Notes under the pieces: generated by a model
Databases searched by the model: none
What the model saw: the letters and a program-made list of their open reading frames with translations, nothing else
Told to the model about the DNA's origin: nothing
Position numbers and translations under genes: made by a program
Part shown: piece by piece, positions 1 through 64,000 of the stretch
Position numbering within the stretch: position 1 is the first letter of the stretch
How the letters are laid out: each line of letters begins with the position of its first letter
NCBI GenBank assembly: GCA_010909165.1
Contig: VJWM01000209.1
Location: forward strand, 186,001 to 250,000
Reading direction: 5' to 3'
DNA: 64,000 nt
From: Anthoceros angustus
Lineage: Eukaryota; Plantae; Anthocerotophyta

Positions 1-169
1 TGGTCCGCCACCCGAGGGAGTTGCACCTGAGCTGGTGGACGCCTATGAGGGACTTCCCATCTATATCTAACCGAGACTACATCAAGAAGAAGTTCTCGAC
101 ATTTCTGACGCAGAATTACTATTGTCCGAGCCGGGTGAAGGAGGCCGACGGATGCGAGAGAGGGCAACT

Positions 170-490
170 ATCCTAGACACGCGCCCGGGTGTGGGAGGCA
201 TGGACCAAAGCGGTGGAGTTCGAGTCCAAGAGCTGCAGTATGGGGAATGGCCCACCGCCAACAAAGATGATGCAACCGATGCTCAAGAAGTACGGGGCGG
301 GTTGTAATCCTTTTAGGCGGTGGTGCACAGATTTCAACAAGGCATTTCGGAGAAGTGGAAGCGCATCCCGACAAAGGCAGCGAGAGTGGGGTCTCATACG
401 CGGCATTGAGAACATGGAATCATACATCGACACGGGAGGTTTAGTGCTCGATTACGAACTGGTTTTGCGAGGATGTGTGGAAATGTGAAT
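170..490 (+). pseudogene. Degenerate ORF fragment, possibly GCR1_C-like DNA-binding domain (3' end of a transposon gene)
   Basis: The peptide (V)WEAW...QPMLKKYGAG...RQREWGLIRGIE loosely resembles the GCR1_C pattern (W.EW..G...L.KKYG..WR...R..I...IE). This is a by-eye match only. Confidence 0.25.
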
Positions 491-925
491 GTTGCTTCTC
501 TCATGCATGGAAATCGGGCATGTGGGTTTGAGTGCAAAGGGAGCTGGTGCGGCGCATAGAGGACATGAAGAGGACAATTCTCGGCAACACGCTGGCGGGC
601 ACGAACCATGGGATGGGGTCCTGCTCACCACTTGGATGATGTGGAGGCCTTGGCAAACGTGGAGATGGTGCCATCAACCCGAGCAACAGAGCAACCGGCG
701 AGGATGTGTGGAAATGTGAATGTTGCTTCTCATGCATGGAAATCGGGGCATGTGGGTTGAGCAAAGGGAGTCAGCGCGACAGAGGACATGAAGAGGACAA
801 TTCTCCCAAGAACACTGGCGGGCACGAACCATGGGATGGGGTCCTGCTCACCACTTCCGGATGATGTGGAGGCCTTGGCAAACGTGGAGATGGTGCCATC
901 AACCTGTGCAACAGAGCAACCGGCG
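467..925. repeat. ~230 bp direct tandem duplication
   Basis: gcgaggatgtgtggaaatgtgaatgttgc starts at both 467 and 698. The second unit ends in gcgagggatgtg at ~923. Confidence 0.9.
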
Positions 926-2062
926 AGGGATGTGGAGCCGCACCGAATAACTCTCGAAGCGCTACAAGTCCCTGTAATGCTTTGTGTTACCCATTTGCAA
1001 ATGTGTTACCCATTTGCTAACGTGTGGATGTGTGCCACGCAGACTTTGGCGGAGGAGCGTCTAAACCCGCAAAGTAGTCTTATGTCATAGACACACTGTG
1101 AAGCGGAAACACAGGTACCGGGTTTGCTATTCGGAGTCCGGGGTGTCTCCTGTTTTGAGGCTTGCAAAGAGCCTGTTGTGGTGTCTGGGTTTTTCAGCTG
1201 CAAGGTGTGCCCCGTTTCATGGTTTGGCAGCGTTTTCGAATGGATGGACTAAGCCTGGAAGGGATGTCTTTTTTCTGCTGACCAGGGAGTCCGGAAGAAG
1301 GGAGGAACAGCACGGAGGATGGAACAGCCGTCAAAGCGGGCGGAGGGGAAGGCGGCGGAGGGGAACGGGCGGAAGCATGCTCCAGATGTCGTCACGACTC
1401 GTTATGTTTTGGGTTAGGTGATTCTCTTGAATTTGGGTCTAAACGGGCATTTATCTCGGACTTATTTTAAGGTGAGATAACCCCATTTAACAATGCACGG
1501 ATCTTGCTTGGCCCGAGTTCCATGGGCCAACAGGACCTAATTAGAAGGTACGCTTTGTTGCTGGCTAAGATAAACCCGTATTAACTCTTGTGGATCGTAC
1601 AACCCTAATTGTAGCGAGGGTGCACGGCTTTATGCCACCGCTTAGGGCTGCATATTTTGAAATTTGAAATTTGAAATTTCCTATTGCAAGCTTGCTTGAT
1701 CCTGGCATTTCATACCGAAAGCGCGGAAATGTCCGCCGTCTTGCCCAATGAAGTGCCTCCACATCCATCGCGCTATTGGCCATGCTCCTAGGTATTTTGA
1801 ACCGTCGTTCGTGCAAAACGCCAATTACACATCACCGTAAACTAATTGGGATAAGGGTTGAACTTGCCCATGATTGGGCAATCCATTGTTGTCTGAATTT
1901 TTGATAGCAATGGACGCTATTGGCTAGGAGGCACCGAACGTAGGTACGCCAACCCACGCCATCGCGCTGACCGGACGGGCGCCAACCATGCATGGACGGA
2001 CGGGAGGATGGGGACGTCCGGTCGGATAAACCGCCCGACCTTTTGGCACGGAATGCCACGTC

Positions 2063-2300
2063 ATGCCCGAACCGCACGGACACCAACAGCACATGACACG
2101 TGTAGGCAAAAGCGCGATATGCGCTTTGTCATATGCGCTTGTATCCAACGTGGAAGATGAGGTGGTCGCTTATGTGTCCTACAAGGCACCAGATGGAAAG
2201 AGAGAGCGTGTGTATTTTGACATATTCCAGACGATGAACGGGACACCGGAGACCCAAAGAACCGCCACCACTTTGGTCATCGTCAACCTCAATGAAAGTA
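2063..2300 (+). pseudogene. hAT-type (ZNF862/Tip-like) transposase fragment
   Basis: VSNVEDEVVAYVSYKAPDGKRERVYFDIFQTMNGTPE resembles the D.S..E.L..YVRY...G...E.F......GTAE block after the first catalytic Asp. The Asp itself is degenerate. Confidence 0.4.
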
Positions 2301-2423
2301 TTAAGAAACGCTTTGTGACGGGTTCATTTTCACGCATAATTACAGACATGGGTATTTTCTGCCATGCCATTTAGTGCCCGGGTCTGCCAGAATCAATTTC
2401 GCTATTCTCATGCCGTTAAGGGG

Positions 2424-5400
2424 GCAATGTTTTGTAGTAGTGTAGTCACCACTCATTCTCCTCTCCGTCCACAATCCATTCTCATCCTTCTTTTTCGGCA
2501 CTGTCAGAAACTGGCCCTCATGAAGTTAGATCGTCGAATCAGCCCTAGCTTGAGAAGCTCTTGGCATCGATTCTCAACCAAATCCCACTCGCCGCTGAGC
2601 CTCGTGCTTCCCTCGCGAACACCGTTCATCCGTGGTCCTATGTGGAACTTCCCTTGGTGTACTTCCCCATCTCCGCAAGCGTGAAAGCAAACACATGTCG
2701 CGATGCCTCCAACAACTCCTTTAGCCGACGCTGCTGATTGCTCTTCAACTCGACGCCTTAACCACTCATGTGGTTGTGGCTCGGGATGGCTTGCACGCCT
2801 CTACGTGCTCGCCTCCTTGCCTCCAAACTCGCCTTCTCCGCTGAGATGCGAGTGCCGAATGTCCTTCACCCACCGAACCCGCCGCTCAACCCCGCCTTCT
2901 TCCTCGTTTCGGTTGGTAAGCGACCCAAATACTAAACAACCGTGTCATCATGTTCACGCCAAATGCTTGCTCAAGCAATCGACACCGCTCCTTCCTGGCC
3001 ACTCCCTCTTCTGGCCCTCAAGATCAAATCCCATGGCCAACTCCCTCTGTGGTCATGGCCTCCCAAGGCCTCGCCATGTCTCCACCACAACGCCGGGCCA
3101 TGGTTCCAAGGCGAAGACTTGGACTTAGACACAAAGGTTGGCCAAGCCGCCATGGGGTGTCCAGCGTGTTCGTGGAAGTGCGGCAGCCTTGTCGGCCTTG
3201 ATGACTTGTTGGGCATGCCTTCCCGATGCTAGCACATCCTTGACAACATGATTAGGTCGCTTGGTGAACGACCAAGACACTTCAAATGTTCCAAGGGAGC
3301 AAGGTTAGTCCACATGGACCTCAACCTATGAGCCCTCGAACCAAATTGAGTCGCATCCAATAGAAGCTCCCGACCCAACACTCGGATCGTGGCAAAGTCC
3401 TCCCGAACTTGCTTCTTCACGCTCATGCATGCCGGCACATTCTCCAACATGTATCCACAAGGCCTTTCTTGCCCTTTCTCGGATCAAGCGCAAGATCCTC
3501 ATCGTCATATTCTCACGTCATATGTAGGCACGTTTTGTAGTAGTGTAGTCACCACTCATTCTCCTCTCCGTCCACAATCCATTCTCATCCTTCTTTTTGA
3601 GCATCGCATTGCGTCTGTGATTAGATCGTCGAATCAGCCCTAGCTTGAGAAGCTCTTGGCATCGATTCTCAACCAAATCCCACTCGGCCTTCTTGAGATG
3701 CCTCTGCGGAACCTTTGGTTCATCCGTGGTCGATTCTATGTGGAACTTCCCTTTGGTGTACTTCCCCATCTCATAGCGTGAAAGCAAACACATGTCGCGA
3801 TGCCTCCAACAACTCCTTTAGGCGGTTGGTTGCTCTTCAACTCGGCGCTGTTAACCACTCATGTGGTTGTGGCTCGATGGCTTGCGCTTCCTCTCGTGCT
3901 CGCTCTCCTTGCCCTCAAACTCGCCTTCTCCTGCTGAGATGCGAGTGCCGAATGTCCTTCACCCACCGAACCCGCCGCTCAACCCCGCCTTCTTGGTTTT
4001 GAAGTTGGTAGCGACTCCGGCGCTAAACAACGGTCATCATGTTCACGTCAAATGCTTGCCCAAGCAATCGACACCGTTCCTTCTCGGTCACTCCGGTGTC
4101 TTCGGCTCGGCATCAAATCCATGGCCAACTCCTCTCTGTGGTGTTGGCTCTCCCAAAACCTCGCCATGTCTCCACCACAACGCCGGGCCATGGTTCTGAG
4201 GCGTAAGACTTGGACTTAGACACAAAGGTTGGCCAAGCCGCCATGGGGTGTCCAGCGTGTTCACAGAAGTGCGGCTTGTCGGGTCTTGATGACTTGTTGG
4301 GCATGCCTTCCGATGCTAGCACATCCTTGACAACATGATTAGGTCGCTTGGTGAGCGACCTCGCACACTTCAAATGTTCCAAGGGAGCAAGGTTAGTCCA
4401 CATGGACCTCAACCTATGAGCCCTCGAACCAAATTGAGTCGCATCCAATAGAAGCTCCCGACCCAACACTCGGATCGTGGCAAAGTCCTCCCGAACTTGC
4501 TTCTTCACGCTCATGCATGCCGGCACATTCTCCAACATGTATCCACAAGGCCTTTCTTGCCCTTTCTCGGATCAAGCGCAAGATCCTCATCGTCATAGAA
4601 CAATGTCGTGGATCCTTGACCTTGACCCTTGCCTCGCAGAGGATAGTCTCGACACTCCCAACCCGCGATGACAAGGTCCACCCTTGCCCAAGCAATCGAC
4701 ACTGCCTTCCTGGCCACTCCCTGTCTCGTGGCTTGATCAAATCCCATGGCCAACTCCCTCTCGTGGCTGTTGGCTCCCAAGGCCTCGCCATGTCTCCACC
4801 ACAACGCCGGGCCATGGTTCCAAGGCGTAAGACTTGGACTTAGACACAAAGGTTGCCATGGGGTGTCCAGCGTGTTCATGTGGAAGTGCGGCCTTGTCGG
4901 CCTTGATGACTTGTTGGGCATGCCTTCCCGATGCTAGCACATCCTTGACAACATGATTAGGTCGCTTGGTGAACGACCAAGACACTTCAAATGTTCCAAG
5001 GAGCAAGGTTAGTCCACATGGACCTCAACCTATGAGCCCTCGAACCAAATTGAGTCGCATCCAATAGAAGCTCCCGACCCAACACTCGGATCGTGGCAAA
5101 GTCCTCCCGAACTTGCTTCTTCACGCCATGCATGCCGGCACATTCTCCAACATGTATCCACAAGGCCTTTCTTGCCCTTTCTCGATCAAGCGCAAGATCC
5201 TCATCGTCATAGAACAATGCTGCTCGTGATCCTTGACCTTGACCCTTGCCTCGCAGAGGATAGTCCTTGACACTCCCAACCCGCGATGACAAGGTCCACC
5301 GCTGCCCAAGACAACTCAAATGGGACAACCCTATCATGCGAACATCCATCCAGCGCCTGTAACCCTTCACCGACTCCCACGCCGAGGTTAGGTACTCCCC

Positions 5401-5760
5401 ATCAAGTCTCTTACGCTCGTGACACAATCCTTGCTTTTGGATCCGGGTCACAATGCACGATCTTCGCACTTTGATGCCACACTTTAGCACCGCCCAAGCC
5501 GATCGATGCCTCCAAAGAGTTCCACGAGCACTATGCCGCTTTTCCCGAGGTCGCCATGTGATGACCGGGTGTTTAGGTCACAAACAGCTCAACCCTAGGC
5601 AAGAACTTAGCAGTAGCCCTCATAGGACATCGGGTCCTCTTGCACCATCCTCCAGCCTTTTGCACGGCTCATTGCCATACCACCTCCGTCCGGCTGACTT
5701 GAAGAACCTCCTCCGAGGGTGGTTGCAACCCTAGCTTATCTTCCTCCTCCTCATCAAAAT
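2424..5760 (-). mobile_element. Ty3/gypsy pol remnant: linker - C5 DNA methyltransferase - start of RT, internally tandem-duplicated
   Basis: MTase motifs are followed on the same strand by gypsy RT N-terminal motifs (ELLKLGLIRRS...KKKDENGLWTERRMSGDY) at ~3530-3800 and again at ~2424-2700. Confidence 0.85.
4035..5540 (-). pseudogene. DNMT3-like C5 cytosine methyltransferase domain in retrotransposon pol (frameshifted; motifs IV-X duplicated)
   Basis: Motifs in order: I GIVLVELFGGI (5537-5505), II VHCDPDPKAR (~5450), IV VDLVIAGWECQGL (5299-5261), VI YMLENVP (~5150), VIII LLLDATQFGSRAHRLRSMWTNL (~5070-5010), IX ERELAMGF (~4760), X RCRLLGQAFDV (4076-4040). A further partial copy lies at 2950-3510. 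Confidence 0.85.
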
Positions 5761-5999
5761 CCTCCATCAGGTCAGTTGCGGTTGTTAGACACACGCCAAG
5801 AGGTTCAAGCACGTATGGCGTTGTGGTAGGTTAGCCCCGGTCACCCGGAGCTCGCCTCGGTGGCCACACTTATCCCACGGTCGTTGAATACGTAGGTTCG
5901 ATCCCAAGAGATTTGGTTCGGATTGTTTCAGTCGCCTCCTCTCGCTCTCATCCTCCCGCCCCGGCCTACTTGTCCTCGCCAGGCATAAAGGTGTTGTGC

Positions 6000-6710
6000 T
6001 TTTGGGTTATTCGCCCACGCCGCCCACGCCTTCCGTGATTCCTTTCTCAACACCTCCTATGCCACTACAACGATCAATTCACTCTACAACGACACACCCA
6101 TAACCAACCTCTTCACCATTCTCAAAAGAAACATAGCTCACGACAATCCCATTCAAGCTCACTTCATTCGATCCCCAAATCTAACTCTACTCGAACGTCG
6201 GTTTGCACGCCTCCCTTGCGCACAACCTGGGTGGCGACTAGCCGGGTATTTCTCTCCGATTGCGGCACGAACACCGCGAGCGTAGTCGAGCGCCACCCCG
6301 CAGGGCCACCCAGAACACAAAGCACATCCAACAACAATCTTTCACGAGAGGAGGAGCTGCGTGAGCGAACCCACCGCGAGGGCCTCCGATCAACCTCACC
6401 TTCGCCTTCTCGCCGCTTGGCGACGGACAATCACGACACACACAAAGGGATGCGCCGAGAGGCGAAGAATGCATGACAAAGCAAGGTCCGTGTTTATTCA
6501 TTCTTCCACCCTCCCTTTTATAGGTGGGGAGTCGACTAGTCACTCGGGTTTAATGCTAGGCGACTTGCCAAGTCCAACAATAGGACTCTTGTCCCCCTCA
6601 GTGTCCTCTCACATTCACCTTGACCTAATATCCTATCTCTCATACCGCCGCCACTCTTAAATACTCACACTTCCCAAGGTGTGCACCACTTGGGACAAAA
6701 CGCCCCCTCG
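6000..6710 (-). mobile_element. Putative LTR with upstream polypurine tract
   Basis: On the minus strand GAGGGGGCGTTT (6710-6698) is followed by TGTCCC at 6697, and a TATA box CCTATAAAAGGGAGG lies at ~6520. The 3' boundary is uncertain and no second LTR was found. Confidence 0.5.
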
Positions 6711-6719
6711 AAAAGGTCC

Positions 6720-9250
6720 CACCGACGCCCCTCACGCTTTTTGTTCGCCTCAGCCTTCAATGTCTTCCCTCGATGGGTCGCTTAGCCTTGCCACCTCCGT
6801 GGAGTCTTCAGTGACTATGCCTGTAGCACCGCCACATCGCCCCTCACTGGTAGGTCTTCCACGTGGTAGGAGGTTCCATTCCTCCTACTGCTCATCCTCG
6901 TGAGGTTCCTCCCCACTCTCGCCTTCTTGGTAGGCGGTTCATCCCCTCCCTCGGATCTTGCTATGGGGTTCCTTCCCTCACACTGGTTTCGCCGGAGGTA
7001 CCCTTCCTTCCGGGGTCACCTCCTCCTCAGTTCCTTCCCGAGTAGGAACTTTGGTAGGTACCATCCTACCATCCGGCTCTTCCTCCCGCTTGATAGCTCC
7101 ACCGTCTCGGAGGTTCCCATCGGCCGTAGGTGCTTCTTGACTCGCTTCGGCTATGTCTAGCACCGCCTTTCCTTGTACCAACTCAAAGTTGTGGTCGCAT
7201 ATTCCACTTGGTGTCGAATGGAGGTCCGCTTTCTTCGTCTTCCTCACAGGCGTTCCTCAATCGCTTCTAGGAGGTTGTTGTAGTAGGTCGCCACCCTACC
7301 ACTCTCCTTCTTTGTGCGCCATGATGCGGACCCTTAGTGGGATGACGTCCCACCCGGCCCCATTTGTCACTCCTACCAATGCGGCCTCTTTCTCCACTAC
7401 GCTCTCCAACCTGTGGCAAGCCTCCCAATCTCCTTATCTTTCTCCATGGCTTCCATTGCCATGTGTTTCACTATGGCGAGCCGCCGCTCCTCGAATGACC
7501 AAGACCCTCCAAAGATCGTTGGGCCATCAAAACTTCCTTCCGTTCCTTGCCTCCGCTCATAGGCGTGGGTAAGGTCGGCCTTCTTTCTTGTTGCTCCAAA
7601 AGTTCTCTCACACGAAGCTCCTCTTTGTGACCCTTAGTCACATTGTCCCATCCTTGTCGCTCTTCACCAAGTCGATTTTTTCCTTGTAATGCTCCTTCCG
7701 TTGCTCCATGGCAACTAACTTCTTCGTAGGAGGTCCTTCTCGTCTTCAAGGTCTCACTGGCCTTGCTACCGCCTCCTCCGGCTCGATGTGTCCTACCCTT
7801 GCTAGGTAGCTTCCAACTTCCTTCCGCCTCCTTCCCAGCTTCCAACTCGCCCTCTTGGCTGATTTTGCCTCTGTCCTAAGACACGGTCAATCATTTCCCA
7901 CACATTCACCAACTTGGTGGTCATCTGTCGCTCTTTGGCGGATCTAGCACGGAGTGTTGCTTCTGAGGTGGTTTTGAGCTCCTCTCAATTTCTTCTCATC
8001 CTCCAGCCCTTTCGAGGTCTCAAGTTCAGACGAACTCGGCCACCTCCCGACACGTCCACTAGGGCGTCCATAGATCCTGCGCCCACTTCCTCACCTCAAG
8101 AACTACCCTTTGTAGGATGCCGCCGTTCTCAAACACTTCCCATCGCCTCCTCTGGTGCGTAGGTCACCAACGCCTCGGCGTTCTTCTCTCACACGCCTCC
8201 ATCTCAAGTCTGTTACTCTTCGGGAGGTAAAGTTCCTACCGTAGGTCCTCCATCCTTCCTGAGTCCTACCGTAGGAGGCTCATTCCCTGGCACGGGTGTT
8301 GTCGGCCTACCAATCCTTAACCCTCTGGTAGGTGGTCTCGTATCCTTTCCTCCTTCCACCGTAGGAGGTTCTTCTATGGCCTCTTTCCCTTTCTCTTGTT
8401 GGGTTCCTGATCCTAAGGCCTCATGTTGGTTCGGGCGGCTCTTGCCCAGGGTCTCGCCTGCTCTTCATCCTCTGGGGCCAGTGATGGCTCTCCTTCCACC
8501 ACCCTCACCAGTGTAGCTTCTATCTTGGCTTCTTCCAGCTCGTCAGCTGTAAGAACCTCCTCCCTCTGATATAGGTGTACGAGGAAGGTAGAGACAAAGC
8601 TGATTCTTGCTCCCGCCATCACCAAATGGTTCCGGTGCGCAACCGCCTGTTCATACAGAATGGTGGCCCAATCCACTATCTTTCCCTGGGACATCTCATA
8701 TATCATCATTAAATGGGAATTCTCAGGTACGTCTTCCTTGCTGCGCACGTTAGTCCCAGCCATATCTTGGCGAATAGATTCCACTTCCGCTCCTTGAACA
8801 GAGAGATCCTCCAGCCATTGCCTTGCGACCATACTTCCTCCTTTGGTCGAGGAACATGCTCATAACCTCCTCCGGATCCGATTCTTGGAGAATCGAATCA
8901 CGGAATGATCCCCTTGTGGGCTTCCGATCAACACGATCCCGGAAATGTCGTACCTTCCACATCCTGTGATGACTTTGACCGTCAGATCCTCCGAATTGGC
9001 CGCCTTGGTCACTCTCATTCGTCACAAGACACTCGAACCAAGGCAGGCTGCAAAGTGCCAGGGCACCAAATACAGCCATTCCATCTTCATCTCGGCGATA
9101 GCGCCAACGCCTCAAATCTCGAGGTGAAATTGGAGCGGCCTACACTCGAACTCGGAATTGGGTGTTTCTTCCTTTTCCCTTGTGGGCGGTGTGGCGGAGG
9201 TTTCCTCCCGTGATCCCCGGCCCGTCCTCACTATCTTCACCATCCGCATG
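6720..9250 (-). pseudogene. Degenerate retrotransposon accessory ORF (3' extra ORF)
   Basis: Frameshifted ORF containing IVDWATILYEQ...ISFVSTFLVHLYQRE followed by E/R-rich coiled-coil sequence. It ends just before the PPT/LTR. Confidence 0.5.
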
Positions 9251-10049
9251 GGGAGCACACACAAGGATAGCAAAATTGGAGAGTTTGGAGTAATCTATCG
9301 TGCTAAGAGAGTGGAGAGCAAAGAGGTGGTGGTTTGGGTGAGACAGCAGCAAGGGAAGTCTTCCCGCCTCCTCGGCTGGGCCTCAACGCAACCACTAAGA
9401 GGTGACCTTGGCCCCTTCAATCTCCCTCCAAAGAACTTCTCCACTTTACGCTGCTTTGACGCCGGTAGCCTTCGCAAGCTCTTCTCCAGCGCCTCCAACA
9501 TTGCCCCTTGCTCGAGCACCTCCACTGGCCGCCTTGCCGGCTTGCCTCTGTGTTCAAGGCCTCCAAATGCCAATCGATCAAGACGCCACCGCCGCCTCCT
9601 TCGAGCGCAACTCCACTTACTCCCCGCCGCCCGCTGTGTTTCGCCAAAACGCCTGCTCAAACCCCTCTAACCAGATTTGCGTGTACATGCAACCGCTTTA
9701 ATGCGCTCCTCCGATGGCCATGTGTCCGGTCCAAAACTCCTGCAGCTACTTTCTATTTACAACTTAACTAGCCCTATTTGGCATATATAGCCATGCGTAA
9801 CCTAAATACTTCAAGGCCAAGGAACTTTATCCCGAATATTCTTACTCCCATGGTCCAAGGAACTTTATGGAACCTATCATGCCTATAGATGCTCCTATCT
9901 ACTCCTACTTCCTACCGGATCGAAGCCGAGCTCGGTTAAGGCCGAACTTCCCTGACGTCCTACCGCCTTCCCACCTTTCTATCGACCTACCTACCACCAC
10001 GAACACCCATCCTGCAGCGTCGGTCTCTCACGCGCGTCTTGGGTGACCA

Positions 10050-11553
10050 AAATTCTCCATGTTCCCGCGTGTTCTTCACCACCCCCAAACACTAGGTAGC
10101 GGCCTGCCGAGGTTCTCATGATTTTGCCATGCACTGCAGAGGGATGTGGGCAATCCGTTCACCTGCTTTTGCTCCAGCTTCTCAAACTGATCGATAGTAG
10201 ACCTGCTCAATCCACAAATCCACCATGACTCAGTGTTTGTACAAAGCGTCCGCCTCCCAAAGAAGACATCAAAAGTGTCTCGGTGACCAAGCGATGTACC
10301 TCGACAAAGGTGAAGTCTCTGTTTGGTTTGAATGAAACCTTCAGCTTGTACCTTGTCACCCCAACACATGCTCCGTGGTCCCAACAAGTGCCCGATCTTC
10401 CACTTGGTTTCCTTCAACCTTTCTTGGTGGAGACCCAACGCCTTCACTCTTCTTCCAACGATCACCGGCCGTGCTCCTGTCAATCAATCCTTGGTGCGAA
10501 TCCATTGATTTCAATGTGCCTCTCGATTGTTGACCAAAGCCACTCCCACTGCAAAGATTCCGCTTCCACGAGATGCTTGGCCCGAGGTCAAGAATGACAT
10601 CATTGCCACTGTTGTAGCACATTGTCGACACTTGCTTCGCCTTCAAGGGTTGTCAACATCCGCCGAGTCAAACCCCCGACTTCCTTCACGCCAACCCCAT
10701 GTCTTGTAGGTCAAACATGGCATCTCCAAGCTTTTGTGCCATCGCCTCACACAACTGCATGGGTTTCTCCACATCGCCCACTGACTTTGATGTTGCTCCC
10801 ACGATGTTATCTGTGCAATGGCTCAAACGACTTTGGCATCTCTAAGACAGGTCTCTGGAAGAGGATCCCAAGCTTCCTTCCGTGTCTTCCGTGACCGGTG
10901 TCAAGACATCCTCTTCTTCCTCCGAGCTATCTTCTCTCGTAGCCAGAGGTTTCTTCCCTTGCCCTTGGATCACAGTCCCGCCATGTATCCAAGCTTGTGC
11001 TCATCTTCTTCGCCCTCCGATGATGAACCGCTTCCTTGATCTTCGCCCGCACCAACTTCTCCAGCTTTGCAAGGCGTGCCACGTAGGCTCCATCATCTTT
11101 GATCCTTCCCGCTTTTGTCCACGGACTTCGCCGGCCTCCTCCACGCCTTTGCTCTTCACCGATTTTGTGGATGAGGTTGACGCAGATGCATTGGCCGGGT
11201 TGCCGATAACCCGTAGGCCGCAATTCCGGATGCTTCTCCCAACATGCCGCTTCATTGTGCCTGCCTCCCACACCTAGGGCATGGCTCCTCACCCTTGACT
11301 CCTCCGAATGCATGCTCGCACTCATGAGGGGAATGGTCCGCCCCTCGGCACCTCACGCAGGGCTCGCCACTTGTGTGGGCTGGCTTGTCTCGCCGAGCTC
11401 CTCCACTGACCTCCGCTTCATGTCGCCCACCACTCCTACTTGTGCCGGAGTAATCACTTGCAAAGACGAGAAAGTGTCACGGGCCCTATCTTGTCACCCA
11501 TCTCGACACTTCCTTGAGGGTGTAGTGTTGCCCCTTCGGCTGCCGTGCATCAT
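10050..11553 (-). mobile_element. Gypsy gag-protease remnant
   Basis: Protease-like LID(T)GARPVIVG (~10480) and FDVFFGR (~10270), with a Cys/His knuckle-like remnant at ~10740. The gag 5' part probably continues at 23858-24000, beyond the inserted recombinase element. Confidence 0.6.
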
Positions 11554-13289
11554 GTAAAGTCGCGTTCTGGGCCCTGGGGCCTCGGCCCAAATTGGTTTTT
11601 TGGTCTACAGAGTAAAATTTTAGAGAGAGAAAATTGACCTTTTGGTCATTGTTTTACCCAGAGTAAAATTCATTACTGATAGTAGAAAATCATCTACCAT
11701 CAAGGTACAAAACAACGAACCATACAAGTGGGTAAAATCATCTACCATCAAGGTAGAAAATAGAGCACTAGAGTAGAAAACATGACGACCAAGTGAATAC
11801 CACCGGGTCTAGAAGCTCATTCTAGAAATCCCACCAAAATCGCTAATCGACAAAAACATTTTCTGTTAAATAATATTCATGCGGATCCGGGATATACAAA
11901 ACCAACAAAGAAACCTTTTCTTTGCGAGTTTCTGTATATCCGTAATGGCATGAAATACAAATTCAACTAATGAAGAGTAAATACCGATAGATTGAACTCG
12001 CTAGATTGAACTCTACTTCAACAACAATGGAACCTACAAAACAAACAAACAAAGACACAAACCGTGATTAGGTGATACTAGAAAACACTGGAAATAATCA
12101 TAGCAAATACTTAGGAAATGATACTCACCTTATTTAGGAAATTGACGTAATTATCTGATTGAAAACGTAATTTTCACGACCACTTGGCTTGATTGGCGGT
12201 ACAAAGATCATTCTTGGCAACCAATTGATGAAGCGAGGACTTGGACGAAATTGTCCTTCGCAAGGTGACAACCTAATAAAATACAACCATTGATTTTCAA
12301 TGTACTGATTAATAAAGAGCATAAGAAAACTTACCAATCGACGGATTTTCGCAGAGAGCGTGCAAATATCTCGAGACACATTCTTCTCGCTCGTTCTCTT
12401 TTCCACTGCAGTCTTGAACCTCTCTTGCCGCCTATCTGCCGCTTTGATGCTTAATGTGCTCTTGTCTCCTCTCCACATTTCTCCGCCTGGATCTCAAGGG
12501 CTTTCTCTCTTTGCTTAGAGACTCGTAATTCAACCGCTACGCCTGTCTCTCTATAAGAGCCTCCAAATCCTTTTGTCGAAACTCCAATTCTGCTTCCTAT
12601 CATACTCCACCTCATTCCGTAATCTCAAGCCACCGCTCAAAGCCACTTCCATTTCCATTTGCAGTCACAGGCTGCAATACAATATCCAGAGGTGCTACCA
12701 CAGCCACATTTCTGTCCTGGTTAACTTCAGATGACTGATCACACTCACTATGCACAATGCCCTCCAACAGAGGGACCAGTGCATCAACTTCCCTCAGAGC
12801 TGTATCAATGTTGAAATGAGGGACAGTAAGGCTGCTTCCACTAGTCGCAGGATTCACAACCTGCCAAGATAAACATAATCAGGAAACTCCAAAAGAAGTG
12901 AAAACAAACAAACAGACAAAGAATCAACCTTGTCAACATATGGAATTTCACTAGAACACCCAGTTGGTCTCATATCCATCAGATGCCTTGGCCACGCTTT
13001 CGGGAGGTATGTTTGCAACCAAAAACACGCCTCCCACGCCCATAACAGAGACCGATGATTAAACAGATCCAACATGGCGACGCAACCAAGGAACGACAAT
13101 ACCAACTCGAACTTGACAAAGTGGACCACATGGTGCGAAAACTCGTTCGGTCCGACATTGTTCAAAGGTCCGCTTTCATGATGAACAGAGTTGCTACGAG
13201 ACCTAACACACAAAACAAGTCGACAGGATTAGTCAAAACAAGTCCCTACAAACTTGCAACAAATCTCAAACACTTACATTGTTAACTGT

Positions 13290-15425
13290 TGCACTCGCGA
13301 TCTTGGTGACTAGAAAATACAATTTCGAGTCACATTGAGGACAGTTGACGGAAGAACACCCTTAAATCATCCCGCATCCGATTCTTCAAAAGCTCGATAG
13401 GATCGCCGTTCACCGTGAACAAGGACTCTTCGCACTGTTTGCTTGACCGCATTCCATATCTCGCAAACCATATCGAACATCGAAGGAACATACAAAGGAC
13501 TCAAATGTCACAAGCTTTCAAAACATATTACCTTGAGAATCCAGCATCCGTTTTATGGCCAGTCACACTTCTCCCAGCATCAGAAGGCACCTGAGCCATC
13601 GTCAAACGTGTAATCATTGTTACACGGCAGCTCTTATTGGTGTAATAGCCAACGAGCCCAGTTGCTTCAGCCATGGTCTTCATGAACCTTGACAACATTC
13701 CTTTTGAAACACGAAGTTTTGCATACCAAGCCTAGCCAAAAACAAAACAAAGAAAATACAAACCACAAAACTTAAGCCCAATAACAACAAACTTACATTT
13801 GATCTTGGGTTATCAATTGTTGAATTGAACAAAACCCCGAATTGATGATTTTTGTCGTTGCACCACTTGGGAGAGTGTTCAATAATGACTCTAAAAGTTT
13901 CGATAACATCGTCAGAATCTTGACCTTTTGACGAAATGCTCACTGGTAATTCTTCATGTCCACTTTATAATTTTTGAAAGCCGTTCTTGATACCGCAAAT
14001 AAAAGCGAGCTTAATTGACATCAAAACAACCAAAACATACAAGACGTCAAAGATACAATGAACAAAACAACCAAAACATCTCGAACAAAAGGTCCTCGAA
14101 TCACGAGAGAACGAGAAGTCCTCGATGAGCGGTTATGTAACTCTTCACCACCTCGAACTCCAAACTGGTCATGCAAAAATATGCACACCGCAAACAATAG
14201 AGCAGACCTCCGGTTAAAACCATAAATGAACAATCAAAGTGCACCCCCTAAACCAACAATATTACCTTTTTTGAGCCCCCCGCCCAAATGAGCATTGATG
14301 ATCTCTGTGTGAAAGAATCCGTCGCTCATCATCATCAGAAATCAACTTCACCTCTTTTCGACATGACACAATCCCAAGGTCCTTGCTGATTTTCATGGAC
14401 GCAACCAACGCTGCCTGGGACCCATGGAAAATTCCATGAAACATGTTGATCACCGGAACATCAGAACCAAGCCGGCTTTGGTTCAAGATGCACTTCCTTG
14501 TTAAAATTCGGTTAAAACCACGAAAGAAAGACATCAACCTGCACAAGAGAGAATCAGAAATCAGTCATGTGAATGAAAGTCAGAACTATCAAAATCAACA
14601 AGTCAAAAACATCACTACTTACGCTTCGGAGAAAATCTCCGTTGTCCTTGATTCGAACTTGATGGAAAAAGGATATCGAATAAGATTTAGATCCTTGTAA
14701 GGAATATCCTCAGAGATCCCATCCCCGACCCCACTCACTTTCATAAAGGCCCAGACGACTTGACACCGCTTATTCCGCGCTTTGGACCTATCCTCCCCAC
14801 CACTCAAGCATCATTCACAGCCTCCTCGGGACTATTGGGTCAAATCCGCTCTAAAATTGCTTCATCATCAATTTCCTCCATACCCATGGCAAAGTCATCT
14901 TGGGATCATCACACTTTAGCCTCTCAAACATATCAAGCACTTCTTGATCGTGGATGACTGTGGTCGAACCACAACAGCATGGAAAATCGCCCAGTAAAGC
15001 ATTCTGCTCAACGGCAGCACACAAATCTCTAGACTCAGAGTTTTGGCGACTCACAACCATGGGATCGCTTATCAAGAAATCATTCTCCCCACAACCGGAC
15101 CCCTCTCTCGATAATCGGGACATAGTTAGTAATCTGCAAGAGGACCTTCAACCAAAGCCACAGTCGAGTGTCCACCCTTCTCCTCTCGAACAAACTCACC
15201 GCACGTCGAGCGTCCTTCTTGGATGAAAATCGCCTTGGCGGTTAAAAGTCTTTTGGGAACTAAGTTCCTTCACTGCACCAAGACACCATCAACTTTACCA
15301 TCATCCCGCAGCGGATGAGTTGCGATGCGAAGCGGATTTGACACTGTAGTATATGGCTTGGCCATAACTTCACCAGGATCCTTGTTTTCTTCCCGCCCGG
15401 CCCGGGGTTTTCTTTTAGGAGCCAT
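13290..15425 (-). CDS. Intron-containing tyrosine recombinase of Crypton/DUF3504 type (frameshifted in this copy)
   Basis: Starts MAPKRK (15425), then EDIPxKDLNLILISFFHQVRNLKDNRRFSPET (clearest in the inverted copy, 47620-47720). Further motifs: AALVASMKISKDLG...ISDDDERRIL; FGVRGGEE (14164-14141); YQERLSKN; WYAKLRVSKGMLSRFMKTMAEATGL.GYYTNKSCRVTMITRL...VTGHKTDAGFSR|Y (13731-13455). GT-AG junctions lie at 14622/14539, 14265 and 13531. Further Cys-rich exons may extend to ~12130. Confidence 0.85.
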
Positions 15426-17180
15426 CGCAAAAGCGAAAAGATTAGAGTGGTCAAGGAACTTGACAACACAAACATCCTAGTTGACAAAAGACAAAATAAA
15501 AAACACTTACATGGTGTTGAACTTCCATAGGAACTCAAGGGTCTAACAATTGATTATAAAACAATCGAAGACGAGGATAGGGATGGGGGGATATGGCACA
15601 CATTCATTGAATATACACATTGTTAAATATTGAAATCCTCCACTTTTGGTTAGTGAGAAGATAACTCCTTTTCAAACAACACCCACATACTTCCGTAATA
15701 GAAGACTTTGTCGGCAAGTTAGATTTAAGAGAAAACAAACAAAATAAGGTTATCCGCAGACATACAAACAAGAATGCATAACAAACTACGAGATTCAATC
15801 ATGACTTCAAATTCAGTGAAATGGTTATCCCGATTCAGATGCACGTAATCGTTGCTGTCAACCCTTCACACGATGAACAATAAAGCCTACACACAAAAGA
15901 ATTAGATTATTCACAGAGAACTCACAGCAAAAAGACAACGAGGTAATTATCAATGAGGAGAAATCATCAAGTTTAAAATACTCAATAATATACTGGGTTA
16001 CACCAACAAAACGCCTTATACGAGAGCTTGTTCAACAAGCAAGGACCTTAGAATAAGAATGAGACAAACGATTGAACCCGACAATGCACGACAATTAATA
16101 AACACGAATTCAACAAAGACTTGTTGAATTCGCAAGATAACAAAAAAGCATTTTTAAACAAAAGAACATTACAAAGCGAACAACAAAAGACGCTTTTTAC
16201 CAAACAAGGTCCCAAATGTGTCACACGTCCAAACCTTGATCGCATCAAAAGATGAGAGAGTAAGATCACAAGCAAGGCAACGCTCCAGAAAGAAGAGAAG
16301 GCAAGATTTTGCATCGACACAACAACAAACAAACGACATAACCATGACACAAAAGACAAATGTAAATCATTGTCAAACTTGACAAAGTAACCAACCTTTC
16401 TTACGCCCAACAACCTCTTGCACCGATTACTCCTGCTTCAAAAAGGAATAGAAGACAATAAGAACATCGCTCAACATTATAAACAATGAAAGCATCAAGA
16501 GAAGATAACATACATTTTCCAATAAGAACATATGCGTAAACGCAGAGAAACCTTGACACAAAAGACATTTGATGACTTACCAAAGTGGTCCCGATCTATA
16601 ACCGCCACTTCAAACGAAAACTTGATCGCATCAAAACACAATGGAGAGGGTTACAACACACGAGCAAAGCGAAGTGTCAGAACAAAGACTTGAACAGCAA
16701 AGTCGCTAACGAACATTTTAAAACCATAAACAAAATTACGAACAAACAGAATCAAACTAAATAACAAACGATTTAACGATAGAGACAAGAAGACGGCAAG
16801 ACAAAAGAACCTTCAAACAGAAACCATGGAACCACAACAAAACAGCGACGATAAAGGGACACTTCCACAAAACAAACAATCAAGCAATACGAGATTTTGC
16901 AAGAGAAAGAACACAAGTATCACATATGCAAAAATGAACAAAAGTAAGCCTAGCCAACCAGAAGCTCGAAAGCATCGAAGAATTACCTGGTCGCTTACAT
17001 GAGAGGAAGTAACACCATCGACAACGTAAAAAGCAAGATCAAGAACAACGCAAACTACGAACGAGAAATCAAATAGAACAACAAAGACTAGGGACATACA
17101 AATCGATAACATCTTAGCGGTCTTTCCTAAGAAAGATAAACAATCACGCAGGCAAAGAACAACATAAACAACAGACAAAA

Positions 17181-18185
17181 TACACAAAACATCCTACGAT
17201 GTATATAGAAACTTGAATACACTACCACCAGAGGTAGACAAAACAGAAAGCAAAACTAGAAAACAAAGAATGAAACACAAAAGCCAAATACACTACTCCC
17301 AGAGTAAAGCAACAAAACCGCAAAAACAACAAGACACAAAACAACAAGACACAAAACAACGTGAACGCAGATGGCCTTCAAATAAAGAAAAGGCCTTAAG
17401 AAAGAAACCTTGGCCTTTACCAAACAACCTTGGCCTTGGACTAAGCAAGCACATGGACCTTAGATAAAAGACACCTTGGCCTTGAACATGGGAACCCCTT
17501 GAAAAAGAACCTTCAAACAGAAAGCAAAACACCTTGGCCTCAAACAAACTTTACGACACCTTGGCCTTGAACAACAGAAAGGCCTTAACATTGGAAAGGG
17601 CCTGAAAGAAACCTTGGCCCCAAAACTTAAACGACCTTAGCGAACCTAGAACACCTTGGCCTTCAAATGAGCTACACAAAACATCCTACGATGTATATAG
17701 AAACTTGAATACCACCATAGAGGTAGACAAAACACGAACCCGAACAGACTAGAAAACAAAGAATGAAAGGACAAAGCGCCAAATACACTACTCCGTAGCA
17801 ACGAAACAACAAAACCGCACAAAACAACAAGACACAAAACAACAAGACACAAAACAACAAAACAACGTGAACGCAGATGGCCAGCACAAATAGAAAGGCC
17901 TTAACCTTGCGAATAAACCTTGGCCTTGCCAAAACAACCTTGGCCTGGACTAAGCAAGCACATGGACCTTAGAGGCAAAGACACCTTGGCAACATGGGAA
18001 CCCCTTGGCCTCAAAAGAACCTTCAAACAGAAAGAACACTTGGCCTTCAAAACAAACTTTACCGACACCTTGGCCTTGAACAAATGAGAAAGGCCTTAAC
18101 ATTGGAAAGGGCCTGAAAGAAACCTTGGCCCCAAAACTTAAAACCTAGCCTAGCGAACCTAGAACACCTTGGCCTTCAAATGAGC
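17181..18185. repeat. ~490 bp tandem duplication in a CCTTGGCC-rich repeat region
   Basis: tacacaaaacatcctacgatgtatatagaaacttgaatac occurs at 17181 and 17673. It is present only once in the inverted copy. Confidence 0.85.
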
Positions 18186-18354
18186 TCTAGACCTTAGCCT
18201 TGAGGAACCAAACACGCTATTGAAACTAGAACTAAAACAGCCTCCTTCAAACAGAGGACCTTGGCCTACGAAACTAAACACGAGCAAAACACCTAAGCCT
18301 TGGAGAGGACCACCTGGACTTGAAAAGACAGAATGACAAAAGAACTCCGATGAA

Positions 18355-18385
18355 AGCCATTTATATAGGCCAGCAAACCCTAAAT
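18355..18385 (-). promoter_or_regulatory. Putative TATA box plus telo-box driving the recombinase transcript
   Basis: The minus strand reads TTTAGGGTTTGCTGGCCTATATAAATGGC. The motif is conserved in the inverted copy at 44100-44130. Confidence 0.45.
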
Positions 18386-20289
18386 ATTCTCACCTGGCGC
18401 CGTTTTCTACCTTGGTTTGAATTTACAACCTCCCGAGCCCAATTCCAAACCACCGAGGTTTGCCATTCACCCCTGCTCAACCAAACCTAGATTCAATTTT
18501 CCAAACCTAGCCTAGGCACCAAACCTAATCTCCAACCCCGATGCGGGAACGTTACCGCCAACCAGACCGCCACGCACGCCCACCATCGAACCATCTAGAA
18601 CCCTAACTTTCGAAAACAAAGATGCACATAGGGTTAGTGGTCACGCCCAACACGCCGCCAGTCGCACGCTCGCTTCCTCCCGATATCACCCTGCCGAGTG
18701 ACCATTCGCTCACTGAGTCCCTGGAGAAGGTCCGCGCAATCTTCCTCATCTGTCACGCCCACTACATGCGTCGATGCATCGCCCGCTAGTTCCATCTAGG
18801 TCGCCAGCGCCTTTCAGCCGCAAACCATCTCGACACGCCTTGCGCACACCGGTCACCCATCTCCTTCCACCGCCAACACGACATCAAGAAGTCGAGGTCT
18901 CCTGGGTAGCGCCGCCACACTTACGCCTCTTCTTTGTTTTCTCATTCGCAACCACGCGGTTTTACTCCGTCGGTAGCAATCGCCAGCCCGCTGGTCGCTT
19001 CTTGCTGATGCTGAAAGTCTCGAGACATAGCCGCACAAAACCTCGACGCCCTCCGTGGGTACGCTCGCACGCTACGCCTGTCTCTTCTTTGTTTTCGTTG
19101 CAGCCCATTGAACGCCACTGTCGTCTTTGCTTCCGTTTCGCTCGCAGCTGTAATCGCCGTGAGTTTGCTGCGCCATGATTTAATTTGGGGTCTCATAAAC
19201 AAAACCTCGACGCCCTCCGTGGGTACGTTGTCCAATTTACGCCGCTTTTTCTTTGTTTTTCGCACCAATTGCCAACGCCATCTTGCCTTTACTTCCGCCT
19301 CGCTCGGTAGCCTCGTAATCGCCATCGTCCGCTTCGCTTCCTTGCTTGATTTAGCTGAAGTCTCGAGACATAGCCGCACAAAACTCGACGGCCCCTCCGT
19401 GGGTACGTTGTCACACGCCACGCCGCGTCTCTTCTTTTTGTTTTCGTTGCAGCCCAATGCAACTGTCGCGTGGCTTTTGCTTCGCCTCGGATAGCTGTAG
19501 CGTGAGTTTGTTGCAACCGCCTTGCTTATCAAGTGATTTGTTGTTGCGTATATCGAGACATCGCACAAAACCGCCTGTGGTCCACTGAGAAGTAAGTTCG
19601 CCTACAGTTGCCAACCACCTTACTTCCATTTGCTTGTTTTTCAAAGTCCGCATCGCGAGTAAGCGTGTCCTCGATAGTGTTGTCTCCGATCTGGCGTTTG
19701 CATCGGCTTAATCTTCGCTTTTTCCTAGATCACCGGAAACACGCCTAGTGTGGTGTCCGCAGGTCCAACCACACGAAAACACAACCGTAAGTCACCTCCA
19801 TCACGCATGCGAGTTAAAGAAGCATGCTTGTCAAATGTTATCGCGGGCATGGTAGTGCATGCTAGTTGCTGCATACGATGCGAGTCACGCCGCAGACGCC
19901 ACTGCATGTTGACGTGTCATGCAGCGTGTCGAGTCAACGCCAGTAGATGCTTGAGTGGCATGCCGCAAAACGCGGATGCCGCAACACGCGATCGGACTTT
20001 GTAAACTCACGCCTCTCCTCTTTCGTGAATTGCGCAGCCAAAGGTCACGCAAGAAGGCGCCACTCTAGTGTAAGCCCGCTCCAATTCTCAACTTGTTGCA
20101 CCTTCATGCGCCTTGTTCACCGATTTGATTTGATTCTCCACATGATTCTAATGATTTTTTGAATCGGGATGGAATCGAGAACAAGCAATAACGATTTTCA
20201 AATCCAAGAAGGTACTTGATTGTTATTCGCATACGCTTCTTACTTTGCTTTTACTTTTACTAATATCTATGTGTCAACCCCTCAGACAA

Positions 20290-21830
20290 GAACTACATGA
20301 CGCCACCGTGAGCGCCACTCGACAAATTACTTCCCACCCATGGGGATCCAGGATATGACGCTAACAGAGTTTGAACCACCACCGGAGATAAGAAAGATCG
20401 TAGAAAAGGTATTCGTGAAAATGATTGAGTCCTGTATGTTCTCGTTGGTCGAGTCTAACAAAACCCGTGGGTTGCGCCTCTCATGAGCACACAATGTTCT
20501 CGTGATGGACAAACAAGACCTTAAGCATCTTTGCGAGATGCCCGCCATTGAATAAGATAAAGAAGGTAAGCACTTTTCTTTAATTCATAAACTTGATCTA
20601 ATTATGCTCAAATCCAAAATCTTAACCCTAAATTTATCTCGCAGGATATCAAAAGAACCTTGAACAATGACTCAATTGAGCCGAAACGCACACTTGTGGA
20701 AAGGTTTAATGGACACCGATTTCAATGCAAACAATGTTGGAGGGATATCAAAGTTCAATCCAGCGATCGGAGGTAATCAAATTAATACATTCATACCTTC
20801 TTTGCTTCTTCACATTGACCTTCTTATAACTTGGCATTACTGTATCGCCGGAAAACAAGTCGCTGCAAAAACATAAAGGACAAAGTCGATAAGATTGACA
20901 ACAACATTGACAACGCAGCCATCTCCAATCGTATACAAAAGTATTAGTATATAATGTGCATTAATATGATTTTGGTTTAAGAAATTAATGATTTTGGTTT
21001 TGATCGTGCAAAAAGAGAAAATTGATGACTTCAGGAGGATGGACCAACTTACGGGCCGTCACTTGAGTTCACCGAGTTTGGAAAGTGGATGAGCAATTTT
21101 CAATATCCACCACTTTTTCAAGACTTTAAAGATAAGTATTCTGCAATTTGGGAGCATAGTCTAAAAGAGCAAGTACAGCCCATCTTGAATGAAGATGGGT
21201 CCAACCCAACATTCGAGCAGTACAGACAAATCCAAGCAAGTAAGCCGCGATAACTTCTCTTTTCTCTATTATTTTCATTACATATAATTCTATGTAATGT
21301 AATTCTGTATGCATTGAATGCAGAGATAGGGGCAGCAATTGAAAATAAGGAGTTGAAAACGACAGACTTGTTGTCTCTCATGGAAGAACCAGAGACAACT
21401 AAAAACATTCAAAAGGTACATCGTTTGAAAGGTAATATCTGCTTGCATTCCAAAAAAAATTCTAATGTTTATGTTTCTTCGGAACATACGATCACATTTC
21501 CGCAGTGCGGGGAATCTTCACAGCACGTGTTTAACGCTTGTCGAAAAGGTATATGCAAAGAAAGATCTTCTCCGAATTGAAATGGAGGTAAATGACTAAT
21601 TACTTTTACTTTTTGTTTGTAGTTATCGGAGAATCAAAACGAGTTGTTTTCACTCTTTGAGGTGAGTACTAAAGTTAAAAATAGATAAGTTTTATATATG
21701 AATTCGACAATGGTTTAAATTGCGAAATATTCTCGCTTGATGAAATATTGAAATGATAATACATTTATCGGACCATACAATCAGCAGCTCAAAAGTACTA
21801 TTCAAGAGACGGACACGTAACCATATTACA
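20290..21830 (+). CDS. Second, divergently transcribed multi-exon gene of the element; unknown protein with a CxxC motif
   Basis: GT-AG-bounded blocks (gaag|gtaag at 20566; gcag|gatatc at 20645) give PPxEIRKIVEK... and VERFNGHRFQCKQCWRDIKVQSS. The gene is duplicated at 22113-23570 and inverted at ~40500-42030. Confidence 0.5.
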
Positions 21831-23830
21831 CTCCATCTACTCCAATAGAATATGTGTGATTTAACCAAAACTATTTTGATTAGAGCCTAATTACGGTGGC
21901 GATGATAATCCTTTTATTGTGTAAAAGGATTGAAAAAAAGCAAAAAGACTGATGTGAAGGTAAAGAGAAGAGAAATGACATATAAGCGGGTGGTATAGGC
22001 ACCCGCCTAAATAGTTCAGACTGCTCCGCCTGCCGCAATGAGCTGCCTCGGCCCCTGCACTCCCCGCCGCCTTGCGGGGAACGGACGCGCCAAGACGGCA
22101 GAACGGTCCCGGCCACCACCGGAGATAAGAAAGATCGTAGAAAAGGTATTCGTGAAAATGATTGCGTTAGTCTGTATGTTCTCGTTGGTCGAGTCTAACA
22201 AAACCCGTGGGTTGCGCCTCTCATGAGCACACAATGTTCTCGTGATGGACAAACAAGACCTTAAGCATCTTTATGAGATGCCCGCCATTGAATAAGATAA
22301 AGAAGGTAAGCACTTTTCTTTAATTCATAAACTTGATCTAATTATGCTCAAATCCAAAATCTTAACCCTAAATTTATCTCGCAGGATATCAAAAGAACCT
22401 TGAACAATGACTCAATTGAGCCGAAACGCACACTTGTGGAAAGGTTTAATGGACACCGATTTCAATGCAAACAATGTTGGAGGGATATCAAAGTTCAATC
22501 CAGCGATCGGAGGTAATCAAATTAATACATTCATACCTTCTTTGCTTCTTCACATTGACCTTCTTATAACTTGGCATTACGTATCGCGGAAAACAAGTCG
22601 CTGCAAAAACATAAAGGACAAAGTCGATAAGATTGACAACAACATTGACAACGCAGCCATCTCCAATCGTATACAAAAGTATTAGTATATAATGCATTAA
22701 TATGATTTTGGTTTAAGAAATTAATGATTTTGGTTTTGATCGTGCAAAAAGAGAAAATTGATGACTTCAGGAGGATGGACCAACTTACGGGCCGTCACTT
22801 GAGTTCACCGAGTTTGGAAAGTGGATGAGCAATTTTCAATATCCACCACTTTTCAAGACTTTAAAGATAAGTATTCGCAATTTGGGAGCATAGTCTAAAA
22901 GAGCAACCATATCTTGAATGAAGATGGGTCCAACCCAACATTCGAGCAAGACAGACAAATCCAAGCAAGTAAGATAACTTCTCTTTTCTCTATTATTTTC
23001 ATTACATATAATTCTATGTAATGTAATTGTATGCATTGAATGCGAGATAGGGGCAGCAATTGAAAATAAGGAGTTGAAAACGACTTGTTGTCTCTCATGG
23101 AAGAACCAGAGACAACTAAAAACATTCAAAAGGTACATCGTTTGAAAGGTAATATCCGCTTGCATTCCAAAAAATTCTAATGTTTATGTTTCTTCGTAAC
23201 ATACGATCACATTTCAGCAGGGAATCTTCACAGACGTGTTTAACGCTTGTCGAAAAGGTATATGCAAAGAAAGATCTTCTCCGAATTGAAATGGAGGTAA
23301 ATGACTAATTACTTTTACTTTTTGTTTGTAGTTATCGGAGAATCAAAACGAGTTGTTTTCACTCTTTGAGGTGAGTACTAAAGTTAAAAATAGATAAGTT
23401 TTATATATGAATTCGACAATGGTTTAAATTGCGAAATATTCTCGCTTGATGAAATATTGAAATGATAATACATTTATCGGACCATACAATCAGCAGCTCA
23501 AAAGTACTATTCAAGAGACGGACACGTAACCATATTACACTCCATCTACTCCAATAGAATATGTGTGATTTAACCAAAACTATTTTGATTAGAGCCTAAT
23601 TACGGTGGCGATGATAATCCTTTTATTGTGTAAAAGGATTGAAAAAAAGCAAAAGACTGATGTGAAGGTAAAGAGAAGAGAAATGACATATAAGCCGGGT
23701 GGTATAGGCACCCGCCTAAATAGTTCAGACTGCTCCGCCTGCCGCAATGAGCTGCCTCGGCCCCTGCACTCCCCGCCGCCTTGCGGGGAACGGACGCGCC
23801 AAGACGGCAGAACGGTCCCGGCCACCACCG
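20376..23830. repeat. ~1.74 kb tandem duplication
   Basis: ccaccaccggagataagaaagatcg occurs at 20376 and 22113. The junction microhomology is CCACCACCG. Confidence 0.9.
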
Positions 23831-23857
23831 TTCCGCGTGACGCGCCGCTCTCAATAC

Positions 23858-24305
23858 TTGTTGCACCTTCATGCGCAGGCATATGGCAATGCACCTCAAG
23901 TACACGCACATCGATTCCTGGCCTGATCTTGGTGTCGGCGTACCTGGGTCGATTCTTGACATACCCATGTCTATCCGTTCTCCCTTATCCTTGAATCAGG
24001 TCAAGAGTAAAATACTCTTGTTTCTCCCTTGTTGGTTGGCCTTAAAAGGCCCCCCTGTGGAGGCCTCATTCCTCTCCTTGGTATGGGCTTCTTGGCCTCC
24101 TCTCCTGGCCTTGGCCTTGGGCTTGGGCTTCGCCTCCTCCTGGCCTTGACTTGGGCTTCGCCTCTCTCCTGGCCTTGGGCTTGGGCTTCTTCGCCTCCTT
24201 GGCCTTGGCCTTGGCCTTGGGCTTCCTTTTGCTCTCCTTGGCCTTGGCCTTGGGCTTCGCCTCCTCTCCTTGGCTGGCCTTGGCCTCCTCTCCTTGGCCT
24301 TGGGC
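23858..24305 (-). mobile_element. Retrotransposon gag start / 5' leader with CCTTGG-GGCTT low-complexity repeats
   Basis: Repeated ccttggccttgggcttcgcctcct. The same repeat continues (inverted) at 40100-40138, on the far side of recombinase element copy 2. Confidence 0.5.
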
Positions 24306-27202
24306 GTAAGTCGCGGCCTCGTCTGGGGCCTCGGCCGCTGGTTTTTTCTGGAGTAAAATTTTAGAGAGAGAAAATTGACCTTTTGGTCATTGTTTTACCC
24401 AAGAGTAAAATTCATTACAATTATAGTAGAAAATCATCTACCATCAAGGTACAAAACAACGAACCATCCAAGTGGGTAAAATCATCTACCATCAAGGAAA
24501 ATAGAGCACTAGAGTAGAAAACATGGCGACCAAGTGAATACCGGTGGGTCTAGAAGCTCATTCTAGAAATCCCACCAAAATCGCTAATCGACAAAAACAT
24601 TTTACATTAAATAATATTCATGCGGATCCGGGATATACAAAAACCAACAAAGAAACCTTTTCTTTGCGAGTTTCTATATCCGTAATGGCATGAAATACAA
24701 ATTCAACTAATGAAGAGTAAATACCGTAATAGATTGAACTCGCTAGATTGAACTCTACTTCAACAACAATGGAACCTACAAACAAAACGAAACAAAGACA
24801 CAAACCGTGATTAGGTGATACTAGAAAACACCGGAAATAATCATAGCAAATACTTAGGAAATGATACTCACCTTATTTAGGAAATTGATATAATTATCTG
24901 ATTGAAAACGTAATTTTCACGACCACTTGGCTTGATTGGCGCTTGTACAAAGATCATTCTTGGCAACCAATTGATGAAGCGAGGACTTGGACGAAATTGT
25001 CCGGCTTCGCAAGGTGACAACCTAATAAAATACAACCATTGATTTTCAATGTATCGATTAATAAAGAGCATAAGAAAACTTACCAATCGACGGATTTTCG
25101 CAGAGAGGTGCAAATATCTCGAGGCACATTCTTACGCTCTGTTCTCTTTTCCACTGCTTGAACCTCTTGCGCTCATCGCTGGCCGCTTTCTCTTGATGCT
25201 TAATGTGCTCTTGTCTCCTCTCCACATTTCTCCGCCTGAATCTCAAGGGCTTTCTCTCTTTGCTTAGAGACTCGTAATTCAACCGCTACGCCTCTGTCTC
25301 TCTATAAGAGCCTCCAAATCCTTTTGCCTGAAACTCCAATTCTTTACATCTATCATACTCCAATTCCGTACTCGCGCAATCTCGAAGCGCTCAAAGCCAC
25401 TTCCATTTCCATTTGCACAGTGCAATACAATATCGAGGTGCTACCAGCCACATTTTACATCTGGTTAACTTCAGATGACTGATCACACTCACTATGCACA
25501 ATGCCCTCCAACAGAGGGACCACTGCATCGACTTCCCTCAGAGCTGTATCAATGTTGAAATGAGGGAGTAAGGCTGCTTACACTAGTCGCAGGATTCACA
25601 ACCTGCCAAGATAAACATAATCAGGAAACTCCAAAAGAAGTGAAAACAAACAAACAAAAAGAATCAACCTTGTCAACATATGGAATTTCACTAGAACACC
25701 CAGTCGTTGGTCTGCTGTTATCCATCTGGATGCCTTGGCCATTGCTTTCGGAGGTATGTTTGCAACCAAAACACCACGATCTCCACACCCGTAACAAGAC
25801 CGGATGATTAAAACAGATCCAACATGGCGGCCAAGGAACTCGACAATACCAACTGAACTTGAGACACGTGGACCACATGGTGCGAAAACTCGATTCGGTC
25901 GACATTGTTCAAAGGTGCCTTTCATGATGAACAACGGGGTGTACAGAGACCTAACACACAAAACAAGTCGGGACGATTAGTCAAAACAAGTCCTACAAAC
26001 TTGCAACAAATCTCAAACACTTACATTGTTAACTGTTGCACTCGCAAGTGCGATCTTGGTGACTAGAAAATACAATTTCGAGTCACATTGAGGAGCTGAT
26101 TGGAAGAACACCCTTAAATCATCCCGCATCCGATTCGTTCTTCGTTCAAAAGCTCGATAGGATCGCCGTTCACGAGAACAAGGACTCTTCTTTGCTTGGA
26201 CGGACGGTCATATCGCAAACCATATCAACATCGAGGAAGGAACATACAAAGGACTCAAATGTCACAAGCTTTCAAAACATATTACCTTGAGAATCCAGCA
26301 TCCGTTTTATGGCGGTCACACTTCTCCGGCCCGGAAGGCACAGCCATCGTCAAGCGTGTAATCATTGTTACACAGCTCTTATTGGTGTAATAGCCAGCCC
26401 TTGCTTCAGCCATGGTCTTCATGAACCTTGACAACATTCCTTTTGAAACACGGAGTTTTGCATACCAAGCCTAGCCAAAAACAAGCAGTTAGTAAATACA
26501 AACCACAAAACTTAAGCCCAAATAACAACAAACTTACATTTGATCTTGGGTTATCAATCGTTGAATTGAACAAAACCCCGAATTGATGATTTTTGTCGTT
26601 TCGAGACCACTTGGGAGAGTGTTCAATATGACTCTAAAAGTTTCGATAACATCCGTAAATCTTGACCTTTTTGGAAATGCTCACTCTGGTAATTCTTCAT
26701 GTCCACTTTGTAATTTTTGAAAGCCGTTCTTGATACCGCAAATAAAAGCGAGCTTCTGATACATCAAAACAACCAAAACATAGACGTCAAAGATACAATG
26801 AACAAAACAACCAAAACATCTTGAACAAAGGTCCTTTTGAATCTGAGAACGAGAAGTCACGATGAGCGGTTATGTAACTCTTCACCACCTCGAACTCCAA
26901 ACTGGTCATGCAAAAATATGCACACACAAAACAATAGAGGCATAAGGCCTCCGGTTTAAAACCATAAATGAACAATCAAAGTGCACCCCTAAACCAACAA
27001 TATTACCTTTTTGAGCCCCGCCCAAATGAGCATTGATGATCTCGTGTGAAAGAATCCGCTCATCATCGTAAATCAACTTCACCTCTTTTCGACATGACAC
27101 AATCCCAAGGTCCTTCTTTGATTTTCATGGACGCAACCAACATTTGCACAGGACCCATGGAAAATTCCATGAAACATGTTGATCACCGGAACATCAGAAC
27201 CA
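24306..27202 (-). mobile_element. Crypton-like element copy 2, part carrying the catalytic half of the YR gene
   Basis: Colinear with 11554-14470, with FGVRGGEE at ~26880-26900 and YYTNKSC at ~26375. It stops abruptly after gatcaccggaacatcagaacca. Confidence 0.85.
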
Positions 27203-27950
27203 CGTCATCTTTGGTACTCTGGTACCCTCCAATTCCAACAAACATCTCTCAGAGTTCTTACTATGTACCTGCCAATGCTTTTGAAGCTCTTTCCATCTCC
27301 TCATGGACTAACGTTCTGCTTTCTCACTCGTAATCCTAATCTCAAGATCATGACTTGTGGAGATGGCGGTTCCTGCACTGCCAAGTGCAAGCGGGTACCC
27401 CGGCTTTGTAAAAGTGAGGGCCAGCTGTGCCAGATTCTTTTCCTTTGTGTGCCTCCTGCAGACATGAGCCAGTGTGTCACGTATGGCGTGTCCTCCTTCA
27501 CTACGGCGCCAAACACTGGGTAGACGCTGTTGGCAATGAGCTTTTCATGATCCTTGCCATGCAGCTGCAGAGGGATGCGGGCAATCCGTTCATCGGTTTT
27601 GCTCCAGCTTCTCCGGTCGAGTCGATAGTGGTATCTCGAATCACAAATCCACCATGACCTGTGTTTGTACAAAGCATCCGCCTCCCAAAGAAGACATCAA
27701 ATATACGCATCTTGACCAAGCACTGTACCGACAAAGGTGAAGTCTTGTTCTCCAACCCATAAAAGTGGCAAATTGAAAGGCAAACTGCGAGCATCAATCC
27801 TTCCACTTTCCAGGAGATGCACTGTGCAGGAGGTGAAGAAGGAGAGCGACCCCTACACCCCACGAGCATCATGTGACTAAGGCGGTCTGGGCCTTGAGAC
27901 TCCATCGAGCAGCCAGGAATTGAGGTGCTGCCCCGCCTATTTGCGCCACA
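27203..27950 (-). mobile_element. Diverged gypsy protease-linker remnant
   Basis: FDVFFGRR...HGGFV...RIARIPLQ is homologous to 10130-10280. QEPPSPQV resembles LQPPSEEV upstream of the MTase at ~5720. Confidence 0.65.
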
Positions 27951-28457
27951 GGTGAGCAGCAAGGCCTGGAATGCCTGCCAAACAGCACCCGAACCCTTGC
28001 TGAAGATTTCTCCCCCGGGTTTGTTTTGATTTATTTTCAAAATACTAAATTAAAAAAAAGGCACCCGAGCCGGGTTGAGGAAGACATTCGGGAAAGATCT
28101 GGTAGTGATCGATCGGGACATAACGCAATCTCAGCTAGATCAATCTTCCTCTACCTACGTAACTGATTAAGCAAACCTATACGTGACCGTTGGGCGTGGG
28201 AGGGATGGGGGCTTCGATGGACATGGTGGGACCACGGCAACCGGCGGGCAGGTTTGTTACCGTACGCGTCTGCCTCGGAAGGAGAGCCGCATCCAGACAC
28301 GCAGCATCCAGACACAAATGCTCATTCTGATGATGCTGCGGTAATGGAGAATCGGAACAAGAGATGCAGCTTTGCGTGCGGCCGGATGGGGGACAAGTGG
28401 AGACGACAAGTTAAAAGATGGAGAGGCAGAAGCTCTGTCGATGAAGGGGTTTGAGTC

Positions 28458-30004
28458 ATGGGGAGAGCGATTGCACAGGCCCGGCACTATGGCAGATCAG
28501 GAGGCGGCGACCCCGCCGACATGCTGGAGCTGGTGGAGAAGCAGAGGCCGCCGGCTGGCTCTACCCCGCCTGGATCGCTGCTGGTGCGCATCACCATGCG
28601 CGCCATCAATCCCACCGATCTCATGACCGTCCGGTACGACAGGTTCCAGGACCTGGTGGACGCGGATCCCGCCACCCAGGTGATAGTGGGCAGCGATGGA
28701 TGCGGCGTCGTCGATGAGGTGAGCTGAATTTGTTGGATTTGGACCTGGTGATGTGAGAACGGTGGTATGTGCTGGTTGGTCGTGGCGACTGGCGACTGAT
28801 CCGAGGATTGCGGTGCATCCGGATCCGTGTGTGTGGTCAGATCGGAGACGGCGTGACCCAGTTCCGGGTCGGGCAGAGAGTGACGCCAATCATCTTCCCC
28901 AGGTACTTAAAGGACGCGCAGGGGTCGTGGCAGGAGTACCTTGTGGTGGACGCGGCGCACGTGTTTGCGACGCCTGAGAGCGTGAGCGACGAGGCTGCCG
29001 CGCAGTTCGTCGTGAATTCGTGCACCGCTGCGGGCTTGTTGAAGGAGGTTGGAGTCCCTGCGGGCGAATTCGTGCTGCAGACTGCTGCTTCCTCTGTGAT
29101 TGGAAGGTAACGGGCCCGATCGATTTGTCCTTTTCGATTCCAATGATGTTGTCCAAGGGATGGGGACGAGGGATTGCCTTGTGTCATGGGCTCCCGAGTG
29201 TGAGACCACCACATTTAATCTGAATGTGGGTGCTCAAAAATTCTGATCCATGGGTTCAGTGCCTGATCATGAGGCGTGCATCGGACGTGCATCCACAGGC
29301 AGGTGATTCAGCTGGCCAGGCACTGGGGGATCAAGACTATCAACATTGTGAGGCGGGATTCTGTAAAGGCGGAGTTGGAAGCTCTCGGAGCCGACGTTGT
29401 CATCAATTCCTGCTGCGAAGGTTCATGAACTGAATTCATTCCAGACGCAGGACCAGATCAAAAGCATGCATTTATGCAGCCTTGAAGTACTAGTTCCTCT
29501 ATCTCTGATTGTGGGCAACACGCTGCCGGTATCAGATGTGCTGCAGACGGTGAAGGAAGTGACAGGAGGCAAGCTTGTGTACGCAGCGTTTGACGCAGTG
29601 GTTGGAGATATAACTCCGGTAACTTGTGTATTCTATTTCGTTCTCTTTTCTCTTATGGTGGTTGCATAAAAATGACTTTAATTTATTGTAATTTGAATGC
29701 AGACGGTGGCATCGTGTGTGAGAGAGTCCGGGAGGCTACTACCGTGGGGAGCGTTGGCCTCTTGGGATGTGAAGCTCGGGTTGCAAGACCTGATGCGGAA
29801 AGTGAAAGTAGAATGGTGGATTTTGCCCGACTTTGCACCCACGGAGGCGGAGTTGAAGAGACTCGGAGATGAAGTTATGGTGCTTTTAGAGAAGAAAGTC
29901 ATCCAGCCTTTGGCTGGAGAAAAGTTTGATTTGGCTGATTATCGGAAAGCACTTCTCTTTACTGAAAAGCCAGCCGGGGTGGAAAAGTATATCTCGTAGG
30001 ATAA
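28458..30004 (+). CDS. NADPH-dependent medium-chain reductase, enoyl-thioester-reductase-like / quinone oxidoreductase family (5 exons)
   Basis: Exons ~28458-28718, 28841-29106, 29299-29420, 29536-29618 and 29703-30004. Motifs LLVRITMRAINPTDL, GSDGCGVV, GSWQEY, VLQTAASSVIGRQVIQLA..GIKTINIVRR, LGADVVIN. A probable 1-bp error near the C-terminus would restore GGKVYLVG*. Confidence 0.9.
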
Positions 30005-30282
30005 CATGAGAGTAGAAAAGAATCTTAAGAGGCCAATGGAGACTTTATTACGAAAAAGAGATGGAAACCCACCTACCCAAGATAAGGGAACAACCCTTAA
30101 GAGGGCACGAGACCATGGGGACTAATCCTATTGTCGCCAATCTGCCTACTGCGCCAAGGATGTCAAAATCGGGATAGGAAACGGCTCTTATCACTGGTGT
30201 CGAACATATCGCCTACCCGCCATCATCCCATCGCGTTGGCCACCACGCAGGTGAGACATTAGTTGCCTACAAAGCGCTGAAA

Positions 30283-30780
30283 GAGGCCAACCCCACTCCC
30301 AGGCTTGTGGTGATACAGAAAGAGGGGGCCAACCCCACTCCTAGGCTTGTGGTGATACAGGAAGGAGGAAGGCCAACCCCACTCCTAGGCTTGTGGTGAT
30401 AAGGAAAGAGGGAGGCCAACCCCACTCCTAGGCTTGTGGTGATAGGAAAGAGGTAGGCCAACCCCACTCCTAGGCTTGTGGTGATACAGAAAGAGGGAGG
30501 CCAACCCCACTCCTAGGCTTGTGGTGATACAGAAAGAGGTAGGCCAACCCCACTCCTAGGCTTGTGGTGATACAGGAAAGAGGGAGGCCAACCCCACTCC
30601 TAGGCTTGTGGTGATACAGGAAAGAGGTAGGCCAACCCCACTCCTAGGCTTGTTGTGATACAGGAAAGAGGGAGGCCAACCCCACTCCTAGGCTTGTGGT
30701 GATACAGGAAAGAGGGAGGCCAACCCCACTCCTAGGCTTGTGGTACTCACCCAACCCCACTCCTACACTTGTGGTACTCC
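30283..30780. repeat. Minisatellite, ~11-12 units of 42-44 bp
   Basis: Unit ggccaaccccactcctaggcttgtggtgatac(a/g)gaaagagg(g/t)a. Confidence 0.95.
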
Positions 30781-30974
30781 TTGGCACAATGCCTTTAAGA
30801 GCCTAGAAAAGCCCTTGCCCGTGGCCCATGGGTCTCTATGGCGAGGGGATGAAGACGTGGCCTTATTGACTCACCAACCAAGAGAGGCCATGTTGCAGCC
30901 CCATCTTATGCATGTTGTACGTTGTTGCAGGCGGGTGAATCGGAAGACGTTCTCCACTAACACTTACGATATGG

Positions 30975-31165
30975 AAATTGGTCTTCTTCTCAAATCTTGT
31001 GACGCGCTCTCCAGCATTGACCTCTTCGACAACCTTTTATCAGGCTCCATTCCTGATCACTTGCCTATAGACTTCCCTATCCATGTCTCTCTCACCTTGT
31101 CCGGTAACACCATCCAGGTCTAGGGGCAAATTCCAGTTGACATTGTGATGTGCCAGTTTCTCAAT
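30975..31165 (+). pseudogene. Plant LRR (RLK/RLP ectodomain) fragment
   Basis: LKSCDALSSIDLFDNLLSGSIP...LTLSGNT...GQIPVDI..CQFLN fits the plant LxxLxLxxNxLSGxIP consensus. It contains a stop codon. Confidence 0.75.
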
Positions 31166-31841
31166 CAAACATCTCATTCATCTCCACAAGCCTGAAGGCA
31201 TGGCAGGTAGTGTATTCGTCTAGTACATTAGTAAAGAAAAATGGGCTGCTAACATGACTTCAAATCTCTATCACATCCAAGTTGTCAGCGATAATCAGCT
31301 ATCTTTTGCCACATGATACCCGCATCACTTCATTGCTTAGAGCACCCGAGCACATGCACCACTAAAGAATATTAAGATGTTTAAATTTGGCTTCTACTGC
31401 AACTTGTGTACAAAGACAGGAATGTATGCATTACATGCATATGAATCCCCTAAAACAAGTGGGTCAAATGGTAGTGATTCAAGTGACTCAAACTACAAGA
31501 ACTGCAAGTACAAACACCAAAATTGAGTAAAGTGTGGCTCTGCTACCCGGATACTTGTGGGATCTGCCTATTGACCAACAAAGCAAGTTTAAAAGAGAAG
31601 CTTGATTGCTTGTGAGCCTGCTGGGATGTCATTGAGGAGTACCATGGAATTTGCTCCCATGAGCCAGGTGTGTGGAGTCGGCCTGTCGGAAGTGCCTGAA
31701 GTGTGTGCACCCAACTCCAGGTTGATTTGTTGCATATTGATGTAGATTGTCTACCTGTCCACTGTCGGGATCACACTTCCCTCCGTTGTGACTGTGGTTC
31801 TTACTAAAGTATCTTGTGTTTGAAATGTGAGCAATTACTTC

Positions 31842-32505
31842 CCGTGCTTGTAGCTGAGGGCAAGCAGATTTTGTTAAGCCCGCAGCAGATCGATCCCTGC
31901 GAAGCTGTCTTTCATGAGCGAGGCTGCAAATCCCGAAGGCTGCCTCACCACTTCCTCAGGCTCCACTTCCCGGGTTCGCACGGACACGACGCTGTTCCCG
32001 AAATAGGACGCCGGGGGCAGGCTGCAGTCGGGATCGGATGAAGACGTCCTGCGCTCCTTGGCATCCACAACAGTGCCGAACGTGCATTTCCCGTTTCCCT
32101 TCGCTTCACTGATACAGATCTGGAGCCTGGCTCTCGTCACACATTGCCACAAGTGCCCGCAAACGCAGGTGACAGTGGAGAAACTCTGGCCACCGGTGTT
32201 CGTTGCAGCAAGCGCTTTGAGCTTCCGGATGCCGGCCTCCGTGTAATGCACGAGCCTGAGCGTTGGAGGGTGGAGGGCCGGCGCAGTGGCAGCCAAGGCC
32301 CGAGCGGTTGCCCCCATGTCACGCGCCCAAAGCACGGCAGGCAGGCCCGGCGGGGTGTGGTCTATGGCCAGGTCCTGGTCGGAAAAGGTCCCGGGCTCGG
32401 CGAACAGCAGCTGGGCTCGGCCATGGTGGCCCCGCCGCTGGTGAAGGCGTCCGACCATGCTCTCAGGAACTGCGATGCAGCAAAGCCGTCCGCCACAGTG
32501 TGCAG
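31842..32505 (-). pseudogene. BAHD acyltransferase pseudogene (partial paralogue of the 57464-59032 gene)
   Basis: Near-identical to 58063-58760 (LHTVADGF...SYFGNSV...IDLLRA), with deletions and a premature stop. It is cut at 32505 by a copia LTR. Confidence 0.9.
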
Positions 32506-32774
32506 TGTTGAGATTGTGCTAGTTAGAGCCCTACTTAGGGCACGTTTGAACAATACTTTTAGTTATTACTTAGGTTACTGAGATATGAGTAGGTATCCTA
32601 GATTCGGTTTTATAACTACTTTTATATGTTGTCCTTGACGTGGTTGTTTCACTCTCAATTGTTTTTCTGCCTTTCCTCTCTACGCTTCCGTGTCATGCCA
32701 TGCTCTGGCATGGTATCAGAGCATCAGGCAATTTCTAACTTGAACTCTTAGCATGCTGTGTAGATGCTAACACA

Positions 32775-33281
32775 ATGCCTAGGCACGGTAGCAAAAATGC
32801 TGGGTACTTAATAGGAGATTCCCTAGTCTACCGTGGCCAGAGAAACCCTACACGGGTACAACCAGTTCATAGATTAGCACCTACACAGTGCAGGTGCAAT
32901 TCAAGGATAGACACTACATTCAATAGTAGACAGCCAACAAATCTGGCAATCCAAGCCATAGAACTCCAAATTGAGGACATAGAGGCTCGCCAATTACAGA
33001 TCTGGCACTTTCTCCAGCACTTTGAAAAGAGTCACCGTCTTGTATCAGCCAACCTAGTTAAGTTGATTACTACAAGACAGTCAGATATTGTCAATCTGCA
33101 CAGAACATTATTTAAGCTAGATCAGAAGGTTACCCAAATTCTTAGATCCAGCCATAGAACAATCAAGAATAGAAATGACGCAATAGCTGTAGATGGCAAC
33201 CTACCCAATGTTCAGTGTATGGAGAACATGTTGTCCAATCTTGCAGTGAGTGGGGAGTTGTCAGGCCTAGATTCCGATTAG
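32775..33281 (+). CDS. Extra 168-aa coiled-coil ORF between the copia PBS and gag
   Basis: Intact ATG-to-stop ORF with heptad-like segments (IQAIELQIEDIEARQ; LHRTLFKLDQKVTQIL). Confidence 0.5.
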   Translation: MPRHGSKNAGYLIGDSLVYRGQRNPTRVQPVHRLAPTQCRCNSRIDTTFNSRQPTNLAIQAIELQIEDIEARQLQIWHFLQHFEKSHRLVSANLVKLITTRQSDIVNLHRTLFKLDQKVTQILRSSHRTIKNRNDAIAVDGNLPNVQCMENMLSNLAVSGELSGLDSD

Positions 33282-33372
33282 AATCAGTATAGAAACTCTG
33301 GATGTGGTCACCTCTACACAGGACATACAGACACATCAAATCTCACCGACCACACATTCTCCCTCCATCAAA

Positions 33373-35412
33373 CATGGCTGCAATAAACACCACAACAATC
33401 AATAACACAATTAAGATTGATTTCAAAGAAAGAGACAGATTTTCAGGGACGGATTATGATATTTGGGCAATGCGTATGCAATCCATACTTGAGGACAATG
33501 ACCTCTGGGCGGTCATTGATGGCACCTATGCCAAACCTGTGACAACCGGGATAAATCCGGTGTCAGCAGCTGATGTTGCAGCCTGGGAGAAGACCGATAG
33601 GAAAGCACGCAATGTGATCTTATCCGGACTTTGATAAGACCACGGCTCATCATGTCACAGGGGCTGGAGATGCAGCCACAGCATGGGCTAACCTGAATCA
33701 ACTCTACGAAGCAGTAGATGCAATGAGCGTATTAAATGCAACAAAGGCATTTTACCACATGCAGATGGGTGAACATGAAGCTGTCTCCGAGCACATTAAA
33801 AAGTTCAGGGCAGCATGGGCTCGATTGTCATCTTGCGGGACGACGTTGACTGAGGCTCAAGCAGCCATAGCTTTGCTGAGTTCTCTTCCCGACAGTGATC
33901 GTACCTTCAAGACAACACAAAACGGAGTCATAAAACAAGCGCAGCTTGCAGCCAAGAAAGGGCAAGGTTCAGATTTCACCACATCAGAATTAATCGGGGC
34001 TCTTATGGAGGAAGAAGCCACACGCGGCCTGGCTGGTACATCCAATTCTACAGCCCAAGGTCGAGCTCTCTTTGTAGTTCGTGGCAGAGGGAGAGGACGA
34101 GGACGCGGTCGAGGCCGTCCTCCTCATAATAATAGGCCGTCTTTCTCATCTTCAGCACCTAGGAGGAAAGGAGCCTGCCATTGGTGCCAAGTAGAAGGAC
34201 ATTACGAGAAAGAATGTCGTAAGAAAAGTGCTGGAGAGCCCAGGAGAGGAGTACCACCTTCAGCTAATATTACACAACAGAAATCACAAGTTCTCTTAGC
34301 TGTTTACCTTGTCACCTCAAAGAATGACACCAACAGTTGGTACATTGATAGTGGGGCTTCAGCTCATATTTGTCATACTAGATCCTTCTTTTCATCATAT
34401 CACCCTTGTGAACCAGGAAATTTTGTATTGCTGGGTGATGGCAGTGGCCTGCAAGTCCAAGGAAGAGGCACTGTGCTGTTGTCCTGTGAGGGAGGTAGGA
34501 GTCTGAAATTAGAGGATGTCTACCATGTCCCTCAAATGTCAAAGAATCTAGTTTCAGTTCGTAGACTTACGTTGTCAAATCAGTACAGTATTCACTTTAC
34601 TAGAGACACCTGTATGATCCAGGACACAGTCAGTTCTTCTGATGCATCATGTCTTTGCACTGATCGCCCATTTAATGACTTATACAAAATAGATACGCCC
34701 CCACCATCTGTCCTTAACATTGCAAACTTGGCTCAACCCAAGCAATCAGTGCTATGGCATCATAGGCTTGCACATGTAAATTCACGTAAGTTAGTTGCTC
34801 TCAGTCAAAGTAATCTTTATGCAGAATCCTTACCTCATTTGTCTCCGTTACCATTTTGTGAATCCTGTGTGTATGCCAAGAGTCGTGTAGCTCCCTATCC
34901 TATTGGTCCTGCAACTCGAGCAACCTCTCCATAGAACTGGTCCACACAGATCTATGTGGTCCTATGCCATGTGCCTCATTCAATCAATCTTTGTACTTCA
35001 TGCCTATTGTGGACGATGCCACCAGAATGACACACACATATTTTCTACGGCATAAATCTGAAGCAGCGGACAGGTTTCTTGAGTACATCAGTATGGCCGA
35101 ACGACAACTCAATATCAAGCTGAAAGCTGTTCGCACAGATGGTGGAGGTGAATTTGTAGCTGGTGCATTTGCACATTTGTGCACCTCTAAGGGTATCATT
35201 ATGCAGAGAAGTGTGCCGTACTCTCAAGCACAAAATGGAGTAGCTGAGCGCTGTCATCAATGGCTTGTCGAAGCCGTTAGAGCCATGCTTCATAGTTCAG
35301 GACTGTCTAAGCAATACTGGGCAGAAGCCATTTCAACGGCCACCTACCTCAAAAATCGACTACCCACAGCTGCTGTTGATGGTGTCACCCCTTATGAGAG
35401 TTGGATAGGAAA
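33373..35412 (+). pseudogene. Copia gag-protease-integrase (frameshifts at ~33630 and ~34930)
   Basis: FSGTDYDIWAMRMQSILEDNDLW; knuckle CHWCQVEGHYEKEC; protease WYIDSGASAH; LWHHRLAH..CESC; integrase LVHTDLCGP, RTDGGGEF, NGVAER. Confidence 0.93.
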
Positions 35413-35429
35413 CAGTGTTTCTCAGTATA

Positions 35430-38400
35430 GGCCTAGGTTTGTCTCCGAACCCCATTTTGGCCCCAACCATCCAGAAATGCACATGTCTCATTTCACTGTT
35501 TTCAGTGATTTGCGAACCCACAGCCCATGCATCCGAGCCCAAAAGAAGACCTAATGTGCCCACCGTCCACACAAATGCCGGACACACCTTTGTACCAAGT
35601 GGCGGATGATCATGACTTATGCTCCAAAGAGTCGGAGTGCCAACGTCCGCACTTATACTCCAAAGAGGTGCAATACATCGGGTTTGGAGAGGGTTGCGTC
35701 AATACTTGTGTAGGCAAGCACTTTCGTTCAAGTTGCTTGTGCACACTTGCCACCGTACCAACACTCACATCAATTCTCTTTTCAAACCCCGTGATTGAGC
35801 AATCCCGGAATACAGATGGCCCCTCAGGTGTCGGAGATAAGCCGCACTTAGATCTGCAACATTGGGCCTTGGAGAATTGGACAAGGTAAAGGATGGTGAG
35901 GCCTCCTCAACCGTTCTTGATCAAACTCTTCAGAGCTTACACTTCTTCTTGTCAAGTCCGTACCGCTTTCAACCTTAATCTATCCATGGGTGGCACATGG
36001 AGCAAGTCAGATCTTAAATTCAAAATCTCCTGGCGAAGCTTGGCTATAGTTCGTCTCTCACCACCTAGCTGCGCCACAGCTATAGTGGGCGTCACAGTGG
36101 GTATAGACAGGTCCTCCTTCAGAGCCTCACTGAAATACTCAGCCATTTGGTCAAAACCCCCACCTCGGGCGACCAGCCCTCTTTCTTCAGATACTCACTG
36201 GCTCTCACTAGGGCTCGCAGTGGCCAGGCAAAATGCTCTCTTATGCTTGTGTTCGACTGCATCCGACAGGCTTTCATTACTCAAGGAAAAATCATCTATT
36301 TTATTTATTTTCTTGCTTCTCTGCAAAACATTGTGAAACATTGTCGTCTTCAAAAGGTTGGCCATTAGAAAACACCATCATACATGTCGAATTTTGGAAA
36401 ATGTAGCTCATCTAGAAACCAAGGCCTATGCATCTATACGTGCATCAAACTCGAATGAGCGGACATTTGGCGCACCAATCAAAGAGATCCAGCAAGTCAT
36501 CGGAAGGGCACATAGAGTAAGGCCAAAAGGTTTTACATGTTGTATACAAAGCGAATGTGGAATATAACATCAACCAACAAATGATTTTCAAAAATAATAT
36601 TCATGACTTTACGCCTAGATACCGGATGATTTACAAATTTTTCAAACCACTAAAAATCAACACTCCATCCTAGTATTGATACGCCTCTAGGTTTGTCTCG
36701 AACCCCATTTTGGCTAACCATCCGAAATGCACATGTCTCATTTCACTTTCGATGATTTGCGAACCCACCCATGCATCCGAGCCCAAAAGAAGACCTAATG
36801 TGCCCACCGTCCGCACACAAAATGCGGACACACCTTTGTACCAAGTGGCGGATGGTGGCACTTATGCTCCAAAAGTGAGTGCCAGGTCCACTTATACTCA
36901 AGAGGTGCAATACACGGGTTTGGAGAGGGTTGCGTCAATACTTGTGTAGGCAAGCACTTTCGTTCAAGTTGCTTGTGCACACTTGCCACCGCACCAACAC
37001 TCACATCAATTCTCTTTTCAAACCCCGTGATTCAGAGCAATCCCAGACGGCAGGCATACCCTGTCTGACCTGGCCCCTCCGTGTCGGAGATAAGCCGCAC
37101 TTAGATCTGCAGCATTGGGCCCGCGGGCGAGAATTGGACAAGGTAAAGGATGGTGAGGCCTCCTCAACCGTTCTTGATCAAACTCTTCAGAGCTTACATT
37201 TCTTCTTGTCAAGTCCGTACCGCTTTCAACCTTAATCTATCCATGGGTGGCACATGGAGCAAGTCAGATCTTAAATTCAAAATCTCCTGGCGAAGCTTGG
37301 CTATAGTTCGTCTCTCACACCTAGCTGCGCCACGGTATGGGCGTCACGGTGGGTATAGACAGGTCCTCCTTGAGCCTCACGAAATACTCAGCCATTTGGT
37401 CAAAACCCCCTCGACGCCCTCTTTCTTCAGATACTCCTGGCTCTCACTAGGGCTCGTGGCGAGCGGATGCTCTCTTATGCTTGTGTTCGATCGCATCCGG
37501 CTTTCATTACTCAAGGAAAAATCATCTATTCTATTTATTTTCTTGCTTCTCTGCAAAACATTGTGAAACATTGTCGTCTTCAAAAAGGTTGGCCATTAGA
37601 AACCACCATCATACATGTCGAATTTTGGAAAATGTAGCTCATCTAGAAACCAAGGCCTATGCATCTATACGTGCATCAAACTCGAATGAGCCGGACATTT
37701 GGCGCACCAATCAAAGAGATCCAACTGCAAGTCATCGGAAGGGCACATAGAGTAAGGCCAAAAAGGTTTTACATGTTGTATACAAAGCGAATGTGGGAAT
37801 ATAACATCAACCAACAAATGATTTTCAAAAATAATATTCATGACTTTACGCCTAGATACCGGATGATTTACAAATTTTTCAAACCACTAAAAATCAACAC
37901 TCCATCCTAGTATTGATACGCCTCTAGGTTGCTTAAGATGGAGTTGTTACAAAGTTTTCAAAGCGCCAAAACAAGCAAGCCATCCTAGCACTAATCGACC
38001 CAAGAGTGCATCCCGGGAAGTTCTAAAGCACCAAAGTCAAGCACCCCATCCTAATCTTGGTCACGACCCGGGTGCTTAATTTTGGAGTTCTTATGCCAAA
38101 ACAAACGGCAGTCCTAGGACTAATCCGACCCAAGAGTGCGTGTCCGTGGAGTTCTCAAAGCACCAAAGTCAAGCACCCCATCCCGGTAATCGATCCGACC
38201 GAGGGTGCTTAATCTCGGAGTTCTTATACCACTGTGTCTATCTCCACCCTTACCCGTCTTATACCAGTGTGTCTATCTCCACCCTTACCCGAGTGGATGT
38301 GTCATGCCGTGTGATACTAATCTCTGCACTTGGGTTTAGTGTTTGATTAGCATTCATTGATCTAATTACTTATCTTTAAGTAAGTAATTAGTGTTAATTA

Positions 38401-40138
38401 ATCTAAAGTGCTTATGTTAATTAAGCGTTGATTAGTATTAATTAATCTAATGTGCTTATGTTAATTAAGCATTGATTAGTGTTAATTAAACATGGTTAGC
38501 AATAGCTAAGTGGATAAGCTCAAGTAATATGCTTTGGCATATTCCTTGCATATTATAGTGTATTCTTAGGATATTTTACGGCATGTCTTTGATGCGATAG
38601 GATATCTTAGGAATATGCCGATGCCATGGTCTAGTATATATAGACCCTTCCATTGAGACAAGCTCGGATCATAGCTTGTCCTCTAGATATGCAATGCAAG
38701 GGTGTTGTGAGGAGGCCAAAGCTATGACTGAGATCGAATGAGCGGACATTTGGCGCACCAATCAAAGAGATCCAGCAAGTCATCGGAAGGGCACATAGAG
38801 TAAGGCCAAAAGGTTTTACATGTTGTATACAAAGCGAATGTGGGAATATAACATCAACCAACAAATGATTTTCAAAAATAATATTCATGACTTTACGCCT
38901 AGATAGGGATGATTTACAAATTTTTCAAACCACTAAAATCAACACTCCATCCTAGTATTGATACGCCTCTAGGTTGCTTAAGATGGAGTTGTTACAAAGT
39001 TTTCAAAGCGCCAAAACAAGCAAGCCATCCTAGCACTAATCGACCCAAGAGTGCATAGGAAGTTCTAAAGCACCAAAGTCAAGCACCCCATCCTGTCTCT
39101 TGGTGACCTGCTTAATTTTGGAGTTCTTATGCCAAAAACAAGCAACCCGTCCTAGGACTAATCCGACCCAAGAGTGCGTATCCGTGGAGTTCTCAAAGCA
39201 CCAAAGTCAAAGCACCCCATCCTGGTACTGATCCGACCCGAGGGTGCTTAATCTCGGAGTTCTTATACCACTGTGTCTATCTCCACCCTTACCCGTCTTA
39301 TACCAGTGTGTCTATCTCCACCCTTACCCGAGTGGATGTGTCATGCCGTGTGATACTAATCTCTGCACTTGGGTTTAGTGTTTGATTAGCATTCATTGAT
39401 CTAATTACTTATCTTTAAGTAAGTAATTAGTGTTAATTAATCTAAAGTGCTTATGTTAATTAAGCGTTGATTAGTATTAATTAATCTAATGTGCTTATGT
39501 TAATTGCACTGATTAGTGTTAATTAAACATGGTTAGCAATAGCTAAGTGGATAAGCTCAAGTAATATGCTTTGGCATATTCCTTGCATATTATAGTGTAT
39601 TCTTAGGATATTTTACGGCATATGTCACGATGCCAGGATATCTTAGGAATATGCCGATGCCAGGGTCTAGTATATATAGACCCTTCCATTGAGGACAAGC
39701 TCAGATCATAGCTTGTCCTCTAGATATGCAATGCAAGGGTGTTGTGAGGAGGCCAAAGCTATGACTCCGAGATCGATGTGTGAGGAATTTGCGTGTTGTT
39801 CTCGTGGGGAGAGTGTGTTTGTGCCACGACGTGCGAGCTACTCCCTCCTGTTGTTACAAGCTATGATCTCGTGTGTGTACACTAGATAGGCCGTACTAGG
39901 CTTAGTATGATCTCAGCTTGTGTATGCTAGGCGATGCTAGGCGGTGCTAGGCGATGCTAGGTGACGCTAGGCGATGCTAGGTGACGCTAGATGATGCTAG
40001 GCCGTGCTAGGCGAGGCTACGCGAGGCGACGCTCGCTCTTTAAGCAAGTAGGCAAGGAACTCTCTAAAGTGTGCCCAAGGCTTGAGGCCTAGAGAGGGGA
40101 CCAAATCCAAGGCCAAGGAGAGGAGGCGAAGAAGCCCA
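35430..40138 (+). mobile_element. Retroelement-like repeat (antisense ORF remnant plus LTR/leader-like DNA) with two overlapping tandem duplications
   Basis: 35430-36686 is repeated at 36686-37928, and 37682-38733 at 38734-39776. It has TTAATTAA-rich blocks, TATATATA at ~38635 and ~39672, and GCTAGGCGAT 10-mers at 39926-40020. It ends in the CCAAGG repeat matching 24060-24305. Confidence 0.5.
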
Positions 40139-43100
40139 GTATTAGGCAGACGCGGGCGTCACGGCCGAGAACGGTCGAGGCCGTGAGGCCCGAACCGTTC
40201 TGCCGTGCGCCCGGCCAGCGCGTCCGTTCAGGCGTAAAGGGCCGATGCAGGGGCCGAGGCCGCCCAGCTTCATTGCGGGGGCGGGGCGGGGTGAACTTGT
40301 TTAGACCGGTGCCTATATCACCCGGCTTATATGTCATTTCTCTCTCTTACAAAGAATTTACCCTTCACTCTTTGTATCATTTCGTTTTCAATCCTTTTAC
40401 ACAATAAAAGGATTATCATCCTTTATCGTAATTAGGCTCTAATCAAAATAGTTTTGGTTAAATCACACATATTCTATTGGAGTAGATGGAGTGTAATATG
40501 GTTCGGTCGTCCGTCTCTTGAATAGTACTTTTGAGCTGCTGATTGTATGGTCCGGATAAATGTATTATCATTTGAATATTTCATCAAGCGAGAATATTTA
40601 CGCAATTTAAACCATTGTCGAATTCATATATAAAACTTATCTATTTTTAACTTTAGTACTCACCTCAAAGAGTGAAAACAACTCGTTTTGATTCTCCGAT
40701 AACTACAAACAAAAAGTAAAAGTAATTAGTCATTTACCTCCATTTCAATTCGGAGAAGATCTTTCTTTGCATATACCTTTTGACAAGCGTTAAACACGTC
40801 TTTGTGAAGATTCCCCACTCGGAAATGTGATCGTATGTTACGAAGAAACATAAACATTAGAATTTTTTGGAATGCAAGCGGATATTACCTTTCAAACGAT
40901 GTACCTTTTGAATGTTTTAGTTGTCTCTGGTTCTTCCATGAGAGACAACAAGTCTGTCGTTTTCAACTCCTTATTTTCAATTGCTGCCCTATCTCGCATT
41001 CAATGCATCAATTACATTACATAGAATTATATGTAATGAAAATAATAGAGAAAAGAGAAGTTATCGCTTACTTGCTTGGATCTGCATCTTTTCGAATGTT
41101 GGGTTGGACCCATCTTCATTCAAGATGGGTCAGATTGCTCTTTTAGACTATGCTCCCAAATTGCATACTTATTTTTAAAGTCTTGAAAAGTGGTGGATAT
41201 TGAAAATTGCTCATCCACTTTCCAAACTCGGTGAACTCAAGTGACGGCCCGTAAGTTGGTCCATCCTCCTCAAGTCATCAATTTTTCTCTTTTGCACGAT
41301 CAAAACCAAAATCATTACTTTCTTAAACCAAAATCATATTAATGCACATTATATACATAATACATTTTGTATACGATTGGAGATGGCTGCGTTGTCAATG
41401 TTGTTGTCAATCTTATCGACTTTGTCCTTTATGTTTTTGACGGCACTTGTTTTCCGGCGATACGTAATGCCAAGTTATAAGAAGGTCAATGTGAAGAAGC
41501 AAAGAAGGTATGAATGTATTAATTTGATTACCTCCGATCTTGCTGGATTGAACTTTGATATCCCTCCAACATTGTTTGCATTGAAATCGGTGTCCATTAA
41601 ACCTTTCCACAAGTGTACGCTTCACCCAATTGAGTCGTTGTTCGAAGGTTCTTTTGATATCCTGCAGAGATAAATTTAGGGTTAAGATTTTGGATTTGAG
41701 CATACTTAGATCAAGTTTATGAAATAAAGAAAAGTGCTTACCTTCTTTATCTTATTCAACTGGGCAGGCATCTCGCAAAGATGCTTAAGGTCTTGTTTGT
41801 CCATCACAGAGAACATTGTGTGCTCGCAGAGGACTGCAACCCACGGGTTTTGTTAGACTCTGACCAACGAGAACATACAGGACTAACAGCAATCATTTTT
41901 CCTGAATACCTTTTTCTACGATCTTTCTGATCTCCAGCAGTGGTGGTTCAAACTCTGCATTAGCGTCATATCCTGGATCCCCATGGGTGGGAAGTAATTT
42001 GTCTGAGTGACGCTCACAGGGTGGCGTCATGTAGTTGCTGTCTGCAGGGGGTTGACACAATAGATATTAGTAAATGTGAAAGCAAAATAAGAAACGTATA
42101 ATACGAATAACAATCAAGTACCTTCTTGGATTTGAAAATCGTTATTGCTTCCGTTCTCAGATTCCATCCTGATTCAAAAAAGCCATCAGTACACTAATCA
42201 TAGTGGAGAGCTACCGTCAAATCAGACTGAACAAGACGCATCGCGCACAAAAGAGCAACAAGTTGAGTAATTGGACCGGACGTACTTACACTAGAGTGGC
42301 GCCTTCTTGCGTGACCTTTGGCTGCAGCTCGAATTCCTGAAAGAGGAGAGGGGCGTGAGTTTACAAAGTGCATAACACATCCGCGTGTTGCGGCATCCGC
42401 GTTTTGCGGCATGCCGCCACTCAACGGCGCGTGTTGCGGCATGCCGCTACTCAACGCCGCGTGTTGCGGCATGCCGCCACTCAACGCCACGTGTTGCGGC
42501 ATGTCGCCACTCAAGCATCTACTAGGCGTTGACTCGACTGTAGCGGTGACGTCAAGCATGCGGTGGCGTCCGCGCGTGGGCGCACTCGCCTTATACGTCC
42601 CATGCGCAACTGCATCTCCACCCAACTACCATGCCCGCGACAACATTTGACAAGCATACTTCTTTAACTACTGCATGGGTGATGGAGGGTAACTTACAGT
42701 TGTGGTTTTTCGTGTGGTTGGACCTCGGACACCACACTAAGGCCACGTGTTTCCGGTTTCGTGATCTAGGAAGGCAGCGAAGATTAAGCCGATGCATAGC
42801 GTCAGCGGTTCGGAGACAACACTATCGAGGACACGTAAGCTTATTCTTGATCGTGATCGGACTTTGAAAAAGGAAACAAGCAAATGGAAGTAAGGTGAGT
42901 TTGGCGACTTGGCCTTTATTCTGTTACTTAGCTGGACCACTGTGGTTTTGTGCGCTATGTCTCGATATACGCAACAAATCACTTGATAAGCAAGGTTGAA
43001 GCGGCAAACTCACGATGCGATAACGAATCCAGAGCGAGGCGGAAGCAAAAGCCAGCGAGGCATGGCGTTGGCAATTGAACGAAAACAAAAGAAAAGACAT

Positions 43101-46100
43101 GACGTAAGTGTGCTTGACAACGTACCCACGGAGGACGCCGTCGAGGGCTTGCTGCAGCTATGTCTCTGAGACGTCTGCAAATTAAATCATGCAAGGCAGG
43201 TCAAAGCAGCAAACTCACGAGGGCGATTACAGCTACCCGGGGCGGGCGGAAGCAAAAGCCAGCGCGGCGGTGGCGTTAATGGGCTGCAACGAAAACAAAA
43301 GAAAAGCGGCGTGCTTGACAACGTACCCACGGAGGACGCCGTCGAGTGTTTTGTCCAGCTATGTCTCTGAGACTTCAGCAAATTAAATCAAGCAAGCGAC
43401 AAGCGGGCGATGGCGATTACAGCTACCCAGAGCGAGGCGGAAGTAAAAGCCGACAGGCGTTGCAATTGGGCTGCAACGAAAACAAAAGAGAAAAGACACG
43501 ACGTAAGTGTGCTTGACGTCGTAGAGGCGCGGTCGAGACTTCTTGATGTCGTGTTGGCGGTGGAAGGAGATAGTGACGGACCAATGTGGGCTGCAAGGGG
43601 CGTGATCGGATGGTTTGCGGCGTGAGGCAATTAGCGGACCACCTAGATCCACGGAACTAAAGCGGTGAACAAAAGATGTGCATCGCATGTAGTGGTGACT
43701 TAGATGAAAGGAAGGAGCCGATTGCGCGGACCTTCTCCGAGGACTCCGTAAGCGTGAGCGAATGGTCACTCGGCGGCGATGATAATCGGACCGCGCCCGA
43801 CCCGCGTCTGACTGGCGGCGTGTTGGCGGTGACCACTAACCCTATGTGCATGCTTAAGTCGAAAGTTAGGGTTCTAGATGGTTCGATGGTGGGTTGGCGA
43901 TCTGTGGTTGGCCGGTCCTACCGCATCGGGGTTGGAGATTAGGTTTGGTCTTAGGCTAGGTTTGGAAAATTGAATCTAGGTTTGGTTGAGCAGTAGCGGG
44001 TGAATAGCAAACCTACGGTGGTTTGGAATTGGGCTCGGAATGTTAGGTTCGGTAAATTCAAACCAGCTTGGTAGAGAGAGAACGGCGCGAGTGAGAATGT
44101 TTAGGGTTTGCTGGCCTATATAAATGGCTTCCTCAGCGCGAGTTCTTTTGTCATTCTCTTTTCAAGTCCGAGGTGGTCTCGGCGAGGCTTAGGTGTTTTG
44201 CTCGTGTTTAGTTTCGTAGGCCAAGGTCCTCCTTACATTTGGGAAGGAGCTAGTTCTAGTTTGTTTCAAGGCCAAGGTGTTCTAGGTTCGCTAGGCTAAG
44301 GTGCATTCATAGCTCATTCAAGGCCAAGGTGTTCTAGGTTCGCTAGGCTAAGGTCGTTTAAGTTTTGGGGCCAAGGTTCTTTCGTGCCCTTTCCAATGGT
44401 TAAGGCCTTTCTCGACCGTTCGAAGGCCAAGGTGTCGGTAAAGTTTGTTTGAAGGCCAAGGTTCTTTGCTTTGAAGGTTCTTTTTGAAGGCCAAGGGGTT
44501 CCCATGTTCGAAGGCCAAGGTGTCTTTGCCTCTAAGGTCCAGGTGCTTGCTTAGTCCGAAGGCCAAGGTTGTTTGGTACCGAAGGCCAAGGTTTCTGTTC
44601 GCTTAAAGGTTAAGGCCTTTTGCTCCCATTTGAAGTCGCTGTCCATCTGCGTTCACGTTGTTTTTTTTCTGTTCCTTGACGTCTGTTGCTTTTGTGTCTT
44701 GTTGTTTTGTGCGGTTTTGTTGTTGCTTCGTTGCTACGGGAGTAGTGTATTTGGCGCTTTGGTCTGTTTCATTGCTGTTTTTCTAGTTTGTTCGGGTTCT
44801 GTGTTTTGTCTACCTCTATGGTGGTAGTGTATTCAAGTTTCTATATACGTCGTAGGATGTTTTGTGTATTTTGTCCTGTTGTTTATGTTGTTCTTTGCCT
44901 GTGCGTGATTGTTTATCTTTCTTAGGGAAAGACCTGCTAAGATGTTATCTGATTTGTATGTCCCTAGTGCTGTTTGTTCTATTTGATTTCTCGTTCGTAG
45001 TTCATTCGTTCTTTATGTTGTTCTTTTGTTCGCCGGCGTCGATGGTGTTACTTCCTCTCATGTAAGCGACCAGCCGTATTGTCTTCGACTTAGCTTTGAG
45101 CTTACATGGTTGGCTAGGCTTACTTTTGTTCTCATTGCATGTGTGATACTTGTGTTCTTTCTCTTCGCAAAATCTCGTATTGCTTGTTTTGTTTTGTTTT
45201 GTTGGAAGTGTCCCTTTATCGCTTGTCGTTGTGGTTCCATGGCTTGGTATCATTTCTTTTGTCTTGCCCGTCTTCTTGTCTCTATCGCGTTACCTGATCG
45301 TTTTTGTTATTTAGGTTTCGATTCGTGTTTGTTCGTGTAATTTTGTTTTGTTGGTTTAAAATGTCGTTAGCGACATACTGCTATTCAAGTCTTTGTTCTC
45401 GTACAGCTTTCGCTTTGCTCGTGTGTTGTAACCCTCTCCCGTTGTGTTTTGTGCAGTCAACTTTTCGTTTGAAGTGGCGGTTATAGATCGGGACCACTTT
45501 GGTAAGTCATCAAATGTCCTTTGTGTCAACTGGTTTCTCTGCGTTTACGCATATGTTGCTGTTGGAAAATGAATGTTATCTTCTCTTCAGTAGCTTTCAT
45601 TGTTTATAATGTTGAGCAGTATTTTGTTCTTAACTGTCTTCTATTCCTTTTTGAAACGCAGGGAGTAAACGGCTGCAAGAGGTTGTTGGACGTAAGAAAG
45701 GTTGGTTAACAGCCTTGTCAAGCTGTGATTTACATTTGTCCTGCTGTCATGGTTCTGTATCGTTTGTTTGTTGTGTCAGTCTGCAAATCTTGCCTTCTCG
45801 TTCTTTCTCGGAGAGCGTTCGCCTTGCTTGTGTGATCTTACTCTCTCCCGCTCTTTTGATGCAGTCAAGGTTTCGGACGTAGTGGCGGACACATTTGGGA
45901 CCTTGTTTGGTACGTCAGAAACTTTTGTTATTGCTTTACGTATGTTCGTTTAAAATGCTATCGGTTATCTTGCTTTCAATACCTTGCATTGTTCTTTATG
46001 TTGAGCAGCTTTTTTTAATTGTTTTGTATTTTTATGCGAGGCAGGAAGTAATTGCAAGATTTTTAATGTAAGAGAGTGTTGGTAACGATGCTGTGACTTG

Positions 46101-47868
46101 AGTTACATTTGTCTGGTTTACTTTTTTCAGCTCTTTGCATGACCTATCATAATTACATGTCGTTTGTTCTTTTGTCGGTTGCAAAACGTGTTCCTCTTTC
46201 TTATTGGTTTTGGCTTTGCATAAGCTTTCGGACAAGCTTTGTTCTGGACGGTTGAAGTTTTGTTTATGTTGTTATCCTTGATATGGTATGATTACTGTAT
46301 GTATTGACCTGATGGTCTTTGTCATTTTCGTCATTGTTTGGTTGCTGCTGTGGTAAGAGTTTGCTTTGGTACCACTTATAAGTTATTTAATTCTGAAATT
46401 TTTGTGTGTAGGCTTAACTGTTCATCGTGTGAAGGGTTGGCAAGCTCGATTACAGTGCATCTGAATCGGGATAACCTCTTCTTGCTTGATTAGTCACTAT
46501 TGAATGTTCGATGTTTTGTCTTTGTCTTTGTCTGCTTTGGGGCTAATAGTTTTTTGTTCTTATTATTTGGCAAATAGGTCTAATTACGGAAATATGTGGG
46601 TATTTTTGGGAAGGAGTGCTCTTCTCACTAACATAAAGTGGAAAGGATCACTAAATTTAACAATGTGTAGATTCAATGAATGTTACATTCCATGTCCCCA
46701 CACCCCTCTCTTTGTCTTGGATTGTTTGATAATCATCTGTTAGACCCTTGAGGGTTCGTTTTGGAAGTTCAACACCACGTAAGTGTTTTTTTGGTTTTGA
46801 TTTTGTTTGTGAAGTTCTCCTTTTTGGATGGTTTTGTTCCTTGTCCACTCTAATTCTTTTTGGCTTTGCAGATGGCTCCTAAAAGAAAACCCCCTTACGG
46901 GCGTGGAAAAGCAAGGTCCTTGGCTGAAGTCATGGCTAAGCCGTACAAGCAGCGTGTCAAATCCATGATTCTTCATCGCAACCCATCCACGCAGGATGAT
47001 GGTAAAGTTGATGGTGTCTTGGTGCAGTGAAGGAACTTATTTAGTTCCCAAAAGACATTCCTAAACCGCCAAGGCACTTCTCATCCAAGAAGGATGCTCA
47101 CGTGCGGTGAGTTTGTTCGAAGAGGAGAAGGGTGGACACTCGACACATGGCATTGGTTGAAGGTCCTCTTGCGAGATTACTAACTATGTCCCGATTATCG
47201 AGAGAGGGGTCCGGTTGTGGGGAGAATGATTTCTTGATAACCGACGATCCCATGGTTGTGAGTCTTTGCCAAAGCCCGTCTGAGTCTAGAGATTTGTGTC
47301 TGCCGTTGAGCAGAATGCTTTACAGTGGGCGTTTTCCATACTGTTGTGGTTCGACCACAGAGTCATCCACGATCAAGAAGTGCTCGATATGTTTGAGAGG
47401 CTAAAGTGTGATGATCCGAAGATGACTTTGCCATGGGTATGGAGGAAATTGATGATGAAGCAATTTTCGAGAGCAGGGATTTGACCCAATAGTCCTAGAG
47501 GGAGCTGTGAATGATGCTTTGAGTGGTGGGGAGGATAGGTCCAAACGGCAGAATAACTGGTGTCGTAGTCGTCTCAGGGCCTTTATGAAAGTGAGTGGGG
47601 TCAGGGGATGGGATACTGCTGTTGAGGATATCCCTCACAAGGATCTGAATCTTATTCTGATATCCTTTTTCCATCAAGTTCGGAATCTGAAGGACAACAG
47701 GAGATTTTCTCCAGAAACGTAAGTAGTGATGTTTTTTGACTTGTTGATTTTGATAGTTCTGACTTTCCTTCACATGACTGATTTGTGATTCTCTCTTGTG
47801 CAGGTTGATGTCTTTCTTTCGTGGTTTTAACCGAATTTTAACAAGGAAGTGCATCCTGAACCAAAGCT
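40139..47868 (+). mobile_element. Crypton-like element copy 2, remaining part in inverted orientation
   Basis: Reverse complement of ~14472-22110 plus the terminus. The YR N-terminal exons start cag|ATGGCTCCTAAAAGAAAA at 46872. Confidence 0.85.
42385..42515. repeat. 30-bp tandem repeat x4 with palindromic core GCGGCATGCCGC
   Basis: Units gcgtgttgcggcatgccgccactcaacgcc. Only about one unit is present in copy 1 (~19950-19990). Confidence 0.85.
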
Positions 47869-48005
47869 TGCGGATAGCAGACTTAGACTGCGAGAAATTT
47901 CAATATCTGGAGGATTATCTGGACTAAAAGCACTCAGTGATGAAAAGGTGGCTTTCAAGCTTGACATGTTGGACTTAGATCCTGCAAGGAGGAGTCAAGA
48001 ACCAA
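47869..48005 (+). pseudogene. Degenerate MTase motif I-II remnant (probable continuation of the 27203-27950 retroelement)
   Basis: LRLREISISGGLSGLKAL...LDLDPARR compared with IVLVELFGGI...AVLK...CDPDPKAR at 5540-5430. Confidence 0.4.
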
Positions 48006-50051
48006 AGACTAGAGACCGAGGCCCGGGGCGCACCTATGGATAATGTCCAAAGTGCGAGCTCCCAAGGTCCTCCGATCGACGAAAATCTCATGTTGTCCCA
48101 TCGGGAGGCGGCCATGAATGACGACAAAGGTAGCTGATGTGAGGGTAGTTGTTGCATACCTTGCCAAGCTTTGAGGTGACATTGCTCTCGGGTCGTGAAT
48201 AGCATGCTTGGCCCCAGCGCTGTATGCGCCGGCGGGGTGTAGTCTATGCGAATCGCGCACGATTCCCAACGCATACGGGTCCCACTACCGAACCGTATGT
48301 CGTGCGTCAATATTTTATTTGGAGTATTCCAGCGGAAGGTGAGCTATGACGTCTGGGTCCGCTGAAGTCTGGGGCTCTGGCTTGTTTCTACTGCAAGGTA
48401 TCCAATGAAGTTGGATTCCTGATATGAGAGTGCGACTTTGTCTTCATGGACTTCTCCCCAGCTCATCAAATTGAGCAATAAGTAAGAGCGATCGTGCTTT
48501 GGTTGCAATATTGTATGCAACCAAAAGCTATCAGACTTAGTTCTTCATTAACTATATTTGCTTAGTTCTTTCTCATATATAATTTCTTGCTGGTCCTAAT
48601 TAAGTATAGAGAATGAATTCAAATTAGACGCACCGTTTGTAAATAAACTTGAACTTCAAGTTTCTTGAGGCTCTTGTGCAAACTTGAATATCAAGCTCTA
48701 TCTCTTCAGGCTGGGTTGCAGAGACATTTGTGAATGGTGTTTCAGAAAACTAGACAATCTCGTTAAAGCTAACATGAAGTACTGTTTTGGTAGAACTCTT
48801 GCCGGCTATTGTTGAAGCAATGTTTTGGTACCGCTGGTACTTAGTGTAGAGCTTGTCTTGCTTGGATATACAATATATGTAGATATGTAAGTTCTCTCCG
48901 CTTTAGATCTCTTGGAGCCGTGGTCAGCACGAAACAGTTTGTATTCCAATAACATAAAATGCCTACTTGCAATCCTTCACAGTATACGGGTGAGAGACTT
49001 GTACCTTGAACTAGCTAAATCTTTCAGCAAAGTGTGGGCCGTCATGCTTTCTGTATCTAGTGCTAAGTCCTCAAGCAAATCAATGTCTGCAATTGAATGT
49101 CAACCGTTTAGTTGACAGGATTGTCTTCAACTGTATAACCTAGAATTGATGTTATTGGGTACAGACATATAAATCTCCCCAGTCACTGCAACACAAAGGA
49201 CTCTATAAACGTAAAGTTTGGATGCTGAGTAAGTAGCACATTATAGTAAATTGATGTAGTCAGATTCAACAAATGAAGGAGCATGCATAGCAATCTGGAC
49301 AGGCCTATTACACCGCTACTATTGTTGCACTGCGTGCCTGCTTTTGGCACAACGTGCACAAAGAAACTATACTATACTTGAACTTGCTGAAAGTGGTACG
49401 AACTCCTAGTGAATCCATTTCCGTTTTTATCCATTCAAGTGTGTTGTCACACCGAAATAAGCGCGCACAATGCTTATAACGGAACGGGCTTGGAAGTAAC
49501 GGCCTTTAAATATGATTACTGGAAACAGCAAAACTGAAGCTAAATAAATGAAAACCGTTTAAGTTTTAGAACACGGTTCTGAAACCCGCGTTTTCGCGGC
49601 ACATGGATTGATTCATCGCACATGTCGCATGCATGGACATGGAGGCAATGACCGTATACGGACCGCATACGGGCTGTATGGGATGGAGGTGCCGACGGAG
49701 GCTGGCCGGACGGTGGGGCCAATCTAGTTTTGAAGAATTCCTTGCATCGCTGCTACTGGGGGAGGGACTGCAGCTGCGTCTGCACGCTTGAAATGTATTC
49801 CAGTTGTTTGAAGTATCGCAGGGCAGCCACGGACGCGACAATGGTTGTGGGGATTGGAGTGGCGCTTGCGGCTACGAAAGGATGAATCGATCGCACGCCT
49901 CAACTTGCCTTCACACTTCACAGCTCTTGACGCTGAGCATTTTGTGATCCCCACACCTCATGAAGCTGAGCATTGTGTGAAGTGGGAGGAGTGCGGCTGC
50001 CTTTGCATTCTTGAGTTTGAATTCCGTTGTTGGAAGAATCGGAGGGCAGCC

Positions 50052-52313
50052 ATGGAAGTGACATTGGGTGTAGAGATTGGAGTGACGCTTGCAATGGCGG
50101 TGCTGGCCGTGGCCTGGCCAGTGTGGAGGTACTGGGAGCGGAGGGGGATGTGGGCGCCCAAGGGCTCCAAGCAGCTGCCGGGGACCATGGGCTTCCCGCT
50201 GCTGGGAGAGACTATGGAGCTGATGGGCTACTTCAAGATCGGGGATCTGGAGACATTCACGACAAAGCGCTTTCGCAAGTATGGCGATGTGTTCAAGTCG
50301 CACCTGTTGGGCAGTCCGTATGTGTTTTCACGGGCGCCGAGGCGGCCAAGCTCTTGCTCTCAATGGCACAAGCTGGTACAGGCGCACCAGTTCCTCCCGC
50401 GAGGCAGCTGGTGGGCAAGGTCGCTCCTCAATGTGCACGGCCCCACGCACAAGTTCTATCGCAAAATTCTCAACGAATCCTTCATGGGCGAAGGCATTAG
50501 GAAGTATCTGCCGGTGTCGGAGCAATCGGCTCTAGAGACCCTCAGTTCCTGGAACTGGGCGACGTCCCCGTCATGAGACACGACATGGGCAAGGTGCGTG
50601 CACCAGGAATGGGCCACTCTTACCGTTTGTCTGCAATCTAATTGCAATGTTTGTGCAGAGCTCGTGATGTTTGCTAACTGGTATCTGCTCACGGTGCGCA
50701 GTTCGCTTATCATGTGATCGTGGGACTGGTGCTGAGCTGGGGTCCTGGTTCAGTGCGTGACAGGAGCTTGGAGCTCACCAAAACAGTGAGTACCAGCTTG
50801 ATCACGGTGCCCATCAATCTTCCTGGATTCGCCTTTCACAAGGCCATGCAGGTGGGAATTCGTTCAGGCCCAATTTGGAGCACAGGTGTCCAATTTCTCC
50901 CAGGGCTTGCAATGGGCCGCAATAAATCTAACAGTGCAAGTGGACTGGGCGTGCAGGCAAGAAAGGAGCTGGGTAAAATGTTCGACACCGAATTTGCGCT
51001 GAGAAGGAGCGGAAAATTTGTTCGCAGCGACCTGCTGAACGAAATGATGAAGGCAGTCGACCCCGATTCTTCAAGCGACAAGCCTGCCCTGGACGACGAG
51101 CAGCTGAGGGACAATCTGCTCACCATGGTCGTTGCTGGCTTTGAGACCACCGCCAGCACACTCACCTGGCTTGCCAAGCTGCTACATGAGAATCCCAGCG
51201 TCAAGGAGAAGCTGCTGGTGAGCCTGGCCCCGGGGCTATATCACAGACGTCGTCCATAGGAATCGAGATTGGTTTGGAACAGCTTGGATCCAAGCGAGCC
51301 CAACCTTGGCGTTTGGTTTTTGTGTTTGTGACTGTAGGCTGAGCATTTGGCTCTGAGAAGAAACAAACAAGCTGGAGAGGCACTGACATGGGCGGATCTC
51401 GGCCAACCGATGGCCTACACCTTGAAAGTGAGACTCGGATCCTCAACATCCTCCAACCTAGTAGTGGCCCAATACTCACTGGAATCTGGCGTAAGCTAAG
51501 ATCCATCTGTCTTGTCTCATGTGTGCATGCAGGTGATCAACGAGGCACTCCGAGTGTCTGCTCTCATTTTCTGGTTGCATCGACAGGTCAAGGAGGACTT
51601 TACTTTCAACGGTATGTATGCTGCACCTGGCTGGCATTGGCAACCGTTCAGATTCCTTCCCTACTCCAAGCGGGGAGTTCTAACATGGGTGATCACTGTG
51701 CTTCATTTCCGTTATGATATTCCCCAAGCTTTCTCACTATCTGACACACACATGTGCCACCTGCAGGATACCACATTCCTAAAGGCTGGAACGTTGTGTT
51801 TGACACTCACAACTTACACCATAGTTCAGAAATCTTCCAAGACCCAGAGATCTTCAATCCCTCTCGCTTCGATGTAAGAGCCTGATGCTTGAATTCAACA
51901 CTAGAATCATTACAGACGTCTCCGAATCATAGACAACGAACAACATCTTGGGAGTTATCTTGTGACACTGCGTTCTGATGCTACCAACAGGTGCCACCGA
52001 AGCCCTTCACCCTGCTGGCGTGGGAGGTGGAAGCAGATTGTGCCTTGGGAAGGAGCTGGCACTAATGAACATGAAAGTGATGTTGCATCACATGATGCTC
52101 AAATTCAGGTGAGTCCCCATAATTCTTCTGCAATAAATAGTTCACAAGTCATTTACATATTATCCTACATGCTTCTTGGCTAACCGACGGGTGCTGAGTT
52201 GGTGTTGAAACAGGTGGACAGTATATGAGCCAGACACTGGCCTCGACATTTCGGGTCTGCCATGTCCCAATAGCGGTGTCCCCATAAGGATCGAGGCTGT
52301 TCAGGACTATTAA
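50052..52313 (+). CDS. Cytochrome P450, CYP85 clan, paralogue A (several frameshifts: pseudogene or sequence error)
   Basis: TM anchor, LPGTMGFPLLGET, YGDVFKSHLLG, I-helix VAGFETTAST, VINEALR, FNPSRF and heme GGGSRLCLGKEL, separated by ~100 bp GT-AG introns. Confidence 0.9.
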
Positions 52314-52905
52314 TCTGCCAACCGAGCTATGATAAGATTGCACATGGAGTCCTGTGGCTCCTTCCAAACAGCCACAATCCCGGAGGACAGTAGGCAGCAG
52401 GAGCGCTCACTCCCATAGCCGCACGATGTGCTCCAACATATTAAACCCTGTATGTTAAAGCCGTGCAGCAGCTCGCCGCTAATGTAATACATATGGGCTT
52501 GCCGTAAACCTTGGGATAAAGTGATCCTGCACTCGAAGGATATGGGCTCAACTATGGGTCCAACCGTAGTGCGTCAATATTTTATCCAGTGGATTGTGGC
52601 AAAAGGAGAGCTATGACGTCTGGGACTCTGGAGTCTGTCTGGGTCCGTCTGGCAGTTCATTCCAGTTTTAGCAAAAGGTGTGGTACGACGTCTGCGTCCC
52701 TCTGGCAGTCCCATTGCGGTCGCATCTTTCGACGGCAGTGTATTCAGAAAGTTGGAGATTCTGAGAAAAAAGCTGCAGCATCTGCTTGCGGCTTGACAAG
52801 TCCACACTTCACCCGGAAGTCAGCAATGTGCGAAAGCAGGAGGGGTTGCTGCGGCATGGCATTCTTGAATTTGCATTCCGTTCTTCTCAGAATCGCAGGG
52901 CAGCG

Positions 52906-53638
52906 ATGGACGTGACGTTGGCTGTGGAGATAGGGGTGGCTCTTGCGGTGCTTGCTGTGGGCTGGCCAGTGTGGAGGTACTGGGAGCGGAGGGGGATATG
53001 GGCGCCCATGGGCTCGAAGCAGCTGCCGGGGACCATGGGCTTCCCGCTGCTGGGAGAGACGATGGAGCTCATGGGCTACTTCAAGAGCGGGGATCTGGAG
53101 ACATTCACGACAAAGCGCTTTCGCAAGTATGGCGATGTGTTCAAGTCGCACCTGCTGGGCAGTCCGTATGTGTTTTCAGGGGCGCCGAGGCGGCCAAACT
53201 CTTGGTCGCCAGCGAGGACAAGCTGGTGCACGCGCACCAGATCCTCCCCGGAGGAAGCTGGTCGGCGAGGAGTCCATGCTCAATGTGCACGGTCCCAGGC
53301 ACAAGCTCTATCGCAAAATGCTCAACGAGGCCTTCATGGGCGAGAGGATTAGGAAGTATCTGCCGTGGTGGAGCAAGCGACTCTCGAGACGCTCGGTTCC
53401 TGGAAGCTGGGCGACGTCCCGTCGTCAGGCACGACATGGCCAAGGTGAGCGCACCAGAATTGGGCCACTCTTGCCGTTTGTGCGCAAATTGCAATGTTAG
53501 TGAGCTTGGGATTGTAATGGGTGCTGAGTTGGTGTTGAAACAGGTGGACAGTAGGCCAGACACTGGCCTCGACATTTCGGGTCTGCCATGTCCCAATAGC
53601 GGTGTCCCCATAAGGATCGAGGCTGTTCAGGACTATTA
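52906..53638 (+). pseudogene. Chimeric P450 fragment (exon 1 of paralogue B plus last exon of paralogue A) created by a 1.33 kb tandem duplication
   Basis: 52188-53518 is repeated at 53519-54835. The junction microhomology is GGGT. Confidence 0.85.
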
Positions 53639-54224
53639 ATCTGCCAACCGAGCTATGATAAGATTGCACATGGAGTCCTGTGGCTCCTTCCAAACAGCCA
53701 CAATCCCGGAGGACAGTAGGCAGCAGGAGCGCTCACTCCCATAGCCGCACGATGTGCTCCAACATATTAAACCCTGTTAAAGCCGTGCAGCAGCTCGCTA
53801 ATGTAATACATATGGGCTTGCCGTAAACCTTGGGATAAAGTGATCCTGCACTCGAAGGATATGGGCTCAACTATGGGTCCAACCGTAGTGCGTCAATATT
53901 TTATCCAGTGGATTGTGGCAAAAGGAGAGCTATGACGTCTGGGACTCTGGAGTCTGTCTGGGTCCGTCTGGCAGTTCATTCCAGTTTTAGCAAAGGTGTG
54001 GTACGACGTCTGCGTCCCTCTGGCAGTCCCATTGCGGTCGCATCTTTCGACGGCAGTGTATTCAGAAAGTTGGAGATTCTTTGAGAAAAAGCTGCAGCAT
54101 CTGCTTGCGACTTGACAAGTCCACACTTCACCCGGAAGTCAGCAATGTGCGAAAGCAGGAGGGGATTGCTGCGGCATGGCATTCTTGAATTGCATTCCGT
54201 TCTTCTCAGAATCGCAGGGCAGCG

Positions 54225-56454
54225 ATGGACGTGACGTTGGCTGTGGAGATAGGGGTGGCTCTTGCGGTGCTTGCTGTGGGCTGGCCAGTGTGGAGGTACT
54301 GGGAGCGGAGGGGATATGGGCGCCCATGGGCTGAAGCAGCTGCCGGGGACCATGGGCTTCCCGCTGCTGGGAGAGACGATGGAGCTCATGGGCTACTTCA
54401 AGAGCGGGATCTGGAGACATTCACGACAAAGCGCTTTCGCAAGTATGGCGATGTGTTCAAGTCGCACCTGCTGGGCAGTCCGTTTTTCAGGGGCGCCGAG
54501 GCGGCCAAACTCTTGGTCGCCAGCGAGGACAAGCTGGTGCACGCGCACCAGATCCTCCCCGGGAGGAAGCTGGTCGGCGAGGAGTCCATGCTCAATGTGC
54601 ACGGTCCCAGGCACAAGCTCTATCGCAAAATGCTCAACGAGGCCTTCATGGGCGAGAGGATTAGGAAGTATCTGCCCGTGGTGGAGCAAGCGACTCTCGA
54701 GACGCTCGGTTCCTGGAAGCTGGGCGACGTCCCCGTCGTCAGGCACGACATGGCCAAGGTGAGCGCACCAGAATTGGGCCACTCTTGCCGTTTGTGCGCA
54801 AATTGCAATGTTAGTGAGCTTGGGATTGTAATGGGTAGTTGCTGACGGTGCGCAGTTCTCTTATCATGTGATCGTGGGACTGGTGCTGAGCTGGGGTCCT
54901 GGTCCGGTGCGTGACAGGGGCCGTGAGCTCACCGAAACGGTGAGAAACAACTTGCTCGCGGTGCCCATCAATCTTCCTGGATTGGCCTTTCACAAAGCGA
55001 TGCAGGTGCCAATTCGTTCGAGGCCCAATTTGGCGCACAGTGTCCAATTTCTCCTTGCCCTGGGGCCGCAATAAATCTAACAACGCAAGTGGACTGGGCT
55101 TGCAGGCAAGAAAGGAACTGGGCGAAATGTTCGACACCGAAATCGCGCTGAGAAGGAGCGGGAAAATCGTTTGCAATGACCTGCTGAGTGAAATGATGAA
55201 GGCAGTCGACCCCGATTCTTCCAGCGACAAGCCTGCCCTGGACGACGAGCAGCTGAGGGACAATGTGGTCACCCTGATCGTTGCTGGGTTTGAGACCACC
55301 ACCAACACACTCACCTGGCTAGTCAAGCTGCTGCATGAGAATCCTAGCGTCAAGGAGAAGCTGCTGGTGAGCGTGGCCCCGGGCTGTCACAGACGTCGTC
55401 CATAGGAAACGACATTCGTTTGGAACAATTTGGATCGAAGCCAACTTCACCTTGAGGTTTTGTTTTCCTGCTTGAACTGTAGGCGGAGCATTTGGCAGTG
55501 AGAAGAAACAAACAAGCTGGAGAGGCACTGACATGGGCGGATCTCGGCCAACCGATGGCCTACAGTGAAAGTGAGACTCAGATACCTCAACATTCTGCAC
55601 CCTAGTGCCGCACAGCTACTCACTGGAATCTGGCCTCCAATTAAGATCCATCTGTCTTTGTCTCATGTACGTGTGCCTCCAGGTGATCAACGAGGCACTG
55701 AGTTTCTTCTCTCGCTTTCTGGTGGAATCGACAGGTCAAGGAGGACTTCACATTCAACGGCATGTATGCTGCACCTGGCATCGCCAACCGTTCAGATTTC
55801 TTCCCTACTCCAAGCAGGAGTCCTAACATGGGTCACAGACTAGTGCTTGATTGCCGCAATGATTTGCAGAAGCTTTCTCCGTGCCTGACACATGTGCCAC
55901 CTGCAGGATACCACATTCCTAAAGGCTGGAGCCTTGTGCATGACACTCACGACTTGCACCATAGTCCAGAAGTCTTCCAAGACCCGGAGACGTTCGATCC
56001 CTCTCGCTTCGATGTAAGCAGCCTGATGCTTGAATTCGGCATTAGAAATCATACAGCCATCTCCGACTAATAGACATCCAACAACATTTTGGGAGTAACC
56101 TTTTGACACTCTGCGTTCCTTGTCTACCAACAGGTGCCACCGAAACCTTACACCCTGCTGGCATTTGGAGGTGGAACCAGATTGTGCCTTGGGAAGGAGC
56201 TGGCACTAATGGACATGAAAGTGATGTTGCATCACATGATGCTCAAATTCAGGTGCGTCTCCATTCTTCTGCAATAGCTCACAGGTCATCTACAATCCCC
56301 ATCCCCAAATATGCTTCTTGGCTAACCGACGGTGCCGACCTGGTGTCGAAACAGGTGGACAGTAGATAAGCCAGACACTGGCCTCGACGTTTCAGGTCTG
56401 CCATGCCCCAATAGCGGTGTCCCCATAAGGATCGAGGCTGTCCTGGACTATTAG
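54225..56454 (+). CDS. Cytochrome P450, CYP85 clan, paralogue B (several frameshifts)
   Basis: Same exon structure as paralogue A, with IVAGFETTTNT, VINEAL, FDPSRF and AFGGGTRLCLGKEL. Confidence 0.9.
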
Positions 56455-57220
56455 TCTGCCAACCGAGCTATGACAAGACTGCACACGGCCTTGCTGTGGA
56501 TACTATGTGAAACTTGGGGTTTCAATTACTTTCCCAACACAGACGGTGCCATGCCCCAAGCAGGATACATCTGAAACTGTGAGTGTGTGCATGGCAGGTA
56601 TTAGTCTCAATACTCAAACGGTGAAGGCCCTTCTTGCTCAGGCTGGAGAGCACCCCTTTGTGTAACCAAGGGAGTGTACAATGTGTAACCAAGACTAATG
56701 ACCAGGCTGCACAGAATGGATATATCTATGGGGGCCTGAGTTGAAATGGTCATTCACCTACCTGTATGGCATCATAGCTATTGCCGACGCTGTAGAATAT
56801 GGTTCCGATGGCCAGGCACAAAGCACGCAAGATACATTGCAAGACGTAGCCAGTAGTAACCTACGTGTCTGGACATGTTACCTTCGAGCAGTATCTGCAG
56901 CATTTTGAGCAAGAATGGATGACTTGTACTTGCTCACTAGCAGTTCCCCTCGTAATGCGGTGGACATAGCTTTAAGAGCATCCGAATCTTGAGGATCAGC
57001 GGGGTCATGGTCATCCCAGCCAGAGTGTCCAGAAGGGTGGATTTGCTCAAGGCCCCATGATGTAGCAGTCATTCCTTATTTCGGCTTTCGTGTACGCCTT
57101 GGTGTCATGATGGCATTGCCCATCTATGCCGCCGTCGCGTCATGATGCCCGTCTGTGACGTCTGCAAGTGATGATGGCATTGCCTGTCTGTGCTTCTTGG
57201 TGTGATGATGCTCGTCTGTA

Positions 57221-57304
57221 TCTCGATTTGTGCGTGTCATCCTTGCATAGGGGCCATGCTAATCTTCTCTGTATCATTCCATTATATGCGATGTGTGGAA
57301 GCAC
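57221..57304 (-). ncRNA. U6: U6 snRNA pseudogene, 3'-truncated
   Basis: The minus strand reads ...TGGAATGATACAGAGAAGATTAGCATGGCCCCTATGCAAGGATGACACGCACAAATCGAGA (ACAGAGA box, AGC triad, ISL). The 3' oligo-U end is missing and no upstream USE/TATA was seen. Confidence 0.85.
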
Positions 57305-57463
57305 AATGTCCGTCTATTCTGCCTTCGGCTCCCAAAACATTCTGATACTGGTAATCCCTGCAGCGAATCGTGACTTGTGATGCTGATCCCAATTGCAATC
57401 TGAGGGGAGTGTCACAGTGTCTGTGAGAGCAGTAGCGCATCCGCGAAATTTGGCAGCCTTGAG

Positions 57464-59032
57464 ATGGGCATGCGCGATGTGGTAACCACCATGGTGGTTC
57501 CGGCAGAAGACCCAGAGAAATCACACGAGAACCAGAGGTGTGAGATGTGCAACCTGGACCACCTCATGCCCAACGTGTACGTGCCCCTTCTCCTGCTGTT
57601 CGATGAAGCCCCGAGATCGGGAATTGCGGGCCTGGTGGAGGAGCTCAAACAGTCGCTGGCTAGGGTGCTGGTGCCCTTCTATCCCATGGCGGGCAGGGTG
57701 GTGGAGAGGGCGGGCCAGCCGCCGCATCTGGTGTGCAACAATGCAGGTGCCATCTTCACCTCCGCGCACTTGGACGCTCCCATGAGCCAAGTGTGTGGAG
57801 CCGGCGTTCACTTCCAGCCGGTCCCACAAATCCAAGGGATCACATCGGTGAGGCACAAAGTTGAGATTGCGGAGGCGGAGATGGAGGTGGGGAAGCCTGC
57901 CCTCGTGGTTCAAGTAAGCCTCAGCCTCTGAGTGTTGTGGGATGTCGTTCAAAGGAAATCTTCCATGAGACCCGGTGCTGTGGAATTCAGGTGGCGGGGC
58001 TGCGGCATATGCATGCAGGTGACCGGATTTGAGTGCGGCGGCGTGGCCCTGGCTGTCAACTGGCTGCACACTGTGGCGGACGGCTTTGCTGCATCGCAGT
58101 TCCTGAAAGCATGGTCGGACGCCTGCACCGGCGGCAGGGCCACCACGGCGACGCCTGACCACGGCCGGGCCCAGGTGCTGAAGAATGCGCACTTCTTCGC
58201 CGAGCGCGGGACCTTTTCCGACCAGGACCTGGCCGCAGACCACACCCCGCCGGGCCTGGCTGCCGTGCTTTGGGCGCATGACATGGGGGCAACCGCTCGG
58301 GCCTTGGCTGCCACTGCGCCGGCCCTCCACGCTCCAATGCTCAGGCTCGTGCATTACACGGAGGCCGGCATCCGGAAGCTCAAAGCGCTTGCTGCGGCGA
58401 ACACCGGTGGCCAGAATTTCTCCACTGTCACCTGCGTTTGCGCGCACTTGTGGCAGTGTGTGACGAGAGCCAGGCTCCGGATCTGTAAAAGTGAAGCCCA
58501 GGGAAACGGGAAATGCACGTTCGGCACTGTTGTGGATGCCAAGGCGCGGAGGACGTCTTCATCCGACCCCAACTCCACCCTGCTCCCGGCGTCTTATTTC
58601 GGGAACAGCGTCATGTCCGTGCGAACCCGAGAAGTGGAGCCTGAGGAAGTGGTGAGGCAGCCTTTGGGATTCGCAGCCTCGCTCATCAAAGACAGCTTCG
58701 CAGGGATCGATCTGCTGCGGGCTTACCAGTATCTGCTTGCCCTCAGCGACAAGCACGGACCTTGGAACATCACCGCGATGCCACATGGTGTACCCCACGA
58801 CTTCTTCACATCTTCCTGGTATCGATTTCCGCTCTACGATCTACACTTTTGTTTCCCAGCCCAGCCTGTGCTAGCGATTTCCAACTCCAGGCCCTCTCCC
58901 CGTCGTGATGGCTTCGCTTTGTTGCTGCCCAGCCCGCTTGGCCCCAATAACCTCACCGCAATGCTCATCGCCAACGCTGCTGTCATGGCCAACCTTTTCT
59001 TGGACCAAGAGTTTCTGGAGTATGCTTACTGA
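57464..59032 (+). CDS. BAHD acyltransferase (2 exons: 57464-57913, 58019-59032)
   Basis: LKQSLARVLVPFYPMAGR, the conserved Q-intron (LVVQ|VT), HxxxD motif HTVADG and YFGN. The DFGWG position reads DLHFCFPAQP. The reading frame is intact. Confidence 0.95.
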
Positions 59033-59687
59033 CCTCAGCGGACATACGGAGCAGAGCTACTAGCTACTTTACCCCACACCAAGCTAGCAGTTGCAGACAT
59101 GCGCATAACACGACAGGAGATGGTTAAGGGAACAGAATGTTCACCCATGTCCCCCTGCAAGTCCAAGGTTTTGGCTGTCAGTCCAGTCAAGAAGAACCAA
59201 CCGCCCAGGTCTCCAAGAGCATCATCCCTGTTAGTTCGCCTGCACCCACAAACCAGAAGAGGGTGAGTCAGCCGTCTCAGAGTCAGTGCAACAAAAACAG
59301 CAGGAGCCTCTCAAGATGTTTAACCCAAAAGCACTACCTACCCCCACCACTGCTACAATCCAAGCTAAGCGAGTGATATCCAGCTCCCCTAAAGCTCAGA
59401 AACCTGCTAAGTTGGCTCGCAAGGCAGCGACCAAAAGTCCCTCTCCTCAGCTTGAGTCTCGTCCCCCTTCAGCTAGCAGTCCTGCACCTGTCAGCACCAA
59501 GAAAGTTAGGTTTGCTATGGCCAGCTGCTTCCTTCATGAACGCAGCTAGGGCAGCCCGGGGCTTCTCTGCGCGATCCCTTAACCAGGCCTGTCTCAGTTC
59601 CCAAACAAAATATAGAATGTGTAAAATTTCTTCATGTAATATCCACAAAAACTTCATATTGAATGTTTTCTTTGCTCGGTTGGCAGA

Positions 59688-61931
59688 CTAGTAGTCGTGA
59701 ACAGCCTCGATCCTAATGGGAACACCGCTATTGGGGCATGGCAGACCCGAGACGTCTCGCCCAGTGTCTGGCTTAGCTACTGTCCACCTGTTTGGGCACC
59801 GGTGGGTTAGCCAAGAAGCACGTATGTGGGGACGGGAATTGTAATTGACTTTGTGAGCTAATGAGCCCGGGACGCACCTGAATTTGAGCGTCATGTGATG
59901 CAACATCACTTTCAAGTTCATTAGTGCCAGCTCCTTCCCAAGGCACAATCTGGTTCCACCTCCAAATGCCACCAGGGTGTATGGCTTCGGTGGCACCTGT
60001 TCGTAGGCACGGAACGCAGTATGTCACAAGATAACTTCCATGGGAAGAAATGGTTCGTTGTCTATGCTTCGGAGATGACTGTAGTGATTTCCAGTATTGA
60101 ATTCAAGCATCAGGCTGCTTACATCGAAGCGAGAGGGATTGAACCTCTCCGGGTCTTGGAAGACTTCTGGACTGTGGTGCGAGCCGTGAAGGTCTAGCAT
60201 AAGGTTCCAGCCTTTAGGAATGTGGTATCCTGCAGGTGGCACATGTGTGTCAGGTGGAGAAATCATTTTGGGAATCAAGCAATGTGACCCATGTTAGGAC
60301 TTGGAGTAGGAAAGAAACCTGGACGGTTTGCAAATGCCAGGTGCAGCATACATACCGTTGAATGTAAAGTCCTCCTTGACCTGTCGATGCAACCAGAAAA
60401 CGAGAGAAGACACTCGGAGTGCCTCGTTGATCACCTGCATGCACATGAGACAAAGACAGACGGATCTTAGTTTACGCCAGATTCCAGTGAGTAGTGGGCC
60501 ACAACTACGTTGGAGAATGTTGAGGGATCCGAGTCTCACTTTCAAGGTGTAGGCCATCGGTTGGCCGAGATCCGCCCATGTCAGTGGCTCTCCAGCTTGT
60601 TTGTTTCTTCTCAGAGCCAAATGCTCAGCCTACAGTTGCAAACAGAAAAACCAAAAGCCAGGATGGGGCTCGCTTGGATCCAAGCTGTTCCAAACCAATT
60701 TCGTTTCCTATGGACGACGTAGCTGTGATATATCCCCGGGGCCAGGCTCACCAGCAGCTTCTCCTTGACGCTGGGATTCTCATGCAGCAGCTTGGCAAGC
60801 CAGGTGAGTGTGTTGGTGGTGGTCTCAAAGCCAGCAACGATCATGGTGAGCACATTGTCCCTCAGCTGCTCGTCGTTCAGGGCAGGCTTGTCGCTGGAAG
60901 AATCGGGGTCCACTGCCTTCATCATTTCGTTCAGCAGGTCGCTGCGAACAACTTTCCCGCTCCTTCTCAGCGCGAATTCGGTGTCGAACATTTTGCCCAG
61001 CTCCTTTCTTGCCTGCACGCCCAATCCACTTGCGTTGTTCGGTTTATTGCGGCCCATCGCAAGCCTTGGGAGAAATTGGACACCTGTGCTCCAAATTAGG
61101 CCTGGAATGAATTCGCACCTGCATGGCCTTGTGAAAGGCGAATCCAGGAAGATTGATGGGCACCGTGAGCAAGCTGGTACTCACTGTTTTGGTGAGCTCC
61201 AAGCTCCTGTCACGCACTGGACCAGGACCCCAGCTCAGCACCATTCCCACGATCACATGATAAGCGAACTGCGCACCGTGAGCAACTACCAGTTAGCAAA
61301 CATCACGATCTCCGCGCAAACATTGCAATTAGATTGCAGACAAACGGTAAGAGTGGCCCAATTCTGGTGCACGCACCTTGGCGATGTCGTGTCTCATGAC
61401 GAGGACGTCGCCCAGTTTCCAGGAACTGAGCGTCTCGAGAGCCGATTGCTCCACCACCGGCAGGTACTTCCTAATGCTTTCGCCCATGAAGGTTTCGTTG
61501 AGAATTTTGCGATAGAGCTTGTGCGTGGGGCCGTGCACATTGAGGAGCGACTCCTCGCCCACCAGCTTCCTCGTGGGGAGGAACTGACGCGCCTGTACCA
61601 GCTTGTCATCGCTTGAGAACAATAGCTTGGCCGCCTCGGCGCCCCTGAAAAACACGTACGGAGTCCCCAACAGGTGCGACTTGAACACGTTGCCATGCTC
61701 GCCAAAGCGCTTGATCCCGAACGCCTCCGGATCTCCGATCTTCAAGTAGCCCATCAGATCCATCGTCTCTCCCAGCAGCGGGAAGCCCATGGTCCCGGGC
61801 AGCTGCTTCCAATTGGACCCCTTGGGCGCCCTTATCCCTCTCCGGATCCTCTCGCGCTCCCAGTACCACCACGCTGGCCAGGCCAAAGCCAGTGCTAGCA
61901 CCGCAAACGCCACTCCTATCTCCACACCCAT
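59688..61931 (-). CDS. Cytochrome P450, CYP85 clan, paralogue C (apparently intact)
   Basis: LPGTMGFPLLGET, IVAGFETTTNT, VINEALR, PERFNPSRF and AFGGGTRLCLGKEL. No frameshifts were seen in the exons. Confidence 0.95.
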
Positions 61932-62564
61932 GGCTACCCTCCGATTCTTTCAACAACAACGGAATTCAATGTAAATAATGCAAAGGCAACTGCTCGCCCT
62001 TCCACTTCACGCAATGCTCTTCAGCTGTGGCTTGTGAACACTAAGTTGCAAGCAGAGATTCCGGATACCGGATTCCAAAGCGAACTGCCGACAAAAGCTC
62101 TCTCGTCGGTATTGAGGGGTCCTGCAAGTGTGAGGGATTCTGACAAGGTGCCGATGCCGCAAGCCCGTCCCCCTCCTGTGGGACCGTTAGCCGCCGGGGA
62201 ATGTGGAATGTGCGTTTACGGCCTCTTTCTGGCGGGGCCATATGTGCGAGGAGAAAGAAAGGCGCGTCCTTCCAAGAGTAGCAGAAAATAGAATGTGCGG
62301 GGCGTGGAGCAATGGAGGATGTTTTGATAGACTAGGAAGTGGGAAACTGTCCAAAGGCGAAGGCAGGTATACCTGGCAGTGCATATCCTGTACGCCGATA
62401 CAAACATGAACGCTGTTGCCGGATATGCTGGTGGGTATACACAGTCCACATCATCATTGACTATCATGGTCATCGTTTAATTGTTTGCCAATCCCATCCG
62501 ACTCTGCTCTCCGGATCCGGATCCGGAACGACGGATAGCCCCCACCGGATTCAGCTGGCTCGAC

Positions 62565-64000
62565 ATGGCGGCAGAGGGAACGGAATTGTGGTTGGCACTC
62601 ATCTTGGGCCTCCCGCTGCTCCTCTTGGCCTGGATCTTCGCCTTCTCCCGATCGCTGCAGCGACAGGCGGCCCGAAACGGCGCCGCTGCGCAAGTTCCTG
62701 GCAGCTTCTGGCAGCTGCCTCTGGCGGGGGACACCATTGAGTTCTTGCGCGCTGGCTTTCCCGATGACTTCCTCCTGCCTCGGATAGAGCGGTGAGGGCC
62801 CATGCCCCATGTGCAATCACCAATGCACACTAGCTTCACAATGTGTGTGTCTGCTACCCTCACCATGCCCGCCTTCTGGAGCTGACCGTGCAGTGTGGCA
62901 TTTGCAATTGGGCCTGCAGGTACGGTCCGGTTTTCAGGACGCACCTGCTGGGTCGCCCCACGGTGTGCGTCACCTCCGCGGAGGCCGTCAAGTTCGTGTT
63001 GCAGTCGCCTAGATTGTTCACCAATGCTTTCCCCAATCCGGCGCGGGTGCTGTTTGGCGAGCATTCCATCTTCCACGTGGAGGGAGAGGAACACAATCGG
63101 CTTCGAAAAATCATCCACGCTCCCCTCTTTCCAGAGGCTCTCAAACACTTCCCTGCGCAGGTGGACAGCATTGTCAGCGGCTTGTTTGAGGACTGGGGGT
63201 CCGCTGAGGTGATCTCTTGCGTAGAGGAACTCAAAACGGTCAGCTCCTGCCCATATCCTCATCTGCACCGGGTCTCGAATTCCATTTTCTTGTCATTCTC
63301 TACATCTGCACCCCTGAGCCAGATCTTGACTTCGCTCCTCCCCGGCCCTGCAGTTCGCTTTCCGCGTTGGCCTGAAAATCTCCTGCGACACTTTAACAGC
63401 GGCAGAGAAACGCGACGTGCTTGCCTTGTTTCACGAATTCGAAGCAGGGCTCATGGCCGTACCACTTAGGCTTCCGGGGACAACGTACAGCAAAGCTTTG
63501 ATTGTAGGGGCCTCCTTCTTGGAAACCCCACGCCCACCGTCCGAATTCCTGCTCAATGCCTGCGTATGAACCATTTAACAGTTGTGTCACATGTATGGCT
63601 GCAGGCACGTGACAAGATCATCGCGATCCTGGAAAAGGTGATTGAGGAGAGGCAGGCGGAAAAGGGATCAGTAGAGCGCAATGACCTGCTTCAGGCCTTC
63701 CTTTCCTGGGAGAAGAATTCGCAGAAATTGGACAAACGTCAAGTAGCAGACAATATGCTCAGTATCCTGCTCGCATCCCATGATACTGTGGCAGGAACCA
63801 TTAGTCTGGTCATCCGGAATTTTTGTATCTATCCTTCACTTTACCAGGAAGTGCAGGTAGATGGCTGCTTTCATTTTTGTTCTCTGAACAACATCATCCT
63901 GCTCCTCAAGCAGGCCTGCCATCATCACTGATTGCATAATTTTGGATGCATGTAGGAGGAGCAGGATGCAATTGCAAGAGCCAAAGTTTCCGCGAGCGAT
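62565..64000 (+). CDS. Divergent cytochrome P450, CYP85 clan (runs off window end)
   Basis: TM anchor, PGSFWQLPLAGDT, YGPVFRTHLLGRPTV, LFGEHSIF..EGEEH..LRK and I-helix DNMLSILLASHDT. It has an extra intron after exon 1 compared with paralogues A-C. Confidence 0.9.

What the first reader, a model, noticed from the sequence alone, without database searches (positions are those of the whole stretch)
2424..5760. Gypsy retrotransposon encoding its own DNMT3-like cytosine methyltransferase upstream of RT
Seen: C5-MTase motifs I, II, IV, VI, VIII, IX and X in canonical order, directly followed by RT. Motifs VIII-X (DATQFGSRAHRLRSMWTNL, ERELAMGF, RLLGQAF) parallel DNMT3 (AHRARYFWGNL, ERVFGF, RLLGRSW). 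A second diverged copy (27203-27950 joined to 47869-48005) suggests the order protease-linker-MTase. Known: DNMT-carrying retrotransposons have been reported in dinoflagellates and the streptophyte alga Klebsormidium. Inference: the lineage persists in this land plant and may pre-methylate its cDNA.
Basis: partly seen in the sequence, partly recalled or inferred. Interest (0 to 1): 0.85.

Follow-up and report, generated by a model that had tools for sequence, protein, structure and literature searches.

The report
Hornwort retrotransposon carrying DNMT3-like methyltransferase
This is a broken, incomplete copy of an abundant hornwort jumping gene whose replication protein contains a DNA-methylating enzyme domain that likely marks the element's own new DNA, a design reported so far in algae but not in land plants.

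Summary
On the minus strand, a C5 cytosine methyltransferase (motifs I to X, catalytic Cys, Glu and two Arg present) runs directly into the start of a Ty3/Gypsy reverse transcriptase. The family profile ranks DNMT3A/B first among methyltransferase structures. The order gag knuckle, protease, methyltransferase, RT is seen in this copy once an unrelated 4.2-kb insert is set aside. It matches Klebsormidium KnitGypsy-Dnmt3 and Closterium proteins, and the domain groups with them in trees. Short-read contigs of three organisms tile it in hundreds of variants, so it is a repeat family, not a chance neighbour. Host P450 genes nearly match Anthoceros agrestis models: the host is a hornwort. Corrections: 2424-5760 is three staggered tandem copies, likely long-read assembly errors like the frameshifts; most of RT, RNase H, integrase and LTRs are absent; the second copy's motif I is not significant. 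Activity and cDNA methylation are untested. This scan found the same kind of element before in peat-moss-like DNA, never in a hornwort. Verdict: new member of a known kind, extending it to land plants.

The parts
11170..11392 (-). gag zinc-knuckle region of the element (5' end cut off by a 12-kb repeat from 11557)
   Evidence: Aligns with knuckles of homologues P0095, P0084, P0086 (scores 91, 85, 64); weak with three other homologues (37-46, at shuffle level); 10103-11560 is covered in 4 of 4 runs
10126..10552 (-). aspartic protease domain, frameshifted
   Evidence: P0095 residues align 52/140, score 121; P0079 score 90; P0086 score 73; P0207 score 91 against shuffle maximum 36
5900..10100 (.). 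unrelated nested repeat of about 4.2 kb that splits protease from methyltransferase; no Pfam family
   Evidence: Depth 0 in 19 of 19 bins (6094-10102) for X2 and X3 and 17 of 19 for X7, covered in 18 of 19 for X1, while both flanks are covered in all four runs; P0095 alignment resumes at 5877 where it left off at 10126
5538..5877 (-). acidic linker between protease and methyltransferase
   Evidence: Collinear with P0095 residues 144-260 of the slice tested
4683..5537 (-). tandem copy A: DNMT3-like C5 methyltransferase, motifs I to the start of X
   Evidence: 40-46% identity to homologues, scores 240-313; catalytic residues present
4026..4692 (-). tandem copy B: methyltransferase motifs IV to X
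   Evidence: Longest open stretch 4116-4571 finds P0001-P0003 and DNA_methylase clusters in the Atlas at 0.90-0.92
3830..4025 (-). linker between methyltransferase and RT in copy B
   Evidence: Single collinear alignment MT-linker-RT with P0065, P0092, P0086, P0087 (scores 370, 360, 319, 322); covered without a zero bin in X1 and X2
3530..3830 (-). N-terminal about 90 residues of a Ty3/Gypsy reverse transcriptase, truncated
   Evidence: 45% over 90 aa to P0065, E 2e-14; all 6 MT-before-RT homologues rank in the top 7 of 49 RT-bearing homologues
2429..3509 (-). tandem copy C: methyltransferase motifs VI to X and the same RT start; likely assembly duplicate
   Evidence: 88.7% to copy B; differences rich in indels
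27496..27790 (-). diverged second protease fragment
   Evidence: 79% over 262 nt to 10074-10323; score 56 with P0095
47897..48016 (+). possible remnant of motif I of the second copy; unproven
   Evidence: Above shuffles with 1 of 8 queries; DNA similarity at shuffle level

Best explanation
This is a truncated copy of a high-copy hornwort Ty3/Gypsy retrotransposon family whose polyprotein runs gag knuckle, protease, DNMT3-like cytosine methyltransferase, RT, and whose methyltransferase likely methylates the element's own newly made double-stranded cDNA. Shown: the domain order, the catalytic residues, the repeat family in three organisms, the hornwort host, and kinship with the Klebsormidium and Closterium elements. 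Inferred: intact copies continue RT-RNase H-integrase in one frame as homologues do; the domain is packaged with RT as part of Pol; it uses SAM and the motif IV cysteine to write 5mC, probably at CG, on cDNA before or at integration; the benefit would be that new copies arrive marked like host repeat DNA. The deep, even divergence from algal homologues suggests inheritance from a streptophyte ancestor. The tandem copies and most frameshifts are likely long-read assembly errors. Odds: identity of the element about 0.95; active enzyme in intact copies about 0.7; cDNA as the main substrate about 0.45.
For: Homologues: 10 of 107 proteins have PR-MT or MT-RT order, among them Klebsormidium nitens P0087 (PR-MT-RT-RH-IN) and Closterium P0086, P0105; 7 of 120 further ones, including a complete 2188-aa ZK-PR-MT-RT-RH-IN frame, P0183. 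Trees put both window readings on the side of these 10 (SH-aLRT 99; 98 with a mixture model). Family profile against PDB: DNMT3A E 3e-21, DNMT3B 2e-19, DRM2 1e-10, HhaI 3e-7. Motif IV Cys and motif VI Glu are invariant in 96 of 96 typed homologues and present in both window copies. Contigs laid on 3420-4780: 497, 1189 and 671 in three DNA runs of three organisms. 9 of 14 listed variants in an in-frame stretch are synonymous (expected 0.25, P 0.002; 0.36 for transitions only, P 0.03). Host: P450 stretch identical over 36 of 36 residues to an Anthoceros agrestis model (compared by eye).
Against: No intact copy, LTR or in-frame MT-RT could be seen: no genome is held, and contigs are too short to span the element. 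No contig joins protease to MT across the insert. The Klebsormidium domain gave no methylation in yeast (PMC5890265, passage). The element's clear methylation scar is CWG loss (z about -8), shared with unrelated repeats and best explained by host chromomethylase; its CpG ratio (0.71-0.84) is no lower than that of host genes (0.60-0.89). The trees lack host DNMT3 and an outgroup, are unrooted, and the careful search did not finish. The best single MT score for copy A came from an MT-after-RNase H protein (P0026, 313 against 309). The synonymous test uses few, non-independent sites.
Confidence: 0.72

Rival explanations
1. The element is as described, but the domain is kept for a job other than cDNA methylation: binding nucleic acid, modifying the RNA or RNA:DNA hybrid, or methylating already integrated copies and so limiting transposition.
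For: No activity for the Klebsormidium domain in yeast; the usual motif IV proline is Glu in the window and in 77 of 96 typed homologues; no element-specific CpG loss; de Mendoza et al. list a host-benefit model.
Against: All catalytic residues are conserved across algae and hornwort; related Symbiodinium DIRS Dnmt3 domains methylate CG de novo; the position inside Pol puts it beside RT.
Confidence: 0.3
2. The hornwort family came by horizontal transfer from an alga, not by descent from a streptophyte ancestor.
For: Patchy named hosts: Klebsormidium and Closterium only among named MT-before-RT proteins; position of the window rows inside that group is unresolved (support 56).
Against: About equal distance, 40-46% identity, from all four MT-before-RT homologues aligned; no close donor among the 227 homologues examined; earlier scan notes report the same architecture in mosses (unchecked).
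Confidence: 0.2
3. The three tandem copies and the frameshifts are real decay of an old, dead insertion, not assembly errors.
For: Both internal junctions carry short microhomologies; B and C also differ by 52 substitutions; the copy is really interrupted by a nested repeat and truncated.
Against: Eight tandem pair comparisons across the window, including host P450 DNA, differ mostly by indels (indel/substitution 0.8-16) against 0.24 for true P450 paralogues; short-read contigs disagree with the window at many indel sites; no listed contig piece bridges either junction, though only 26 of 2369 pieces were listed.
Confidence: 0.25
4. Chance neighbourhood: a retrocopy or fragment of the host DNMT3 gene lies next to an ordinary Gypsy RT.
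For: MT and RT are not in one open frame here; A. agrestis has a host DNMT3 gene.
Against: Same order and spacing in algal polyproteins; MT and RT parts both pick the same group of homologues; both parts are multi-copy in three organisms.
Confidence: 0.02

Closest known systems
KnitGypsy-Dnmt3 of Klebsormidium nitens (de Mendoza et al. 2018, PMC5890265; read: abstract, first seventh of the text, sections 9 and 11, passages, peer-review file passages; figures not seen)
   Same: Intronless, unpermuted DNMT3-like domain inside Gypsy Pol; K. nitens GAQ92009.1 (P0087) has PR-MT-RT-RH-IN; 46% identity over 203 residues to copy A; same side of the MT tree.
   Different: Host is a hornwort; hundreds of contig variants per run against 33 DNA_methylase genes in Klebsormidium (not the same measure); motif IV GWEC and motif VI ENV against GWPC and EHV in P0087; the DIRS-like repeat layout reported for the algal element could not be examined.
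Closterium polyproteins (CAI7733511.1, GJP34393.1, CAI7911866.1, CAI7886383.1; unnamed in the database)
   Same: ZK-PR-MT or MT-RT-RH order; GWECQ motif IV; 42% identity over 202 residues.
   Different: Zygnematophyte alga; not found described as DNMT retrotransposons in my searches.
SymbioDIRS-Dnmt3 and SymbioLINE-Dnmt (PMC5890265); EpiLTRs (bioRxiv 10.64898/2026.05.21.726589, passages only)
   Same: Retrotransposon-borne cytosine methyltransferase; SymbioDIRS-Dnmt3 is DNMT3-type, in Pol, and active on CG in yeast.
   Different: Different element classes (DIRS, LINE) or a DNMT4-related domain (EpiLTR); independent captures according to those papers; not compared by sequence here.
Host DNMT3 and DRM of plants and animals
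   Same: Highest-ranking methyltransferase structures for the family profile; motif order I-X as in DNMT3.
   Different: No PWWP, ADD or plant accessory domain, no introns, embedded in Pol; not circularly permuted like DRM.

Membership tests
C5 cytosine methyltransferase | Motifs I, II, IV, VI, VIII, IX, X in order with FxGxG-type SAM loop, catalytic Cys, Glu of ENV, RxR | tested here: met
   all present in copy A; IV-X in copy B. Motif IV has EC in place of PC.
C5 cytosine methyltransferase | Pfam DNA_methylase (PF00145) match | tested here: inconclusive
   No hit for window ORFs or P0001-P0003; hit at E up to 0.001 in 12 of 20 homologues scanned; Atlas top three clusters are PF00145 at 0.90-0.92.
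C5 cytosine methyltransferase | SAM-dependent 5mC formation | not testable with these tools
   Needs an assay.
DNMT3 family | Closer to DNMT3 than to DRM, bacterial or other DNMTs | tested here: met
   Profile of 22 homologues: DNMT3A 79 bits, DRM-type 43-54, HhaI 32; profile with window pieces gives the same ranking. By profile score only.
DNMT3 family | Nests in the DNMT3 clade of a tree with host DNMT1, 2, 3, 5, 6 and DRM | not tested
   No host DNMT sequences were available as stored proteins.
Ty3/Gypsy LTR retrotransposon | gag knuckle, protease, RT in order; RT of Gypsy type | tested here: met
   homologues have RT-RH-IN order and Ty3/foamy-like integrase.
Ty3/Gypsy LTR retrotransposon | RNase H then integrase after RT; terminal repeats, PBS, PPT | not testable with these tools
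   This copy is truncated at both ends; no genome held.
KnitGypsy-Dnmt3 type | DNMT3-like domain within Pol between protease and RT | tested here: met
KnitGypsy-Dnmt3 type | MT and RT group with the Klebsormidium element | tested here: met
   MT: SH-aLRT 99 and 98 in unrooted trees; RT start: ranking only.
KnitGypsy-Dnmt3 type | MT in the same open frame as RT | tested here: inconclusive
   Collinear but frameshifted here; contigs disagree with many window indels; in frame in homologues.
KnitGypsy-Dnmt3 type | Purifying selection on the MT domain | tested here: inconclusive
   9 of 14 variants synonymous, P 0.002-0.03; too few sites for dN/dS.
KnitGypsy-Dnmt3 type | DIRS-like arrangement of terminal repeats | not testable with these tools
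   Element ends are not in the window.

The most novel reading that the evidence does not exclude
Gypsy-DNMT3 elements are not a Klebsormidium oddity but one ancient green-plant lineage, with the methyltransferase before RT in streptophytes and after RNase H in chlorophytes, that crossed onto land and is a major, recently active repeat family in hornworts, writing its own 5mC on new copies in a genome whose host machinery already silences it by CHG methylation.
Probability: 0.45. Interest if true: 0.75.

Novelty: new member of a known kind. Interest (0 to 1): 0.56.

Why it matters
A 2019 opinion paper states that transposons encoding DNA methylases are absent from land plants such as tracheophytes (PMC6338049, passage), and papers of 2025 and 2026 still cite only the 2018 streptophyte case. 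A high-copy family in hornworts moves the boundary onto land. It also makes the open question of what these domains do testable: Anthoceros agrestis has published methylome and chromatin data (PMC10952607), so activity, cDNA methylation and the interplay with host DNMT3 and CMT can be examined in a land plant. The homologue search shows a much larger chlorophyte-type group, pointing to an old association with a shift in domain position.

Tried and rejected
No whole genome was held, so the search for intact copies could not be run. Pfam on window ORFs missed MT, RT and protease. A homologue search with the host BAHD gene at E up to 1e-20 returned none of 6161 candidates, so it did not name the host. 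CYP85 clan and BAHD presence alone do not prove a land plant, as Klebsormidium has both; the U6 match at 57205-57304 was uninformative. In the host check 4 of 6 motifs found nothing in the trimmed alignment, one hit was a Chlamydomonas P450, and 10 of 22 supplementary files were not searched. No RNA holder was listed; two contigs from a run guessed to be RNA touch the element and are no evidence of expression. The 12-kb repeat at 11557-23830 was considered as the LTR and rejected: it has no consistent position relative to the second protease piece. The second copy's motif I and linker were tested and not supported. CWG loss was considered as a footprint of the element's own enzyme and rejected because unrelated repeats share it. 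P0053 was first classed as MT-before-RT and moved, as its PR-MT gap is about 440 residues and it groups with the other type. The careful tree search did not finish. No fold was predicted, since no whole in-frame domain exists in the window. The nested insert stays unidentified. Scan notes by place and by sequence returned nothing.

Full report
Observation. Six-frame translation shows methyltransferase motifs on the minus strand from about 5537 down to 4040, followed by a Gypsy-type RT start. Self-comparison shows that 2429-5800 is three staggered tandem copies: A (5800-4683, motifs I to X), B (4692-3530, motif IV to RT start) and C (3509-2429, motif VI to RT start), 89-93% alike. A frameshift-aware alignment with X at the breaks gives 264 for homologue P0001 against copy A, and 32-45 for 5 shuffles. 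Motif I Phe and Gly, motif II Asp, motif IV Cys, motif VI Glu-Asn, both motif VIII Arg and motif IX are present in copy A; Cys and Glu are invariant in 96 of 96 typed homologues. Pfam misses the broken window ORFs (0 of 52; 0 of 74). The Atlas places the longest ORF next to DNA_methylase clusters at 0.90-0.92 with a low shared-feature count, a lead only.

Sequence quality. Eight tandem pair comparisons across the window, one of them in host P450 DNA, differ mostly by indels (ratio 0.8-16), unlike true P450 paralogues (0.24). Short-read contigs disagree with the window at many indel sites (12 listed and 77 more; 12 and 390 more). I therefore read the tandem copies and most frameshifts as long-read assembly errors (inference, about 75%). 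The nested insert and the truncations look real.

Anatomy. Homologue P0095 aligns with a protease at 10552-10126 and resumes at 5877 with the linker and motif I. A gag zinc knuckle lies at 11392-11170 (weak with three other homologues). The 4.2 kb between protease and linker has no cover in runs X2 and X3 (0 in 19 of 19 bins) and almost none in X7 (0 in 17 of 19), while both flanks are covered in all four runs; X1 covers it as a repeat. No contig joins across it. So the order is gag knuckle, protease, MT, RT, split by an unrelated insert. The rest of RT, RNase H and integrase are not in the window. The proposed second copy has a real protease piece, but its motif I is above shuffles for 1 of 8 queries only and not at DNA level.

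A repeat family. Seven of 8 listed runs hold part of the stretch, from three organisms and three studies. Laid on 3420-4780, X1, X2 and X3 gave 497, 1189 and 671 contigs covering 29, 30 and 23 of 30 bins. One of these organisms may be the window's source, and summed contig depth is not a copy number. Of the 40 variants listed, I took the 14 in the stretch 4355-4482 where the frame is secure: 9 are synonymous (expected 0.25, P 0.002; transitions only 0.36, P 0.03).

Homologues. A profile search gave 105 long proteins; a full scan gave 876 clusters at E up to 0.001 and 214 at 1e-30. Of 107 proteins mapped, 10 have MT after protease or before RT, 94 have MT after RNase H or before integrase, often with a PHD finger, and 3 are MT only (with P0053 moved). 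Of 120 further proteins, 7, 67 and 46 fall in these classes. Named MT-before-RT proteins are from Klebsormidium nitens and Closterium; named members of the other type are from Haematococcus and Tetradesmus. Most hits have no organism. In an MT tree of 99 homologues (8 of 107 left out as too short) plus the two window readings, the window rows lie with the 10 MT-before-RT proteins (SH-aLRT 99); a 37-row mixture-model tree gives 98 (quick search, unrooted). All 6 MT-before-RT proteins rank in the top 7 of 49 for the RT start. A 22-protein profile ranks DNMT3A (E 3e-21) and DNMT3B above DRM-type enzymes (8e-14 to 1e-10) and HhaI (3e-7) in the PDB.

Host. The window holds four full-length P450 genes and one partial duplicate, with best PDB matches that include CYP90B1 and taxadiene hydroxylase, two BAHD acyltransferases and a copia element. 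Short motifs of these P450s, searched in the nine-species alignment of PMC9937507, led to Anthoceros agrestis models; one stretch is identical over 36 of 36 residues, others over 16-19, with differences elsewhere (by eye). Clan 85 has 53 genes in A. agrestis and 2 in K. nitens. Window GC is 48.4%; A. angustus has 49.6% and tandem CYP85 arrays. The host is a hornwort close to Anthoceros; the species was not determined.

Mechanism. As part of Pol the domain would be packaged with RT, so new cDNA is its most accessible substrate; this follows the model of de Mendoza et al. and is untested. Their related dinoflagellate domains methylated CG in yeast, the Klebsormidium one did not, which they call inconclusive. 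The element has lost CWG triplets (z about -8), as have the nested insert and the 12-kb repeat, but not host genes. A. agrestis methylates repeats in CG and CHG and has CMT and one listed DNMT3. So the host silences the family, and no footprint of the element's own enzyme is visible.

Literature. KnitGypsy-Dnmt3 is described from K. nitens only. Searches for a land-plant case found none; the library lacks most subscription papers. PMC6338049 states that such transposons are absent from land plants such as tracheophytes. Seen: PMC5890265 abstract, part 1 of 7, sections 9 and 11, passages, peer-review passages; passages only of the 2026 preprint, PMC6338049, PMC12344493, PMC7027989, PMC8075897, PMC11449225; passages and supplement rows of PMC10952607 and PMC9937507. 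Motif numbering of C5 methyltransferases and the assignment of CYP90 and taxadiene hydroxylase to clan 85 are recalled. Earlier scan notes report the same architecture in peat-moss-like DNA (unchecked); none names a hornwort.

Verdict. Real, and a new member of a known kind. The new part is the host range: a land plant, in a lineage with methylome data. Interest is moderate because the design is published, the scan has met it in mosses, this copy is broken and activity is untested.

Noticed in passing
homologues P0004-P0256: A large group of Gypsy polyproteins with the order RT-RNase H-DNMT3-like MT-integrase-PHD finger, with named members in chlorophytes (Haematococcus, Tetradesmus). Catalytic residues are kept. 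I did not find it described in my searches; it implies a shift of the domain within Pol.
   Followed up: partly
window 49950-56500 and 59650-64000; 31840-32520 and 57404-59030: Cluster of clan-85-type P450 genes and BAHD acyltransferases, with an alcohol-dehydrogenase-like gene at about 28480-30050 (read from translation, no library hit sought); could be a hornwort specialised-metabolism cluster.
   Followed up: partly
window 11557-23830, 24308-27202, 40187-47869: A repeat of about 12 kb without Pfam family, present twice; the second copy is split and partly inverted, implying an inversion or misassembly with breakpoints near 27203 and 47869.
   Followed up: partly
window 5900-10100: Nested repeat found only in run X1 among four runs, no Pfam match, CWG-depleted; class unknown.
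   Followed up: partly
window 33293-37900: Copia element (gag, protease, integrase) with much weaker CWG loss (z -2.8) than the other repeats (about -8), so perhaps younger or less targeted by CHG methylation.
   Followed up: no
window 57205-57304 minus: U6 snRNA match (69 bits) with altered 5' stem and no terminal U run, 100 bases upstream of a BAHD frame; likely a pseudogene.
   Followed up: no
window 467-934, 17181-18186, 20376-23830, 35433-39776, 52189-54836: Many head-to-tail duplications of 0.2-1.7 kb with indel-rich differences; findings from this assembly that rest on tandem copies or frameshifts should be treated with caution.
   Followed up: yes
window 30283-30775: Tandem array of a 44-base unit, about 11 copies.
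   Followed up: no

What the first reader, a model, noticed from the sequence alone, without database searches (positions are those of the whole stretch)
27203..47868. ~20.7 kb inversion with both breakpoints reconstructable
Seen: element copy 2 stops at 27202 at the position equivalent to 14470 of copy 1, and its continuation resumes in reverse orientation at 47868. The partner junction also fits. Joining the minus-strand protease-linker at 27203 to 47869 puts EPPS ~190 bp before an MTase motif-I remnant, versus 200 bp at 5722-5522. The CCTTGG target repeat is also reunited. Inference: one inversion split a YR gene and a DNMT-gypsy, and moved the reductase and BAHD paralogue away from the P450s.
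Basis: partly seen in the sequence, partly recalled or inferred. Interest (0 to 1): 0.75.

Follow-up and report, generated by a model that had tools for sequence, protein, structure and literature searches.

The report
Flipped 20.7-kb segment splitting two transposons
In this plant assembly a 20.7-kb stretch lies flipped end to end and cuts two jumping genes in half, with both joins traceable to within a few bases; it likely arose in the plant when two DNA breaks were repaired crosswise, an ordinary kind of event, although one of the cut elements is likely a Crypton-type transposon, a group little described in land plants.

Summary
Confirmed. 27203-47868 is inverted, and three independent lines fix both joins. 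(1) Element copy 2 breaks at copy-1 position 14469/14470 and resumes reversed at 47868, with equal divergence either side. (2) Related copies of the partner retro-element in an independent public run read straight across its break, six letters apart. (3) A 16-mer of the insertion-site repeat occurs only at 24259, 24283 (+) and 40127 (-). Ten bases are lost, joins show 1-3 nt microhomology and no long inverted repeat: likely end-joining of two breaks (about 0.8), not a clean in-silico flip. No contig bridging the present join was seen, so an artefact is not excluded. The split element is a 10.5-kb Crypton-like tyrosine-recombinase transposon with fern relatives. The 'MTase motif I' right of 47869 is only borderline. 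A reductase once head-to-head with a P450 (3.4 kb) now lies 21.6 kb away; the BAHD copy is a fragment. The scan had not noted this inversion or the Crypton; it had noted the DNMT3-Gypsy family on other DNA of this genome.

The parts
27203..47868 (.). Inverted segment, 20,666 bp
27200..27217 (+). Left join: element half ends in CCA (27200-27202), which is also the partner's own sequence in related copies (3-nt microhomology); 13 of 18 letters match the element's continuation in register
47860..47885 (-). Right join: partner end, one shared A (47868), element resumes; 4 element letters and 2 partner letters absent, 10 bp net loss over both joins
11554..23857 (+). Crypton-like element copy 1 (unbroken reference; about 10.5 kb plus internal tandem duplications 17181-18186 and 20376-23830)
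24306..27202 (+). Element copy 2, left half; holds the catalytic 3' part of the YR gene on the minus strand (RGG 26895, NYK 26721, NKSC 26383)
40139..47868 (-). Element copy 2, right half, reversed; holds the 5' part of the YR gene, now on the plus strand (47240-47671 matches fern homologue residues 245-385)
13531..14537 (-). YR (DUF3504/integrase-like) coding exons of copy 1 spanning the break position
14464..14484 (.). Hairpin in the YR gene (7-bp arms, 7-nt loop); the break in copy 2 falls at the arm/loop boundary and the lost letters are the loop centre
   Evidence: -5.3 kcal/mol, lowest 0.6% of 24-mers; 13 distinct hairpins with arms of 7 bp or more in copy 1
24060..24305 (+). Insertion-site repeat (CCTTGG-rich; reads as KAKERRRSP repeats on the minus strand, likely a low-complexity gag region), ending in TGGGC
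40075..40138 (-). Other side of the same insertion-site repeat, starting with TGGGC
27203..27749 (-). Partner Gypsy remnant, 5' part (protease end and linker); 79% to 10074-10323 and a 12-nt exact match to 5810-5821
47869..48450 (+). Partner remnant, 3' part; contiguity with 27203 shown, methyltransferase identity borderline
3000..11553 (-). Reference DNMT3-type Gypsy (zinc knuckles 11359-11258, methyltransferase 5549-4999 with duplicated pieces, RT start), interrupted by about 4.2 kb of other sequence between about 10070 and 5822
28458..29980 (+). Medium-chain reductase (quinone-oxidoreductase-like), spliced, apparently whole; inside the inversion, ATG 1.26 kb from the left join
   Evidence: end coordinate approximate
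31842..32505 (-). BAHD acyltransferase fragment, 94% identical over 664 aligned columns to part of the gene at 57470-59032
33618..39776 (+). Copia remnant with two tandem duplications, carried inside the inversion
50052..64000 (.). P450 copies (starts 50052, 52906, 54225 on +, 61931 on -, another near 62834 on +) and BAHD gene 57470-59032 (+); outside the inversion

Best explanation
In this assembly 27203-47868 lies reversed, with ten bases missing and one to three shared bases at the two joins; it is likely a real inversion in the plant, likely made when two double-strand breaks 20.7 kb apart were repaired crosswise by microhomology-assisted end joining. Order of events: (1) a Crypton-like element inserted into the CCTTGG-rich repeat, leaving TGGGC at both ends (ends shown, order inferred); (2) one break fell in the element's recombinase gene at a short hairpin and one in a decayed Gypsy linker 20.7 kb away (positions shown; a causal role of the hairpin inferred, about 1% by chance but noticed after the fact); (3) the ends were trimmed by 4 and 2 bases and joined over CCA on the left and over A on the right (shown against copy 1 and related contigs); the 13-of-18 match at the left join would fit mismatch-tolerant polymerase-theta joining (inferred). 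Effects: this copy of the recombinase gene is cut in two (shown), and a reductase that stood head-to-head with a P450 at 3.4 kb now stands 21.6 kb upstream of it (geometry shown; any change in expression untested).
For: Element halves are colinear with copy 1 and meet within 4 letters, with equal divergence next to the break. The partner is contiguous in related X1 contigs: 2 of 3 show the far side, the third the linker. The insertion-site 16-mer occurs only at the two outer ends. The fern homologue maps in order across the halves. Both joins carry a small loss exactly at the break, which a contig split-and-flip would not make, and the window has no N. No inverted repeat over 17 nt links the two flanks, so ectopic homologous recombination is out. 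In-register match beyond CCA: 10 of 15, reached by 58 of 81,200 sites and by 3 of 1,784 sites starting with CCA. 4 of 6 tandem duplications in the window also have 4-9 nt junction microhomology. Two-break end joining with junction deletions is the stated route to inversions in plants (PMC10893937, passages). Mismatch-containing microhomology is described for polymerase theta (PMC13015775, abstract and one section).
Against: The window is indel-rich against X1 (9 gaps in a 406-nt contig), so the 4- and 6-letter losses could be misjudged by a base or two, and they are measured against other copies, not the true ancestor. The repair pathway cannot be read from one event.
Confidence: 0.8

Rival explanations
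1. The element's own tyrosine recombinase made the inversion, recombining the internal hairpin (arms plus 6-7 nt core) with a look-alike site in the Gypsy remnant; a later 10-bp deletion altered the right product.
For: The left join is exactly the in-register crossover between the two sites, which share CCA, then a 6-nt core, then CTTTGGT (13 of 18; 3 of 1,784 CCA sites do as well). The break sits in an inverted-repeat site. The element encodes a YR with integrase/DUF3504 relatives, and the family looks multi-copy.
Against: YR exchange is conservative (established knowledge), yet the right join lacks 10 bp. The site lies inside the coding region, not at the element ends, which show no such motif by eye. 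The partner site has only one matching arm. Arms of 7 bp are shorter than typical YR arms (about 11 bp or more, PMC3212892 passage). There are 13 such hairpins in the element.
Confidence: 0.07
2. The flip is an artefact of assembly, scaffolding or library preparation (chimeric long reads or amplification).
For: The assembly is error-prone here (many indels against X1). There are six tandem duplications in 64 kb. No independent contig crosses the join. An earlier unchecked note reports a possible library-made inverted triplication in the same genome (e1-10291603).
Against: It needs two separate chimeric joins that are reciprocal to within 10 bp and 20.7 kb apart, each between unrelated sequences. 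An in-silico split-and-flip loses no bases and as a rule leaves a gap, but here bases are lost at both joins and there is no N. No repeat at the joins could mislead an assembler. The hole also covers the multi-copy element part 27160-27202, so it says little.
Confidence: 0.08
3. A replication fork switched templates twice (microhomology-mediated break-induced replication), copying the segment backwards.
For: Short microhomologies, a hairpin at one site and many microhomology-flanked tandem duplications nearby.
Against: Both switches would have to land within 6 bp of reciprocal at 20.7 kb distance with no duplication of flanks. No inserted or templated bases are seen at either join.
Confidence: 0.05

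Closest known systems
Two-break inversions repaired by end joining in plants (review PMC10893937, passages read; maize centromere 10 rearrangements, PMC4806543, passages read)
   Same: Intrachromosomal flip, small deletions at the joins, short microhomology, retro-elements cut and recombined, tandem duplications with microhomology nearby.
   Different: Here both joins are resolved to the base from paralogues alone; population frequency and age are unknown.
Thalianol gene-cluster inversion in Arabidopsis thaliana (PMC9298681, passages read)
   Same: A natural inversion changes spacing and order among P450, acyltransferase and oxidoreductase-type genes.
   Different: There it compacts a proven pathway cluster in 17 of 22 accessions. 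Here it loosens a neighbourhood with no signature synthase seen in the window, no shown pathway, and a BAHD copy that is only a fragment.
Crypton DNA transposons, CryptonA/DUF3504 group and Glomhoppers (PMC3212892 and PMC13465315, passages read)
   Same: YR gene with introns, no long terminal repeats, a short (5-bp) direct repeat at the ends of copy 2, no RT seen in the element; homologues carry DUF3504 and Phage_integrase.
   Different: Land-plant host with nearest named relatives in Adiantum ferns; about 10.5 kb; the first His of the H-x-x-R motif is Lys (NKSCR), as in the plant homologues; a second, unassigned gene-like region near the right end.
KnitGypsy-Dnmt3 of Klebsormidium nitens (PMC5890265, passages read)
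   Same: The reference element at 3000-11553 has a DNMT3-type domain in pol, between protease and RT.
   Different: The split partner is a decayed relative whose methyltransferase part is only borderline recognisable.

Membership tests
End-joining inversion | Two reciprocal joins restoring two interrupted sequences | tested here: met
End-joining inversion | Small loss and 0-4 nt microhomology at the joins, no long inverted repeat | tested here: met
   10 bp net loss; CCA and A shared; longest inverted flank match 17 nt at E 1.8
End-joining inversion | Present order exists in the organism's DNA (reads across the joins) | tested here: inconclusive
Inversion by ectopic homologous recombination | Long inverted repeats at both breakpoints | tested here: not met
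Crypton (DUF3504/CryptonA-like) | Tyrosine-recombinase gene | tested here: met
   61 homologues at E up to 0.001; 14 of 18 scanned carry Phage_integrase and/or DUF3504 at E up to 0.01; the window peptide alone gives only E 0.1
Crypton (DUF3504/CryptonA-like) | Catalytic R-K-H-R-H-Y set | tested here: inconclusive
   RGG, NYK, K-x-x-R and TGH are present; first His is Lys; the Tyr would follow a predicted intron (GT after AG in both copies) and is not shown
Crypton (DUF3504/CryptonA-like) | No TIRs or LTRs; 4-6 bp direct repeats at the ends | tested here: inconclusive
   No long terminal repeat in the self-comparison; copy 2 has TGGGC at both ends but inside a repeat rich in it; copy 1 has ATCAT/TTGTT, no perfect repeat
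Crypton (DUF3504/CryptonA-like) | No reverse transcriptase (unlike DIRS/Ngaro) | tested here: inconclusive
   No RT family in the parts scanned (13300-15300 minus, 20300-21800 both strands); not all of the element was scanned and frames are broken
Crypton (DUF3504/CryptonA-like) | Dispersed mobile copies with shared ends | tested here: met
   Two copies at different sites with the same ends, about 3% substitutions; summed contig depth 86-1996 over the element bins against 7-17 for single contigs in the reductase (not a copy number)
Crypton (DUF3504/CryptonA-like) | Excision as a circle and re-integration | not testable with these tools
   needs reads or experiment
Gypsy-DNMT3 (reference element 3000-11553) | DNMT3-type domain in pol between protease and RT | tested here: met
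   frameshift-tolerant scores 293 and 276 against null maxima 60 and 52
Gypsy-DNMT3 (split partner) | Methyltransferase motifs after the linker | tested here: inconclusive
   5 of 150 and at least 10 of 150 null windows score as high; at the null mean over the full domain; 7 of 120 for six spaced motifs; no Pfam hit
Plant biosynthetic gene cluster | Three or more enzyme classes of one pathway, co-expressed, with a scaffold enzyme | not tested
   P450, BAHD and reductase are neighbours; no scaffold synthase seen in the ORFs scanned; no RNA data

The most novel reading that the evidence does not exclude
A land-plant Crypton's own tyrosine recombinase inverted 20.7 kb of host DNA by recombining a hairpin inside its gene with a look-alike site, breaking up a head-to-head reductase/P450 pair: a Crypton acting as a genome-rearranging enzyme in a plant.
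Probability: 0.07. Interest if true: 0.7.

Novelty: new member of a known kind. Interest (0 to 1): 0.3.

Why it matters
The inversion is a clean, base-resolved natural example of two-break end joining in a likely seed-free plant, dated relative to a transposon insertion, and it offers a simple test of whether moving a reductase away from its head-to-head P450 changes expression. That is useful but not surprising. The larger lead is the element that was cut: a multi-copy Crypton-like tyrosine-recombinase transposon with fern homologues. Four paper searches showed no description of Cryptons in land plants in the listings or the passages read; Repbase and subscription journals were not searched. 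If its recombinase caused the flip, Cryptons would join the elements that actively reshuffle plant genes.

Tried and rejected
No whole genome is held, so no allele or copy search was possible. Only one public run holds the region (share 0.29). On 24300-30200 the listed tables showed nothing at 27202 (8 of 1075 pieces and 6 of 135 loose ends shown). On 27160-27300 no contig bridged the join, but the multi-copy element part had no cover either, so the hole is not counted. I first took EMFVGIGG at 27245 for motif I; homologue alignments did not pick it, so I dropped it. An LRR-like reading of 47870-48037 got no Pfam hit. Nucleotide alignment of the partner flanks to the reference linker was not above shuffles (188, 143 and 69 of 300). 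Word-indexed protein searches found nothing for the YR peptide (0 of 21 candidates) or the partner linker (0 of 150). A 26-letter partner-junction pattern had 0 matches in metagenome contigs. The ESM Atlas gave no answer. Pfam found no family in the element's right-end gene region (0 of 6 frames) or in broken YR frames. Ectopic recombination between copies 1 and 2, or between the BAHD copies, was rejected: both pairs were direct repeats before the flip and neither lies at the joins. The paper search was too loose to inform. PMC8075897 and PMC11630846 (passages) added nothing used here. No supplement was read.

Full report
Setting. The window is eukaryotic and plant-like: P450s, a BAHD acyltransferase, Copia and Gypsy remnants. 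It has no N, and no whole genome is held. It carries many small indels against accurate contigs of the one public run that holds it (X1), so broken frames are partly sequencing error. An earlier unchecked note calls the host a likely hornwort; I did not test that.

The element junction. Self-comparison shows copy 1 (11557-22114) matched by 24308-27215 on the plus strand and by 47867 down to 40187 on the minus strand. At base level the left half ends at 27202 (= copy-1 14469), and the right half starts at 47868 (= 14470) with four letters of copy 1 then missing. A 1-kb stretch away from the break (15220-16220) is 11-18% diverged. The element's ends are GTAA(A)GTCGCG at 11554 and 24306, and AATAC at 23857 and 40139.

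The partner junction. Laying X1 on 27160-27300 returned 3 contigs (752, 5637 and 1406 nt), all related copies under 95% alike. Two continue before 27220 as AGCCTGCTATCCGCAACTCCACATCATCTT, and the third shows the same CAACTCCAC core. CTGCTATCCGCA is the reverse complement of 47869-47880 and occurs once in the window. So elsewhere in this organism the sequence now at 47869+ runs straight into the sequence now at 27203+, six letters apart. Of those six, the first equals base 47868 and the last three equal 27200-27202 (CCA); two are truly gone. With the four element letters the flip lost 10 bp net.

The insertion site. GCCTCCTCTCCTTGGC occurs in the whole window only at 24259, 24283 (+) and 40127 (-), and TGGGC lies against both outer ends of copy 2. 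The repeat reads KAKERRRSP-like on both sides and is likely a low-complexity gag region of the Gypsy into which both element copies inserted 450 bp apart (inference). The un-flipped order restores three things at once, so the present order is the derived one.

What was cut: the element. Its stop-free peptide at 13731-13531 found 61 homologues at E up to 0.001 among 1.84 billion. 14 of 18 scanned carry Phage_integrase and/or DUF3504 at E up to 0.01. Of 10 looked up, 4 are named, all hypothetical proteins of Adiantum ferns. One of these maps in order across the break: residues 245-385 to 47240-47671 (+), 401-492 to 14537-14265 in copy 1, and 570-617 to 26467-26336 (-). The break thus separates the N-terminal part from the catalytic part. 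RGG, NYK, NKSCR and TGH motifs are present; the tyrosine would follow a predicted intron. With no long terminal repeats, a 5-bp direct repeat on copy 2 and high summed depth in X1, it works like a Crypton (features from PMC3212892 and PMC13465315, passages). Membership is likely but three tests are inconclusive.

What was cut: the partner. 27496-27749 is 79% identical to 10074-10323, and a 12-nt exact match links 27478 to 5810 across about 4.2 kb of extra sequence in the reference. The reference is a true DNMT3-type Gypsy (scores 293 and 276 against null maxima 60 and 52), like KnitGypsy-Dnmt3 (PMC5890265, passages). The methyltransferase remnant right of 47869 is only borderline: 5 of 150 and at least 10 of 150 null windows score as high, the full domain scores at the null mean, and a six-motif chain starting at 47891 is matched by 7 of 120 null windows.

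Mechanism. No inverted repeat over 17 nt links the flanks, which excludes ectopic homologous recombination. Small losses with 1-3 nt microhomology fit end joining of two breaks (PMC10893937 and PMC4806543, passages). Two details were noticed after the fact. First, the element break lies in a hairpin in the lowest 0.6% of 24-mer folding energies; 13 hairpins of that arm length exist in 10.5 kb, so about 1% by chance. Second, the partner matches the element site at 13 of 18 letters in register; 58 of 81,200 sites, and 3 of 1,784 starting with CCA, do as well. Mismatch-tolerant polymerase-theta joining would explain the second (PMC13015775, abstract and one section). Recombinase action at a look-alike site is the bolder reading but needs a further 10-bp deletion and a site inside the gene (0.07).

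Real or artefact. Against an artefact: two reciprocal joins between unrelated sequences, bases lost at both, no gap, no repeat at either. I put an artefact at 0.08.

Consequences. The reductase (28458 onward, +; ADH_N and ADH_zinc_N below curated cut-offs; quinone-oxidoreductase-like) would have started at 46613 on the minus strand, head-to-head with the P450 at 50052, 3.4 kb apart; it is now 21.6 kb upstream in the same direction. The BAHD copy is a 664-bp fragment. The P450s resemble CYP120, CYP90B1 and taxadiene hydroxylase. No pathway or co-expression is shown; the thalianol-cluster inversion (PMC9298681, passages) is the nearest known case. The flip also leaves copy 1 and copy 2-right as long inverted repeats that could recombine again (inference).

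Novelty. The inversion is a new member of a known kind. The scan held no note near it and none on the recombinase, but notes on the DNMT3-Gypsy family elsewhere in this genome (8 of 9 shown). Searches for Cryptons in land plants showed none in the listings or passages read; Repbase, subscription journals and supplements were not seen. Interest 0.3.

Noticed in passing
11554-23857, 24306-27202, 40139-47868: Multi-copy Crypton-like tyrosine-recombinase DNA transposon of about 10.5 kb in a land plant, with nearest named homologues among Adiantum fern hypothetical proteins; no description found in four paper searches. Probably the more novel thing in the window.
   Followed up: partly
2429-4597, 17181-18186, 20376-23830, 35433-37930, 37682-39776, 52189-54836: Six tandem duplications of 0.5-1.75 kb in 64 kb, with 1 to 53 substitutions between units (0.08-5%); 4 of 6 have 4-9 nt microhomology at the join. 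Either an unusually active tandem-duplication process or an assembly trait; undecided.
   Followed up: partly
11553/23858 and 24305/40138: Both Crypton-like copies appear to have inserted 450 bp apart and in the same direction in the likely gag region of one DNMT3-Gypsy, a hint of target preference.
   Followed up: partly
about 5822-10070: About 4.2 kb of unassigned sequence interrupts the reference Gypsy between protease and methyltransferase linker; it has no other match in the window.
   Followed up: no
47240-48037 (+): As assembled, the last recombinase exon frame left of 47868 runs on without a stop into the partner remnant for about 56 codons, a possible chimeric reading frame made by the flip.
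   Followed up: no
15220-16220 against about 46000-47100: A 1-kb stretch is 11-18% diverged between the element copies while flanks are 2-5%, suggesting a mosaic of subfamilies.
   Followed up: no
31653-31682: A 30-nt piece of the BAHD gene (57776-57805) lies in the opposite direction to the neighbouring BAHD fragment, a further small rearrangement.
   Followed up: no
50052-64000 with 28458-29980: Five P450 copies, a BAHD acyltransferase and a medium-chain reductase form a candidate specialised-metabolism neighbourhood; no scaffold enzyme was seen in the ORFs scanned.
   Followed up: partly
30283-30779: Array of about 10.7 units of 44 bp just downstream of the reductase.
   Followed up: no
19951-22121 (+) and 40187-42424 (-): A second, intron-like gene region near the element's right end has no Pfam match.
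   Followed up: partly

Follow-up and report, generated by a model that had tools for sequence, protein, structure and literature searches.

The 64-kb window of the Anthoceros angustus genome analysed here contains a compact group of tailoring-enzyme genes. Three full-length paralogues of one P450 family (A, B and C) share 14 kb with a distinct type of P450 (D) and with one BAHD acyltransferase gene, which lies between B and C. Self-BLAST resolves A, B and C as three homologous blocks, 49951-52350 (+), 54121-56488 (+) and 62019-59651 (-), which are 83-86% identical in DNA across about 2.4 kb, and Pfam finds the p450 domain on exons of C and D. The first P450 family (A, B, C), the second (D) and the BAHD gene amount to at least three adjacent biosynthetic genes from at least two enzyme classes, and three distinct tailoring-enzyme families fall inside 7 kb (57464-64000). 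C, the BAHD gene and the visible 331 residues of D are intact; among the A, B and C copies this is true of C alone. C and D lie head to head with start codons at 61931 and 62565. No terpene synthase, cyclase or PKS open reading frame is present in the 64-kb window. The first-pass annotation had described the same layout, with three close paralogues and a BAHD gene between them in 14 kb, a distinct P450 divergent from C with 633 bp between the starts, and no scaffold enzyme in the window. Self-BLAST, Pfam and the open reading frames bear it out, and the spacing is exact.

Table 1. Positions of genes, gene remnants and rearranged segments within the 64-kb window.
Feature	Position	Strand	Exons or units	Size and state
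Apparently inverted segment	27216-47867	.		Holds reductase, BAHD fragment and retrotransposon ORFs
MDR-superfamily reductase	28458-29999	+	28458-28718, 28841-29106, 29299-29420, 29536-29618, 29703-29999	5 exons, 342 aa, intact
BAHD pseudogene fragment	31842-32505	-		Truncated, frameshifted; 89.6% identical to 58064-58758
P450 A	50052-52313	+	50052-50593, 50702-50851, 50957-51217, 51338-51427, 51533-51611, 51767-51873, 51991-52108, 52214-52313	8 exons projected from C; broken as assembled
Tandem duplication of 1.33-kb unit	52189-54836	+	52189-53522, 53519-54836
B', orphan partial fourth copy	52906-53447	+		Exon 1 only; product of the 1.33-kb duplication
Stray P450 last-exon copy	53538-53645	+		Product of the 1.33-kb duplication
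P450 B	54225-56454	+		8 exons projected from C; broken as assembled
BAHD acyltransferase gene	57464-59032	+	57464-57913, 58019-59032	487 aa, intact
P450 C	59688-61931	-	61931-61377, 61268-61119, 61012-60752, 60629-60540, 60434-60356, 60229-60123, 59996-59878, 59787-59688	8 exons, 486 aa, intact
C-D intergenic region, divergent	61932-62564	.		633 bp between start codons
P450 D	62565-64000	+	62565-62791, 62920-63238, 63354-63503, 63605-63856, 63956-64000	Distinct CYP85-clan type; 331 aa visible, no break

The C protein has all four P450 core motifs: AGFETT in the I-helix, EALR as the ExxR, PERF, and the heme loop FGGGTRLCLG. Its introns are all GT-AG, and 7 of the 7 fall where spliced paralogue or orthologue contigs from the transcript runs X1, X2 and X3 are joined. 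Database searches were run exon by exon; for local alignments and the tree the exons of C, D and the BAHD gene were joined into spliced models. C is 38.0% identical to Ginkgo CYP7005C1/C3 over 442 residues and 38.6% identical to CYP7005C2 over about 440, below the CYP7005 family line set by the nomenclature rule that members share at least 40% amino-acid identity. A quick version of the tree puts C and Ginkgo CYP7005C in one clade with an SH-aLRT of 98. Because the identity is under 40% yet the clade support is 98, C would represent a sister family to CYP7005 or a borderline member of it, and with an identity that low the transfer of function is weak. An exhaustive protein search with C exon 1 gave a best match of 46% identity and no orthologue. 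A word-based search with the same exon, spanning proteins of 0.55-1.75 times the query length in a collection from which the source genome is seemingly absent, gave no match. Two Logan contigs of SRR33208241 encode relatives at 45-49% identity; these contigs are only 4-5 kb long and have no BAHD gene.

D shares 27% identity and three intron positions with C. Its last third lies beyond the window end; the I-helix region is seen as ASHDTV and the other core motifs would fall past the window. Introns 1 and 2 of D are joints in about 91% identical contigs of runs X2 and X3. The closest solved structures to C and D are CYP120, CYP725A4 and CYP90B1, and the closest named sequences are CYP7005C, CYP707A, CYP716, CYP90A and CYP815A1. 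These matches place both proteins in the CYP85 clan, as predicted by the first-pass annotation, which had recognised two types from that clan.

As assembled, A and B are broken by deletions of 1-2 nt, plus one of 7 nt in exon 1 of B. The splice sites of A are all GT-AG. Its exon 1 has frame-breaking deletions at about 50325, 50367, 50396, 50420 and 50553, and exon 7 has one at 52020, within the heme loop. In B the three exon 1 deletions (1, 7 and 1 nt) all lie inside an error-prone duplicated unit. Two further B deletions are outside this unit, one of 2 nt in exon 4 (55565) and another in exon 5 (55700) that takes out the Arg of ExxR; the donor of exon 5 is GC. Read in the frame of C (486 codons), A and B have zero nonsense codons. 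Compared with one another, the three P450 copies give a dN/dS of 0.42-0.54 and are under moderate purifying selection. Exons 2-5 of A are 95-99% identical to C whereas the remaining exons are 83-86% identical, a mosaic that points to gene conversion.

The duplicated 1.33-kb unit comprises the last exon of a P450, intergenic DNA and the first exon of a P450. Between its two copies there is 1 substitution against 16 indels, many of the latter in homopolymers, and in every recent repeat in the window indels outnumber substitutions. The assembly makes indel errors in repeats; A and B are therefore only possible pseudogenes, and an initial description of them as plain pseudogenes was softened.

The acyltransferase was correctly recognised as a BAHD enzyme. 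PF02458 (Transferase) matches both exons and also the fragment in the inverted segment (31874-32458), the catalytic HxxxD is kept as HTVAD (residues 167-171), and the intron, in phase 0 after a Gln and 17 residues ahead of HxxxD, is at the position typical for the family. The best solved matches are agmatine coumaroyltransferase (7DTP) and HCT (4G22), both clade-V-like BAHDs, with E values of 1e-16 to 1e-13. HxxxD aligns with these structures, and both overall length and intron position agree; on the other hand the similarity is low, and HFCFP stands in place of DFGWG, aligned with DFG-GG of 7DTP and DFGWG of 4G22. DFGWG is absent from the other reading frames too. Its loss is real, because an independent contig from run X1 confirms the DNA there, matching 58787-59167 with zero differences. 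With HFCFP for DFGWG the activity may be reduced or absent. A word-based protein search with exon 2, of the same length range and again seemingly lacking the source genome, found no relative, and an atlas look-up returned generic Transferase clusters only. The second BAHD copy reported in the inverted block is present as a truncated, frameshifted pseudogene that spans only about residues 166-397.

The evidence for the inversion is a repeated transposon of about 12 kb. Self-BLAST shows one copy as contiguous (11557-23830), whereas the second is in two pieces, one direct (24308-27215) and one inverted (47867-40187). This split puts the breakpoints near 27215 and 47867 and supports an inversion of the segment between them. 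When it is undone, the reductase start comes to lie 1.2 + 2.2 = 3.4 kb from A, head to head, in agreement with the earlier estimate of about 3.4 kb. The reductase is now 20 kb from the P450 array with transposons in between. It is an intact MDR-superfamily gene; the ETR-like label may be too specific. The best solved matches to exon 2, the exon that was searched, are NDUEG3, NADPH:quinone reductase and VAT-1, and Pfam ADH_N is below the cutoff. The protein looks like a quinone oxidoreductase/VAT-1 type.

Expression data consisted of the assembled contigs of four small public runs, in which members of the P450 family are transcribed. Runs X2 and X3, from a related organism, have contigs about 91% identical to the BAHD gene, C-family genes and D in the same samples. 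Run X1 matches the window exactly in places. Its depth over the BAHD/C region is 5-7, at the 3' end only, and it has no contig for D. The P450 strongly expressed in X1 (depth 85) comes from elsewhere and is a fourth paralogue. One spliced X1 contig was first read as a transcript of A, since its loose end codes for the N-terminal residues of A. This was rejected: only 24 of the 36 diagnostic sites agree with A and the contig is ungapped where A has its deletions, and it is assigned to the fourth paralogue instead. Between C and D, positions 62000-62399 are covered by no contig in any examined run.

Arabidopsis thalianol-type clusters combine an oxidosqualene cyclase with CYP708 (CYP85 clan), CYP705 and BAHD genes, and co-expression is their defining trait. 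The hornwort locus resembles them in having a CYP85-clan P450, a BAHD and further oxidoreductases in a transposon-rich, rearranged region, and differs in that the window has no cyclase. According to a review, triterpenoids are absent from hornworts (PMC13364417), and therefore a triterpene scaffold is unlikely here. The GbLPS cluster of Ginkgo biloba contains CYP867 P450s and CYP7005C1/C3, which are CYP85-clan members and oxidise levopimaradiene (PMC9436924). CYP7005C1/C3 are the closest to C among named proteins, and both loci have tandemly duplicated CYP85-clan P450s in a non-angiosperm. In contrast to Ginkgo, the hornwort window has no terpene synthase, C is under 40% identical, and a BAHD and a second CYP85-clan family are found instead of CYP867. 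In A. angustus 9.8% of the genes are in tandem arrays and the CYP family is expanded (PMC7027989). Local duplication built this locus as it did the ordinary P450 arrays; unlike those, it is broken by a gene of another superfamily and flanked by a divergent second P450 family.

The best explanation, to which we give about even odds, is that one lineage-specific P450 family of the CYP85 clan, related to CYP7005, forms a tandem array shaped by birth and death, with the BAHD gene and D alongside. The array consists of the intact C, the copies A and B broken as assembled, and the orphan first exon B', and would have grown through local duplications, gene conversion in patches, inserted transposons and a single 20-kb inversion. 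An intact, motif-atypical BAHD sits within it, and the unrelated D is divergent from C. C and any working sister copy may oxidise a terpenoid skeleton, most likely a diterpene, like their closest characterised relatives. A second oxidation would fall to D, and the BAHD, provided that it is active, would put an acyl group on a hydroxyl. If A and B are dead, the array would be down to one working copy. The co-location of C, D and the BAHD gene is a testable candidate, not evidence of one pathway.

Doubtful, though the strongest of the alternatives, is a true biosynthetic cluster, in which C (with A and B if really intact), D and the BAHD act successively on a single scaffold, the MDR reductase taking part or not, to give an oxidised, acylated diterpenoid. 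The crowding of three tailoring families, the 633-bp divergent promoter region that C and D share, the position of the closest characterised relatives of C in a diterpenoid gene cluster, the joint presence of the BAHD, C-family and D contigs in X2 and X3, and the former head-to-head position of the reductase and A would all fit. However, presence in the same sample differs from co-expression, the strong P450 of X1 is another paralogue, and with a large P450 family and common tandem arrays an estimated one BAHD-P450 adjacency or so per genome would arise by chance. The first-pass claim of a candidate biosynthetic cluster stands under a loose operational definition, with neighbouring genes from two superfamilies and three distinct families. 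The oxidise-reduce-acylate pathway proposed with it fares less well: of the three paralogues, two have broken frames in the assembly, the BAHD is without DFGWG, the reductase is 20 kb off, the window has no scaffold enzyme, and X1 offers no D contig and a low-depth 3' piece of BAHD/C. An extended form, in which a cluster exceeding 200 kb, with the 14-kb block as its tailoring end, makes a hornwort-specific oxidised, acylated diterpenoid from a scaffold supplied by presumed upstream diterpene synthases, seems improbable.

Improbable too is that the locus is decaying and the neighbourhood a relic without any present pathway, A and B being real pseudogenes, the BAHD having lost its activity with DFGWG, and only C and perhaps D still working, each alone. 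Outside the error-prone unit, 8 of the 8 frame breaks are in A and B (2367 nt) and 0 in C, the BAHD gene and D (3918 nt), a split with a calculated probability of about 0.0004 under a uniform error rate. Several of the breaks are not homopolymer slips, hitting the B ExxR Arg with its GC donor and the A heme loop. The second BAHD copy is certainly dead, and the motif loss in the first is confirmed. Yet A and B lack nonsense codons and their dN/dS is that of constrained genes, the assembly is prone to indel errors, and the BAHD frame is open for 487 codons. Least probable is that the 1.33-kb duplication, with B' and the stray last exon, is unreal and the locus has three copies, not three and a half; the excess of indels between the units and an assembly made from Nanopore reads with wtdbg and Pilon (PMC7027989) would fit, but a very recent true duplication, left unpolished as short reads map to both units, looks identical.

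The locus is a real candidate neighbourhood of a known kind, one of many in any plant genome. Its main practical value is a set of clean gene models and a warning on frame breaks in the assembly. Little of the terpenoid chemistry of hornworts has been described, and the literature searched yielded no report of a metabolic gene cluster in a hornwort. The locus would offer a small gene set, including C, D and the BAHD, that is directly testable by co-expression. Were the cluster of more than 200 kb real, CYP7005-like enzymes would be ancestral diterpene oxidases common to bryophytes, ferns and Ginkgo. Should diterpenes be the substrates of the CYP7005-like P450s here, the family that opens ginkgolide synthesis would extend back as far as the bryophytes.

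Self-comparison of the window showed that the paralogous P450 genes A, B and C lie in three homologous blocks, each about 2.4 kb long and 83-86% identical introns included. As the first-pass annotation had described, a BAHD gene sits among these three close paralogues. The exon model of C, built by eye from the minus-strand copy, has 8 exons (1461 nt, 486 aa) with GT-AG at every intron. Pfam p450 matches its exons, which carry the I-helix motif AGFETT, the ExxR motif as EALR, PERF, and the heme loop FGGGTRLCLG. A distinct P450 gene, D, stands head to head with C, with 5 exons (331 aa) seen up to the window end. The start codons, C at 61931 and D at 62565, are separated by exactly the 633 bp first reported. 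C and D are 27% identical and therefore belong to separate P450 families, though they have three intron positions in common.

Features of the window
Feature	Position	Strand	Remarks
P450 block, A	49951-52350	+	self-comparison
P450 block, B	54121-56488	+	self-comparison
P450 block, C	62019-59651	-	self-comparison
BAHD gene	exons 57464-57913, 58019-59032	+	between B and C; 487 aa; Pfam Transferase on both exons
Second BAHD copy	31842-32505	-	89.6% identity over 695 nt; ~residues 166-397 only; frameshifted
MDR reductase	28458-29999		5 exons, 342 aa, intact
Repeats with indel excess	2966-5211; 20376-23830; 35433-39776; 19951-22114 vs 40187-42424		

C and D were searched exon by exon, the joined models serving only for local alignments and the tree. 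Among solved structures the exons of both are nearest to CYP120, taxadiene 5-alpha-hydroxylase (CYP725A4) and CYP90B1. An exhaustive sequence search with C exon 1 found no close relative of C, the top match being 46% identical; the nearest named proteins were Ginkgo CYP7005C1-3, CYP707A-like, CYP716, CYP90A and Marchantia CYP815A1, all of the CYP85 clan. With these neighbours, structural and named, the earlier claim of two types of CYP85-clan P450 stands. Taken whole, the C model shares 38% identity with CYP7005C1/C3 across 442 aa, slightly below the 40% required of a CYP7005 member. A quick maximum-likelihood tree unites C, CYP7005C1/C3 and two unnamed metagenomic proteins in one clade (SH-aLRT 98), and D falls with no named family. 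The closest relatives of C found are encoded by the Logan genomic contigs L001 and L002 (SRR33208241). The L001 relative is 45-49% identical to C and is without C's first three introns; the L002 relative joins C in the tree.

CYP7005C enzymes, members of the CYP85 clan, oxidize levopimaradiene, and their genes adjoin that of the diterpene synthase GbLPS (PMC9436924). That the present locus is a true cluster, supplied by diterpene synthases lying upstream, is a rival reading that we hold possible, if tentatively. On the other side, no scaffold enzyme was found within the window, as had been noted before.

The expression data consist of assembled contigs from four small public runs, placed on 57400-63399. 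Spliced contigs reproduce seven of the seven C introns and the first two introns of D; the C and D models are therefore sound and the families transcribed. In the run X1 the depth over the BAHD/C tail-to-tail region is 5-7, and no D contig was found. The abundant P450 contig of this run (spliced, 1609 nt, depth 85), placed at 59887-61809, is ~91% identical to C and comes from a fourth, intact, A-like paralogue beyond the window. It was rejected as a transcript of A, because it agrees with A at no more than 24 of 36 diagnostic sites and shows no gaps at A's deletions. The source of runs X2 and X3 is a related organism; here contigs ~91% identical to BAHD, the C family and D turn up in the same samples, which records presence, not co-expression.

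The BAHD protein retains the catalytic His in HTVAD (residues 167-171), and its phase-0 intron follows a Gln 17 residues before this motif, the usual position in the family. Alignment to agmatine coumaroyltransferase and HCT showed that HFCFP (58844-58858) replaces DFGWG, which is not restored in any other reading frame of the gene. The loss is real, because an independent X1 contig shows no differences from the DNA at 58787-59167; X1 is also identical to the window at 59403-59531.

The second BAHD copy assigned to the inverted block is present, but as a partial, frameshifted sequence, and is a pseudogene. The "ETR-like" reductase of the first-pass annotation is likewise there as an intact MDR protein, but its best solved relatives, quinone reductases, VAT-1 and NDUEG3, do not make it specifically an enoyl thioester reductase. 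Self-comparison supports the inversion itself: one transposon copy lies in two parts, direct at 24308-27215 and inverted at 47867-40187, whereas its sister copy at 11557-23830 is unbroken. Reversing 27216-47867 brings the reductase to 3.4 kb from A, head to head with it. Inside the inverted segment, at 33723-35554, long ORFs (403 and 196 aa) that contain integrase-like sequence as well as a zinc knuckle of the gag type suggest a Copia-type retrotransposon. A short tandem repeat array (30283-30775; units ~85-130 nt, 90-94% alike) lies directly downstream of the reductase.

Two 1.33-kb units stand in tandem at 52189-53522 and 53519-54836. A comparison of the two gives 1 substitution but 16 indels, many of them within homopolymers; the pair may have arisen by duplication very recently or may be an artefact of the assembly. 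The first unit couples an orphan P450 first exon (52906-53447) to a last exon that is likewise stray (53538-53645); a single ORF extends from 52971 to 53639. In all other recent repeats of the window indels outnumber substitutions two to three times (e.g. 18 to 7, 41 to 19, 93 to 60); the BAHD gene and its old fragment differ by 40 substitutions and 3 indels, a normal ratio. Repeats in this assembly plainly attract indel errors, and such an excess is what long-read errors leave behind when they escape polishing. It fits the origin of the Anthoceros angustus assembly, for which Nanopore reads were assembled with wtdbg and Pilon did the polishing (PMC7027989). Frame breaks in the repeated genes should therefore not be taken for pseudogenisation unless raw reads bear them out.

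The exons of A and B were projected from the C model. Splice sites are kept throughout, bar one GC donor in B. Small deletions break the frame of A five times in exon 1 and, within the heme loop, once in exon 7. B has three breaks in exon 1 and 2-nt deletions in exons 4 and 5, the latter taking out the Arg of ExxR. A and B are thus broken as assembled, the cause being biology or assembly error. That the locus is a decaying relic, as these breaks and the damaged BAHD copy might suggest, is rather unlikely: A and B have no nonsense codons over 486 codons in C's frame, and pairwise dN/dS among the paralogues is 0.42-0.54, a level typical of constrained duplicates. Two points speak against error as the cause of the breaks: outside the duplicated unit A and B have eight of them over 2367 nt and C, BAHD and D none over 3918 nt, a split with a probability of ~0.0004 under a uniform error rate, and some A/B breaks are not homopolymer slips. 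A partial assembly artefact, to which the indel-rich tandem units would point, is a very improbable reading of the locus. Relative to C, A is a patchy mosaic, its exons 2-5 (50702-51611) being 95-99% identical to C's (61268-60356) and the rest (exons 1, 6 and 8 among them) 83-86%, which suggests gene conversion between these inverted paralogues 8-10 kb apart.

According to a review, hornworts lack triterpenoids, and little is known of the terpenoids that they make (PMC13364417). A shared pathway of these genes is put forward as a hypothesis. The reading preferred here, with about as much for it as against it, is that the locus would be a birth-and-death array whose members are terpenoid oxidases akin to CYP7005, plus two neighbours of other tailoring families.
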